Part shown: in pieces, positions 1 to 44,951 of the stretch
Layout of the letters: each line of letters begins with the position of its first letter
Numbering within the stretch: position 1 is the first letter of the stretch
Assembly (NCBI GenBank): GCA_000934665.2
Contig: KZ538849.1
Span: 1 to 44,951, forward strand
Length of the DNA stretch: 44,951 nt
Direction of reading: 5' to 3'
Origin: Catajapyx aquilonaris
Taxonomy: Eukaryota
Position numbers and translations under genes: made by a program
The notes under the pieces: generated by a model
What the model was told of the DNA's origin: nothing
What the model saw: the letters and a program-made list of their open reading frames with translations, nothing else
Database searches by the model: none

Positions 1-150
1 TGCTTAACCCCAACACTAATGTTAAACCAGTCAGAGAAACCCCCACTAGTTCTAACACAAGCTCTATTCTCTTCATACAATGACTTTACAGCCTCCAACA
101 GGGGGCCCTTCACTCCATAGAGACTCAGAACTTCCCACAAACCTTCCCTA
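1..150 (-). mobile_element. RTE-clade LINE reverse transcriptase fragment
   Basis: Minus strand reads REGLWEVLSLYGVKGPLLEAVKSLYEENRACVR/FSDWFNISVGVK, typical of RTE RT upstream of the GxxQG motif. Confidence 0.8.
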
Positions 151-735
151 CTTACTGTGTCATATGGGCAATCGACTATAGAAAATAGCAAAATATCTAA
201 CCACCAAATATGTTGCATGAATTTAGGCAGAAATTTTTTTTATCTTTAATTGGGAGCACCACTCTTTATTTAGTTTCTTAATTATTCACATTAATTTGTA
301 AGAAAATTGATATGCTTTCCACCTTGGATGGCAGAGAATGAGTCCCTCTCACATGAGACCACCAGAGTCTTGAATCCAATGTGTGCACTCCCAATTAGGA
401 CATGTCCCCCTGTCCTCCTTGGATGCAAGCAATGGATGATGGGTTTTAGAGGGGTTTAGAGCAGTGCTCTAAACCCATCATTCATCCACCTTCCTGCAAG
501 GAGTAGGTGCAGAAAATTTTGGGAGAAGAGTAGTAGTGGGAGTTATTAGTGACCGGGAGGTTTGTAGGATATAAAATTTTTTGCGAGGGCCTCAGCTTGA
601 GCTCTCTTGGACCAATACAATCAAGGGGGGGGCTGTACGGTGGGATTCACACTGCAGTTAAAGTGATGATTCAAGGTTGCATGCTTGCTGCCACCGAAAA
701 GGTTGTACATGCATTGGACATGCCATTCTGATGTA

Positions 736-1257
736 CGAGGGCAAATCAAAAAGTAATTCACAACTTTTTAAATTCAACACCTTCATCACTACAGAAACTC
801 AAACTGGCATATACATGTGAAAGGGCAAGTCTTTCTCTAATTTTTCACAGAGTCACCATACACATTGAGGTATTTGTCCCACCGGAACACTAGTTTTTCC
901 ATGCCACTGCAGAAAAAACAATCTGATGGGCTGTGAAGCAAGTGGCAGATGGCCTCTTCTCGTTGTTGTTGAAGTGTTGACAGGCCAGCATTATTTCATA
1001 CCAATGAAGAAGCACCTGGCAGGTCAACATTTCAGCAACGAGGAAGCGAAAGAGGCCGTCCAGCACTGGCTTCGCAGCCCGCCAGTGGCATGGAAAAACT
1101 AGTGTCCTGATGGGACAAATGCCTCAATGTGTATGGTGATTATGTCACAAATTAAAGAAAGACTTGCCCTTTTATATGTAGCTATACGTCAGTTTGAGTT
1201 TCTGTAGTGAAGCTTCAGAATTTTAAAAGTTGTGAATTACATTTTCATTTTCCATCA
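736..1257. mobile_element. Palindromic mariner derivative built from two transposase 3' ends
   Basis: TA-flanked cgagggcaaatcaaaaagtaa terminus and its degenerate reverse; the + strand reads PMKKHLAGQHFSNEEAKEAVQHWL...WDKCLNVYGDYV (mariner C-terminus), mirrored on the left arm. Confidence 0.8.
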
Positions 1258-3175
1258 TATTTTGTGACAAGGTGTTAAGAAACATTAACACTAACCTTGC
1301 ATGCTCAATTATGAAACCAGTAACACTGGTGTAATATTAAAACTCATGGCAGAATAAACTAATACAGTGTAGCTAGGCCACGCCTCCTACTACTCCTGTA
1401 CTGGACTAAATGCAGTGCTTGCACTGGTGTTGGTGCAGTGGTGCACCATCTGATAAATAAATAGACCTATTCTGTGCATCCAAACTCCATAATCCAACAG
1501 CAGAACAACAAGAACAGTACAAATTTTTGTTTGCACAAATGCTCCCTGTAATCCTGAATAAAAATAATGAAAACATACTAACCAACGAAGATGTCACTTC
1601 CTCCAGGAGAAAAACCTTAGTAAATTCCTTGCAGCCAAAACTATTTCCCCCCTTCCCCTCTTCAAAAGGCGGCTGTGGATTACTCATGCTGGGCGTAGTC
1701 ATGCTTGCGAATGGTTTGGAGCAATCATCACACCTGCAGTTACCAGCCACTTAAAGTCAGACCATCAAGACATAAGCCAAATTACTTGATTGACATTTCA
1801 TGCCATCTACTCTAAGTTAACAACTACCGAAGTCCTAAAGGCTACAACCAACATATTGGCAAGTTGCAGCTGGCACTAACATGTTAAAGCATGCAAGGCT
1901 CTCCCACAAATACAGAGATCCTTACTGTCACTGTCAAGTCTCTTGGTTGATGTTCAATAACTTGTGCCTCCTGGTCCTTTCCTCAAATGTTCATGTGAAA
2001 GGCACTTGCTGTCCATCACAAGGCATGGACGTCTATGATGCAATTCATGTCGTGCCCAACTCTTCTAAAAGGACCCTCATCAAGTTCAAATAGCAGCAAA
2101 GAGCAGAACCCGGTGCAATGTGTGCATTAGGGCGTATTTCCCCATAATGCAGAATGCACAATTGCAGTGATTGCAGTAGTGAGTATGGCAGGTATGGCAC
2201 GTATATGTGAGGCCTGTGTCACAGAAATAGCGCATTAGTTACTCAATAACTAATAGTCGGAACTGGACAACACCATAACGAAATAACTCTTTTGTGCGAC
2301 TATGTCACCGGAAGTGGTCCCCTCCGAGTAGGAAAGTAAGGCTAATTCTAATTACCTGCTAATTACAGTACATTGAGGCCGGACACTCAGAAATGGCATA
2401 ACTGGAGCCGACTGGAGCCATATGTGTCACAAATAAGCAGTATTTATTAGTTACTCTAAATGTAATTGTTAGAACATGTGTTAGAAGTACAATAACAGTA
2501 TGAAAACACGACAAAGACAACTAAACAGTGCCATAAACAGGGCGCAAACACCTTTAATTTATGATTTATTAATGATTTATTTAATGAAATATTTTTAGAC
2601 CAAGACCATGTTTTATACTGTACCTACCATTCTCTTCCACCCGAGCTTCCACCACTCGCATCGTGATTCCCATCAGGTCCTGTGGCTCCCGTTCAGCCCT
2701 CTCACCTCCAGGTTATTTCGCCGCTCGCCGCGAGATGTCTCAGAAACATGGTGACGAACGCACCATCTAATGCGCTGCTAATGATGCTGCTAATACGAGT
2801 GGAAGACTGTAATAAGGTTAGGTCCATTGCAATCACGGTCATATAAGATTGCAATAATTGACCTTAATTGTAAAACTGCGCTTGTATGGAATAAGCAGAA
2901 CCGAACAGAACAAACCGTGCAGTCTTTGCTTGTAGGTCATTTCCTTGCTTTCATTCACCGCCAAATCCTCATCCTATTTCCTTCTTCAGTAGTTGAGTTG
3001 CCCTTATACTTTATAGCATGCAGTTAGTCCCATATGTTAATCCCAAAATTGGTGGATGGGGATCTGGACATCTGGTATTGAATTTTTTGAAACTACTGTC
3101 ATTGAGTCAGGGGTCTGCTTCAGGTTGGGGGAGAGTGGCCTGGGGGCCAGTTTGGATGTGCATTGTAGTGGGGGA

Positions 3176-3425
3176 GGCTTTTCATGGCTTTTTACTGCTG
3201 GCCACAAATCACATTGCATACCTGAAGACTTCAGAAAAATTAGTTCTGGTGCAATGAAATGATAGATTTTCAAAAGGAGTGGGTGCCCCTAGACACTATA
3301 ATTATATTGTAGGGGCACCCACTCCTTTTGAAAATCTATCATCGCATTGCACCAGAACTAATTTTTCTGAAGTCTTCAGGTATGCAATGTGATTTGTGGC
3401 CAGCAGTAAAAAGCCATGAAAAGCC
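3176..3425. repeat. Near-perfect inverted repeat (arms of about 115 bp, short loop)
   Basis: ggcttttcatggc...gggtgccccta / taggggcaccc...gccatgaaaagcc. Confidence 0.95.
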
Positions 3426-4394
3426 CACTGCTCCTGTTTGGTTGAGGTCTTTAGGATGATTATTGCCACAAAACTTGACAGAAAAAGTCCCCTCTATGAT
3501 ATGAAGGGATCTTCTCTATACATTTGAATAAAGTGAACTCCATCTGAGACTGTCACACACCCACACTTGCACATAAACATAGCAATTAAGTCAGTTATGC
3601 CTGTTATGCAAGAGAAGCCTTCAGGCTTTATCTTCCTCATCCAGATATTCATTTTTTCGTGATGTAACCACATTCCCAGACCCTGCACCTTACCAGTCCT
3701 GTTGTTATTGACTCCTATTAAAATAACCAGATTAGTGGCAAATCTTAGGCATCTCTTGCCCAGACTTTCTTTATACAAATCCACGAATTTTGGTCGAAAT
3801 CAGAAAATATTTGTGGAAAAAGTGGTCTAAGTTGACGTGGAATGCTCCATTTTATTATAAGTCACTAAAGCGCACCAGTATGGCTGGACAGAGGGATGAG
3901 GAGTCTGAATGTCTGATGATGAATTATAGGTGATGAGTTTGTAACACTATGTATGCCTATAATATTGGGGAAAAAAATGGTCCACATGCTCATAATAACA
4001 TACACACAAAAATAATTTATTTGGACATGTCTGGTTCTCATTCGGTGCTAAAACAAGACTTGTCCACATTATACTCCACTGTAGAATGTGTAATGTGCAT
4101 CTCACAAACTTCATATTCTGGTGCATGTTGACTTTGGTATCATCCTATTCAACAAAAAATTATCATTAGAAACATTTTTGAAATTTTCCAGGAATTCAGT
4201 TTTTCTTTGTTTTCTCGAAAGTAACAAAAGTGGACTTAACCTGTTTTTCCACCAAACCCTTCAATTGTTGTAGGCTATGGATAGCTCAACTTGATGCCAA
4301 AATTCATATAACGTCAATGATGCTTAACTGCAAAAAATTGGGGGGCATGGTGGTCCAGTGGATATGCTACTAACCCTAGCTGTGATATAAGGCA

Positions 4395-4705
4395 GAGCCT
4401 TTTTTGGGGGGTGGCACACCACCATCAGTTTTCTAGTAACTATGTACTATTTTTTCTTCGCTCACCAGTGCAAGGAGACAGGGACATGGGTAAGGATAGG
4501 GATTTTTGAGGAGGGAACATGTGGTGCAAGTGTAAGGCCTGTAAAGGGGTCTTGTGCTGTTCCCCAGGAGGTTAGGTCGCCAGACAACTCCAAGATTCAG
4601 GTCAGAGACCCTCCTGATGCAGGTACTCCCCAGGCGGGGATCGAACCTGGGGCCTTTCACTCAGCAAGTCGAGACGTTACCATCTCGGCCATCTACACCT
4701 CCCCC
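4395..4705 (-). mobile_element. tRNA-derived SINE family 2
   Basis: Homologous to the 13805-14157 and 18343-18694 copies; B box ggttcgatccc on the minus strand. Confidence 0.85.
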
Positions 4706-5974
4706 ACTAGAACGTACTTAAGAGCGCCCTCCCTTGGGAACCCCCCTTCCCCTCCTAAAAGGGCCCAAGGCCCTATCACCAGGTAGCATAAACAAACCAA
4801 CACGCAAACCTGCAAAAAATTAAAAGCAGTTACTAGAAAACCTCTCGTCGCAAACACCGCTCACTTCGCTCGTGCTTTTCTTGGCCTGTGGCAGAGACCG
4901 TATTGTTATGCCTAATCGATTTGGACTTAGCCAGTGATGATGCCCATCCAAGAACCATCCACAAACTCCCCTCTCCCCCTTCCTCCGTTTTAAGGGTGCT
5001 CAGTTGTAAAAATACCAAAAATACAGTAGGCCTACCGATGATGACTCTGATGCAAGAAGGCCAAGTGAGTCTATGGAATGTTTGTGCAACAATAGAAGGC
5101 AGTTATTGTTGCCCCTCCGTTGCCATGACGCAATCTCCCCACCTCCCACCCCCCACATTCAAACGTATTTGAACCTTCCAAGGTGTCATGATAGGTGATA
5201 AGTACTCGTCGACTTTGGATTACTGGTGTACTGGCACAGTAGCCTAAATTCTAAATCGGCACAGTGCTTTCACAGGTGGGAAGTACGGTCTTCGAGGCAC
5301 CCTCCCACACTCAACATCTTTCGGTGCAGTGTCAAGTAAGCGAATCAAACAGAAAAAAAAAGGAAACCTCCATGTTCTAATAATAGCTAGGCCATTAGTT
5401 CTACAGCAGTCCAATCAATTATGGTAACATTCGAAAGGCCATACATTTCTACACCTTCCTTATAGGGGGGATAGGTCTACCCAGTGACTGAATCAGGGGG
5501 GACGAGTGTGGATGGAATAGGGGGAAGGATCGAGGTGACAGGAGAGACAACCTGTGTTGTTAACTCCTCAGTAGTCAGCAGACAACATTACTGAAGGGTT
5601 CCTCCCCCTATTGCACATGCGCGACACGAGGGCCAATTGGAGGTGTCACGGTAACAATACATTGCAGTAACAATAGACGGGGCCAATACGAAGTGTGCTA
5701 TAACAACAATATGTGGTGGACCAATCAGAGGACATAACCTGGATACAACGTAGGATTTTAAAATAGATGATTGGCATGCCGGAGGAAATTAAGCTCCTGC
5801 AAAATAAAACTGCCATGGGAGAAAAAACAACTGAACCATTAAATTCCTCACAACCCCAGTATCACGACAGTGATACTTCACAGGATCACTGGTGGTACGC
5901 AGGTTCCCCAGGTTGTGGTTAGAAAGTAGTAGTTGGGACCCAAGGTGTCATATTTTATGCCATTCCCTCTACAC

Positions 5975-6185
5975 CAGTGGTTCACAACCTGGGGGTCGCG
6001 AAGCCTTTTCCGGGGGGTCGCGTGTGGCTGCAGTAATGTTTATATTTAAAAAATTACTACAACTTTTAAAAAATCCACATAACTTTATAGGAAATTTCAT
6101 CGCGAGGGAGGGGGGGGGGGGGGGTAGCAGGTTACTTGACTATCATAAAAGGGGGTCGCAACCCAGAAAAGGTTGGGAACCACTG
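5975..6185. mobile_element. hAT (Charlie/MER5-like) MITE
   Basis: TIR cagtggttc(a/c)caacct; perfect 8-bp TSD ctctacac. Confidence 0.9.
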
Positions 6186-6350
6186 CTCTACACAAATGAT
6201 TTGCTATTTTGAGTTTTCTGCAAGAAGCAGCAATGGATATTACTAAAACAACTGCTGGTGACAGTTGAAAATTTCCTGATTTCACCTGGGGTCCAAGGAG
6301 GCTGTACAGTGGTTCAAGTAAACAACAAACTAGAACCCATAAGGCAAACA

Positions 6351-6356
6351 TTTATT
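6351..6356 (-). terminator. Candidate polyadenylation signal AATAAA of the SA gene
   Basis: tttatt on the + strand about 600 nt downstream of the stop codon. Confidence 0.35.
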
Positions 6357-6790
6357 TCTATAAAGATAATTATGTTATATGAGGTCAAGGCGAGTCCATG
6401 AGATCAAAGTTAATGACATCATGTATAATGCTGAAATGACAAGATGGACAATGACGACAGTATTTGCTATGACTAGTAAAACATGCAAACAATCAGTTGC
6501 AGAAATAATATGTTAAAAGTAACTAAAATTCCCTTTTCACATCACCAAGGGTCCTACTACAAATTAATATCAGCAACATGAAAAACATTATAAACAACAT
6601 TATAACATTTATAAAGAAGGTCCAAATCTCCACAACATGGGGCTAGGCCTGGTGTAAGTATTCCATGTGAAATCCAATCCTACGGTTTTTAAAGTATTAA
6701 CTCTCATGTCATTAATAATTATTATATGTTTAATAAAAAATTCACAAGGCTAGCAGTTAATTGAGCTGTTTTATGCAACTTGGGTGATAA

Positions 6791-6899
6791 GGTGGAATTT
6801 TCGTCATACTACTAGTTACTTTTAACTTAGCAGTACCATTGCATTACATTGGTACTGCTAAGTTAAAAGTAACAGGTAGTACGACGAAAATTTCACTCA
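6791..6899. mobile_element. Small palindromic MITE family (ggtggaattttc...ttagcagtac), copy in the putative SA 3' UTR
   Basis: Hairpin structure; related copies at about 8037-8162 and 44404-44490. Confidence 0.65.
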
Positions 6900-6953
6900 C
6901 AGTCACTGACTACTTCCGACAATATTCTTTTTTTTTTTCTTTGACATTCTTGG

Positions 6954-7071
6954 TCAGGAGACATTTCTGGTGTCATGAATGCAGGTGGATGGAACAATTG
7001 GACTTAAGTGAGTGGCACATGAGCTGGTACTGCTACTGCTTGCCCCAGAAGCCAGAGATGATTGGCAAACC
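6954..7071 (-). CDS. SA: SA last coding exon (VCQSSLASGASSSSTSS...RNVS*)
   Basis: ttcag acceptor, in phase, TGA at 6954-6956. Confidence 0.65.
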
Positions 7072-10000
7072 CTGAAATACATAAATTTTAGTTGCTTGAC
7101 AGCTCCAAATATCGAATTATAATGTGACAATACATGAACAAGCTTGTAGGCTACTCTTTATGCCATTCACCCACACTGCATGAAACTCATTGTAAATAAA
7201 TCAAGGCACAAGGACAGAATGGTTATATAGCAGTTAGCAGTTGGTAGGCTATGCAGAGATATATTTGTCATTTGTTCATTGGTAAAATAATGGCAGAACC
7301 ATCTGGTATTAAGTTATTTACAAATCTGACATAGCTGATGTTGAAGCTCCAGAAGATGCTTCATCTATGCCAGTGCCATTGGAACTGAAAAGAAGATCCA
7401 ACGTAATTATTAATAAATAAAGGCCATTTCAAAAATATATTAAAATACTTTTGATTTATACAAATTATAACGTACTTGGGTGCTTCATGCTCAGGGGACG
7501 AGTGCTTTTGTGAAGGGGTGCCTGTAAAACACAAGCTTCAAAATACATGTGCTTCAAGTTTAAAAAATTAATTATTAAGCAGGCATAAGCCCTACCTTGT
7601 GTTTGGACCTTTACTGGTTCTGTCAGGAATGGCTTATTCCAAAGATCAATGTAATGAGCCAAACACCTGTGATTTGCATCACTCATTTTCTTTTTCAATG
7701 CGTGGTTCAAAAATTTGAGGCTACAAGTAGTAATATTAATTAGTTCTCATGATTATAGTAATGTCATAACCCTGATGGTAAAAGATGATAATCTACCAAA
7801 TCTATCAACTTACAATAACACGTCCATACATTTGGGTAGATTAAGACACATTGAGGCAATGACATCTATAAATGGTATCTTGGAGTCTGAAGTGCTTGCC
7901 AGGGCATAGTCGAAACCATTTTTCATAAAAGCTTTTGCTCCTGCTTCATATTGGCAATTTTTAGAGAAGAATTCAGCTAAGTCAGATGCCAATTTCTGGA
8001 AAGTCAAAATTAATGTTGCATATGACGGTTAATAATGGCTGGAATTTTCATCCCACTGATAGCTACTGCCAAGCTAATGCTACTGCTAACTTAGCAGTAC
8101 AAGTGTTGGCCATGGCACTGATAAGTTAGCAGTAACTCTCAGTGGGACGAAAATTCCACCCACTGATTCTAGAGGCTGTTTTTGGAGAATAACTCAATAA
8201 CAGTGAAGAAAATCACTTGAGCTTTACATTCCTTAGTTGAAGAGTGAGACTCCGAAGTCCCCTAAGTCCATATTCATGAAAAATGAGCTGATGACATCTA
8301 CTGGTATAGCTTATGGAGTTACGGTACTCCCCACCTCCTCCTGAGGTCAGAACACACCAAATGTCCCTAACTCCAAGCACAGAAATTGGAGTTTTCTCAA
8401 ATCCCATATAAGCCCATGTTATTGATGCCAACAAAAACTCAAATCTCAAAACAACAAAAATTGACTTAGGGCCGTTTTCTCGAACAGTGGTTCAAATGTA
8501 AACCCGGTTCAAAGCCGATTTAAACCCTTGACAACAGCCTTACAACAATCAAATCAGGGATTAAACTGGCTTTGAACCTCGTTTACATTTGAACCACTGT
8601 TCGAGAAAACGGCCCTTAGGGGTCTTTGGAATCCGCCTCTTCAATTGTGAAAACTCAGTATTTCATTAAATATTGTAATATAATTATCATAACACATGTT
8701 GAGTAGAGCTCTGCCCTAATCATTGCTTTTGTGAAATAAAAAAGTCTAAATGGGACCTTAGTTGCAATAATATAATCTACATACTCTATTTTCAATGTGA
8801 TTATATTGATTACCTTTGACTTGGCTAGCGCCGACTGGCTGCCAGGATGTTCCTCATTTTCGATTTCAAATTTTACTATCAAAGACTGGAGGGCAATTTT
8901 AGCAAAGCGCTTGAAGTCCTTCTGGGCAATCTCAGCCAGGGTTTTCTTCATAGTGTAGTCATAATCTTTATGCACCTGTATTTAATAAGTTTTGTTTTAA
9001 AGTTTTCCCCAACTCATAATAATATTCAAATTACTATTTGCAAATACTTGAGATTTTACCTGGCCGTAATGTTGGAATATCTTGGCCACATTTTGCTCGG
9101 AAAACATACCATATTTCACGAGATTGCAAGCCCTGTAAAACATCCACTTTTCTTCTTCGTGCTGTTCTTTGCTACAAAGCTGATTCTCTGTAAATGAATA
9201 AGTAATAAGTGAATAAGTAATCATTATTGAAATATTTCACTTGATGCAGGTAGTAAACTGATCAAAAATGAACCTCACCATTATTCCCACAGCTGATGCG
9301 TGCTGCCGCTTTCGATGAAAGTTCAGCCCACTTCTGGACTAGAACATCTTTCAGAGAGTCATTTGGAGTTATGACCATATTTTCTAGATGTGGATATTGT
9401 TTTGCTTCATATTTTAATGTTTCAACTAGCTGGCAGGTAGTTATGAAAGCCTAGATTAAATCAAGATGTATCATTACCCAATCAATACTTTTTCTTTCCT
9501 ATATTACTCTGCATTTAGGACATACAAAAAGTGAACTGCCATCACAGAGGTAGTGAACAGCCTTTTGATACCATCATCACCTGATCTCGTCACATCCAAC
9601 CAATAACCTAATGCAATGGAGTGGCCGAGCCTCCCTGCACAGGATATTGCCTTTTACATTACTGGCATTGCAAACCTTGTCAGAGAGTGCAAATGTTAAA
9701 CAAGTGTAAATATTATTTTATGTTTTTAGATGTGATGTTAAAAAGTACATCCTGCATCCAAGTTTGAGAAGAACAAGTAGCTCTTGAAAAATGAATTATG
9801 ACATAGCACATGTTTTCTGTCTCATGCTGTGTTAATGTTTGTTTCATGATTTAGCAGTCTGCATGTTTCCACGGAAATTATCCATCGAGAATAGTGCATG
9901 GCTGCTTTAGAATGAACTTAGGAAGAAATTGGCAAAATCACTCACGTGGTTGTGCAATTCAACAGCTTTGCAGTCATTCATAACACGCGACATCAAGGTC

Positions 10001-12635
10001 AAAAATTCGTCTGTCCTTGACATGAATACATCATGGCCTCCTGACTGTACAATCTTTGCTCTAGCGCAGAAGAACGCCCATGAAACATGTGCATAGCATA
10101 TTGATATGCAGTGGTTAATAGCCTGATACGATAAAGAAAGAAGAAATAGTAAAACCAATGTACAGTATTTGTAGCAACCTGCCACCATTAGAAAAGCATG
10201 CAGCTGGCAGTCTTTACCAGCTCTTTACCTGCATAGGGTAATCACTTGTAATTTGGAGGCTGCTTTCGATTAAGACAATTGTCTCTCTCCATATGTCATA
10301 TCTGTCCACGTAGATGTATGAGTACAAGGACGCAACTTTTTTGCAGGCAGTGATCACATCAGAATGATCACAATTTCTCTCTCCTTCCTGTGAGGATTAT
10401 TTACCAATAAAATTATTAGGGTGTCCTATTTTCAAAGGTTTAGAAAAATTACAAATGGGTACTTTGCAAAATCACTATCCTAATTTCAGTGTTTATTTTC
10501 TAACTATGGCACAAGAAGGGTGCACACGTTGGAAAAGATCTTAACATGTAAAAGAGTACAGTGAAACCTGTCTAAAGTGAAATAGCTCAATCCACGGATA
10601 TTCCATAAGGAACATTTCTTACTTAGACAAAAGTGCATTAAAAATCAGCAGCTGGAATCAGAGAAAATTTCATTTTGGCCAAGTATCTGCAGTAAATAGG
10701 GTTCATTACAGACATGAGACATGCCACTGTTAAATTTTCATTTAATTTAGCTACTTTTAAGAGAGAAAACCCCCTATTGATCTTTCCTTCCTGTTCCTAA
10801 CTGAAACCAACAGTTCTCAGCACATTATGCCAAACATCTGTAGTGTTACCACTGTATATACAGCTGCTTAAACCTACCTTGCTGTGGTACTCTTTCCAAC
10901 TTTCCTTCCACTTCTCCACAAACACTTGGGCAATATGCTGTACATCAGTAAAGCATATTTCTCCAGTAGCCTGGCTATTTGCAAGAACACCAAGGCTTGC
11001 TGCTGCACAATGCATAATCTCAGAGTCCACATGTGTCTCCACAATGTCTTTCAGTACTCCCAACACATCATTGAGATAAATCTCCAGGCCATCAAAATTG
11101 TGGGTCAGGTCTAAATATTGAATTAATTTTACTATGGGAACCAGGTTCTCATGTACACTACCAAACTTTATCAAATCGGGTAATTCTTTTAAAAAATGCT
11201 GTGTTCCAAGCATTCGCTTCTCGATGATTTTGTCAAGCTCATCAGTGGATGCACCCTGGAAGAGTTTTTAAATTCATTATAACATATGCAGAGATACAAA
11301 AAAAATTACATGTGGCTAATGACTGCATTTAGATGGATTCAGATTATTCACATCTCACAGTCAGATGTGGAAGGGCGTGGTCTTACCAACTACACCACTG
11401 TGCTTCCCTCCCACTACCTGGCCATAACTGTGTTGTGATTGTATTGTATTGTATTGTGTGTAAATCTAGGAAAGATTATGAATGTGTATCATAATGTAAT
11501 ACCATTTTTGCCAATAAACTATCTGGCACAAAAAGGTTGAGGTGGGAATTTCTTCATGAGAAAAGGTTAGGAAATGTTGTCTCAGTCTTCCTTTCATTCC
11601 TATGCTACAGGGTCATCGAAAAAGAATGTCCCAGTTTGAAAACTCTATAACTCAAAAACTTGTAGACATATCTTAATGATTTAAGTTTTGAAATGCTAAG
11701 AGGTGTCTAATGTTTTGTCCTTACCATAAATGTTTCGATATGAGCTACATGTGTCGCTCGAAAAATTTAAATACGGTAATCGGTGTCGTGCCAAACCCGC
11801 TCCAGCATGTCTGGCGTTACCGTTGCAATCTTATCCCGTAGGTGCTAGTGATGCCGGATCTTTTCACCATACATGTGTCTCCACAAAAAAGTCAATTGGG
11901 GTAAGATCTGGGCTTCTGGAGGGACTAAGCATAGTGAAACTTCTCATTAAAGACTTCGCACACTGGGAGGCTGAACAAATGAAACTTTCCTACGGCAGGT
12001 TTGTTTCATGGATGAGGCGACTTTTTATGTGAATCATCAAGAACAATGTGTGTGGTGTAAAGACCCAAGATATCCAGCACCTACGGGATAGGACTGCAAC
12101 GGTAACTCCAGATATGATTGATAGGGTTTGTCACAACACCGATTACCACCTTTTAAAATCTTCCGAGCGACACATGAAGTTCATATCGAAACAAACTAAG
12201 GTGAGACCAAAACCTTAGACCTTTCTTAGCATTTCAACACTTAAATAATTCAGATATGTCTACAAGATTTCGAGTTATAGGGGAGGTGGAGTGGTGCTGC
12301 GGTAACGTATGCGCCCACGGATGTTAAGGTCCCGGGTTCGATCTCAGCCTGGGGACACCCCCTTCATCTCGTGCAGAGTTCAGGGTCACCTCTGGCTTCG
12401 TCTCGGGTGGTATTTCCACAGACTAAACCATCAGGGGGAGTTCACTAAAAATGGTCACGTTTAAGACATTGCACTGCACCTTGCACATCCCCTCCTGTCA
12501 TCCTGCCCGTGGGCCCGGGCGATTCGCTCAAGGTTCCAGCATTGTACTGCATTGTACTTCAAGTATAATAAAGGTCCGTGCCGCATACCCTATATAGGGT
12601 CAGGCACTACCCAAGGATTATTATTATTATTATTA

Positions 12636-12683
<48 letters not shown>

Positions 12684-13518
12684 CGAGTTATAGGGTTTTC
12701 AAATTGGGACATTCTTTTTCGATGACCCTGTACTGTGTCACACTTTCATCAGTTTTTCTAGGAACAGTGATGAGTCATGCGACCCCCAAAGCAGTGGACG
12801 TAGCCCTTGACTGTTCTTTACTGGATCATCGAAAGTATTAAGACTTCATTCTGTTGCCATCTATCAACTCTGACAGCTTCCCCATATTATTTGCACTTTC
12901 CTCAGTATTAATAATTTATTATAATAATTGATTACCCTGTGATAGACCCGGGACCCCTTAGTCCTTAGTGGATCCTCTTTTAAATACCAGAATTGATAAA
13001 TTCTTACAGTGATGATGGATATGTTATTGTGGGAGGGAACTCTGAGAACCCCCATGCAAACATGGAGAGAACCTGTCAATACTGTTTTCTCATGAGAGGT
13101 CTAATCTGGGGGACTGAATGCAGGACCTAACCAGTACACCTATTTCAAAAAAGTTGTTTTTGCCTGCTTTTGGTTTTGTTGCCATGAGCTAGGCTAAGGG
13201 TCAAACCGATGCGATGGAAGGTCACAGGATGTATACTGTAATATATTGTCTTCTGTGCATACAACATTGTAGGAAGAAAACAATAGTCAAATATTTCAAA
13301 GAAGATCTCATAGTCATAGTACTATGGACAGGAAATAGGTGCTCCACGAGCATGACACTTATTGCACGATTCATTTATGGGATAGTGTGTAACAGACTTC
13401 TGACCTAGTATCTGCTTAAAGGTACGCATGATGAAGTCATTGAGTTGCCTACCCCAAATAGTGTTCATCCATGCTTTGGCAATTTATGGTGTGATCCACA
13501 TGCAAGTCTGGCATTCAA

Positions 13519-13611
<93 letters not shown>

Positions 13612-16600
13612 ATGTTGATTAGCATTATGAGTCATTTTTTGTTTGTAATACTTAGAAAACTTATGAATGATGATGTCGATGTGGAAATATAGGCATATTT
13701 TTTACTTTCCTTGTCTGAGGGTGGGGTTGAAACTGGGTGTCCCCTAGGAGGGACACTCGGCAAATGCACCACATGTGGACCGGCAAGTCAAGTACTGGTA
13801 CTCTTTTTTTTTTTTTTTTTTTACGTCACCCCGTGCTAGGGCCATGGGTCCTTATAGGGGGGTGGGATACCACCATTTTCTTCAATTTTCTATTTTTTCT
13901 TCTTCACTCCGGTGCAAGGATGAAAGGACATGGGGAAGGGATAGGGGATTTTTGGGGAGGGAACATGGGTGCAAGGTGCACGTCTGAAAACGGGTCATGT
14001 TCTGTTCCCCAGGAGGTTAGGTTGCCAGACACCTCCTTGGTGCAGGTCAGAGACCCTCCCGACGCAGGTGAAAGGAAAGTTCCCCAGGCGGGGATCGAAC
14101 CTGGGGCCTTTCACACAGCAAGCCGTGACGTTACCATCACGGCCACCACACCTCCCCAAGTACTGGTACTCTATAGGCTACTGTATGTGTGCGGATTTTG
14201 TGCGTTTTGTCGAACTGAATTTTTATGAATCCCTATTTTTAAAATGAGGGTTACCCGGCAACCATCGTAGCTATGGTAACCCACTGCCATGTACAATCAA
14301 ACATACATGCATACAAACTTTCGATTTTGGATCCAGTGAAACCTGTGTATAGCAGAATAGCACGGTGCCCTAAAAATCGTAATTGACAAGTTTCCGCTAA
14401 AAATTACGATTTTCCTAGTCATCAGCACCAAACGGGTAAGAGTGGAAGTGAACGCTGCAACGCCGCAAAGCATTGTGGGCAGAGGTGGTAGAGAGTGGGG
14501 AGAGAAAAAAAGTGGTGCTGTTTTTGCGGATCGCGCGCGAACCATTTAGCGATGTCGGATATATAAGGCCTAGTACGGTATATCAGCCGTTTCCGCTATA
14601 TTCGACACTGTATTTACGTCCTATGCATATGCCCGTTCCCGGAAAAATTCCGCAATGAACAAGTTTTTGTAACACTCGTCAGGGTAGGCTACGTTATGGA
14701 CAGGTTTCTCTACATATTTATCTAAAGTGAATCCTGTCCATAACGGACCCTGAACATAACGGAAACTTGCCTATTGCGGAATTTTTCTGGTAACCGGCGC
14801 ATGGAAAGTACACGATTTCCGCGTCGAATATAGCGGAAACTTGCTCATTACAGAAAATTTTATCATCCCGTGCATTTCCGCCATGCGCAGATTTCACTGA
14901 TATAGCTAGATGGGAAGTAAAACCTGTCTATAAGGGACCTTGTATATAACGGAAACTTGTTCATTGCGGAATATTCGAGTCCCGTGCATTTCCACTATGC
15001 ACAGGTAGTTTCACTGAATATAGCTAGATGGGAAGTAAAACCTGTCCACAACAGACCCTGTGGATAACGAAAACTTGCCTATTGCGGATTTTGTCTGGTA
15101 ACTGGCGTATGGAACATACACGATTTCCGTGTCGAATATAGCGGAAATTGTGTAATTTTCATACACCAGTTACCAGAAAAATTTCGCAATAGGCAAGTTT
15201 CCATTATACACAGGGTCTGTTGTGGACAGGTTTCACTGTATATTTATATACAGCGAAACCTGTACATATCTGAATAGCACGTGACTCTAAAATTCCGCAA
15301 TGAACACGTTTCTGTTATACCCTCCTGAGACCAGAGAAGCCATTTGTGCAATTATTTAGTAATACTTTGGAAGAACCCTCTGTAGTGGAGGTGTAGAAGC
15401 CATTTTTCAGAATTTCATATTTTTGTTGCAATCACTTATCGCAAAATTAGATGATTGTCCTATATATAGGACATTGGGTCTTAGCTATAACATTCCTTCT
15501 CTATATTTTTCAATGAATTTTTAAAAAACTTTTATCTTTATTTCAATACAGCAGTCTATATCTTACGTTTTCCTTGTACAGTATAGGGCTCCATACTAGA
15601 TGTTACATTTGCCGGGTGTCCCCTATAGGGGACGGCCCTTTTCTTACAATCTAGCATTCTATCATTTTTTAAATAATTTTTGTTGTGTTTTGGGGACTAT
15701 TATGAACTAATAAAAACAAACAAAAAACAAAATTTAAACAAAAAATCTTTCAGGTATATCTGGGTTAATTATAACAGGTTTGTCCACTAACATGTGCATG
15801 CATTAGCACTACAAATGTATTAACTTACATAACATCACAACTGGTTAGGGGGTCCAAAAAACTTGGCCCAATTCACATGAAAAATGCTTCATGTTCAAGT
15901 AATATTAATAAGGCTTGCCTATAAATGGCTCTGGTACGTTTTAAATGTGCAGCACTTACTTTTTTCCAACGCTTCCCAGTTTCAATCTGCTTCATGCTTA
16001 ATGTCATTAGTTGGAAAAGGAATCCAATTTCTACAGGTTCCAGCTTCTCTTCATTTTCTCTATCCTCCAAGAGTAAGGTAGTCATGGTTTTCCAATCAGT
16101 TACCAAATCATGTACTCCTAGTAGTGACTCCACAATTACATCAAGGTATGTAACCAACTACAAAAAAAAGTTGCATAAGTTTTTCAAACTATTACTGATG
16201 ATTACCGTAATAAACTATTTTAAATCATGCCAAACTAGTTCCAATCCTTGCATCCTTAGCATCAGAAAGGACAAGGATCATGTATTGGCTACTGGTAATG
16301 CCTTGGGTAATGCTCACCTTTCTTGAAATGATGTAATACACAAAATGTCTTAGAATCATAGTATTTGATGGTTTCTTCTTCCGTTTGCCTCGAGAGACTT
16401 TCACTTTACAATCTTTCACCAGCTCATCCATGAAGAACTTTCCTGCTGTTGTGAATATGTCCCTCTTACTAGAGCACACCAAGAGGAGCAGACCACTCTC
16501 CCGAAAATTGTCAATGCTTAGATTGTGACAACCACATCTGTAACAGAAGTATGTTACACTAGATAGACACCACTCATTATTTTATCGTGATTTTTATATT

Positions 16601-17269
16601 TAAAGATGCTGCAGCACTTCTTCACATACTGTATGAAATCAGAAATGATTTTAAAATAGTAGTCAACAAAGAAGCGGCTGGTGCCTTAAGCCTCACCTGA
16701 ATATTTCAAGGAGAACCTTCATTGCAAGGTCGGATGTTGTTAAATTTGAATTCTTTGTCAGACTAATCACATGTGCCTCGTAGATACTAGTGCGTTTCTT
16801 CAGATAGGGGATGACGTTAGGTGAAGCGAACAAGACACCCAAACTCTGCAGGTAAAATATTAAATATATGAAAGCACAGTTCCATATAATTCAGATACAG
16901 TGTGTACGTTGAATCCCTTCTCCACTGAGGAAATGCAGTGCGGGCAGGGGTGTCACGAGAAAACTTTGGCAGGATACATGCTAAATGTACACAGCTAGCA
17001 TGCACACGTGGACAATTTTGGCAGGGTATTGCGATGCATATTATATCTGTGTACCCCCTCTGTAACATCCCTTGCTGTTTTATGATGTCATGTCAGCTGT
17101 CAGAAATCAGGTTTTAAGGACCAAGGACTCACCAGGTCACATTCTACATGTTACATTTGGTATGATTCACCAAGAGCTTAGCTCTTGGATTCACTAATAT
17201 CTTGCCAATATTGTTGCCTGCAATGAATCATGTAAGAAGCTTGGGGGGGGGGGGGGGNNNNNNNNNNNN

Positions 17270-17300
<31 letters not shown>

Positions 17301-20300
17301 GAGAGTCATCTTGACCAAACAGTGAAGTAAATGACCTGACTCAGAGGGATCTAACCAGCCTCAATAGAAAAGAGCCCTTGGAAGTCCTCATTAAGGTTAC
17401 ATATCCAAGCATTGGCATGTAAAGTAGAAATCTGGGGGAGTCTATAGATATAATTTTTTTTGGCCCAACCATGAATGATTGTAACTGCAATAGAAGGTTG
17501 TTGTAAATCGTCTTATGGATAGCAGCATTCATGAAATAGTTAGAGAAGGCTGTATTATCCTCCTGTAGGGGAGGCGGAGTGGTGCTGCGGTAACGTTTGC
17601 GCCCACAGATGTAAGGGCCCCGGGTTCGATCCCAAGCCCAGGCTTTCCCCCCTTCATCTCGTGCAGAGTTGGGTGTCTCTGGCTGCGTTTTGGGTGGGAC
17701 TCCTTGAGACTAACCACCCGGGGGAGTTCACAAAATGTACCATTACAGACATTGCATTTTGCACATTGCACATCCCCTCCCACTCATCCATGCCTGTGGG
17801 CCCGCCCGGGTGCTTCGCTAAAGGTCCATAGTGTTGCAGTCATGGTTCATGAACACATTTGCCTCAGCAAAATCTCCTCGCTTTCGATATCTTACCATCC
17901 TACAACTGAACAGAAGGGGGGCCTCAAGTGTTGGTTGTAAAAGCCAATTTGAATATTTTTCTTCACAAAAGAGAGAACCTTTTCAGGTTGGTAACATGGG
18001 ACAAAACTTGGACTCCACATTTCTGTCAGGAAACAAAAATGGCGTCAAAACATTGGGAACACATGGTTTCTCCACCTTCCTAAAAGTTCAGGGTGCAGCA
18101 GTCAACTTCAAAGTAGATTGTCATAAAATCTTCTTGGATTGAGGTGGTGTTATGATGTTAAGTTTATAGGGAAGAGGGGCACAATCAATATGGAGGTAGT
18201 TTTTACACCAACTGTCTATGTATGTTGAGACAGGAATTGAGAAAGAAGATGCTATGGCATTGATGTTTTCCAGAGGAACAGTGGCTGATGGCCTGCCAAG
18301 AATGAGGGTCATCTTCCAGACTCTCTCCAACTTCTCAGAATATTTAAAAAAATTATTTATTTATTTATTGTACCCCGTGATGACCCTTACGGGTTCTATA
18401 GGGGGGTGGTACACCACCATTTTTCCTCAATTTTCTAAGTTAACTTCACTCCGGTGCAGGGAATCAAGGAGATTGGGTAAGGATAGGGATTTTCCGGGAG
18501 GGGACAGTTCAATGTCTCAAGTTTGGGCCATATGCAGTCCTCCAGGAGGTTAGGTTGCCAGACACCTCCAAGGTGCAGGTCAGAAACCCTCCCGACGCAG
18601 GTGAAAGGAAACACNCCCCCAGGCAGGGATCGAACCTGATGGAACCTTTCACTCAGCAAGTCGAGAAGCTACCATCTCGGCCACCACACCTCCCTCCTTC
18701 TCAGAATAGTGCGGCCGATTTCTTCAGAGTTGAATATGATTGAGTATAATTCCCCAGTGTCTCTTTGTGGCTGTCCTTTGGCATAATAATAATAATGCTC
18801 TAGTCATGCGGCAAAGATATCATTAACACCCAACCTACACATAATGGTAAGATTACTGAAATAATATGTACTTATTAGCTGGTAGGCCTAAATTTTGTTA
18901 TGAGGCTCACCTGATACTGTACAAGGGCATGACATAAAATAATGGCAACACCTCTATTTACTAGTACATTCATGTGGAATATTATTGTCACAAAAAATAG
19001 CTTACGCACATTCCTTAAACATGATCCCTTCCCATATTCATTGCCTTTTGCACTGGGCAAGTGGGCATCTTCATCTGAAGAAGAGAGCATCCTAATATAT
19101 TTTGTGTGAAAATGTGCTCCTTGCAGGCATATCTTCTTTGCAAAGTGGCTGGCTGTATATGGCAATAATTCAGCATCACTTGCTCTCTGAAAACCTAGTG
19201 AACATTTCCAAGCATTGACATTTCTGTTTTTAACCATGTTGTTACTCTGTCTTGGTGAATATCTCTTTAGGGAGGACCTGCCTGATGATGTAACTTTACA
19301 ACGTTCCACAATAATATTGTATCCTAATGGAGTGAACTTGTGAATCTCTGCCCATCTCAAATTCCACACAATCTATTAATGACAGTAGACATAACAACTA
19401 CATCCAATGATTGTACAGCACAAAATGACTGTGTTGCCACTACTTTATATTTAACACTCCTAATAAAGAAGGTAACAAAAGAAAACAATACAGTGGGACC
19501 CACTTATTTGGACCACATCGGGGCCACGGCATTTTGGCCCAATAAAGCGGGGGTTCAATTAACCTGGGTTCTTGTGAAACAACGGGGAAAAAACGCAAAA
19601 GATTAGACTGCACTACCAGCATTAATCCTCAAAAATTATTGCACAACAGGTGAAGGTAAAATCAATGTATAAAAGTGACTGTGTCATGCAAGTGTCATGT
19701 AAATGCAAAGTACTGTACTGTACAGTAATTTTAGTGCTCACTCACTGTAAAAAATTGTCTAGTAACATCTGTCGGGTTCTTGTTTTTGACTTCAGGTTAA
19801 CAAAGTTCGTGCAGGTGTCGAGTGCAGTCACAGGACCACCGTCATTCCCTACTTGCATAAAAAATCGTCAGTAGTATAGCATTATAGCAACTAAACTGGT
19901 CCGACTAACTGGGGAAATCACCACCTATGCGGGGAAAAATTACATTTATGGGATTGATTTGATTCCAGCCCTGGTGATTTGGTCCAAAAATGCAGGGGGG
20001 GCCAATAAATTGGGCCACCGATAAAGCAGGTCGCACTGTATTATAATAAATATAACTGACACATGCTGCACAAACATCACCTGTAACATTTTGTGTACCA
20101 CCCCTGGATCGGAATCTGCTAGAAGGCATTCAACAAGACCGAACACTTCTGGCTTGGTAAACTTTGCAGGAAAAATCACTACCCATTCAGTCAATTCTTC
20201 TATAACTAGCTGGCGAATCTTCACGCTTGAATCCATGCAGCGCTTTGCGTACACATTGTCAAGCAACTTTGCAATAACGCTATCCAAGTTTTTCTCAAGA

Positions 20301-22120
20301 CGTTTAAGGCCATTTATGATTTTGTCCAATTTCCTGTTGCTCTTAGTATTGTCTGTATGTTCATGCTTTTGCTTTTCATACTCCTTCTTGTTCGTCTGAT
20401 TATCACGCAGCATTTCAACAAGCGCTGTTATCATCTTGAGCGCTGCAATTCAAAATGATTAATATTTGAATGTTGCAATCACATTTCCCACAAATTGCCA
20501 AATATTCCCAGCCAAAAAAGTCAAATATTTGAAGGGGTAGAAAGAGAGGAAAAATGGGTCTTATATTATAGCAAGGCAACTTTTACTTCCCTCCCCCCCC
20601 ACATTCTGAACAGAGTTAAATGATTTTCTCATAATTATTTTATAATGGTTAAAATTGAGGAGAAACTGACTCATTTTCTACACCATCCCATTGCAAAATA
20701 CATGTTTTTCTTCAACAGTGAAAGTTTAAAGAATGCAACTAAGTTTTGCCTCATATGTCAACAAAAGCTGCAGTTACACAGTGCCTATACACTTACCCAC
20801 AAATGCATAATAATATAAAATGGATTAAACTGCAAACCTGCTCTTGCTGGCACTTCACGATATTCCTCAATGTGCGAGCTTGACAAGCATATTAAAAAGT
20901 TGGAAAGGATATCCAGCACTGCATCATTATTCATGATATCTTGTTTCATTTTAAACACAACAGATATCATGAACTCATCGAACATAGGCATCAGTGTCCT
21001 TCTATCATTCCTCGTCATAAAGAAGTTTTGAGGTTTACCCTGAAAAATAATGTGACATTCAAATAAAGTAAGTCTAAGATGGGACTACCATTAAAGGCAT
21101 GAATATTTTCTGTGAAGTTTGTAAGGCTTAACCCCTCAGGCTAAATTCTGAGAGGCTTGGACGAGCCACACTAGAGGCATTCCACATGAACTGGGCCATC
21201 TTTTACATTCAGTGTCTCTACTTTCAATCAAATTAAGGATATTTTGTGGTACTAAAAGACAAACCCTATTATTGGATAAACTGGTTTTGGCATCTGCTGA
21301 ATGGTTTCATACAGGGTGCGGAAATTTAATGTAGGGTTGCTTTGGGGGATGCAGGGTTCTAGGGGATCATTTTAAGTATAGGAATCATGGGTCTCCAAAG
21401 CATGTTACCAAAAAAATGAGCATCAAGAAGTTAAAAGTGCATTTTCCCAGCGTGTATGTACGGATACAGCCTACGACATTTCCATCGCCTAGGCCAGTGG
21501 TTCCCAACGTTTTTCGGGTCGCGGCCCCCTTTTATGATAGTCAAGTAACCTGCGACAGCCTCCCCCCCCCCCCTCTTCCGAGTATTAGTAGAAGGTTAAG
21601 GAAGTGTCGACATATTAAAGCATATTTTAAAACCCGTGGTAAAATTTCCTATAAAATTTTTGCAAGTAAAAATTATCACGACACCACGAGACTCCCTGGA
21701 AAAGGCTTCACGACCCACAGGTTGGGAAACACTGGTCTAGGGCTCTAGGCCATTTCCTGTTATGCCTAATGGGATCCTATCTTAAATTTAAATTGCATGA
21801 TAACACCTCAATAACGTAAATGGGGAGGCGGAGTGAACATATGCGCCCACAGATGTTAAGGTCCTGGGTTCGATCCCAGCCCAGGGTTCCCCCCTTCATC
21901 TCGTGCAGAGTTGGGCCATCTCTGGCTTCATCTCAGGTGGAATTTCCATAGACTAATCCACCCGGGGGAATTCACAAAATGACCACACCTAAGACATTGC
22001 ACTGCACTTTGCACATCCCCTCCTGTCATTCTGCCCGTGGGCCCAGGCGTTACTTAAAAAGGCTCCAATATATGTACGAGACATAAATAAAGGTCTGATA
22101 AGGTCAAGCACTATACCCGG

Positions 22121-22182
<62 letters not shown>

Positions 22183-25100
22183 ATTATTATTATCATCATT
22201 AACCGAAGCAGGTTGGCATAGTGGATAAGGCGTCCGACTGCTAATCGGGAGGTCCTGGGTTCGAATCCCGGGGCCGGCAACTCTGACCGTGGTTTTCTGT
22301 GGTTTCCCACGGTCCTTCCAGGGAAATTCCGGAGTTGTTTCCGTAATTAACAGGCCACAGCCGCTTCCTTCCGTCCCTATCCCATCCCAAAAAGTGCAGT
22401 AAAATGAAAGCAAAGAGTTCCAGGCAAAAGAAAAACTTCCCCCCTAAAGAGCCGAAAAAGGCTGATAACGGGGTATGAATTGTTATTATCATCATTATCA
22501 TTATTGTTGTTGTTGTTGTTGTTGTTGATGTTGATGTTATTATTATTTATTAACGTAAATGGAAAAAGTAAGGTCGCGTAGAGGGATGCATACCTGCCAG
22601 GATATTTTATAACTTAGTTTGTGTTTGTCACTCATTGTCTCGGTAACTATGCTTCGGATACCCATGATTACTGATACTTAAAATGATCGCCTAGAACCCT
22701 TCTACCATCCCCCAAAGTCATGGTATGTTAAATTTCTGCACCCTGTATATGCTGCAGGCACCTGTAACTGCGGGGTTTTTTTTTTTTTTTTTTTTGGTGT
22801 GCAGGTCACATTATGGAATCAGAAGTTACCTGTTCACCCCATGTGAAGGTAATAATAATTAATAATTCATACCCCGTTATCAGCCATCGGCTCTTTAGGG
22901 GGGAAGTTTGTTTTGCCTGGAACTATTAGCTTTTCATTTTACTGTGCTCTTTGGGGTAGGATAGGAAAGGAAGGAAGTGGCTGTGGCCTATTAATTACGG
23001 AAGCAACTCCAGAATTTTCCTGAAGGACCGTGGGAAACCACAGAAAACCACGGTCAGAGTTGCCGGCCCCGGGATTTGATCCCAGGACCTCCCGATTAGG
23101 AGTCGGACACCATATTCCCTCCTCCAAACTGCTTCGGTCCACGCCATGTGAAGGTCTAATACACTGCATTATTTTAGGACAGCTTAATTTTTTGTATACT
23201 TTTTCTCGCCAATACACTTATTTTTCATTCCACTCAAAGATTAATCTCAGGCATTTGTTCTAAATGCAGTATTAGGAATTTTTCATTTTACAACACTGGA
23301 TACATTTTAAAAATTGGCATATAAAATATCTTCAGCATATCTGATTTATGGCAACCAAGTCTGTGTAAAATAAATGACACTGTATCTGTCCCATTCGAAT
23401 CTTCCCTATTTGAGTGTCATTTCATTACACAGCCAAAATTTTGCTTCTTGAGTGATTTCCAACAAATGCAAGAAGATTCACCTTTTTACTCACAATGCGT
23501 TTATCCCATTCTTACATGAGAAACTGAATGAGGCAATAAATTCTTTTGCAACCTATTTATTGTCAAGTGAAATAATGTGAGGCAATAGAACCACCAACTG
23601 ATGGGCACAATTACTCCACTCTGATGTATTGTAGAAAATTATAATTCCACCAAAAGAATTTCAAAATGAAAATGCCAAAATGTACTAAACTGTACAAGTC
23701 CCTTTCTATTAAAAATTAGTACAGTAAAATGGATATATCATCTATGAAGTGTACTTTAATAGATCCCAGTGAGACAAGTTCATTTCAAAAAGCAATTTTC
23801 TTCTCCATGTTTTTCCTGAACACACCTGTCTCCCATTTTAATCATGTGCTCACAAGCAAGGAGACAGGAAGCAGTACAATCAGAATCACCCCAGAACACC
23901 TACATGTAGAGATATTCAGCTGGGAGAGATGAATCAGTATTCATCATGATGCCACCTTCCCCTGCAATTCATTTTAAACTCGAAAATATTGCTTGCACAT
24001 GAGAATAGCTGAGCCACTGATGCCAAATTGTATGTTTGTCTTTGCCACTTCAGGTGTGTAATTTTAATCCCCATAAAAAAAATATTTCAAGTGTCCATAA
24101 CTGACATATTCAAACTGTTGGGCATGATATTTGAAGGCACAAAAAACTAGGTGCTCACAAGATCTCATAAAATAATAGAACAGCCCCATTTTGCATCCTG
24201 GCATACGATATACAAGTGATATCATAACCTGCACTCTAAAATTGTTGGCATTATCTGCATATCAACACTAGTAGACGCTGAAACAGCTTTGCCACAAAAT
24301 ATTTTGTTGGTGCTACAGAAATGTACCATACATGATATTACAAATTGAATAAGAAATATGGGATAGATGACCTGTTTCACTTGGAATGCCTAAGTAATTT
24401 TCACATCCCCTGGTAACACCATGTGAAGTAATACCTGGTAAAACTCAGAAAAGAACTTTCTTGATAGTGTCTCAGGGTGCTCATCACGCTTCATGCCAAC
24501 AGCTACTTTAGCGTCAAATCCAATCATGTGGATTACAAGTTGCATTAGTCTTAATGTAGACACATTCTTATCATGCTGGTACTTATCATACCAACACTGC
24601 ACAATCTCCTACAAAAAGGAAAACATATTATCGTAATGTAAAAAATGTCACACAAATTATAAAGTGGCAAATAAAAATTACTGCCTTGCCTCCATGTTTG
24701 CATTCCTTTGGGCCAATTTATACATGACACTACCATGATCGAGCAAAGGGAACTTCCTTTTTTTACATGGCTTCTTCATCTTATTATGAGGCTTTTTCTT
24801 GGGATCACTTCTTCGCTCACCATGATCCTGAATTTCATCTTTCTTGTCAGATATATTGTCAAGATCGCTTTCTGCCTCAGGGGGCATAATGTCTGGATCG
24901 CTTGTTGCGTCAGGGGTCATGTCTGGATACCTTATTGCTGCCTCAGGGGACATACTGTCTGGCAAGCTTATTGCTGCCTCAAGGGGCAATCTGTCTGGAT
25001 GGCTTGTTACATCAAAGGACACAGTGACTGGATGGCTTGCTGTCTCAAGGGACACACGGACTGGATCGCTTGTTGCCTCAGGGGACACACTGTCTGGAAA

Positions 25101-28100
25101 GCATTCTGACTCAGGATACATATTGTTGGGATAGCTTGTAGCCCAAGGAGACATAATGTCTGGATCGTTTGTTGCCTCAGGGGACACACGGACTGGATCG
25201 CTTGTTGCCTCAGGGGACACACTGGCTGGATCGCTTGATGCCTCAGGGGACACACTGTCCGGAAAGCTTTCTGACTCAGGATACATATTGTTGGGATAGC
25301 TTGTAGCCCAAGGAGACATAATGTCTGGATCGTTTGTTGCCTCAGGGGTCATGTCACCTGGATCGCTTGTTGCCTCAGGGGACACACTGACTGGATCGCT
25401 TGTTGCCTCAGGGGACACACTGACTGGATCGCTTGTTGCCTCAGGGGACACACTGACTGGATCGCTTGTGGCCTCAGGGGACATATTGTCTGGATCGCTT
25501 ATTGCTGGCTCTAAAGGCATACAGTCTGGATGGCTTGCTGCCTCAGCATACATACTGTGTGGATAGAATGGTGGTGCATCAGGGGACATAGTATGGGTAG
25601 CTTGTTGCTGCAGGGGATATATTGTCTGGGTTTCTTGTTGCCCCAGGGATGGCTGGATCGCTTGTTGCCCCACGGGATACACTGTCTGGATCGCTTGTTG
25701 CCCCACAAGATAAATTGGCTGGGTTGCTAGTTGCCACATAGGATACATTGTCTGGGTTGCTTGTTGCCCCATGGGATATATTGCCTGGATGGCTGGTTGC
25801 CCCAGGATATACATTGTTTGGATCACTGGTTGCCCCATGGGATACATTGTCTGAATCACTGGTTGCCCCAGGGGATACATTGTCTGAATCACTGGTTGCC
25901 CCAGGGGATACATTGTCTGGATCGCTGGTTGCCCCAGGATATACATTGTCTGGGTTGCTTGTTGCCCCAGGGGATACATACTGTCTGGATAGATTGTTGC
26001 CTCAAGGGGCATACTGGCTGGATGGCTTGTCACCTCATGGGACATTTCATCTGCTTCATGTGGTATTTCGCCATGACCACGTCGATTGACTCGGCGACCA
26101 CCTGATATGGGTAGTGATACACGCTTCCTCTTTTTGCCCACATTCTTTGTGATATCTGTTTTAAACATATCAAAATACAATAAAATGTTAATAATACTAT
26201 TACCTTCCAGTCTATTGCCAAGTTTCATGGGGAAACGATTTCTTTAGGCAAAGAAAATTAACTAGTTACCCCCAGATGAATATTGTACCCACAGTAATCT
26301 TATCACATTCCAAGACATATAGGGGCCATTTACACAGCATTGAGGAACTCGGATCCATATTCCACTATACCAGTCGTCCAATATTATATTTTGATTGCCA
26401 CTTTCTGACCACTGTATTGCCAATAACAGATTGTCGATAATCTGGTTTTATGTCAACATGGATGAATGCTGTTGGTTATGTTGCCATCTTTTTTGATGCC
26501 AACATTTATTCAATTTGATATTTTGTCACATAATCATATCTGGATTGGGAATAGTGGACCTGTTATGGTTCCTTGGTTCCATGTAAATGACATTGTATAT
26601 CTTGCAGGTAAAGGTGGGAATTGTTACAAATGTCCCTCATTATACTTGTAACTCCATGTTTCAAAATATTACCAAGGCAATAACTTACTGAGAGAGTCAT
26701 CTCTTGAGACCACAATAGTAACCGTCTCTCCTCTTACTCAGGCACACACCTGATTCCGGTTTATACTTCGTTGATTTCACAGCAGAGAAAATCACATATG
26801 GGTCATTCCATGTCAGTTCATCCAGCCATGTCACCCACCATCTCAGATTTTCTTGAAATTTTAACTGGGCAAACTGTGTACTGAGAAACTAATATCCTGA
26901 AAATTTTAGCCTCCTAGCTCTTATAGTTCTTGAGCTATGGCCAGGCAAATGAGGGTGCAAATGGCTACGGCAGAGTTGTGAAGGCACGACTTGTTTTTCA
27001 AAATATTTTATTGTGTGTTAACTAATTGGTGTAGAAAGTTGAAAATATTTGTACTTATGCACATAAACCTTCCGATTCCAAAAACGCTGTCAGATTTGTG
27101 CTGAGATCATATCTTCACACATTAATCAATAACATTATTTGTTGGCATGACCTTGAAACTTTCACAGCTCATTCCCAAAATGTGTATCCTCCAATTTTCA
27201 TGCAATTGCACCAAAAGAAAGGTCTTGAAGTCTACTTTCAGGAGGTGTAAAAATTTGTCTGTGTATTTTGGTTTTTCACCTTGATAATGGCACATTAACA
27301 CAAAGTTTCAATCAACAAGACTGTTCTCTTGACACACTCCTTCAGATTGCTATATAATTACTCCAGTATCTGGACATGATAATTTGAGTCTCATTCGTTG
27401 GCCTAAAGAGGACACAATTACATTTTACAGTGTCTATTTGGCAACACCCCACTTATACAAGTGGCAACACAGTTCCTAACTATAGCAGCACGGTGTGAAA
27501 CTGGCAACATGTTGGCAGGTGAATCACTCACTCTAGATCCAAAGTTCATCATTGTGCACCTGCACATTCAAAATGGCCAGTTCACATTGTTCAGTTGGCC
27601 TATTAGTGAATGATCCCTGCCATAAAACCAGTTATACCAGTGTTCTGGGGAAAAAAGTGTGTCAGAACTAAGCATGAGGAAAACCAGGAGAGTCTTGCAT
27701 TGCGAATTGGAGTACCAAAGAGCAATTTGGTCACCCTTTGCCTGCACCATGCAAGTGAACTCTTTTGTTGCATGTGTTTACGATCACCATTGGTATCTTG
27801 GGGTTGTGGATGAAATGGGAAAACATGACTTTGATGGTGATGTATATGTGAAATTTATGCATCCACATGGCCCAGCAAGATCCTACTATTGGCCAAATCC
27901 TGATGATAAGTGCTGGGTTCCAGTGCTATGTGTGGTAGGAATGCCTACTACTGCAACTGGAAGGCAATACCAACTGTCACGGGTGTCATCCAAGGACACT
28001 GAAGCTGCTTGGTGTAGTTTCACGAAAAAGGAAAGTGACTTATAACATGTAAGTTGAAATAAGTTTTGCTTTGGTGTTGTGTCTTTACAAAAATAATTAT

Positions 28101-31100
28101 ACCTACCTGGAAAATTTCATTTTTGAACACGCTTAAGTACACTTTTTCATGGTGCAGGCAAAAGGTGACCAAATTGCTCTTTGGTACTCCAATTCGCAAT
28201 GCAAGAATCTCCTGGTTTTCCTCACTTAGTTCTGACACACTTTTTTCCCCAACAACACTGGTATAACTGGTTTTATGGCAGGGATCATTCACTAATAGGC
28301 CAACTGAACAATGTGAACTGGCCATTTTGAATGTGCAGGTGCACAATGATGAACTTTGGATCTAGAGTTAGTGATTCACCTGCCCACATGTTGCCAGTTT
28401 CACACCATGCTGCTATAGATAGGAACTGTGTTGCCACTTGTATAAGTGGGGTGTTGCCAAATAGACACTGTAAAATGTAATTGTGTCCTCTTTAGGCCAA
28501 CGAATGAGACTCAAATTATCATGTCCAGATACTGGAGTAATTATATAGCAATCTGAAGGAGTGTGTCAAAGAACAGTCTTGTTGATTGACACTTTGTGTT
28601 AATGTACCATTATCAAGGTGAAAAACCAAAATACACAGACAAATTTTTACACCTCCTGAAAGTAGACTTCAAGACCTTTCTTTTGGTGCAATTTCATTAA
28701 AATTGGAGGATACACATTTTGGGAATGAGCTGTGAAAGTTTCAAGGTCATGCCAACAAATGTTATTGATTAATGTGTGAAGATATGATCTCAGCACAAAT
28801 CTGACAGCGTTTTTGGAATCGGAAGGTTTATGTGCATAAGTACAAATATTTTCAACTTTCTACACCAATTAGTTAACACACAATAAAATATTTTGAAAAA
28901 CAAGTCGTGCCTTCACAACTCTGCCGTAGCCATTTGCACCCTCATTTGCCTGGCCATAGCTCAAGAACTATAAGAGCTAGGAGGCTAAAATTTTCAGGAT
29001 ATCAGTTTCTCAGTACACAGTTTGCCCAGATAAAATTTCAAGAAAATCTGAGATGGTGGGTGACATGGCTGGATGAACTGACATGGAATGACCCATATTT
29101 CATTACACAGCCCACCAAATGAACAGTGTTCCTCATAATGTATATAACAGTATCTACCTCTAATAATGGTAAATTATTCCAAAAATTAAACTTAAAAATA
29201 AAATAATCATTGTTCAACCTGCTGTGACCATTAATATTGCATTAGTCCACAAATTCCATATTAGATACTACTTTTCATTTAAATTAGGCTACACCACTTA
29301 CAAAGACCAATGCAAAAAAAACACACACACACACACACTCACGTGATAAAGTGCTATCCTTGTGAGGGTCTGGCAAAAATAAAAATTTAAAACTAACCTA
29401 ACCTAACCTAACCTAACCTACAAAATACACACGAAATTTTGGTGACCTATTTTTTCACAGTAAAAAGGAGGTCTTGGCTTGATTTTCCGCCATCCTTGTG
29501 AGGACTGTATACATTATGAGGGCCTGAAAAAAGTCCTCGTAAGATTTTCGGTCCTCACAAGGATAGGAAACTTGCGAAAAATATCCTCACAAGGATAGCA
29601 ATGTCTGATCACACATACACACACCCATTAGCACAATATTATTCTAGGGGAATGTGTGATTGGGAACTAATATGGTCCTATATGCAGCCAGTTATCTGAT
29701 ACAGCTTATTGTTAGTTTGATTAACAGGTCACTCTAGGTCATTGACGTGTCTCAGGTCACTTTCAGAAAACAGACTCACTTGCACTATTGACACTGTTGA
29801 CCTTACTAACAGTCAGTACTATGTATTACAGGATAATGACAGTGTGTCGACTTTTTTAAAGCAAGTGGGAAACTAGAACAGATGACTTGTGAGTCACAGT
29901 AAAATAAATTGTGCCCTTTGCATCTAATAACAGATTGATCCTGACCATAATATAACGGGTCATCGAGCATTACTTATGTCCATTGCCATACACAATTTAA
30001 TTTACATATTTCAAGAGAGCTGGACAAAATAATGGATAAAAATCCAACGTTGTGATGATGAGCATTTACTTGACATCCACTGTACCCTGGACAATCAAAT
30101 CATTGACTGGTCATTCAAGTGTAACTGGGGAAAGCAACTAATCAATAAGCAACATTATTATATGGCTATCTGGCTGTAACAAAGAGCAGTTAAGTAACTG
30201 GGAGTGAAAGGGCGAGTGAGTGAAAGAGAGGTGTTAACTCTCTTTGTATCTGCTGCCTCCCACCACACAACAACGCCCCTTTGTTACTGGCATGGTACAC
30301 TGACTAGTCTTCCCCAACACAACAGCTGGACGACTGTCCAACTCCACTTGCCCAATGCCCCAACCCTGCTCACTTCCAACAATGCCAGCAATGCAAAGTG
30401 AGCGGCAATGAAACGCCTGCCACGCCAACAATACCCTTTCCCTGTTCGAATCCATGCAAGCCGGCACAACCAGACACGACCCTCCCTGGTGAGACCCTCC
30501 CCAGAGCCCAGACAAGGAACACGACCCTAATTCGCACTTACCTGCTGCTGGGGCTGTCTCAGAGGCGTTGAGGAAGGCCCTCGGGCCGCCCTGAACACAA
30601 TTTTCCCGTTTTTCTCACCGCAAAACCGCTCTAGAACACAGCCGAACAGGAGAGGGGATGATGAGGGAAAAGGGGGAGGGAAGGGGAGGGATGGCGTCCC
30701 AACCGACACGGCGGGCGGATGGATACGGTCGGAAGCGATCCCGCGCGAAATGAGATCTGCCCGCCCACTCCCGCCTTCTTCCCAATACAACACCCAACAA
30801 CTAGGCAACACTGATGCATACGTACGTGGGACATGGAGCCTGATCGTGCACCTGGACAATTACTGTACTGTGTATTTTATTCAGTGGAGGGAAAATACTG
30901 CGGGGGACTATATACCGCAGCGGAGGCGCCATTGATGGCTTGGGGCTCTTTTTCCATACAGATATTATGGGTACGACGCGACGTCTGCTATTTGCGGAAT
31001 GGACGCCGCCATTTTTAGTCAGGCGATTCGAATGATTCAAACGACGATGCCGGAAGAGCCTCAATAAATAAGCCTTAATGCCTTACACATATATTTAATA

Positions 31101-31304
31101 ACATATTTTATTATCATGACTTAATATTCCCATGCTATCCATTGTGCTTATATGCTTCATTGTGCATACATGAGCATGACACGGCACCAATTAACTATTA
31201 AGGCATTCGCTGGCTTTCATTTTAGAGGTGCATATCTGAAGCCGTCCTTGTTATGGCCTGAGATTACCCTCGAAGCTAAAATATTAAATGATAACACAAA
31301 GAAA

Positions 31305-31376
<72 letters not shown>

Positions 31377-31537
31377 GTATGGATCCGACTTCATATACTG
31401 CATCAGTATAGCTTACCCTTTGTCATCCAGCAATTGAGTTTTCGCTGTCTTACTTCTTGACGTGTATAAGCGTCGCCACATTCTTTGAATCTATGCTCGA
31501 GATTGTCAATGTCATGATTAGCGTCATCAGCGACCAC
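6954..31537 (-). CDS. SA: Divergent cohesin subunit SA/STAG (stromalin) paralog, multi-exon gene, about 1500 aa; 5' end uncertain
   Basis: Hand-spliced chain of 19 exons, frame-consistent throughout, GT-AG except one GC-AG: 31537-31417, 26155-24690, 24608-24435, 21039-20838, 20442-20081, 16845-16697, 16537-16318, 16157-15960, 11255-10878, 10387-10229, 10122-9946, 9450-9279, 9187-9060, 8975-8814, 7995-7814, 7720-7596, 7521-7476, 7384-7322, 7071-6954 (TGA). Peptides are collinear with STAG1/2 as I recall them: PARAALKMITALV vs TLAAMKLMTALV, IRQLVIEELTEW vs IRAICIEEIGVW, VTDWKTMTTLLLED vs LKDWECMTELLLEE, HKDYDYTMKKTL vs [12 protein letters not shown]. Confidence 0.9.
7322..7384 (-). CDS. SA: SA C-terminal small exon (SNGTGIDEASSGASTSAMSD)
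   Basis: ttcag and gtaaat sites, phase 2 to 2; Ser-rich tail. Confidence 0.65.
7476..7521 (-). CDS. SA: SA C-terminal small exon (GTPSQKHSSPEHEAP)
   Basis: tacag and gtacgt sites, phase 1 to 2; no homology support. Confidence 0.6.
7596..7720 (-). CDS. SA: SA exon LKFLNHALKKK...VQTQ
   Basis: Phase-consistent (2 to 1), tgtag and gtaggg sites; end of the HEAT region. Confidence 0.8.
7814..7995 (-). CDS. SA: SA exon KLASDLAEFF...FMKNGFDYAL...IPFIDVIASM
   Basis: Matches ELARRFALTF...LHKDGIEFAF...LAFLEVLSEF. Confidence 0.88.
8037..8162. mobile_element. Second copy of the palindromic ggtggaattttc MITE
   Basis: tggaattttc...gaaaattcca termini with ttagcagta repeats. Confidence 0.6.
8469..8615. 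mobile_element. PIF/Harbinger (Tourist-like) MITE
   Basis: Perfect TIR gggccgttttctcgaacagtggttcaaatgtaaac, TTA duplication. Confidence 0.85.
8814..8975 (-). CDS. SA: SA exon VHKDYDYTMKKTL...AKSK
   Basis: Matches [32 protein letters not shown]. Confidence 0.9.
9060..9187 (-). CDS. SA: SA exon ENQLCSK...ACNLVKYGMFSEQNVAKIFQHYGQ
   Basis: Matches [24 protein letters not shown]. Confidence 0.88.
9279..9450 (-). CDS. SA: SA exon AFITTCQLVETL...CGNN
   Basis: Hand-translated; matches AFMLLCDLL...LVFNPD; tctag and gtgagg sites. Confidence 0.85.
9946..10122 (-). CDS. SA: SA exon AINHCISICYAHVSW...ELHNH
   Basis: Matches ALQCSHYSILW; atcag and gtgagt sites. Confidence 0.85.
10229..10387 (-). CDS. 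SA: SA exon EGERNCDHSDVITACKKVASLY...DYPMQ
   Basis: Hand-translated; matches [23 protein letters not shown]...WDLF; cacag and gtaaag sites. Confidence 0.85.
10878..11255 (-). CDS. SA: SA exon GASTDELD...TQHFLKELPDLI...EYHSK
   Basis: Matches TEHFIITLPMLLSKY...QYFDL...VEKHVESDVL; tccag and gtaggt sites. Confidence 0.9.
11608..12730. mobile_element. Palindromic Tc1/mariner (DD37D/maT-like) derivative with a nested SINE
   Basis: TA-cagggtcatcgaaaaagaatgtccca...tgggacattctttttcgatgaccctg-TA; arms of about 240 bp; SPDLTPIDFF on the minus strand near 11885-11915. Confidence 0.8.
12280..12682 (+). mobile_element. tRNA-derived SINE family 1, full length
   Basis: A/B boxes (gtggtgctgcgg; ggttcgatct), (ATT)n tail, TSD cgagttataggg. 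Confidence 0.9.
13524..13608. repeat. (TA)n microsatellite
   Basis: Direct observation. Confidence 0.98.
13805..14157 (-). mobile_element. tRNA-derived SINE family 2, full length
   Basis: Poly-A tail, TSD aagtactggtactct. Confidence 0.9.
14333..15320. mobile_element. Cluster of tandem and inverted pogo/Tigger-like MITE copies
   Basis: Repeated cagtgaaacctgt / acaggtttcactg termini and ggaaacttgcctattgcgga motifs in both orientations; direct repeat tatagctagatgggaagtaaaacctgtc. Confidence 0.6.
15960..16157 (-). CDS. SA: SA exon LVTYLDVIVESLL...KRWKK
   Basis: Matches HAAYLVDSLW...DWECMTELLLEE; tgtag and gtaagt sites. Confidence 0.9.
16318..16537 (-). CDS. SA: SA exon ...LVCSSKRDIFTTAGKFF...IISRK
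   Basis: Matches LVYSAHRPVAVAAGEFL; tacag and gtgagc sites. Confidence 0.9.
16697..16845 (-). CDS. SA: SA exon SLGVLFASPNVIPYLKKRTSIYEAHVISLTKN...EIF
   Basis: Not in the ORF track; translated by hand; matches [32 protein letters not shown]; tgcag and gtgagg sites. Confidence 0.88.
17258..17269. other. Assembly gap (N run within poly-G)
   Basis: 12 Ns. Confidence 0.99.
17568..17840 (+). mobile_element. tRNA-derived SINE family 1, 3'-truncated
   Basis: Homologous to the 12280 copy. Confidence 0.85.
18230..18830 (-). pseudogene. Decayed mariner transposase N-terminal (HTH) fragment interrupted by a SINE
   Basis: After removing the SINE it reads MPKDSHKETLGNYTQSYSTLKKSAALF*EVGESLEDDPHS/GRPSATVPLENINAI, like mariner SYSTVKKW...ESLEDDPRSGRP. 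Confidence 0.65.
18343..18694 (-). mobile_element. tRNA-derived SINE family 2
   Basis: TSD cttctcagaata; inserted in the mariner remnant. Confidence 0.9.
19491..20038. mobile_element. pogo/Tigger-like MITE
   Basis: TA-cagtgggacc...ggtcgcactg-TA with degenerate subterminal ggccaataaa motifs. Confidence 0.5.
20081..20442 (-). CDS. SA: SA exon spanning the STAG/SCD region ALKMITALV...VVHKMLQ
   Basis: Gapless match to the stromalin conserved domain; tgcag and gtgatg sites. Confidence 0.92.
20838..21039 (-). CDS. SA: SA exon GKPQNFFMTRN...EEYREVPARA
   Basis: Matches STAG [48 protein letters not shown]; canonical sites. Confidence 0.9.
21495..21734. mobile_element. hAT MITE, same family as 5975-6185, opposite orientation
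   Basis: cagtggttcccaac...gttgggaaacactg; shared internal sequence (tttatgatagtcaagtaacctg); degenerate 8-bp TSD. Confidence 0.85.
21822..22200 (+). mobile_element. tRNA-derived SINE family 1
   Basis: Homologous body, (ATT)n tail; TSD taacgtaaatgg repeated at 22551. Confidence 0.85.
22203..22480 (+). mobile_element. tRNA-derived SINE family 3, inserted in the tail of a family 1 SINE
   Basis: tggcatagtgg A box, ggttcgaatccc B box; flanked by ttattatcatcatta. Confidence 0.85.
22852..23138 (-). mobile_element. tRNA-derived SINE family 3
   Basis: Reverse copy of 22203-22480; TSD ccatgtgaaggt. Confidence 0.85.
24435..24608 (-). CDS. SA: SA exon EIVQCWYDKYQHDKNVSTLRLMQLVIHMIG...
   Basis: Matches STAG [29 protein letters not shown]; tgtag and gtatta splice sites. 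Confidence 0.88.
24690..26155 (-). CDS. SA: SA gene large exon: basic NLS-like segment, tandem-repeat extension and start of the STAG domain
   Basis: Within ORF 24678-26228; aaacag acceptor; ends VMYKLAQRNANME at a GC donor (GAG|gcaagg), matching STAG LFEVVKLGKSAMQ. Confidence 0.8.
24855..26045 (-). repeat. Coding 33-nt tandem repeat array (about 36 units)
   Basis: Consensus on the minus strand roughly tcccctgaggcaacaagcgatccagacagtatg; encodes VSPEATSDPVS or MYPLGQQATQT depending on frame. Confidence 0.95.
26800..29094. mobile_element. Sola2-like DNA transposon derivative with about 950-bp near-perfect inverted arms
   Basis: GGGTCATTCC...GGAATGACCC termini, ATAT on both sides; arms 26800-27751 and 28148-29094. 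The spacer encodes FVACVYDHHWYLG...VKFMHPHGPARSYYWP...PTTATGRQY, a domain I recall from transposase C-termini. Confidence 0.8.
29321..29625. mobile_element. (CA)n-flanked MITE with internal (AACCT)n repeat
   Basis: Inverted tgctatccttgtgagg / cctcacaaggatagca ends, CA microsatellite on both sides, TTAGG-type repeat at about 29393-29420. Confidence 0.65.
30542..31020 (-). promoter_or_regulatory. CpG-rich segment ending in a perfect CAG|GTAAGT donor: candidate promoter or alternative non-coding first exon
   Basis: Locally high CpG content, GCCGCCATTTT (YY1/Pho-like) near 31005, donor at 30542/30541. Could instead be a retroelement 5' region. Confidence 0.35.
31305..31375. repeat. (ATT)n microsatellite
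   Basis: Direct observation. Confidence 0.98.
31417..31537 (-). CDS. SA: Probable 5' exon of the SA gene (VVADDAN...WMTK, ends phase 1)
   Basis: ctcttgtag acceptor, G|gtaagc donor, open frame joining in phase to the 26155 acceptor; in-frame ATG at 31426. No homology support. Confidence 0.55.
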
Positions 31538-32894
31538 CTACAAGAGAGCATAAAATAACGTCAAGGCTCATGTTTGGTGCTGCAGTAGCCTACACAATAC
31601 GAACTTGATATGCGCACTCCTCGCATTTAAACACGGAGACACCTTCGAAATTGTATAGTCTATTCATACAGTATAGGCTAAGTCAGAGGCTAAGTATCTT
31701 CTCTCCGCCCCTGGGTTCGAACTATGTGTATTGTGTTGCTGGCTAGGTGGAAGCCTATGGTAGTGGGGACCACGTGTGTGGTTCCAGCATTTATCCTCTT
31801 TTGGAAATTGTCCCTGTTCTTGTGCGCCATCTGGTGGCTGTAATACTGTATAAAAGGAAGGGGGCTTCGGCCCTCAAGAGACTCTCTCTCCTGTATCACT
31901 CCAGCAATACACTGTTTTAACCTCCTACCGGTCTCTTATTCCCACACCCTGCGACCTAGGTAGGTCAGGGGTCAGGTCAAGGGTCCTGACATGGTGCTAA
32001 TCACTATACCACCGGAAAGCACTGGAATAATAAGTTGGACTTTATTTGTCAATAACCAATGGATATTAAATGCCTCAGCGGCCTCACTTAGATTAATGAG
32101 GATATATCAACTTTAAGCCAGTATTATTCCAAAAGGCCCATATACGATATACCGTATAAAAGGAATAAACAACTTGCCGAGTTGGTGCGGCCAAATATAG
32201 GCATCCGAACAGGCGCTGTTTCACCACAGCAGTAATGATTATATTTTTTGTATCAGTGAAAATATTGTGAAAATTCGTGTATCAAATCCTGAGCCCTTGA
32301 GTTGGACAGAAGAAGCAAAAACTCGCTCCTTGCACACACCCCTTACTTTCTTTACTCTCCCACACTTTTATCCTTTTTTCCCTCAACAGGACGGTGTGCA
32401 GCATGCAAAGCAGTAGCCGATACAAACGAAGGGCTTGGGAGAAGAACATGACGTGCTAAAAGTTCTCGGCTTGAATATTTTCGCGGAAAACAAATGAAGC
32501 ACAGGAGGTGTCCTCATGTGGGCAGGTGTGGAGTACCTTCATGAGTATTCGTGAATACTTTCTCGCCTGGCGCGCCTGAAGAGAAGAGAGCACCAGACGC
32601 TATCAGTCAGCCAGTGAGCCCATTGCCGCATCCCGGTTAACACGTTTTACTCCCAAGACGTTCAATTCGCGCCAAAGCTAGGCCTACCTATCGACGGAGC
32701 TGGAAGTCTCGCAGGACATTCTGGACTCCTCAAACGGTGACCCCGACCTCCTGAACAGTGAATACTCGCTGTGATGACTGGTGACGATGAGTCCTGGGTC
32801 GTACCCTGTTCAAGTCTTTCCGTCATTTTCGCGGAAATGAAAATTCAACGGGCGCCAATTACCCTCGGTCACTCACACGCTAACTGCCTGCGTT

Positions 32895-32995
32895 TTTCTC
32901 ATGACCCCAAGAGCTATGCCGGCGGTAGCTTCGTCTACTGGTAGGACCACCCAAGCCGGACATCAGGTCTTTGGGATAGGAGACAGACTAAGAGA
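32895..32995 (+). mobile_element. RTE-like LINE 5' UTR remnant, interrupted by the LTR pair
   Basis: gagctatgccggcggtag...ctggtaggaccacccaagccggaca...cagactaagag resembles RTE 5' UTRs as I recall them. Confidence 0.4.
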
Positions 32996-32998
32996 TAT

Positions 32999-35463
32999 TG
33001 TAGTGTCCAGGCAACTGGCTGTTGATGGTTGCCTGGTCACTGCATTATTGATGTTGTTGACTTGTTGGGTAGTTCGATTCTGGCCGATCTCCTGATCGGA
33101 CGCTGTGTACTTGTTGTCCTGAATACAGTTCCAAACTGGTTCTTATACCCTTCCCCGTGTGTTATTCTGTGGTGTCTCTGACGTACTCATCGTGGGGCAC
33201 TACAAATTGGTGTCAGAGACTGGGATTGTGAAACCGCCGGATCGGACGTTGGAGAGGAAGATGTCATTTCTCGAAGAGCTCCGAGCCATCCTGGGGGAAG
33301 GTAGCTGTGGATCCAGCCAGGTGCACTGCAAAGAATTTGTGGAGGGACTGAGGCATAGGACGGAGGCCAGGGAGGAGAGAACTCCGGAGGACTACCACTC
33401 CGTAGAAAGTAGGTGGTGTGGAACCAGAGGGGGGCGATGCGATGACTTCCCAGAGTGGAGAAGAGACTGCCTGCCCGACGAGAGGGTGTCGATCATGCAG
33501 GAGGTCAAGGTGGCCTTGCATGAGGGCATGGCAGAGCTCCGGAGGGAGATGATTGCAGAGATGGTGCAGATGCAGTTGGCAGCGGAGGAGAAAGAACGGT
33601 GCCGCAATGAGGATCTTCAGGCGCAACTGAAGGAGTTGCGTGATGGCCTGGAGTTGGTGGCAAGGGAAGCTGCCAATGGACCTGCAGCGGCGCCGGAAGG
33701 GATCTCTCCATCCGCAAGTGATGGTTTTGGAATGCCATCGCCATCGCTGTCGCAACACTATGCAAGTCGGTCGGCGCCAACAATGGGGGGCCAAGTCACG
33801 TTGCCACGTGACGGCCAAGAGGAATCCTTGGCACCACTACAAACAAACCCGGTGGGGACCACAATTAAAAGCCAGGTGAAGTTGCCAGACAACGGTAGAC
33901 TGGATCTGCTGAGAGAGGACACTGGAACGTCCGGATGTGGACCAAAGCAAGACATCGCAGCGAAGATGGAGCTGCCGGTGTCAACCAGGAAGGAAAGCTG
34001 CACGTTCCCATCAGAGGGTAAAGAAGAGGCCTGGGTGCAAGGATGTTTGCATCACCTGTGGAGGATGGTGATGCTGATGGTGCTGGTGCTAGTAATGTGT
34101 TTGTCAAGATGTGTCAGAGAGCCAGGGTGCTGGAAGTCGCAAAGAAAAGCAGAGAGGGATGCTGCAGATAAAAGTGATGATGCGGCAGGGGTCATCATAT
34201 TGTTGGACAACTGGAGGGGCCGAAAGAGGGTGCAGACTGAAGAGGGCCAGACAGAGGGCGCCGTGGGGTTGCGCTATACCGTCAGGAGGCTGGAAGAGGA
34301 CACAGAGAGATGTGTCGAGGGATGCTGCAGTGGGCCAGGGGCGTCGCAGATCCTGGAGCCAGCGACGGGTGGTCTGGATGCCAGTAAGGATACCTGGAGG
34401 CCAAGGCAGAAAGGTCCAGAAGTAGAAGATACCAAGAGTTTGCTGTTGGCGAGTAATGAGAATGAAGAAGATGCCACTACTAAAGGGACCATCCCGGGGA
34501 GGGATGATTTGATGGACCAGGGTCACGTGGGGGCCGAGGAGAATCAGACTGAGGGCAGGTTGCTCCACACCGTCAGGGGGCTGGGAAAATGCAGAGATCC
34601 AGGCGGTCTGGAGGTCCTGGGGTCAGCGACTGGCAGTCTGGAAGCAGGCGAGTACATATGGAGGCCGAAGCAGAAGAGTCCTAAGAGACGTTCTCGTGGT
34701 AGAGGTGGTTTGCGAGACAAACATGTGAAGAGGAAGGCTAAAGTCCGGTGCAGGGAAAAGGGTGCCGAGTCTCTGCACCATCCAGTCGTGGGGCGAGAAG
34801 ATGATGGGGAGAACCTACTGGAGATGCACTGTGCCCACCAGGGACCAGGCTGATCAGAAGAGTCTGGAGGAAAAGCAGAAGGGCCCAGAGACTGGTGAGC
34901 AAGCAGATGCTGTGAAGAATGGCCCTCAAACAGATGCTGACCATGAGGAGATTGATGGACAAGCAGATGCTGAACTTGAGGAGCCGGATGGTCATCAAGC
35001 TGAGGCTGATCATGAGAGGTCTGGTGATCAGGCAGTTGCTGCTCTTGAGAAGACTGGTGGTCGTGCAGCAGCAGCAGCAATTATGGGAGACAAACTGCGA
35101 CTGGCTCAAGAGAGAAACTCCAGCTGGAGAGGGACAGATTTCAGCTGGCGGAACTGGAGGAAAAGAAGAAGAAAAAAAATGGCTGGAAGTGGAGAGTTGT
35201 TGGAACGAGATAGTTCTCGTTCCGTTTAAGGGGGGAAGATTGTAGTGACCTGGCAACTGGCTGGTGATGGTTGCCTGGTCACTGTTATTTATGTTGTTTA
35301 GGGAACCAGAGTTGTTGGGGTTTCCTATCAGTTCGATTCCTGCTGTCCTGTGAGACGGATGTGTTGATGTATTGTCCTGAATACAGTGCATTCTGGTAGT
35401 TACTTCTTCCCCCGTGTGTGATTATTTTGTGGTGTCCCTGTCGTCTAATCGAGGGGCACTACA
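32999..35463 (+). mobile_element. Non-autonomous Gypsy-like LTR element 1 (5' LTR type A, 3' LTR type B)
   Basis: LTR-A 32999-33204 (TGTAGTG...CACTACA), PBS tggtgtcagagactgggat, PPT aaggggggaaga, LTR-B 35241-35463; no RT, RNase H or integrase motifs seen. Confidence 0.9.
33261..34853 (+). CDS. Gag-like coiled-coil ORF with degenerate protease (DTG) remnant in LTR element 1
   Basis: ATG MSFLEELRAILG just after the PBS. A 7-nt near-duplication (caccagg gaccagg) shifts the frame; the ancestral frame continues to the PPT (ORF 34762-35229). Confidence 0.6.
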   Translation: MSFLEELRAILGEGSCGSSQVHCKEFVEGLRHRTEAREERTPEDYHSVESRWCGTRGGRCDDFPEWRRDCLPDERVSIMQEVKVALHEGMAELRREMIAEMVQMQLAAEEKERCRNEDLQAQLKELRDGLELVAREAANGPAAAPEGISPSASDGFGMPSPSLSQHYASRSAPTMGGQVTLPRDGQEESLAPLQTNPVGTTIKSQVKLPDNGRLDLLREDTGTSGCGPKQDIAAKMELPVSTRKESCTFPSEGKEEAWVQGCLHHLWRMVMLMVLVLVMCLSRCVREPGCWKSQRKAERDAADKSDDAAGVIILLDNWRGRKRVQTEEGQTEGAVGLRYTVRRLEEDTERCVEGCCSGPGASQILEPATGGLDASKDTWRPRQKGPEVEDTKSLLLASNENEEDATTKGTIPGRDDLMDQGHVGAEENQTEGRLLHTVRGLGKCRDPGGLEVLGSATGSLEAGEYIWRPKQKSPKRRSRGRGGLRDKHVKRKAKVRCREKGAESLHHPVVGREDDGENLLEMHCAHQGPG

Positions 35464-35487
35464 AATTTGTAGTGCCCCTCGATTAGT

Positions 35488-38032
35488 TGTAGTGTCCCAC
35501 GATGAGTACGTCAGAGACACCACAGAATAACACACGGGGAAGGGTATAAGAACCAGTTTGGAACTGTATTCAGGACAACAAGTACACAGCGTCCGATCAG
35601 GAGATCGGCCAGAATCGAACTACCCAACAAGTCAACAACATCAATAATGCAGTGACCATGCAACCATCAACAGCCAGTTGCCTGGACACTACATTCTTCC
35701 CCCCTTAGAAATGGAACGAGAACTATCTCGTTCCAACAATCCTCTTCCTCCAGCCTGGACCCCATTTTTTTTTCTTATTCCTTCTCCAGGTCCTCCAGAC
35801 TGGCCCTCTCCAGCTGGAGTTTCTTGGCTGGAGATGCTGCTGCTTCTCCACTTGTGAACTCTGCAGCTTCATCCTTGTCATCCTCTGCAACTTCCTTCAA
35901 GAGCTTCCCAAGGTCACATTCCGTTGTGTCGTCCCACAGCTCGCCTTCTGCGGGCTTCTCTGGGTCACCAGCATCTGCATGACTACTAGCATCACCACCA
36001 AATTCTCACGCTCAGCATCAGGTTGACCACCAGACTCCTCATGATCAACATCTGCATCTGCTTGCTCACCAGCATCTGCATGACTACCAGCATCCATCAC
36101 CACCAGACTACCCACGCTCAGCATCAGGTTGACCACCAGACTCTTCATGATCAACATCTGCATCTGCTTGCTCACCAGTCTCTGGGTCATTCTCGTCCTC
36201 CAGACTCTTCTCCTCAGCCTGGTGGGCACAGTGCTTCTCCAGTAGGATCTCCTCTCGAATCCCCCCAGCATCTTCTTCTTGCCCCCCAACTGGATGGTAC
36301 AACGCTTCGGCATCCTCTTCCCGGCACAGGACATTCGCCTTCCTCTTCTGTTTCGCAGTAGCCTCTTCATCTTCACCCTCATCAGCCTGCGTTGGCAACA
36401 GCAAAGTCTATTCTCGCCGTTTTCCAGATCTCTCGTCGCTGGCACCTGGACCTGCATGACATCTGGCTCTCTGCAGCATCTTGACGAATACATCACCAGC
36501 ACCATCAGCATCACCATCACCATCACCACAGGGGCGGCAAACATACCTCGCACCAGGGCCTCGTCTTTACCCTCTGACGGGAAAGTGCAGCTTTCTTTCC
36601 TGGTTGACACCGGCAGCTCCATCTTCGCTGCGATGTCCTCCTTGTCCTCACTCTTGGGCTCCCCAGCTTCACGCATTGGCTGCTCCGTCACTAGGTGCAG
36701 CATCCCCATGTCGCTCCTGGGCATCTCTTTGTCTGCAACGGTACAGCCTTCTTTCAGGCTCGGCATCGCCAGCTCCATCTCCGCCTCGATGTCCTGCCTG
36801 TTCACACCCCTGGTCTCTCCATAGTCACCTTCTGGCTGCTCCGTCTCTGGCTGCGATACAGTACCATCGCACCTGGGCCCCTCCTTGCCCTCCATCACGA
36901 CGATGCAGCTATGTAGCCTTTCTTCTCCAGCACGATTCCCCTGCAGCAAGTCCACCCCGAAAACGAATGGTAAACGTAATCCCGGGATGACCATGTCAGG
37001 AATCTTCCTGGGGTTTCCCATCTCTTCGAAACCCCTGCAGCTGGTCACTTCAACAGTAGAGGTCACCTTCCCCCCGCTGTCAACTCCTTCCCAGCCAGAC
37101 ATCGGCAGCTCCAACTCAGCAGCTCAGCTCTGTCTTGGCTGGCCCCACACTCGGACGTCCCAGTGTCCCATCTCGACAGCTCCCTTCTGCCGTTGTCTGG
37201 CAACGTCGACTCGCCGCTAATCATAAGCTTCTTCTGGTGTGTTTGCTCCGTCTCCAAGGCGCCTCCTTCGCCGTCGTGTGGCAACGTCCCCTTGTCCCTC
37301 ATTGTTGGCTCCACGGTTGGCTCCATTGGCTCTTTCCCGTTTGTTTGGAACACAGCAACTCTCGCAAACATCGCCTTCCTTGCTTCCAAGTACTTGCGCG
37401 ACAACTCGTCTTCCCAGGCCTGCAGCCCCTCGTCGTGGCTCTGACGATCAGCCATCTCGGCCATCTGCATCCGCATCACGAACTCGCCTCGCATATTTCT
37501 CCGGAGTTTCTCCTCCATGGATGCTCTTCCATCGGGCAGGTGGCCACCTCGCAACGCCTGGTATTCTCCAACTCGACCCCCGTTGCTTCCCTGCCACCTA
37601 CCCGGAGTTCTCTCCTCCCTGCTGGCCTCCATCCTGCGCCTCAGTGCTTCCACCAATACATCCTTCCAATGTACTTGGATGGCTCCACAGCTCTCTTCAG
37701 CTTTGCCGCACCTCTCTTCCCCAAGAATGGCTCTCAGCTGATCGAGGAATGCCATCTTCCTCGCAACTTCCGAACAGGCGGTTTCGTTATCCCACTTCTG
37801 ACACCAATTTGTAGTGCCCCTCGATTAGACGACAGGGACACCACAAAATAATCACACACGGGGGAAGAAGTAACTACCAGAATGCACTGTATTCAGGACA
37901 ATACATCAACACATCCGTCTCACAGGACAGCAGGAATCGAACTGATAGGAAACCCCAACAACTCTGGTTCCCTAAACAACATAAATAACAGTGACCAGGC
38001 AACCATCACCAGCCAGTTGCCAGGTCACTACA
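35488..38032 (-). mobile_element. Non-autonomous Gypsy-like LTR element 2 (5' LTR type B, 3' LTR type A)
   Basis: LTR-B reverse copy 37810-38032, PBS tggtgtcagaagtgggat (complementary to a tRNA-Leu 3' end ATCCCACTTCTGACACCA), PPT at 35694-35706, LTR-A reverse copy 35488-35693. Confidence 0.9.
35710..37755 (-). pseudogene. Frameshifted paralogous gag/protease-like ORF in LTR element 2
   Basis: MAFLDQLRAILG start homologous to element 1; WDTGTS and VIPGLRLPFVFGVDLL (protease-like); split across ORFs 37063-37755, 35897-37114 and 36108-36404. Confidence 0.6.
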
Positions 38033-39937
38033 ATATACCAGTCTTACCTCTCTTCTTTTTCCTCTTCGTTTCTCTCTCCATCTGTCCCACCTTTGAATAT
38101 ACTATAGCCAGATAGCCATAGTTGATTTGCTTGGCTTCTTCTCAATAAACCCAAACCCAAACCCTGACTGCCAGCGACTGACTCTCTCTGCAGGTGCGGA
38201 AATATTCATGAGTAGGCTACTCATGAAGGTACTCCCCACCAGAGGACACCTTCTGTGCTTCATTTGTTTCCGCAACTTTTTGCATTTCCCACTGGCGATT
38301 AACAGGTTTTTCGGTTTTTCTCCCGAGCCCTTCAAATGTAAGATTAGTTATGAAATACTTGCAACATAGGATGTGTCTAGTTATGATCGATCTAAGGCTG
38401 CGGTGGGCCCCCCAGAGCGCGAAGGGATGGCAGGGGATTGTTGTGTTAGGAGGGAGCTATTGAAAGACTCGACTAGGCTTTGGAATGTCATCTAACAAGT
38501 TTAATCAACAATGTCAATACACTACTATGAATACATAGTAACTATACAACTGCCATGGCCCCCAATCTCCTTTCTGTTTGCTGATACCAGTTGACAATCC
38601 CTAGATCCGAAACTCTGGAAAACATAACATTTTCATGGTCGAGGTCACCGGAACTTTTTAGCTCGATTTGGGTGCCAGACAATCGCGCCCTAGATAATGT
38701 GCTTTTACTGCATGTAGTAGGCATAATAATAAAATATTGTAAACCTGCGCCTAATTGAGAACTAAACTGGATGTACAGGGTGTCCCACAAGTCTGGACGA
38801 GACTAGACGAGACTGGACCCATAGGAGTTTCCTATTACATTGTTGTAGTATATGATTACTATTGTTACATAGTAACATTGTACAGTGTTTATTAGTAGCT
38901 ACTAGTAGCGGACCCGTTGCCAAATTTGGGCAACACTGCTTGGCCCACCCCCCACATGAAAGTAGTATAGGCCCCTACCAGTTGGCGCATAGGCTCTCCC
39001 TCTGCACACTACAGTATACTGCCGTGCTTACAGGGAAAGTATAATACTGCGTACTACATGCACATTGGTGTCATTTTCTTCATTAGGTGAGGAGCATCAG
39101 CCGAATAATTTGCTGCAGACCCATGGGCCCTGTGAGTGAGGGTTGCCATTTAATAATAAAATCCCCTTATGTCCAAGCATAGTTTTTCGTGTGTTTCTCA
39201 AAACTACCTCGATGTGACTTATGGGGTTTTTCCCGCCGACGTGACGCGACGCCTCTATTATTTTACAGGGGCACAGGTTTTTTACGTCATAATGAGCGTC
39301 ATTCACAAATTTCTTTATTGTTGAACACTCTAGTCTGGACACTGATGAAGTCCTCAGAGTGCATTGTATATGTCTTCCTCAATTTATACTCTTACATTTA
39401 GCCTCCTAGCAGCCTTGTGTGTGCAGAAGCCTCCTAGCAGCAGCAGTCTTGTAGTGTACACGTGGGAAGATTCAACCCACGTCACGTCATACCTAGCCAT
39501 TTTTTGAACCAACCTTACCTTACCTCCCCTCTCGTTGAGTTAATTGTACGAATTCAAGAAAATATATGGTTATGGAACATACTTTCGATCTAATATTTTA
39601 CTTCCCTCCTTACGACACCTTACAACACCCCTCTTCGCTTTTTTTTTATTTTAAAAAATCTAATATTTCAACTGATAGGCCTACTGGCATTTTAAATATT
39701 TTTAGAGTTACTTCGGCTTTAAAATGTGCAGCATATTGGGGGAAAAAACGCGAACAAAAACGCACCCCTCACTTTAATTCTCAGAATCGTATTATTTCAG
39801 AATGGAAGGGAAAAAAGCTGAATACGTCACCGAGTTAGCTATCTTGCCATGAGTTCTGAGTTGCATCTACAGCGTGATCTACAGGGAGTTACGGTAAAAA
39901 CACCGACTTTTGTCCTAAGAGCTAATGGACCACAGGA

Positions 39938-41172
39938 ACACACACACCCACACTCTCTGCGCCTGGAGACGTGAAAAAGACAACTTTTCAAAGAGTGTGT
40001 CAACTATACTAACCTAACCTAACCTACCCTACCTTACCCTATGTAGCCTAGGCTGAGAAAAATTGACCTTTCTAAAACCCTGCAACTGGAAATAGTGGGG
40101 ACTTGTCCCCACTACTGCAAAAGCAAACCCGCAATTTTGTTGTGGACAGTGCCGGATTTATAGGGGTGCGCAGGGTGCGATCGCGCCCGGCCCCCCTGCC
40201 AGCCCCCCCCCCCCAATAAAAATGTGAAAATATTTTATTTTATTATTATAAATTAAAATTTTACTACTTGTGACGATAGTGACCAACCTCCAGCTCCAGG
40301 CTAAACTGCTTAATAGTAAGCAATTCCTCATCGGAAAAGGGAGTCAAAGTCGGGAGCACTACCCGCTTTCCCGTGGCAGTGAATNCCCCCCCCCCCCCCA
40401 CGGAATGTTTGAAATAGCCGGAAATAGCATTAGAAATTACTAATTCATGATTTTTCTTCGGAAAAAGTGCTACCAATTTCAACAAATACACACCCATTCA
40501 AATCTCCCACATTCACCTAAGCTCGTGTGACCTTGAACCCAAAATTTCCGCCATTTACCGCTTGTTCATCTAGTGCTTATGAAATGGGGCCCCACTTGAA
40601 ATTTTTCTGCCTACGCGCCTTCCTTATTGCTGTATACTTTAATTTCTACGTTCGGGGGCACCCCCTAACTAAGATCGCCCCGGGGGCCCTGAGGTCTCAA
40701 TCCGGCCCTGCTTGTGGGAACCGTAAACGTCCCCTCAAGTGGGGGAAATCCGGAAATGTCCCCACAGATGAGTGAAAGTTCCCACAGTTACAGTAAAAAC
40801 AACTACAGTACTTCCGGTCCCACAGCTTATTGAAGACAGGTACACCCCCCNCCCCCACACACACACACACTTGCGCTCGATAAGCTGTGGGAATTTTGAA
40901 AACTCAACTTTTCGAAGCTAGTGTAAACTAACCTAACATAACCTACCCTACCCTAACTAACCTAGGCTGAGAGAAATGAACTTTTGTAAAACCCTGCAAA
41001 ACGAAATTGTGGGGACATGTCCCCACTATAATGGTAACGTTCTCGTGTGCGAGGCTGTGGGGACCGAAAATGTTCACACAAGTGGGGCAAAGTCCCCAGA
41101 GTTACAGTAAAACACCTGTTTCCGTCCCCACACCTTATTGCAGACAAGTAGCTAGGCCTACTGTACACACAC
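39938..41172. repeat. Two tandem copies of a (CA)n-flanked element with AACCT repeats and gtggggac/gtccccac motifs; first copy interrupted by a hAT MITE
   Basis: Shared block ctaggctgaga...aaaaccctgcaa...gtggggac(t/a)tgtccccacta at about 40047 and 40962. Confidence 0.65.
40147..40710. mobile_element. hAT-like MITE
   Basis: TIR cag(t/g)gccggatt; 8-bp flanks gttgtgga and cttgtggg. Confidence 0.7.
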
Positions 41173-41550
41173 CCATACCTGTCTCGCTTTATAATGAAGA
41201 TAATGGAATAGAGCCTAAATCTCCAATTTCGTTGCATGAATTTGCAAGCAACGTAAGTTAAATTCCAGCCGACACGAGGAGACGAACAGCAGGATCGATG
41301 TTGTGCATAATATGAGAATACTAATGTATGATAATGCAAGCCCGTGACCGGGTCGGTCAACCGGGTCAGTCGAACGGGTCAGTCTCCATGGACACTTGTT
41401 TTCATTTCTCGAGTTCATTGTTGGTCACACCTCACTTTCGGAAAGTTCTATCTAAATTCTCCGTCCCAAATTATCTTTCTAAATTTTCAGCACACTTCGC
41501 TTTTTCGTCCAGGAATCCTCCAGCAGGTCCATCAACTTTCGTGCAATACA

Positions 41551-42963
41551 ATGGAACTGACCATCAAAAATCACCTCAAGCTTCCCTTCGGGACTAGTGT
41601 TACAGCCGTAGAGTTGAAACTTCTGGTCAGGGTGAGTCTTACTATACTTCAGGAGCATTTTGTGGTTACTTTGGGGTGGTCTTGAATGCACTGTTCGATC
41701 CATTACGTGTTCTCAGGAGCAGCTCTATGAGATCAGGCGCTACACTAGAGACAGCATGGGTCACCTGCAGGATCTCATGAAGGACGAATTGGACATAAGA
41801 TTTGCCTACATGATCCCGCTCACGGCCATCACGCACACTCATGACGCCATCCACATCATGATGAAGCTAAGCGAGCCTCCCCGTAAGTGGCCTTGCCTAA
41901 AACACTTGGCGGAAGTGTCTGACTTCGCGAGGGCCCTTGTTCCGAAAGATCATGTGAGCTTGGTTTAACTTATACAGTCTTGTGGTCGTCAGCAGTGTCG
42001 TAATCCCTAGCTTTTATAAGTGCCACTCGAATTGTGTTGCACCTCCAATGTTTCATAGCCCCAAAAGCTTTCGGAAAAAATGGAGCAACAACACTTTTGA
42101 CGGTTACATGACAAGTGCACCAAATAATGACATGCCGACCATTCGAATTACAACTAAATTTCTTACCCATTTAACGTCGCAGCCATTCGTCTACTTGACG
42201 GACCACGCCTGTTTTATTGAAGCAATAGCCCTTAAAGTGAAAGACCTCCATCGTGAGTGTCTTAGACGCCATGAAAGGCAACAGCTCAGCTTCAAGGTAA
42301 AGTGGATATCATAATACTGTAGTCTAATATTTGAAGGGTCACCCCGAATAATGTTGTAAGTGATTATTGTAACCCATGTCACTTATACAACATTCCCCGT
42401 TGATTCGGGGCGAGCCTTCAATTATGTACCCAGACTTCATCTGTGCATGTGAACATATTTTGCATATATGTCACCGATCTTTGTGCTGATGATAATGAGA
42501 CACAATTCAGCACCATAATATGGGTTGTATCTTTCAGAAGGTGGAAGATGCCCTGGAGGATGAGATCACCTTCCTGCGTCTCTTCCCCGAAGCCTTCAAG
42601 CTGGGGATAGACAACTTTCTAGAGCTTCTCAACAGTTTTTGTATGAAGAAGCGCAAGTTTGCGGGTTTACATTCCCAGACTGAACTTAACGTGTGCTTAC
42701 GTGCTGTGGTTGGCCTAGTGAATGAGGTAAAGTATATAGAAATCAGTGGGGGCCTGTAGCCTTCGCATATGTGCCAGTAAGAGAACATTATTATTTAATG
42801 GGCAATTCCACGTGACGTGCATCACCTTTTTGATGGAAAAATATGCCCGTCGCGTCGGTGAGTGTGAGATATGTTGTAGTCCAGGTCAAGTTAGGATCTT
42901 TCCCATAAGGATTTGCTCCGATGATGCGTGGTTGCCTATCTACAGGCGCTAATTGTACCTTAA
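41551..42963 (+). CDS. Five-exon gene of unknown function, about 212 aa
   Basis: Exons 41551-41631, 41717-41953, 42183-42296, 42538-42726, 42946-42963. All four introns are GT-AG, phase 0 (gtgagt, gtgagc, gtaaag, gtaaag) and give an uninterrupted globular-looking protein MELTIKNHLKLPFG...ALIVP*. The last exon is the least certain. Confidence 0.65.
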
Positions 42964-44521
42964 TCACATTTAGAGGCGTTCCGCTATAACATTACATGAC
43001 AACATAAATGCATAATGTAATACATGTTTCATATTGGAAATTGTCTCCTCTTTACAAAAAAACATGTTCATTTTCCTACATCTGTGCAAATTGATGCCAA
43101 AAAGCGAGATGTTTTGGGGGGAAATGTAATTTTCGAATCAAAGGCCCAAGTCAAATGTCATCACATTGATATCAAAATACGCTTCATATAGTGTCCTCTA
43201 TCTGTGATGCAAACGGAATTATGGAGAACGAAAGGGTTACGGAGCTATAGGCACTGACAGGTCGAGCGCTGCCGGAGTGCCACGCCAGCAGAGTGAAAAT
43301 AAGTGGCCCATATCGGCCATATGGAGCCAGAAGGAATTTTCATTGATCTGGACTTTGGCTAGGAAGGTCCAGAGGTATAAAGAAACAAATACAAAGTAGG
43401 CTACAAGGAATTTTTATTCTAACTTAATCAACATTTTTTGACATTTACATGGAATATTCATTAATTCTCACTTTACCATAGTACATACACTAAAAGTACC
43501 GTACTTCATAGATTGCGAAATTTGAATATTGTCTTACAATTACTGAGAACCTTCTTCTCATAATTGGGAATAAAACAGTTGCATTGCAATGTTCCAGTCA
43601 TTGTGCTTGCTATAGCAAATCTCTTCTGCACAGTTCATCCTTTGTTCTCTCGTGATTATCTGACCAGTAAGAATGTTTCCTTTCCGTTTTCGACAGCCCA
43701 CGTCTACATTGAAATTGGGTCCGCCACCATTGTTCCCCCGCTCCCTGGAGGCAAGTTAAAGACGAGGTTCTCATTTTCATGTTACCCTTATACACCATCG
43801 TAAGGGTCCTTCCCATGCATTGTGGCATGAAAGTGTCATTTTGATGACACACCAAAATCTTCTTTGTGATTCAGCAGATTGATAAATTGATCTTTGTTTT
43901 TAAAGTTCAAAGCTGCGCCTCGGTGGCGTAGAAGACTTTCAGGATTTATTTTTATTTCCCTTAGGTGCTCTAACTGTTGTTGGCACAAAAATATACAGCT
44001 GAGGTGTCTTGCTTTTTTGAATAAAATAGGATCGCAATACTTCCATGTTCAAGCTGTCTATCCTTTATATGGCACCATATAACTGCAAAAATAAACCCTT
44101 GTTCTTTTCCCACATGAAAAGACTGAGCTTCATTTTGTGCGACGACAGTCAAATTCCCAGCAAAATCGATTTACACCATAAGTCCCTTATTGTTCAAAAT
44201 TTATTTCAAGACCCCAATAAATTAGATCAAAAACTTTCCCTTCGGTAAAAAAAGAGAAGTAAGACCTCCGCGGCGGAATAAAAGTACTGAAACAAGGCAG
44301 GCGCACGTAAGACCTTCACCAATTGATTTAAGCTGTACCATAGGTCTTACTCAAGCAATTACCAATTTAGTGCTCATGAAATCTCCTTTCTGAAAACAAA
44401 TTTGTGGAATTTCTGTCGTACTACTAGTTACTTCTAACTTAGCAGTACCAGTGTAGTGCAATGGTACTGCTATAAGTTAGCAGTAACTACAGACCTATAG
44501 TTCATAGTAATAATAGTAGTA

Positions 44522-44720
44522 GGGGGAGACGGAGTGGCGCCGCGGTAACGTGTGCGCCCACGGATGTTAAGGTCCCGGGATCTAATCCCGCCCGGGGACA
44601 CCCCCTTCATCCGTGCAGAGTGTGGGTCGTCTCTGGCTTCGTTTCTGGGTGGAATATCCAATAGACACATCCACCCGGGGGAGTTCACAAAATGACCTAG
44701 TACAGCATATGCACTGCACC
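44522..44720 (+). mobile_element. tRNA-derived SINE family 1, truncated
   Basis: Homologous 5' 200 bp. Confidence 0.8.
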
Positions 44721-44860
44721 ATGGTTATAGAAGACAGGTTAGGTCACTCCCACCCCCCCACTGCCGGGGCGTTTTTCAGCGAGTTCTCACCTGAGACCGC
44801 CATGAGACATTTCGGAGCCTCGACAAGTGGCGACCCTACCGGACCAAGGTTGAACTTTAT

Positions 44861-44951
44861 AGGTACGAAAGGGGGGGGGCTACATGATGACCCAACATGG
44901 CCGCCGGCGGCCATGTTGGGCCCCCCAATGTAGCCCCCCCCTTTCGTACCT
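44861..44951. repeat. GC-rich hairpin centred on catggccgccggcggccatg, running to the window edge
   Basis: aggtacgaaaggggggggg / cccccccctttcgtacct arms. Confidence 0.85.

What the first reader, a model, noticed from the sequence alone, without database searches (positions are those of the whole stretch)
16697..20442. Cohesin SA paralog that has lost the conserved essential surface (CTCF/shugoshin/WAPL docking site)
Seen: the spliced peptide LDNVYAKRCMD...FTKPEVFGLVECLLAD...LKKRTSIY aligns without gaps to human SA2 residues ~289-371, recalled from memory. Structural residues are kept (R296, D299, I304, R305, E310, E311, W315, F323, D338, T368, S369). The CES residues are replaced: K290D, Y297C, R298M, D326P, K330G, Y331L, W334C, F367R, R370I, with only F371Y conservative. 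Established: this SA-RAD21 surface binds the YxF-type motifs of CTCF and shugoshin and is used by WAPL, and it is highly conserved in canonical SA proteins. Inference: this gene encodes a specialised cohesin-like subunit that is blind to those regulators or has new partners.
Basis: partly seen in the sequence, partly recalled or inferred. Interest (0 to 1): 0.8.

Follow-up and report, generated by a model that had tools for sequence, protein, structure and literature searches.

The report
Divergent cohesin SA gene lacking docking surface
An intact, intron-containing gene of the cohesin SA/STAG family has diverged extremely and has replaced every residue of the surface where cohesin regulators normally dock, so it probably encodes a specialised extra copy and not the housekeeping subunit.

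Summary
The minus strand carries a multi-exon SA/STAG/Scc3-family gene. Its 14 core exons give 925 codons with no stop, and all 13 introns between them are GT-AG. A repeat-rich first exon lies upstream. The finding's coordinates are the outer borders of two adjacent exons.

Three methods give one gapless register to human SA2: phmmer against PDB chains, MAFFT, and a profile built from reference proteins only. No other register keeps more than 2 of the 12 surface residues.

Among 43 other SA-family proteins, 42 keep 11-12 of the 12 residues, including meiotic SA-3 and an oomycete. One keeps 7. This gene keeps 0. The loss is enriched against other invariant positions of the same domain: 0 of 11 against 12 of 22, p = 0.0018.

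The whole protein is also extremely diverged (about 25% identity, branch 9.2 substitutions per site), and the kleisin hot spot D793 is Gln.

Paralog status, expression and partners could not be tested. I rate it a new variant of a known kind, of moderate interest.

The parts
24690..26228 (-). Putative first coding exon E1: 513 codons from the first in-frame ATG to a GC donor (GAG|GCAAGG). It is P/S/A/D/T-rich and ends in a basic patch plus an SA-like N-terminal motif.
   Evidence: The frame is open from 26243. The other two frames have 14 and 40 stops. The GC-donor junction gives a gapless fit to the SA N-terminus (inference). The start codon and the upstream half are uncertain.
24863..26045 (-). 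Tandem array inside E1: a 33-bp (11-codon) unit, 35.8 copies.
   Evidence: Tandem Repeats Finder, 76% matches. Repeat family D1. The unit changes phase relative to the ORF within the array.
24435..24608 (-). Exon E2, N-terminal SA region.
   Evidence: AG/GT borders, phase 0. No Pfam hit on its own.
20838..21039 (-). Exon E3, first part of the STAG domain.
   Evidence: Pfam STAG 17.7 bits on the ORF piece, below the cut-off of 25. Borders.
20081..20442 (-). Exon E4: end of the STAG domain plus the first 64 positions of the SCD. It carries the equivalents of SA2 K290 to W334.
   Evidence: phmmer to SA1/SA2. Pfam SCD 22.3 bits, cut-off 27.5. AlphaFold2 model pLDDT 85.8 with TM 0.80-0.86 to SA2, SA1 and Scc3.
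20126..20260 (-). Codons equivalent to SA2 290-334, with K290D, Y297C, R298M, D326P, L329F, K330G, Y331L, W334C.
   Evidence: Codon coordinates. Register.
16697..16845 (-). Exon E5: the rest of the SCD and the following helix.
   Evidence: Borders. Register test. Contiguous profile alignment.
16780..16797 (-). Codons equivalent to SA2 366-371, with L366K, F367R, T368 kept, S369 kept, R370I, F371Y.
16318..16537 (-). Exon E6.
   Evidence: Collinear with canonical SA.
15960..16157 (-). Exon E7, start of the HEAT_SCC3-SA domain.
   Evidence: Pfam PF24571, 43.9 bits, cut-off 25.
10878..11255 (-). Exon E8, HEAT_SCC3-SA domain.
   Evidence: Pfam PF24571, 52.7 bits, cut-off 25. tblastn with P0004, E = 1.2e-9.
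7609..10387 (-). Exons E9-E15: 10387-10229, 10122-9946, 9450-9279, 9187-9060, 8975-8814, 7995-7814, 7720-7609. This is the C-terminal half of the SA hook. It includes the D793 equivalent (Gln, in 9450-9279) and the D895 equivalent (Asp, in 8975-8814).
   Evidence: Borders. Reference-only C-terminal profile scores 42.6 bits, best of 2000 shuffles 8.9. The 3' end of the gene below 7609 was not modelled.

Best explanation
This is a real, intact, lineage-restricted member of the SA/STAG/Scc3 (stromalin) family of kleisin-associated HEAT-repeat proteins. It has evolved extremely fast.

Shown:
- It keeps the stromalin scaffold. The STAG, SCD and HEAT_SCC3-SA regions lie in order, it is collinear with canonical SA over about 900 residues, and structural residues are retained.
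- It has replaced all 12 residues that form the conserved essential surface (CES).

Inferred:
- Both aromatic sub-pockets that hold the two aromatic side chains of Y/F-x-F ligands are removed (Y297C and W334C; L366K, F367R, F371Y).
- The charged rim is changed as well (K290D, R298M, D326P, K330G, R370I).
- The protein therefore cannot dock CTCF-, shugoshin-, WAPL-FGF- or CENP-U-type motifs in the canonical way.
- The CES is kept in every other SA-family protein examined, and in print even in microsporidia. This gene is therefore most likely an additional, specialised copy beside a canonical SA gene, perhaps with a germline function.
- Its product would be either a regulator-insensitive cohesin subunit or a stromalin that works with a different partner.
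For: Gene integrity.
- The 14 core exons give 925 codons with 0 stops, against 76 and 86 stops in the off-frames. All 13 introns between them are GT-AG.
- The intron stop rate is 810 of 14182 codons, so P is about 2e-24 for an open frame by chance.
- Contigs of run X1 show 0 differences on the exons they cover. X1 is probably the source DNA, so this is not independent.

Family.
- Pfam HEAT_SCC3-SA scores 43.9 and 52.7 bits against a cut-off of 25.
- Reference-only profiles on the spliced product score 38.8 (STAG), 33.9 (SCD) and 42.6 bits (C-terminal part). The best of 2000 shuffles is at most 11.4.
- The E4 model has pLDDT 85.8. Its top matches are SA2, SA1 and Scc3 at TM 0.80-0.86 and about 2 A rmsd.

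CES loss.
- The candidate keeps 0 of 12. Of 43 references, 27 keep 12 of 12, 15 keep 11 of 12 and 1 keeps 7 of 12.
- At family-invariant columns, the candidate keeps 0 of 11 CES positions. It keeps 12 of 22 other invariant positions in the SCD block (Fisher one-sided p = 0.0018) and 68 of 180 over the whole protein (p = 0.0067).

Constraint pattern.

Consequence for ligands, from passages read.
- W334A, F367A or F371A each abolish WAPL-FGF and CENP-U binding but not SCC1 binding (PMC11331136, PMC11182772).
- K330E abolishes WAPL and SGO1 binding (PMC5677968).
- The pocket is formed by Y297 and W334 on one side and L329, L366 and F367 on the other (PMC10279526).

Universality. The CES is retained even in microsporidia and red algae (PMC4175184).
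Against: - Paralog status is untested. No genome is held.
- There is no evidence of transcription. No RNA run is listed, and the one contig of run X5 on the gene is unspliced.
- No orthologue was found, so no dN/dS could be computed.
- The CES loss is part of a global divergence: 25% identity, and 110 of 191 invariant positions replaced plus 13 gapped. Surface residues are expected to go first once any partner constraint is lost. The enrichment shows loss of constraint, not directed change.
- D793, the only known single-residue SCC1-binding hot spot, is Gln. Kleisin binding itself is therefore uncertain.
- The reference set is mostly vertebrate. It has no arthropod, mollusc, nematode, fungal or plant SA, and no SNM or Rec11.
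- The first exon and the 3' end of the model are uncertain.
Confidence: 0.6

Rival explanations
1. It is the only SA/Scc3 subunit of a generally fast-evolving lineage. That lineage's cohesin would work without a canonical CES.
For: No second SA gene could be looked for. No conserved neighbouring gene is available to calibrate the lineage's rate: 0 of 10 neighbouring ORFs hit Pfam.
Against: The CES is kept at 11-12 of 12 in a flatworm, a tunicate and an oomycete. According to PMC4175184 (passages) it is kept even in microsporidia and red algae with reduced cohesin machinery, and mutations in the domain are lethal or temperature-sensitive in yeast. The candidate's branch (9.2) is twice that of the oomycete (4.6) on the same tree.
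Confidence: 0.1
2. It is a silent or recently inactivated relic, a pseudogene or unexpressed duplicate. Its CES decayed because nothing constrains it.
For: No RNA evidence. No orthologue. Extreme divergence. The introns are full of high-copy repeats. The first exon has a repeat array whose unit changes frame.
Against: At 9 substitutions per site, neutral decay would have destroyed the frame. Yet 925 codons are open and all 13 introns between the core exons keep GT-AG. Retention is non-random: 68 of 191 invariant positions and 11 of 11 structural residues are kept, against 0 of 12 surface residues. That is the pattern of selection for the fold.
Confidence: 0.15
3. The missing CES is an artefact of a wrong exon model or a wrong alignment register.
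For: E5 alone gives no PDB hit and no hit to the E5 part of the reference profile. There is no transcript to confirm the E4-E5 junction.
Against: Three methods agree on one gapless register. The offset scans exclude alternatives. No CES motif occurs anywhere in the core. Eight of the 12 replaced residues lie inside the single exon E4 and do not depend on any splice junction.
Confidence: 0.03

Closest known systems
Human cohesin subunits SA2/STAG2 and SA1/STAG1 (PDB 4PJU, 7ZJS, 6QNX, 7W1M)
   Same: Same family and domain order. Collinear over about 900 residues. The E4 model superposes at TM about 0.85. Structural residues R296, D299, I304, R305, E310, E311, W315, F323 and D338 are kept, and so is D895.
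   Different: About 23-25% identity. 0 of 12 CES residues. D793 is Gln. There is a first-exon extension of about 500 residues with 11-residue repeats. The core has 14 exons.
Vertebrate SA-3/STAG3, the meiosis-specific paralog
   Same: A duplicated SA gene with a specialised role. This is the obvious analogy for a second SA copy.
   Different: All 14 rows with the K290R signature keep 11 of 12 CES residues; K290R is the only change. Most of these rows are named SA-3 by their sources. The named SA-3 rows form their own supported clade without the candidate, and their lineage is more than ten times shorter.
Drosophila SNM (SA-2), a stromalin co-opted into the SNM-UNO-MNM homolog-conjunction complex
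   Same: A precedent for a stromalin paralog that left canonical cohesin. It keeps the SA fold and binds a kleisin-derived segment and DNA (PMC9767379, passages).
   Different: Relatedness, and whether SNM keeps the CES, were not tested. The paper calls SNM highly similar to stromalins, whereas this gene is extremely diverged. The gene structure here, with kilobase introns full of SINE-like repeats, does not look like a Drosophila gene (inference).
S. pombe Rec11 and the five SA copies of Daphnia pulex
   Same: Further independent SA duplications, some meiosis-specific (PMC2680839 passages; bioRxiv 10.64898/2026.05.26.727825, abstract only).
   Different: Their sequences were not in the reference set, so the state of their CES is unknown here.

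Membership tests
SA/STAG/Scc3 (stromalin) family, by homology | HEAT_SCC3-SA domain (PF24571) above Pfam's cut-off | tested here: met
   43.9 and 52.7 bits on two exon ORFs, cut-off 25.
SA/STAG/Scc3 (stromalin) family, by homology | STAG domain (PF08514) | tested here: met
   The two exon pieces score 17.7 and 15.5 bits, below Pfam's cut-off of 25, and the domain is split between E3 and E4. A reference-only profile on the spliced product scores 38.8 bits; the best of 2000 shuffles is 7.8. The spliced protein could not be given to the Pfam tool.
SA/STAG/Scc3 (stromalin) family, by homology | Stromalin conservative domain (SCD, PF21581) | tested here: met
   The exon piece scores 22.3 bits against a cut-off of 27.5, with only profile positions 2-48 of 75 lying in that exon. 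A reference-only profile on the spliced product scores 33.9 bits; the best shuffle is 11.4.
SA/STAG/Scc3 (stromalin) family, by homology | SA-type helical repeat fold of the SCD region | tested here: met
   The E4 model has pLDDT 85.8. The top-ranked Foldseek PDB rows, down to rank 25 as listed, are SA2, SA1 or Scc3, with TM 0.70-0.86. E-values are only 4e-3 to 3e-2, and the model's alignment was made of SA proteins.
Canonical cohesin SA subunit (SA1/SA2/Scc3 orthologue) | Conserved essential surface (CES) retained | tested here: not met
   0 of 12 residues, against 11-12 of 12 in 42 of 43 references. 0 of 11 at invariant columns.
Canonical cohesin SA subunit (SA1/SA2/Scc3 orthologue) | SCC1-binding hot spot Asp793 | tested here: not met
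   Gln, by MAFFT and by the reference-only profile. Numbering. The effect of Asp to Gln on binding is unknown.
Canonical cohesin SA subunit (SA1/SA2/Scc3 orthologue) | Second WAPL (YNARHWN) site residue Asp895 | tested here: met
   Asp is retained. Numbering. The role of the residue is from PMC11331136 (passages).
Canonical cohesin SA subunit (SA1/SA2/Scc3 orthologue) | Binds the kleisin middle region and travels with SMC1-SMC3 | not testable with these tools
   No kleisin of this species is available, and the spliced protein cannot be passed to the complex predictor.
Canonical cohesin SA subunit (SA1/SA2/Scc3 orthologue) | Is the species' single or housekeeping SA gene | not testable with these tools
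   No genome is held for the window.
STAG3-type meiotic paralog | Groups with the SA-3 clade | tested here: not met
   The SA-3 rows form a clade with 99% SH-aLRT that does not include the candidate. The candidate is unresolved on a branch of 9.2. Long-branch placement is unsure.
STAG3-type meiotic paralog | Germline-restricted expression | not testable with these tools
   No RNA holder is listed.
SNM-type co-opted stromalin | Sequence kinship with SNM; partner derived from a kleisin (UNO) | not tested
No kleisin-like ORF was recognised in the window: 0 of 10 neighbouring ORFs hit Pfam.

The most novel reading that the evidence does not exclude
An independently arisen stromalin in a non-dipteran animal that has left canonical cohesin regulation altogether. 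One form would be a cohesin subunit that WAPL-FGF, shugoshin, CTCF and CENP-U-type ligands cannot see. The other would be an SNM-like co-option into a non-cohesin chromosome linker with a new partner. The pointers are the complete CES loss, the D793 change and a new N-terminal tail of about 36 eleven-residue repeats.
Probability: 0.25. Interest if true: 0.75.

Novelty: new variant of a known kind. Interest (0 to 1): 0.55.

Why it matters
The CES is described as the most conserved surface of the only cohesin regulatory subunit present in all eukaryotes. It is now known as the hub where CTCF, shugoshin, WAPL, CENP-U and other Y/F-x-F ligands dock.

A natural SA-family protein that keeps the scaffold but has erased the whole hub would be a ready-made separation-of-function variant. 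It could show what a stromalin does when none of these regulators can bind. It could also show how duplicated cohesin subunits are re-purposed, as happened once in flies with SNM.

The value depends on three things not shown here: that the gene is expressed, that a canonical SA coexists with it, and what it binds.

Tried and rejected
- Own genome: none is held, so no search for a canonical SA paralog was possible.
- Expression: no RNA holder is listed. Five runs are listed: X1-X4 are DNA of the probable source sample and X5 is of unknown kind. Laying X5 and X1 on 7400-26300 gave one unspliced X5 contig (10534-11180, covering E8 and its intron) and no spliced joint on the gene. The joints listed are between repeat copies.
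- Relatives of the divergent gene:
  - The indexed search with the E4 ORF scored none of 229 candidates.
  - The exhaustive representative search with the E8 ORF gave 2 hits at E <= 1e-3. One is a canonical SA fragment (P0001). The other is an unrelated 1777-residue protein (P0002), which I take as a chance match.
  - The metagenome scan gave 1 locus, L001. It is a chance pattern match beside a recombinase-like ORF on what looks like a bacterial contig.
  - Earlier notes of this scan gave nothing in 4 look-ups.
- Short exons alone against the PDB: E5, E11, E12 and E13 gave no SA hit.
- An early wrong inference: that the protein collection lacks eukaryotes. One search corrected it.
- Neighbouring ORFs: 0 of 10 hit Pfam. 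They lie in nested inverted duplications.
- Papers not held: Hara 2014 (PMC4190070) and Li 2020 (by DOI and as PMC7035113). Their residue lists are cited only through later papers.
- Literature on a CES-less SA paralog: 'STAG3' plus 'conserved essential surface' gave 0 papers. The terms STAG3, Rec11, SNM, SA3 and paralog do not occur in PMC10656103. The search listed nothing on this.
- Complex prediction was not run.


Full report
WHAT IS THERE

The window is eukaryotic DNA with spliced genes, SINE-like high-copy repeats and assembly gaps. No whole genome is held for it.

On the minus strand, ORF pieces with SA/STAG/Scc3 similarity lie in order from about 26.2 kb down to about 7.6 kb. Pfam gives:
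- HEAT_SCC3-SA at 43.9 and 52.7 bits, cut-off 25.
- SCD at 22.3 bits, cut-off 27.5.
- STAG at 17.7 and 15.5 bits, cut-off 25.
- No family for 6 of the 10 pieces submitted.

Using the printed border contexts, I defined 14 core exons: 24608-24435, 21039-20838, 20442-20081, 16845-16697, 16537-16318, 16157-15960, 11255-10878, 10387-10229, 10122-9946, 9450-9279, 9187-9060, 8975-8814, 7995-7814 and 7720-7609. Their phases are compatible and they give 2775 bases, or 925 codons, without a stop. All 13 introns between them begin GT and end AG.

The finding's coordinates, 16697 and 20442, are the outer borders of exons E5 and E4.

Upstream lies a 513-codon first exon (26228-24690). It is open in one frame only, with 14 and 40 stops in the other two. 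It probably joins E2 through a GC-AG intron. It contains a 33-bp tandem array of 35.8 copies. The 3' end below 7609 was not modelled.

THE OBSERVATION

phmmer of the E4 ORF against PDB chains hit only SA-1 and SA-2 (9 of 9 distinct sequences listed, best E = 1e-5). In full-length SA2 numbering (7zjs_A), query residues 1-100 equal residues 221-326.

A canonical SA protein, P0003, maps without gaps onto SA1 286-387, so its position plus 51 gives SA2 numbering. A fish SA-2, P0016, gives numbering for the whole protein.

MAFFT alignments and a profile built only from the 43 references give the same gapless register over SA2 286-378.

In that register:
- The candidate reads K290D, Y297C, R298M, D326P, L329F, K330G, Y331L, W334C, L366K, F367R, R370I and F371Y.
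- It keeps R296, D299, I304, R305, E310, E311, W315, F323, D338, T368 and S369.

- Offset 0 gives 20 of 91 identities. None of the 40 other offsets gives more than 11, and none keeps more than 2 CES residues.
- For exon E5 alone, offset 0 is the only positive score against 7 of 7 references. Only 1 of 20,000 shuffles reaches it.

Against this: E5 by itself hits nothing in the PDB and is not detected by the E5 part of the reference profile. It does add about 13 bits when contiguous with E4 (33.9 against 20.6 bits).

HOW UNUSUAL IS IT

A profile search returned 40 SA-family proteins of 1279-3650 residues: vertebrate SA-1, SA-2 and SA-3, a tunicate, a flatworm, an oomycete, and an unnamed divergent one (P0046). 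With P0003, P0005 and P0006 they make 43 references.

At the 12 CES positions:
- 27 references have 12 of 12.
- 15 have 11 of 12. Fourteen of these carry K290R, most of them named SA-3. The oomycete has K290N.
- P0046 has 7 of 12.
- The candidate has 0 of 12.

Among 191 columns that are at least 95% invariant in at least 35 references, the candidate keeps 68 and has gaps at 13. It keeps 0 of 11 invariant CES columns. It keeps 12 of 22 other invariant columns in the SCD block (Fisher one-sided p = 0.0018) and 68 of 180 overall (p = 0.0067). An earlier hand count gave 0 of 12 against 17 of 40, p = 0.004.

Limits of this survey:
- The reference set is mostly vertebrate and was length-filtered.
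- It has no arthropod, mollusc, nematode, fungal or plant SA, and no SNM or Rec11.
- The kept positions are mostly core residues. The test therefore shows that the constraint holding the CES invariant elsewhere is absent here. It does not show that the CES changed faster than neutral.

REAL GENE OR RELIC

In frame there are 0 stops in 925 codons. The two off-frames have 76 and 86. Introns carry stops at 5.7% of codons, which gives P of about 2e-24 for such an open frame by chance.

The protein is very far from all relatives:
- 157 of 629 aligned residues are identical to P0003.
- SCD identity to P0003 is 20 of 91, against 39 of 91 for the oomycete.
- The terminal branch is 9.2 substitutions per site, against a median of 0.2, 4.6 for the oomycete and 6.1 for P0046. 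That tree used 18 rows chosen from 44; near-duplicate vertebrate rows and fragments were left out.

At that distance, an unconstrained sequence would not keep its frame, its splice sites and 36% of the family-invariant positions. I infer long-term selection for the fold.

In the oomycete-rooted tree, the candidate lies on the animal side of a split with 99% SH-aLRT that separates the oomycete and P0046 from the rest. It is unresolved within that group, and long-branch placement is unsure.

Expression could not be tested. No orthologue was found, so no dN/dS was possible.

WHAT THE CHANGES SHOULD DO

From passages read:
- The pocket for the second aromatic residue of SGO1, CTCF and CENP-U motifs is made by SA2 Y297 and W334 together with SCC1 residues. 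The pocket for the first is made by L329 or L366, F367 and F371 (PMC10279526, PMC11182772).
- W334A, F367A or F371A each abolish binding of WAPL(1-411) and of CENP-U, but not SCC1-SA2 binding (PMC11331136, PMC11182772).
- K330E abolishes WAPL and SGO1 binding, and the site also includes K290, R298, D326 and Y331 (PMC5677968). K330 mutation abrogates releasing activity (PMC10656103).
- The CES is present in Scc3 of all eukaryotes examined, including microsporidia and red algae (PMC4175184).

Every one of these residues is replaced here, several by residues of opposite character (F367R, L366K, K290D). Canonical docking of Y/F-x-F ligands is therefore very unlikely. This is an inference.

- D793, the only single residue whose mutation is reported to reduce SCC1 binding (PMC5677968, PMC4989898), is Gln.
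- D895, part of the second WAPL site (PMC11331136), is kept.

Whether the protein still binds a kleisin is open.

FOLD

An AlphaFold2 model of the E4 product has mean pLDDT 85.8 and five helices. Its alignment was the 17 reference rows of A2. Its best PDB matches are SA2, SA1 and Scc3 at TM 0.80-0.86 and about 2 A rmsd, with Foldseek E-values of 4e-3 to 3e-2 and none at or below 1e-3.

COMPARISON WITH WHAT IS KNOWN

Independent SA duplications are in print for vertebrates (STAG1-3), Drosophila (SA and SNM), S. pombe (Psc3 and Rec11) and Daphnia (five copies) (PMC2680839).

STAG3 keeps the CES, so this is not a STAG3-like case.

The nearest functional precedent is SNM, a stromalin co-opted with a kleisin-derived partner into a non-cohesin homolog linker (PMC9767379). 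Kinship with SNM was not tested.

I found no report of an SA-family protein without the CES (searches; term look-up). Those searches cover only the open library.

VERDICT

It is best filed as a new variant of a known kind, a lineage-specific, highly diverged stromalin paralog lacking the regulator-docking hub. Interest is 0.55.

Noticed in passing
window 24863-26045 (minus strand, inside exon E1): The same 33-bp repeat unit is read in two different frames within the one long ORF. The motif phase is 0 around 25973-25874 and 1 from 25585 downward. This gives YPLGQPVIQTM-type 11-mers upstream and SPEATSDPVSV-type 11-mers downstream. It is either a real frame switch or an indel error of a short-read assembly.
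   Followed up: partly
window 11.8-12.5 kb, 13.7-14.3 kb, 17.5-18.7 kb, 21.3-23.2 kb (introns of the gene): Very high-copy repeats: word depth is 1e4-1e5 in the DNA run, against about 30 for unique sequence. Some look tRNA-derived. ARAGORN calls a tRNA-Ser(gct)-like element at 22208-22279.
   Followed up: partly
window 26790-29104 and 32999-38046: Nested inverted duplications with arms of 191-352 nt, 98-99% complementary. The second region is GC-rich (52-55%) and carries long ORFs (576, 408 and 253 aa) on both strands. These ORFs resemble each other and hit no Pfam family.
   Followed up: partly
window 17258-17270 and 18616: An assembly gap (run of N) flanked by poly-G and a (GGA)n stretch, and a single N, both inside the intron between E4 and E5.
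   Followed up: no
window 10534-11180: Run X5 (same species label, kind unknown) has one 647-base contig identical to the window. It spans part of exon E8 and 344 bases of the downstream intron without splicing. It could be DNA or unspliced RNA.
   Followed up: no
P0046 (unnamed protein, 1367 aa): A second very divergent SA-family protein from an unnamed source. It keeps only 7 of 12 CES residues (AFRNIKYWAFRF) and has a branch of 6.1. It shows that partial erosion of the CES occurs elsewhere.
   Followed up: partly
P0044 (2504 aa, named Mediator subunit 14 of a catfish by its source): Carries complete SA-family domains plus Mediator-14 domains. It looks like a fused gene prediction of two neighbouring genes.
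   Followed up: no
window 3-239 (minus strand): An open-ended ORF that resembles a LINE reverse-transcriptase fragment. The resemblance is recalled; Pfam gave no hit at E <= 0.01.
   Followed up: no

Follow-up and report, generated by a model that had tools for sequence, protein, structure and literature searches.

A 33-nt tandem repeat displaced by two bases over part of an open reading frame, in a putative tail exon of a divergent cohesin SA/STAG gene of Catajapyx aquilonaris

RESULTS

A 33-nt array lies within a 516-codon open reading frame

The window analyzed here is the whole 44,951-nt stretch of contig KZ538849.1 (Catajapyx aquilonaris, GCA_000934665.2); its minus strand carries a tandem array of a 33-nt unit inside a 516-codon open reading frame (ORF), followed by exons that resemble those of cohesin SA proteins (Table 1). 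Tandem Repeats Finder reported a single array with a period of 33 and 35.8 copies (76% matches, 4% indels, score 796). A 17-nt core pattern, searched for with up to 3 mismatches, gave 28 matches against a chance expectation of 0.23, all on the minus strand and all within positions 24867 to 26041, and none of 100 shuffles reached 28. With a unit length divisible by 3 and a position inside the ORF, the array shows these two features of a coding minisatellite (VNTR).

When the ORF is cut in steps of 33 nt, 2 acidic-type units are followed by 12 Q-type units (the Q block; 11 units of 33 nt and one of 27 nt) and then by acidic-type units down to about position 24858. The downstream acidic block has 0, 7, and 21 stops in its three frames. 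The original prediction, made from the sequence before this analysis, held that one 33-nt unit is read in two frames; the two units that it quoted are present unchanged at 25974 and 25448 and have 27 of 33 bases in common, and the ORF at 25007-25255 does read a CPLRQQAIQ-type peptide in the alternative frame, as had been claimed.

Table 1 Features of the array and of the putative host gene
Feature	Position	Strand	Basis
33-nt tandem array, ~36 units	24863..26045	minus	Tandem Repeats Finder and core matches
516-codon ORF containing the array, putative large 5' coding exon	24678..26228 (stop to stop 24681-26243)	minus	ORF list
Two upstream units, acidic frame	25980..26045	minus	Core in codon phase 2
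+2 junction, two bases added where last upstream acidic unit meets first Q unit	25976..25977	minus	Core spacing, register alignment, contigs
Q block, 390 nt, 130 codons, 12 units in shifted frame (MYPLGQPVIQT type)	25590..25979	minus	Unit rows, core phase, subfamily mark
-2 junction, unit after Q block without its first two bases, frame restored	25585..25586	minus	Core spacing, junction sequence, contig
Downstream acidic block, 732 nt, 244 codons, ~22 units (VSPEATSDPVS type)	24858..25589	minus	Unit rows, core phase
Higher-order duplication, five units, 165 nt, two copies	25023..25352	minus	152/165 bases identical, 25352-25188 vs 25187-25023
Putative GC-AG intron, 81 nt	24609..24689	minus	Predicted from sequence alone
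Next exon, start of folded part of cohesin SA proteins	24393..24608	minus	PDB matches to SA-1/SA-2
STAG-domain exon (weak)	20788..21084	minus	Pfam PF08514, E 0.0033, 17.7 bits, below cut-off 25; single exon
SCD (stromalin conservative domain) exon	19949..20449	minus	Pfam PF21581, E 3e-05, 24.7 bits, below cut-off 27.5; single exon
HEAT_SCC3-SA exon	15876..16157	minus	Pfam PF24571, E 3.8e-11, profile positions 3-57
HEAT_SCC3-SA exon	10800..11267	minus	Pfam PF24571, E 7.8e-14, profile positions 69-195
CpG island, possible promoter or first exon (putative)	30400..31400		CpG observed/expected 0.8-1.24

Two 2-nt shifts switch the frame and restore it

To follow the frame along the array, 35 units were anchored on a 10-nt core; with one further unit of 36 nt that the anchor did not pick up, there are 22 downstream units and 36 in total. 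The codon phase of the core is 2 in the first two anchored units, 1 in the next 12, and 2 in the remaining 21. At the upstream border the cores at 26001 and 25966 are 35 nt apart (+2), after which the spacing is 33 nt with a single spacing of 27; at the downstream border, the two units after 25609 cover 67 nt, that is, 33 + 36 - 2. Q units aligned to acidic units in DNA register show no within-unit indels, and frame-changing shifts occur only at the two borders of the block. Core spacing, codon phase, and register alignment thus bear out the compensating shifts that had been proposed, and place them at 25977-25976 and 25586/25585, a pair of indels that are not divisible by 3 and jointly restore the frame, as in a compensated frameshift (pCFM). 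The displacement of the 33-nt repeat by two bases within the frame of the ORF, over 390 nt, is a genuine feature of the DNA. Both 2-nt shifts sit in GT/AT-alternating linkers, where slippage errors occur.

The junctions were also sought in Logan k-mer contigs from three public runs (X1, X2, and X3), all of a single sample and study, from which the assembly was probably made. In X1, X2, and X3 alike, the +2 junction is bridged by a 201-nt contig (25890-26090) that is identical to the window and free of gaps, at a depth of 12.6 to 20.3. The -2 junction is bridged in X1 by a 187-nt contig (25454-25640) that differs at 1 base and has no gap, at a depth of 17; no indel relative to the window is listed for the contigs of any of the three runs. 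Assembly error had been named at the outset as a danger to the two shifts, and this check could be run in part: read-derived contigs cross both junctions without gaps, although they probably stem from the source sample. Contigs across the array are short (82 to 350 nt), and none spans the whole of it. Variant letters appear in the contigs of this one sample at 26040 and 26060. Because a contig common to X1, X2, and X3 departs from the window sequence at 25600, continuing like another Q-type unit, and because contig depth in the Q block is about half that of its flanks in this one sample (16.1/11.7/15.3 versus 27.1/22.9/30.6), the other allele appears to differ from the window sequence at the array, and the junction may not be fixed.

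The shifted units form a subfamily with chemically distinct predicted products

The shifted units are a subfamily of their own, the borders of which coincide exactly with both shifts. Column 1 of the unit is A in 11/11 Q units and in 0/20 acidic units (Fisher 1e-8), column 9 is G in 9/11 versus 2/20, and column 30 is A in 9/11 versus 4/20; permutation of the Q and acidic labels gave p ~2e-4, or 0.043 without columns 1 and 9, in a comparison that leaves out 5 displaced units. Repeat expansion had been suggested as part of the origin of the block, and this separate subfamily agrees with it.

Two chemically different products had likewise been foreseen. As read, the Q block (130 aa), with units rich in Q, P, T, Y, and M, has 1 acidic and 0 basic residues and a net charge of -1, whereas the downstream acidic block (244 aa), with units rich in S, T, and P, has 47 acidic and 4 basic residues and a net charge of -43. 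Relative to the frame of the acidic units (the old frame), the switch costs the Q block about 11 net negative charges and gains it 11 Tyr and 10 Met; proline-directed Ser/Thr sites number 0 in the Q block as read versus 4 in its old frame, and 14 in the downstream acidic block. The array would encode a long, mostly disordered N-terminal tail, and AlphaFold2 run without an alignment on the Q block returned a doubtful long helix (pLDDT 54-77). Two terms of the original prediction go too far. "Prion-like" exceeds the evidence for a segment with 23% Q+N (30 Q, no N), 12% P, 38% I/L/V/M/F/Y/W, and 1 charged residue in 130, and "de novo domain" overstates what is a low-complexity segment in which no selection signal was found (pN/pS 0.81).

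The putative host gene is a divergent cohesin SA/STAG gene

The array-bearing ORF is probably an exon for the N-terminal tail, belonging to a divergent gene of STAG type (Scc3) that lies on the minus strand. The exon that would follow it starts 81 nt past the last usable codon of the ORF, in the same frame, and cannot be extended upstream since a stop lies within its acceptor. The putative intron between them has a GC donor after a complete codon, a T-rich tract and an AG acceptor before 24608, and a length divisible by 3; the tie of the large ORF to the STAG-type exon rests on the frame and on this predicted intron, which is of the rare GC-AG type. All nine PDB matches (9/9) of the following exon are to SA-1 or SA-2, with E values of 0.024 to 0.9, and its residues 2-56 align to residues 98-152 of full-length human SA-2. 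Nine of the 10 PDB matches of the SCD exon are likewise to SA-1/SA-2 (best E 9.7e-06, residues 221-345), and the two HEAT exons reach 43.9 and 52.7 bits, above the cut-off of 25. Profile matches were made exon by exon; on the minus strand, the matched parts run collinearly in falling coordinates from SA residues 98-152 through STAG, SCD, and HEAT positions 3-57 to HEAT positions 69-195. In matching the HEAT_SCC3-SA profile, the STAG and SCD profiles at scores below their cut-offs, and human SA-1/SA-2, all in collinear order, the downstream exons resemble the SA-1/SA-2/STAG3 (Scc3) family.

The putative host gene is very divergent. Searched against 1.84 billion representatives, the 156-aa HEAT exon returned 2 matches at E values up to 0.001, of which one, a bacterial sensor, is unrelated; protein searches found no orthologue. 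That the paralogue is a meiotic, STAG3-like one is a guess. Human SA-2 has about 97 residues before the aligned helix, versus a repeat-built stretch of more than 450 predicted here, and such a tail would be unusual. The observed/expected ratio of CpG is 0.06 to 0.4 in most of the region from 23 to 30 kb and rises in an island about 4 kb upstream in the orientation of the gene.

DISCUSSION

The likeliest history of the array, to which we give a probability of about 0.6, is that a small compensated frameshift or an out-of-register patch arose in a putatively coding exon and was amplified afterwards; a shift on the scale of a unit followed by amplification is favored because the subfamily borders coincide exactly with both shifts. 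The history would have begun with a compensated frameshift of roughly one unit, or with a single out-of-register patch left by misaligned recombination. A few substitutions would then have been fixed in this founder unit, turning V-C...R into M-Y...G in the new frame, and the founder would have been tandemly amplified to 12 units, with later divergence through CpG decay, one 6-nt deletion, and one recent duplication. The change was presumably tolerated through weak constraint on the tail, rather than selected for a new function. That the shifted block was instead selected strikes us as improbable: a one-unit compensated frameshift would have placed an uncharged, Tyr/Met/Gln-rich "sticker" in a germ-line cohesin subunit, within a tail that is acidic and open to phosphorylation, and selection would then have favored its amplification to 12 copies, a number that would still vary between alleles. 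Among units, pN/pS gives no sign of purifying selection on either peptide; for the Q block it is 0.81 as read versus 0.61 in the old frame, and for the acidic block 1.30 as read versus 0.60 in the +1 frame.

Taken literally, the original prediction implies that 12 G-type units, read in the acidic frame as VSPGATSDPDN-type peptide, already stood as a block that two independent 2-nt indels 390 nt apart then flipped whole. We regard this as very unlikely, and as less probable than an event in about one unit with later amplification. The old frame of the block is open for 140 codons and resembles a good acidic-type repeat, but this openness is uninformative, as no single substitution of the Q-block consensus unit gives a stop and the simulated probability of staying open is 0.81. 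The slightly lower pN/pS of the old frame also speaks for such a flip, but part of the third-position variation in that frame lies at the CpG of the unit, and in a genome as CpG-poor as this region indicates, it fits CpG decay rather than selection. Moreover, two random indels would fall on both borders among ~35 unit junctions with odds of roughly 1 in 600 by our own arithmetic, and an intermediate with one indel would stop at the first +1-frame stop, near 25513-25499. The same coincidence bears on the possibility that both shifts are assembly or sequencing artefacts and that the real gene keeps the acidic frame throughout. The slippage-prone linkers, an array that is hard to assemble and is spanned by no Logan contig, and contigs that all come from one sample would allow for it, but two errors would need to hit exactly the borders of a unit subfamily, the +2 junction is exact in the contigs of three runs and the -2 junction is present in those of one, and no indel is listed; we consider artefacts extremely improbable.

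More weight is due to the possibility that the array is real but untranslated, as part of an intron or a 5' untranslated region (UTR) or upstream of the true start, with the open frame and its compensation as by-products of a stop-poor unit and of 2-nt slippage in an alternating purine-pyrimidine linker. We think this unlikely, though a good deal less so than artefacts. The openness of the array is no evidence of coding, because an open ORF frame over 15 acidic units is expected by chance (P = 0.42), and in the frames as read pN/pS is close to 1 or higher. Searches of the array exon against longer proteins and against proteins of similar length returned 0 matches, and the last 57 residues of the 516-codon ORF have no SA match, only 5 unrelated weak ones. 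The predicted donor is noncanonical (GC), and the first ATG after the putative acceptor (26143) is out of frame. Against this, the ORF also stays open over the 66 unique codons that precede the first unit (empirical P 0.024 for the local 4 kb to 0.08 for the whole window) and for 57 codons downstream of the array, and it ends in frame 81 nt before an exon that begins at SA residue 98 and is itself blocked upstream by the stop in its acceptor. The Q frame is stop-prone yet has 0 stops (P 0.075 if 45 differences are taken as independent, 0.24 for 24 distinct variants); a leader with 43 ATGs, 29 in the ORF frame and 14 out of it, would make a poor 5' UTR; and both shifts sum to zero at the exact subfamily borders.

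Compensated frameshifts and open alternative frames in repeats have both been described before. Ohno is said to have argued in 1984 that coding sequences built of internal repeats offer long alternative frames, which a frameshift can bring into use. The array follows the same principle, by which a frameshift can yield a long new peptide if the repeat unit has a second frame free of stops; the earlier case was reportedly a whole new enzyme in a bacterium, whereas here an internal, frame-restored segment of a eukaryotic tail would be concerned.

In the excerpts consulted, Naamati et al. 2009 (PMC2805694) and Osmanli et al. 2025 (PMC12871928) treat protein tandem repeats whose alternative frames are open, and what hypothetical frameshifts would do to them: the outcome is a new repeat of different chemistry, in many cases with higher hydrophobicity and less disorder. 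The alternative frames there are translated in silico, whereas here both frames stand side by side in one natural ORF. The published study of compensated frameshifts (pCFM) lists 624 candidate genes and 6 high-confidence ones, mostly weakly conserved genes and regions. As in its cases, two short indels, neither with a length that is a multiple of 3, move the frame and bring it back, so that a stretch of an otherwise conserved gene would be translated in a new frame. The high-confidence cases have 7 to 99 nt between indels, versus 390 nt here, and differ from a tandem array in which the shifted piece was apparently amplified and the unshifted form persists in flanking units of the same gene; in the passages searched, the word "repeat" occurs only twice, in the Introduction and the references. 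That study required orthologues and mRNA support, whereas the array is known from DNA and has its flanking units as an internal reference.

If the array is untranslated, it is an ordinary minisatellite, and in either case it opens no long-standing question. Should the "sticker" reading hold, a switch of frame within a coding minisatellite would have given rise to a new module for interaction or condensation, in a natural case that can be dated. Provided that the exon is translated, one gene would display three stages of protein innovation, in which a repeat expands, its frame changes, and the changed unit expands again; the ancestral form adjoins the derived form, so that no outgroup is needed to see the events. 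A large chemical change would then follow from a 2-base event, and the picture of compensated frameshifts, with 7 to 99 nt between indels in the high-confidence cases, would come to include repeat arrays, where a shifted segment is able to grow.

Anatomy of the array and its two frames

Tandem Repeats Finder (TRF) resolved a single tandem array within a 516-codon ORF on the minus strand, which is the putative large 5' coding exon of a STAG-type gene. A search for the 17-nt core of the unit, allowing up to 3 mismatches, returned 28 matches, every one of them on the minus strand and within 24867-26041; 0.23 were expected by chance, and none of 100 shuffles reached 28. Cutting the ORF in 33-nt steps gives two acidic units (VSPEATSDPVS type), then a block of Q units (MYPLGQPVIQT type) and then acidic units again. 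The original prediction that both peptides come from one DNA repeat read in two frames is correct, since the register alignment, the core spacing and the codon phase agree. We anchored 35 units on a 10-nt core, which missed one 36-nt unit. The core spacing is 35 nt between 26001 and 25966 and 33 nt past that point, with one exception of 27 nt, and the two units after 25609 span 67 nt (33 + 36 - 2). The codon phase of the core is 2 in the first two units, 1 in the following twelve, and 2 again in the remaining 21 units and the missed 36-nt unit. Q and acidic units in DNA register show no indel inside any unit, and the only two frame-changing shifts are +2 bases at 25977-25976 and -2 bases at 25586/25585 (the +2 and -2 junctions). 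The two units quoted in the original prediction were located at 25974 and 25448, with 27 of 33 bases in common.

Features located in the window
Feature	Position	Strand	Detail
79-codon ORF	3-239	-	
Putative C-terminal exon	7813-8028		
HEAT_SCC3-SA exons	15876-16157, 10800-11267	-	Above cut-off, E 3.8e-11 and 7.8e-14
N letters, 15 in all, in runs or single	17258-17269, 18615, 40385, 40851		
SCD exon	19949-20449	-	E 3e-05; SA-1/SA-2 residues 221-345 in 9/10 PDB matches
STAG-domain exon	20788-21084	-	Weak match, E 0.0033
tRNA-Ser (GCT)	22208-22279		ARAGORN
SA-type exon	24393-24608	-	9/9 PDB matches are human SA-1/SA-2, E 0.024-0.9
516-codon ORF	24678-26228	-	Stop to stop 24681-26243
Tandem array	24863-26045		Period 33, 35.8 copies, 76% matches, score 796 (TRF)
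Acidic-type units, two	26045-25980	-	ORF cut in 33-nt steps
Q-type units, twelve	25979-25590	-	ORF cut in 33-nt steps; eleven of 33 nt, one of 27 nt; 390 nt
Acidic-type units, downstream	to ~24858	-	ORF cut in 33-nt steps
Five-unit duplication in acidic block	25023-25352		165 nt, 152/165 identical; not a separate period in TRF
CpG island	~30400-31400		Observed/expected 0.8-1.24
Inverted repeat	32999-33205 with 35487-35693		207 nt, 99%
Inverted repeat	33945-34042 with 36546-36643		98 nt, 91%
Inverted repeat	35227-35470 with 37803-38046		244 nt, 98%

Chemistry and predicted structure of the two readings

The chemical contrast between the two readings is real. The Q block as read also contains 38% I/L/V/M/F/Y/W, with 11 Tyr and 10 Met. 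Its description as prion-like in the original prediction is not established, with Asn absent and hydrophobic content high.

Composition of the Q block in its two frames and of the downstream acidic block
Segment	Length (aa)	D+E	K+R	Composition	[ST]P sites	GRAVY
Q block as read	130	1	0	Q 23%, P 12%, T 11%	0	-0.13
Q-block DNA in the frame of the acidic units	129	13	2	S+T 27%	4	-0.72
Downstream acidic block	244	47	4	P 18%, S 17%	14	-0.60

AlphaFold2, run on the 516-aa ORF without an alignment, gave a mean pLDDT of 46.9 and a pTM of 0.20. It placed a single helix at residues 85-190, covering most of a Q block that occupies 84-213, and its 10-residue means there ranged from 54 to 77; the acidic blocks scored below 50. 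A helix of 106 residues is not credible at 12% proline; at most, the model hints at unequal predicted propensities of the two readings.

Read support for the junctions and probable allelic variation

Four DNA runs from one sample and one study contain 72-82% of the sampled words of 24300-26300; they may be the window's own assembly reads, which makes them independent of the assembler and not of the sample. No RNA run was listed as containing the region, a result that has no bearing on expression. The +2 junction is bridged by a 201-nt contig (25890-26090) with no differences and no gaps in the DNA runs X1, X2 and X3, at depths of 19.5, 12.6 and 20.3, respectively. The -2 junction is bridged in X1 by a 187-nt contig (25454-25640) with one difference and no gaps at depth 17. 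In X2 and X3, 25506-25572 is uncovered, and among the pieces listed for these runs none bridges this junction. None of the runs lists an insertion or deletion against the window; a joint from 24398 to 24642 was left out, as its shorter side has only 23 letters. X5, a run under the same species label from another sample, gave no contig placed on the region. Assembly error at the two 2-nt indels had been named as a result that would refute the original prediction; the contigs show both junctions gap-free, in a sample that is probably the assembly's own.

The sample appears to be heterozygous across the array. The depth of contigs over the Q block is roughly 50% of that over the unique flanks (16.1/11.7/15.3 versus 27.1/22.9/30.6), and variant letters at 26040 and 26060 make up roughly one half of the X2 and X3 depth. 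One contig, found in X1, X2 and X3, matches the window to 25600 and is then extended by 20 letters resembling a further Q-type unit, in place of the -2 junction; it is probably the second allele of the array. We read these three observations as allelic array variation, of the kind usual for minisatellites, with the second allele seen in part. Separately, an X3 contig of depth 511 links the sequence near 25993 to that near 24939, the two being separated by 7 letters of other sequence, and some array bins reach depths of 113-268; unit-like sequence may be present at high copy number elsewhere in the genome.

Origin of the shifted block

The 12 shifted units are a distinct subfamily, whose borders are exactly the two shifts. 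In tests that omit the 27-nt Q unit and four acidic units displaced in register by 3-nt insertions, column 1 is A in 11/11 Q units and 0/20 acidic units (Fisher 1e-8), column 9 is G in 9/11 and 2/20 (1.3e-4), and column 30 is A in 9/11 and 4/20 (1.7e-3). Between-group distance exceeds within-group distance by 2.35 differences (permutation p ~2e-4), and the excess persists without columns 1 and 9 (p 0.043).

Two histories could give this arrangement. The frame might have changed at the scale of one unit, either by two indels ~27-33 nt apart or by one out-of-register patch, and the shifted unit would then have been amplified. Alternatively, a ready-made 12-unit block might have been flipped by two independent indels at its borders. 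The latter is less simple: two indels would fall on both block borders among ~35 junctions with odds of roughly 1 in 600, and an intermediate carrying one indel would be cut off at the first +1-frame stop, near 25513-25499. Because the borders coincide with the shifts, the odds are so low and the intermediate would be truncated, we prefer a unit-scale shift followed by amplification, which is much simpler. The frame of the acidic units, carried on through the Q block, is open for 140 codons; we rejected this as evidence, since no single substitution of the Q consensus unit makes a stop there and the open frame carries no information.

Read in the new frame, the three substitutions that define the subfamily convert the unmodified frameshift peptide V-C-P-L-R-Q-Q... 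into M-Y-P-L-G-Q-Q..., and Cys and Arg are lost. Read in the old frame, one of the three is silent and the other two change the amino acid, a pattern that may suggest adjustment following the shift. Later events have left traces as well: the neighboring Q units at 25913 and 25880 are identical, a single deletion of 6 nt occurred, the CpG of the unit varies, and five units of the acidic block are duplicated.

The STAG-type gene

The window is eukaryotic in look, with a GC content of 0.43, CpG strongly depleted save a few islands, and small conserved exons separated by kilobases of repeat-rich DNA. The SA, STAG, SCD and HEAT_SCC3-SA exons are in collinear order, and query residues 2-56 of the SA-type exon align to residues 98-152 of full-length SA-2. 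Judged from these matches, the minus-strand gene is a divergent cohesin SA/STAG/Scc3 gene. The putative C-terminal exon had no PDB or Pfam matches. For the 156-aa HEAT exon, a word-index search found no homologues, and a search of 1.84 billion representatives gave two matches at E up to 0.001, one of them a 195-aa STAG-like fragment and the other a bacterial GAF sensor judged spurious. Since homologue searches gave so little, orthologues were unusable for dating the shift. The predicted tRNA-Ser lies in an intron of this gene beside AAT-type microsatellites, which appear as N or I runs in ORF translations, and, instead of being a gene, could be a SINE derived from a tRNA.

Is the array exon coding?

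We infer that the array exon belongs to the coding sequence of the STAG-type gene, and we put the probability that it is coding as modeled at roughly two in three (0.65-0.7). The exon at 24608 has an AG and an in-frame stop just upstream, and therefore must be joined to an upstream exon that stops at a full codon; the big ORF could supply one 81 nt upstream of it, in the same frame, with a putative donor that apart from its GC start conforms to the donor consensus. AlphaFold2 predicts a helix at the end of the ORF (H498-515, the last 19 residues), presumably similar to the one that human SA proteins have before residue 98. There are 66 unique open codons ahead of the first unit (empirical P 0.024 in the local 4 kb, ~0.08 window-wide); the Q frame is stop-prone but has no stops (P 0.075-0.24), and 29 of 43 ATGs in the exon are in frame. 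A CpG island ~4 kb upstream in gene orientation, in CpG-depleted surroundings, is a candidate promoter or first exon.

Several results count against coding. The putative GC donor of the ORF is of a rare type. The last 57 residues had no SA match in the PDB, and the repeat exon had no homologues among longer proteins or among proteins of similar length. In the used frames, pN/pS is 0.81 for the Q block and 1.30 for the acidic block; as raw values, neither pN/pS nor codon-position counts tell the frames apart. We rejected the absence of stops in the acidic block as coding evidence, an open frame being expected by chance (P 0.42).

Past the putative acceptor of the array exon, the first ATG (26143) is in the +1 frame and begins a short frame ending at 26030, just inside the array; were the exon to start near 26155, this short frame would serve as an upstream ORF.

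Other features of the window

Three pairs of inverted repeats are nested at 32999-38046 and may represent a mobile element or a segment duplicated in inverted orientation; long GC-rich ORFs between them (e.g., 35900-37123) had no Pfam matches. The N letters are assembly gaps or masked bases in introns and upstream DNA. The 79-codon ORF looks like part of a reverse transcriptase from a non-LTR retrotransposon; it matched no Pfam family at E up to 0.01.

Comparison with known systems

The idea of frameshifted repeats reportedly has its conceptual root in Ohno's work of 1984. In the open-access text searched, we found no description of a natural protein using one repeat in two frames, nor anything on STAG tails, and we claim no priority. 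Excerpts of Biba et al. 2022 (PMC8935012) give 624 candidate genes with compensated frameshift pairs, 6 of them high-confidence, with indels 7-99 nt apart in weakly conserved regions. According to a portion of Naamati et al. 2009 (PMC2805694), DNA that codes for tandem repeats frequently has more than one open frame, and frameshifts in tandem repeats would change chemistry strongly, according to a portion of Osmanli et al. 2025 (PMC12871928). At the present locus, the observation of one repeat in two frames is confirmed and its interpretation is partly supported. The locus adds a combination of known elements: a coding minisatellite holds a compensated shift, probably amplified later, and a single natural ORF reads the same DNA repeat in adjacent stretches of different frame.

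Follow-up and report, generated by a model that had tools for sequence, protein, structure and literature searches.

The window, by which we mean the whole 44,951-nucleotide stretch of Catajapyx aquilonaris DNA that was analysed (contig KZ538849.1), contains a 5,034-bp unit in which two elements lie tail to tail in the order LTR-A>i1>LTR-B | <LTR-A<i2<LTR-B. Both halves are non-autonomous Ty3/gypsy LTR retrotransposons. Like other such elements, they have TG...CA LTRs, a tRNA-Leu primer-binding site (PBS), a polypurine tract and a gag-like ORF and lack pol, but the 4-bp target duplication surrounds the pair rather than each half and both U3 ends face outward. The parts of the locus are as follows.

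32889..32994, no strand: left portion of a host repeat (interspersed, high-copy, ~270 bp) that the insertion interrupts, defined by continuity with paralogues
32995..32998, no strand: target-site duplication ATAT, left copy (same variant on both sides)
32999..33204, plus strand: LTR-A1, 5' LTR of element 1, 206 bp, termini TGTAGTG...CACTACA; its U3 end is the left integration end
33205..35240, plus strand: internal region i1 of element 1, 2,036 bp, no pol, 95.4% identical to L001
33205..33226, plus strand: spacer AAT and variant tRNA-Leu PBS of element 1, the first 10 bases matching the tRNA
35228..35239, plus strand: polypurine tract of element 1, from its sequence
35241..35463, plus strand: LTR-B1, 3' LTR of element 1, 223 bp, 223/223 identical to LTR-B2
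35464..35487, no strand: central junction, 24 bases: AATT, then 19 nt folded back from the U5 end of LTR-B, then T
35488..35693, minus strand: LTR-A2, 3' LTR of element 2, 204/206 identical to LTR-A1
35694..37809, minus strand: internal region i2 of element 2, 2,116 bp, no RT, RNase H or integrase, 97.4% identical to L002
35694..35706, minus strand: polypurine tract of element 2, from its sequence
37789..37806, minus strand: PBS of element 2, 18/18 complementary to the 3' end of tRNA-Leu(CAG)
37810..38032, minus strand: LTR-B2, 5' LTR of element 2, placed by its termini and PBS junction; its U3 end is the right integration end
38033..38036, no strand: target-site duplication ATAT, right copy (same variant on both sides)
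38037..38170, no strand: right part of the host repeat, defined by continuity with paralogues

Normal reverse transcription gives each element two identical LTRs. Neither half has them: identity within each half is 72–73%, versus 86–100% in all 18 of the other complete elements with the same termini, and the alignment of A1 with B1 is identical in 169 of 231 columns (73%). The close matches run between the halves. Both differences between the A copies are private to A2, and the next best B LTR in the assembly after the identical B pair stands at 96%. LTR position 112 is C in A1 and A2 and G in 7/7 other close A LTRs; because this C also occurs in the chimeric solo LTR L012, the allele marks a lineage and not this locus alone. 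At LTR-B position 8, A is found in B1 and B2 only, with T in the 11 other LTRs aligned. A1 and A2 thus come from one template, as do B1 and B2, and the counts of differences (2/206 for A vs 0/223 for B) fit a single date (Fisher p 0.23). The outer ends of the unit are exact U3 ends, forming a terminal inverted match of 41/44 bp, and each inner end is a U5 end that retains spacer bases. An initial annotation of this DNA had described a tail-to-tail pair with reciprocally swapped LTRs inside one common target duplication, with unequal LTRs (206 vs 223 bp) in each element, A copies differing at two positions and identical B copies; recomputed coordinates and identities agree with it in all these respects.

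The host repeat gave 686 candidates in a genome search, from which 29 paralogues were fetched; read-contig depth over its left flank is about 10,000, a value that is not usable as copy number. In 29/29 paralogues the left flank runs directly into the right flank across one 4-mer, AGAT in 28/29 and GGAT in 1/29, whereas in the window ATAT stands on both sides. This continuity shows a single insertion: the whole 5-kb unit entered one site with one 4-bp duplication. It also supplies, in paralogous form, the empty site that had been suggested as a check, and the earlier observation that ATAT surrounds the unit without a duplication for either half holds (the halves are flanked by ATAT/AATT and ATAT/ACTA). 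The ATAT match alone would be weak proof of one insertion. Four-bp duplications accompany 26/34 family insertions examined, ATAT is the commonest (7/26), and two independent insertions would have the same 4-mer by chance in about 10% of cases (256/2600 pairings); the paralogue test was used instead. Seven read-contig joints between left and right flank were considered as the locus's own empty allele and set aside, as their letters differ and they derive from paralogous copies of the repeat.

Element 2 is an A-i2-A element in which the 5' LTR has been replaced by B, with the switch at the PBS. Its internal region is closest to that of the A-i2-A element L002 and next to L006 (95.4%), and it tracks L002 from the PBS through the 3' LTR, tail and LTR both being A-type. 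An A-type U5 is joined to an i2-type start in L002, L006, L056 and L010; a B-type U5 is joined to i2 only here, and the change of LTR type falls in a 24-bp U5-end/PBS tract. The reading frames of i2 (37063-37824 and 35897-37123) correspond to a single frame in L002, and i2 holds a protease-like remnant that aligns with the protease region of L101 pol over 69 aa (48% identity).

In element 1, the last 200 bp of i1 are 97% identical to L015/L030-type tails, 91% to L001 and 84% to L002; the tail is not A-type, and LTR-B therefore belongs to the 3' end of this element. A-type U5 is joined to i1 elsewhere, in L001 and in L020, so that the switch point of element 1 is not independently fixed at the PBS; the variant PBS of element 1 is also present in L020. 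The reading frames of i1 (33123-34853 and 34729-35229) are again a single frame in a relative, L001, and i1 has weak similarity to ORF1 of the autonomous L107 (E 2e-12). A reciprocal crossover between an A-i1-A element and a B parent, placed 200 bp ahead of the 3' LTR, was considered and rejected: the tail of element 2 follows L002, not L001 or element 1.

A Pfam search of three frames of the unit gave no match, and no recognisable enzyme is encoded. Two autonomous kin in this genome, L101 and L107, have the order PR-RT-RNase H-IN (L107 from RT on) and share with the halves the termini, PBS, 4-bp duplication length and protein similarity; we infer that they were the source of enzymes. Pfam gave no match on four single long frames of relatives. 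The search for B-B elements proposed earlier returned none among the best 40 of 83 candidates or among the six assembly matches to a B U5 24-mer (two in the window, one in L021 and three in solo LTRs), and the B-i1-B parent was likewise not found there. In the read contigs, but not in the assembly, a B-type LTR end also occurs beside a different flank. The first half of the solo LTR L012 is of type B and the rest of type A, which indicates that A and B RNAs recombine in this family and bears indirectly on their co-packaging; L012 was rejected as a daughter of element 1, as it lacks the position-8 allele of B1. A second pair with outward U3 ends at a single site, L021, has an imperfect duplication.

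The central junction consists largely of an inverted copy of the LTR-B 3' end (19 nt, 35468-35486), which creates a perfect 42-bp palindrome at 35445-35486 with a predicted hairpin of -23 kcal/mol as DNA. The AATT that precedes the copy is the spacer plus the first PBS base, AAT being the LTR-PBS spacer of the family, and the final T is the first spacer base at the U5 end of LTR-A2. The junction resembles a repair joint between two right cDNA ends that had not been processed; that it starts with A and ends with T would also fit a remodelled ATAT. In a search of the genome for a second copy, the junction pattern was found at this locus only, apart from one match in a coding exon, which we attribute to chance.

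The unit is best explained as the product of a single accident in a young family of non-autonomous Ty3/gypsy elements. We lean, with modest confidence, towards an origin in one particle that held two different RNAs, with reciprocal cDNAs made by intermolecular plus-strand transfer, U3-U3 integration and joining of the U5 ends. A virus-like particle from an autonomous relative would have packed A-i2-A and B-i1-B RNAs, each yielding a minus strand that carries its own 3' LTR. Each plus-strand strong-stop DNA would then have jumped to the PBS of the other minus strand, giving the reciprocal products A-i1-B and B-i2-A. Integrase could have paired the two left (U3) ends, with their 44-bp inverted match, as if they were the ends of one cDNA, and the free right (U5) ends, retaining spacer bases, may have been united by end-joining, the self-complementary AATT end priming a short fold-back insertion. 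Joining could have come either before integration (a linear dimer) or after it (chromosome repair), and the sequence fits both. Intermolecular transfer predicts a parent switch at the U5/PBS border, which element 2 has; for element 1 the switch is not fixed there, because A-i1 junctions occur elsewhere and no B parent was found. Such transfer has been proposed as the source of discordant LTRs in HIV-1, and against the model, the second transfer of retroviruses in cell culture is generally intramolecular, both according to the accessible part of PMC5651808. Among the three readings offered by the initial annotation, co-integration of cDNA from co-packaged RNAs is the best fit; the annotation omitted the fold-back at the centre and did not name intermolecular plus-strand transfer, which would account for the swap.

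Its second reading, recombination between adjacent opposed elements, survives only as a double insertion at the same site followed by two more events, because neither host DNA nor ATAT lies between the halves. In this form, normal A-i2-A and B-i1-B elements would have stood tail to tail, through double insertion or as a dimer, a crossover in the 24-bp U5/PBS tract would have inverted the middle, and the centre would have been remodelled. The geometry yields exactly the observed order, ATAT is a preferred target, the A...T ends of the junction would suit it, and inverted LTR tandems formed by double insertion are known (Rover, with ATATAT in the junction, in the accessible text of PMC5932611). 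The junction here, however, has no ATAT, and the bases after B1 are spacer and first PBS base. Four exact matches between the halves (41, 27, 27 and 25 bp) are longer than the 24-bp tract, so nothing would direct recombination to it, whereas a switch at this place is expected from plus-strand transfer. This history would also need two or three separate events at a locus that is very young (2 differences in 429 LTR bases), and among the read contigs listed there is no strand-changing joint for the unswapped form, a weak point given that contigs drop rare forms. We regard later inversion as unlikely. Another possible origin is a single tandem RNA, A-i1-B-i2-A: with two PBSs and two polypurine tracts, primed at both, such an RNA would give the same two reciprocal cDNAs as co-packaged RNAs, and integration and joining would follow as in that model. 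It would account for the missing B-i1-B parent and for the existing A-i1 5' junctions, and three-LTR elements with one duplication are known (bioRxiv 10.1101/452573 and the portion of PMC1950507 available). Yet B-U5 is joined to i2 only here, and no tandem occurs among 47 LTR-PBS junctions examined, a weak argument in a fragmented assembly; we consider this origin quite improbable.

A local misassembly is slightly less doubtful than a tandem RNA, and still improbable. The true locus would then be a flip isomer, either A-i1-B-i2-A plus a lone inverted B or a lone A plus inverted B-i2-A-i1-B. All isomers have the same short junctions, B1 and B2 are identical over 227 bp, and the runs found all consist of short contigs from a single sample (four runs, probably the assembly's own source) in which the LTR pairs are not phased; among the read-contig pieces listed, none extends across the whole unit and none is shown bridging the central junction. 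One of seven identical-LTR elements, L001, has mismatched flanks. The other six (LTRs up to 362 bp) have matching duplications, which argues that repeats of such size are usually resolved, and only the assembled order would give natural right cDNA ends at the junction together with natural left ends at the target. A flip isomer, if real, would amount to a three-LTR element of a known kind with an additional LTR, and would keep the U3-outward, single-site character. The third of the earlier readings, a composite whose outward U3 ends let it move as one piece, could draw on the terminal inverted match and the one duplication, but there is one copy only, with its junction at one locus, and neither transposase nor pol; moreover, established retroelement biology has a transcript from either outer LTR stop in the next LTR, which should give a chimeric single element and not the pair. 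The several copies or cognate transposase by which composite and fold-back DNA transposons are recognised are both absent, and this reading is very improbable. Replication template switching on an integrated three-LTR tandem was also considered; it needs three switches, one of them within a base of an LTR end.

Parts of the arrangement have precedents. In the available text of PMC5651808, discordant-LTR products of HIV-1 are alike in having 5' and 3' LTRs from different parents and a switch at the PBS, and the mid-LTR breakpoints that its model places in the next generation recall L012; that model is inferred from descendants and has one product per particle, whereas here both reciprocal products apparently lie side by side. 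The 'abnormal' LTR retrotransposons of rice (3/249 RIREX elements) have different LTRs inside a target duplication, and the model for them has exchange before integration and predicts two reciprocal products, but the cases are single elements, each with its own duplication, with no inverted pair (bioRxiv 10.1101/452573). Three-LTR template-switch insertions of the Sabot and Schulman type likewise have two bodies in one duplication; as far as the accessible text of PMC1950507 describes them, they are head-to-tail with a common middle LTR and near-identical outer LTRs, whereas this unit is inverted with four LTRs, the outer ones 73% identical. The double-insertion tandems of McGurk and Barbash are also inverted LTR element pairs, tail-to-tail or head-to-head, at one site, but in the available portion of PMC5932611 they keep the target site in the junction, where this unit has spacer bases and a fold-back, and LTRs swapped. 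Fold-back duplications of 5-34 bp at breaks are described in yeast, a range that includes the 19-21-nt inverted copy here, although in the part of PMC11724301 consulted they follow induced chromosomal breaks rather than forming at retrotransposon cDNA ends. PMC11624286, PMC5668417, PMC6088434 and PMC3187697 provide background, with no matching case in their accessible portions. No description of two inverted elements that have exchanged LTRs reciprocally within a single duplication was found in the searchable full texts, with subscription papers and supplements largely outside them; inverted LTR tandems are tabulated in Table S2 of PMC5932611, which lies outside the texts covered.

The unit adds a variant to the known accidents of retroelements; it is a rare accident and not a new element class, and it has no shown effect on the host. 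One provirus per particle is the usual assumption for retroviruses, and two-donor integration is not known outside test-tube integrase assays. If both reciprocal discordant products share one duplication, the locus would document directly in a genome that one particle finished two cDNAs, that plus-strand transfer took place between molecules and that integration used two donors in vivo. The insertion would then preserve a whole reverse-transcription recombination event, like a tetrad, and provided that the reciprocal-product reading holds, the unit is an unusually complete record of recombination in such elements. More tentatively, and rather less likely than not, one particle may complete both reciprocal cDNAs and integrase may pair ends of two cDNAs in the germ line, with U3-U3 co-integration recurring in this family (this locus, L021 and, as a possible mirror case, L041) and feeding the LTR shuffling that the family displays. 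LTR-divergence dating would misread these very young halves as ancient (27% apart), and LTR finders miss such units.

The pair at 32999-38032, 5,034 bp as assembled with ATAT at each flank, consists of element 1 (A1-i1-B1, forward strand) and element 2 (B2-i2-A2, reverse strand), in which A and B are two LTR types and i1 and i2 are internal regions.

LTRs of the inverted pair
32999-33204, forward strand, LTR-A1
35241-35463, forward strand, LTR-B1
35488-35693, reverse strand, LTR-A2
37810-38032, reverse strand, LTR-B2

The two types are 73% identical; A1 and A2 agree at 204 of 206 bases, and B1 and B2 at 223 of 223. These coordinates and counts reproduce the four LTR positions of the initial annotation, as well as its two differences between A copies and its identical B copies. 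The LTR order and flanking ATAT that it described also hold, but it overlooked the center, where B1 is followed (5' to 3') by AATT, a 19-nt reverse copy of the 3' end of B, a T, and A2. Together, the end of B1 and the junction form a 42-bp perfect palindrome (35445-35486) with its midpoint between AA and TT.

ATAT is the most frequent target duplication of the family (7 of 26), 4-bp duplications being present at 26 of 34 insertions hand-picked from a longer junction list and a match being absent at eight; two independent ends would match by chance about 10% of the time. Both flanks are parts of one high-copy host repeat (32889-32998 and 38033-38170), which is ~270 bp long, highly abundant, and uniform between copies (93-94% across the left part). 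Of 686 candidate paralogues, the 29 with the highest scores were fetched, and in all 29 the left flank is continuous with the right over one 4-mer, as had been expected of the empty site, although this 4-mer is AGAT (28 cases) or GGAT (one) and not ATAT. Because the window has the same ATAT variant on both sides, and no host base is missing or retained inside the unit, the sequence shows a true target duplication around the whole unit. The outer, target-joined ends are exact U3 (left cDNA) ends, with an inverted match of 41/44 bp between them.

Both halves contain an LTR, an AAT spacer, a primer-binding site (PBS), an internal region of ~2.0-2.1 kb, and a polypurine tract. The PBS of element 2 is complementary at 18/18 positions to the 3' end of tRNA-Leu(CAG) from the genome of the animal host, called by ARAGORN at two of four fetched loci, and that of element 1 is a variant with a 10-base match to this tRNA. 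A pattern search of the genome returned 46 LTR-PBS junctions with family termini, and long pol frames were present at two of these loci, L101 and L107; that of L101 encodes protease, RT, RNase H, and integrase, arranged as in Ty3/gypsy elements. The halves are non-autonomous gypsy elements, since neither has a Pfam match and their frames are weakly similar to the first ORF of L107 (element 1, E 2e-12) and the L101 protease region (element 2, 48% over 69 amino acids). A single ~680-codon frame, intact in the close relatives L001 and L002, is interrupted in both. In the young non-autonomous relatives L001, L002, L043, and L048, the internal region has one frame of 670-845 codons that begins gag-like, reaches the polypurine tract, and ends in a tail that is long, charged, and lacking a Pfam match; i2 retains a protease remnant.

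Mismatched LTRs within each half, as initially claimed, do depart from the family norm: among 47 junction rows examined, both LTRs were within reach in 20, and pair identity is 86-100% in the 18 elements outside the window versus 72-73% in the two halves. Element 2 is an A element carrying B as its 5' LTR, as it tracks L002, which like L006 is A-i2-A (5' LTR, internal region, 3' LTR), from the first post-PBS bases through to the 3' LTR (97.4%); its A/B switch lies within 24 bases common to the U5 (right cDNA) end and PBS. Element 1 tracks L001 (A-i1-A) over most of its length (95.4%), and its final 200 bp are 97% identical to L015 and L030, 91% to L001, and 84% to L002. This tail is unlike A-type tails, so B goes with the 3' end of element 1. 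LTR position 112 is C in A1 and A2 and G in all seven of the other close A LTRs, and position 8 is A in B1 and B2 and T in 11 other LTRs aligned; each pair therefore derives from a single template. The locus is among the family's youngest. Several observations weigh against a neat swap. Of the A-A and B-B elements that the initial annotation proposed to seek, A-A elements are present (L001, L002, and L006), but no B-B element was found in the best 40 of 83 candidates or six matches of the B U5 24-mer. An A-type U5 is joined to i1 in L001 and L020 as well, the latter with the variant PBS of element 1, and the solo LTR L012 also carries the position-112 C. Read contigs contain a B-type LTR end (window 35463 / 37810) with a different flank that is not in the assembly, so another B copy is present in the sample.

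The first half of L012 (L012:2957-3178, G000:C7228) is B-type and the second A-type, with the switch in a 10-base tract common to both types and with mismatched flanks; A and B RNAs thus meet during reverse transcription. A mosaic structure with its switch at this mid-LTR position is also seen in several other family LTRs. In the search for further composites, the central junction pattern of the unit was found at this locus only, apart from one chance match in a coding exon. A second U3-outward pair exists at L021 (L021:3828-4334, G000:C9121), with LTR-PBS, a 13-base filler, and inverted PBS-LTR. Its LTRs are 94% alike, its internal regions are absent, and one half stops exactly at the 18th PBS base, the end of plus-strand strong-stop DNA. 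The L021 flanks are contiguous in six aligned host-repeat paralogues, and its duplication is imperfect. L041 (L041:370-960, G000:C11073), on a contig too short to show outer ends, is a head-to-head pair in which both LTRs lack U3 starts (the 5' part), two different LTR types sit on a near-identical internal start, and one arm ends after ~290 internal bases at GTAC. At L112:300-400 (G000:C12133), a 33-bp unit of U5 end and PBS stands in tandem after the LTR, as if plus-strand transfer had slipped repeatedly. L001 (L001:320-2761, G000:C5926) has identical LTRs and differing flanks (GTAC/ATTG), through aberrant integration, recombination, or a misjoin.

We lean toward reciprocal transfer with co-insertion of two cDNAs, and hold this model as a whole to be slightly better than an even bet. 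Co-integration from co-packaged RNAs had been among the initial proposals, and the single site, the U3 and U5 end identities, the common templates, and the switch point of element 2 favor it; the joining may have preceded integration, as in the "cDNA dimer" of that proposal, or followed it. A-i2-A and a putative B-i1-B RNA, parents of both halves, would have been co-packaged, and each strong-stop DNA would have transferred to the other parent's minus strand. Plus-strand transfer depends on PBS pairing alone (PMC6088434); discordant-LTR proviruses are proposed in HIV-1, although in cell-culture work the second (plus-strand) transfer is generally intramolecular (PMC5651808). The reciprocal products would be B-i2-A and A-i1-B, the two halves. 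An unprocessed right cDNA end would read LTR-AAT, plus T if the last tRNA base were retained, as it is in HIV cDNA. The resulting AATT, being self-complementary, could loop back on itself and so prime synthesis of the 19-nt copy, with the A2 end retaining one spacer base. Repair would have joined the two free U5 ends, and integrase the two U3 ends. In yeast, fold-back duplications spanning 5-34 bp form where breaks have been repaired (PMC11724301).

An unswapped pair could instead have been inverted later through the 24-bp tract. Inversion between opposed elements, also raised initially, yields the correct geometry, but it is unlikely: four exact matches longer than this tract exist between the halves, the junction lacks ATAT, and several events would be required. 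An assembly flip across identical repeats, although compatible with the read contigs, is unlikely given that six of seven identical-LTR elements are assembled with matching duplications and that all four ends are natural cDNA ends in the assembled order only. The same chemistry on a single tandem RNA primed at two sites is quite unlikely, no such parent having been found among the loci examined, and the suggested composite moving as a unit is highly improbable, with one copy only and no enzyme found.

The unit behaves like a gypsy insertion to which two cDNAs contributed, and is a variant of known retrotransposition accidents, not a new class. Swapped-LTR elements in rice (bioRxiv 10.1101/452573) are single elements, whereas this is an inverted pair. 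Three-LTR insertions are head-to-tail, and the unit falls outside their definition and that of inverted tandems by double insertion, as set out in PMC1950507 and PMC5932611, respectively. Its features were not found together in full-text searches of the main texts of largely open-access papers. For specialists, it would be a fossil holding both products of one reverse-transcription event, at a single locus as assembled.

Elsewhere in the window, a 2.3-kb fold-back element (26790-29104) has arms ~98% complementary across ~950 bp, and a 521-codon frame (24678-26243, reverse strand), mostly a 33-bp (11-residue) tandem repeat, has no Pfam match. Two dispersed repeat families carrying tRNA-like motifs, one at 12280, 17568, 21812, and 44523 and the other at 4488-4691, 13933-14145, and 18525-18683, are probably SINEs.
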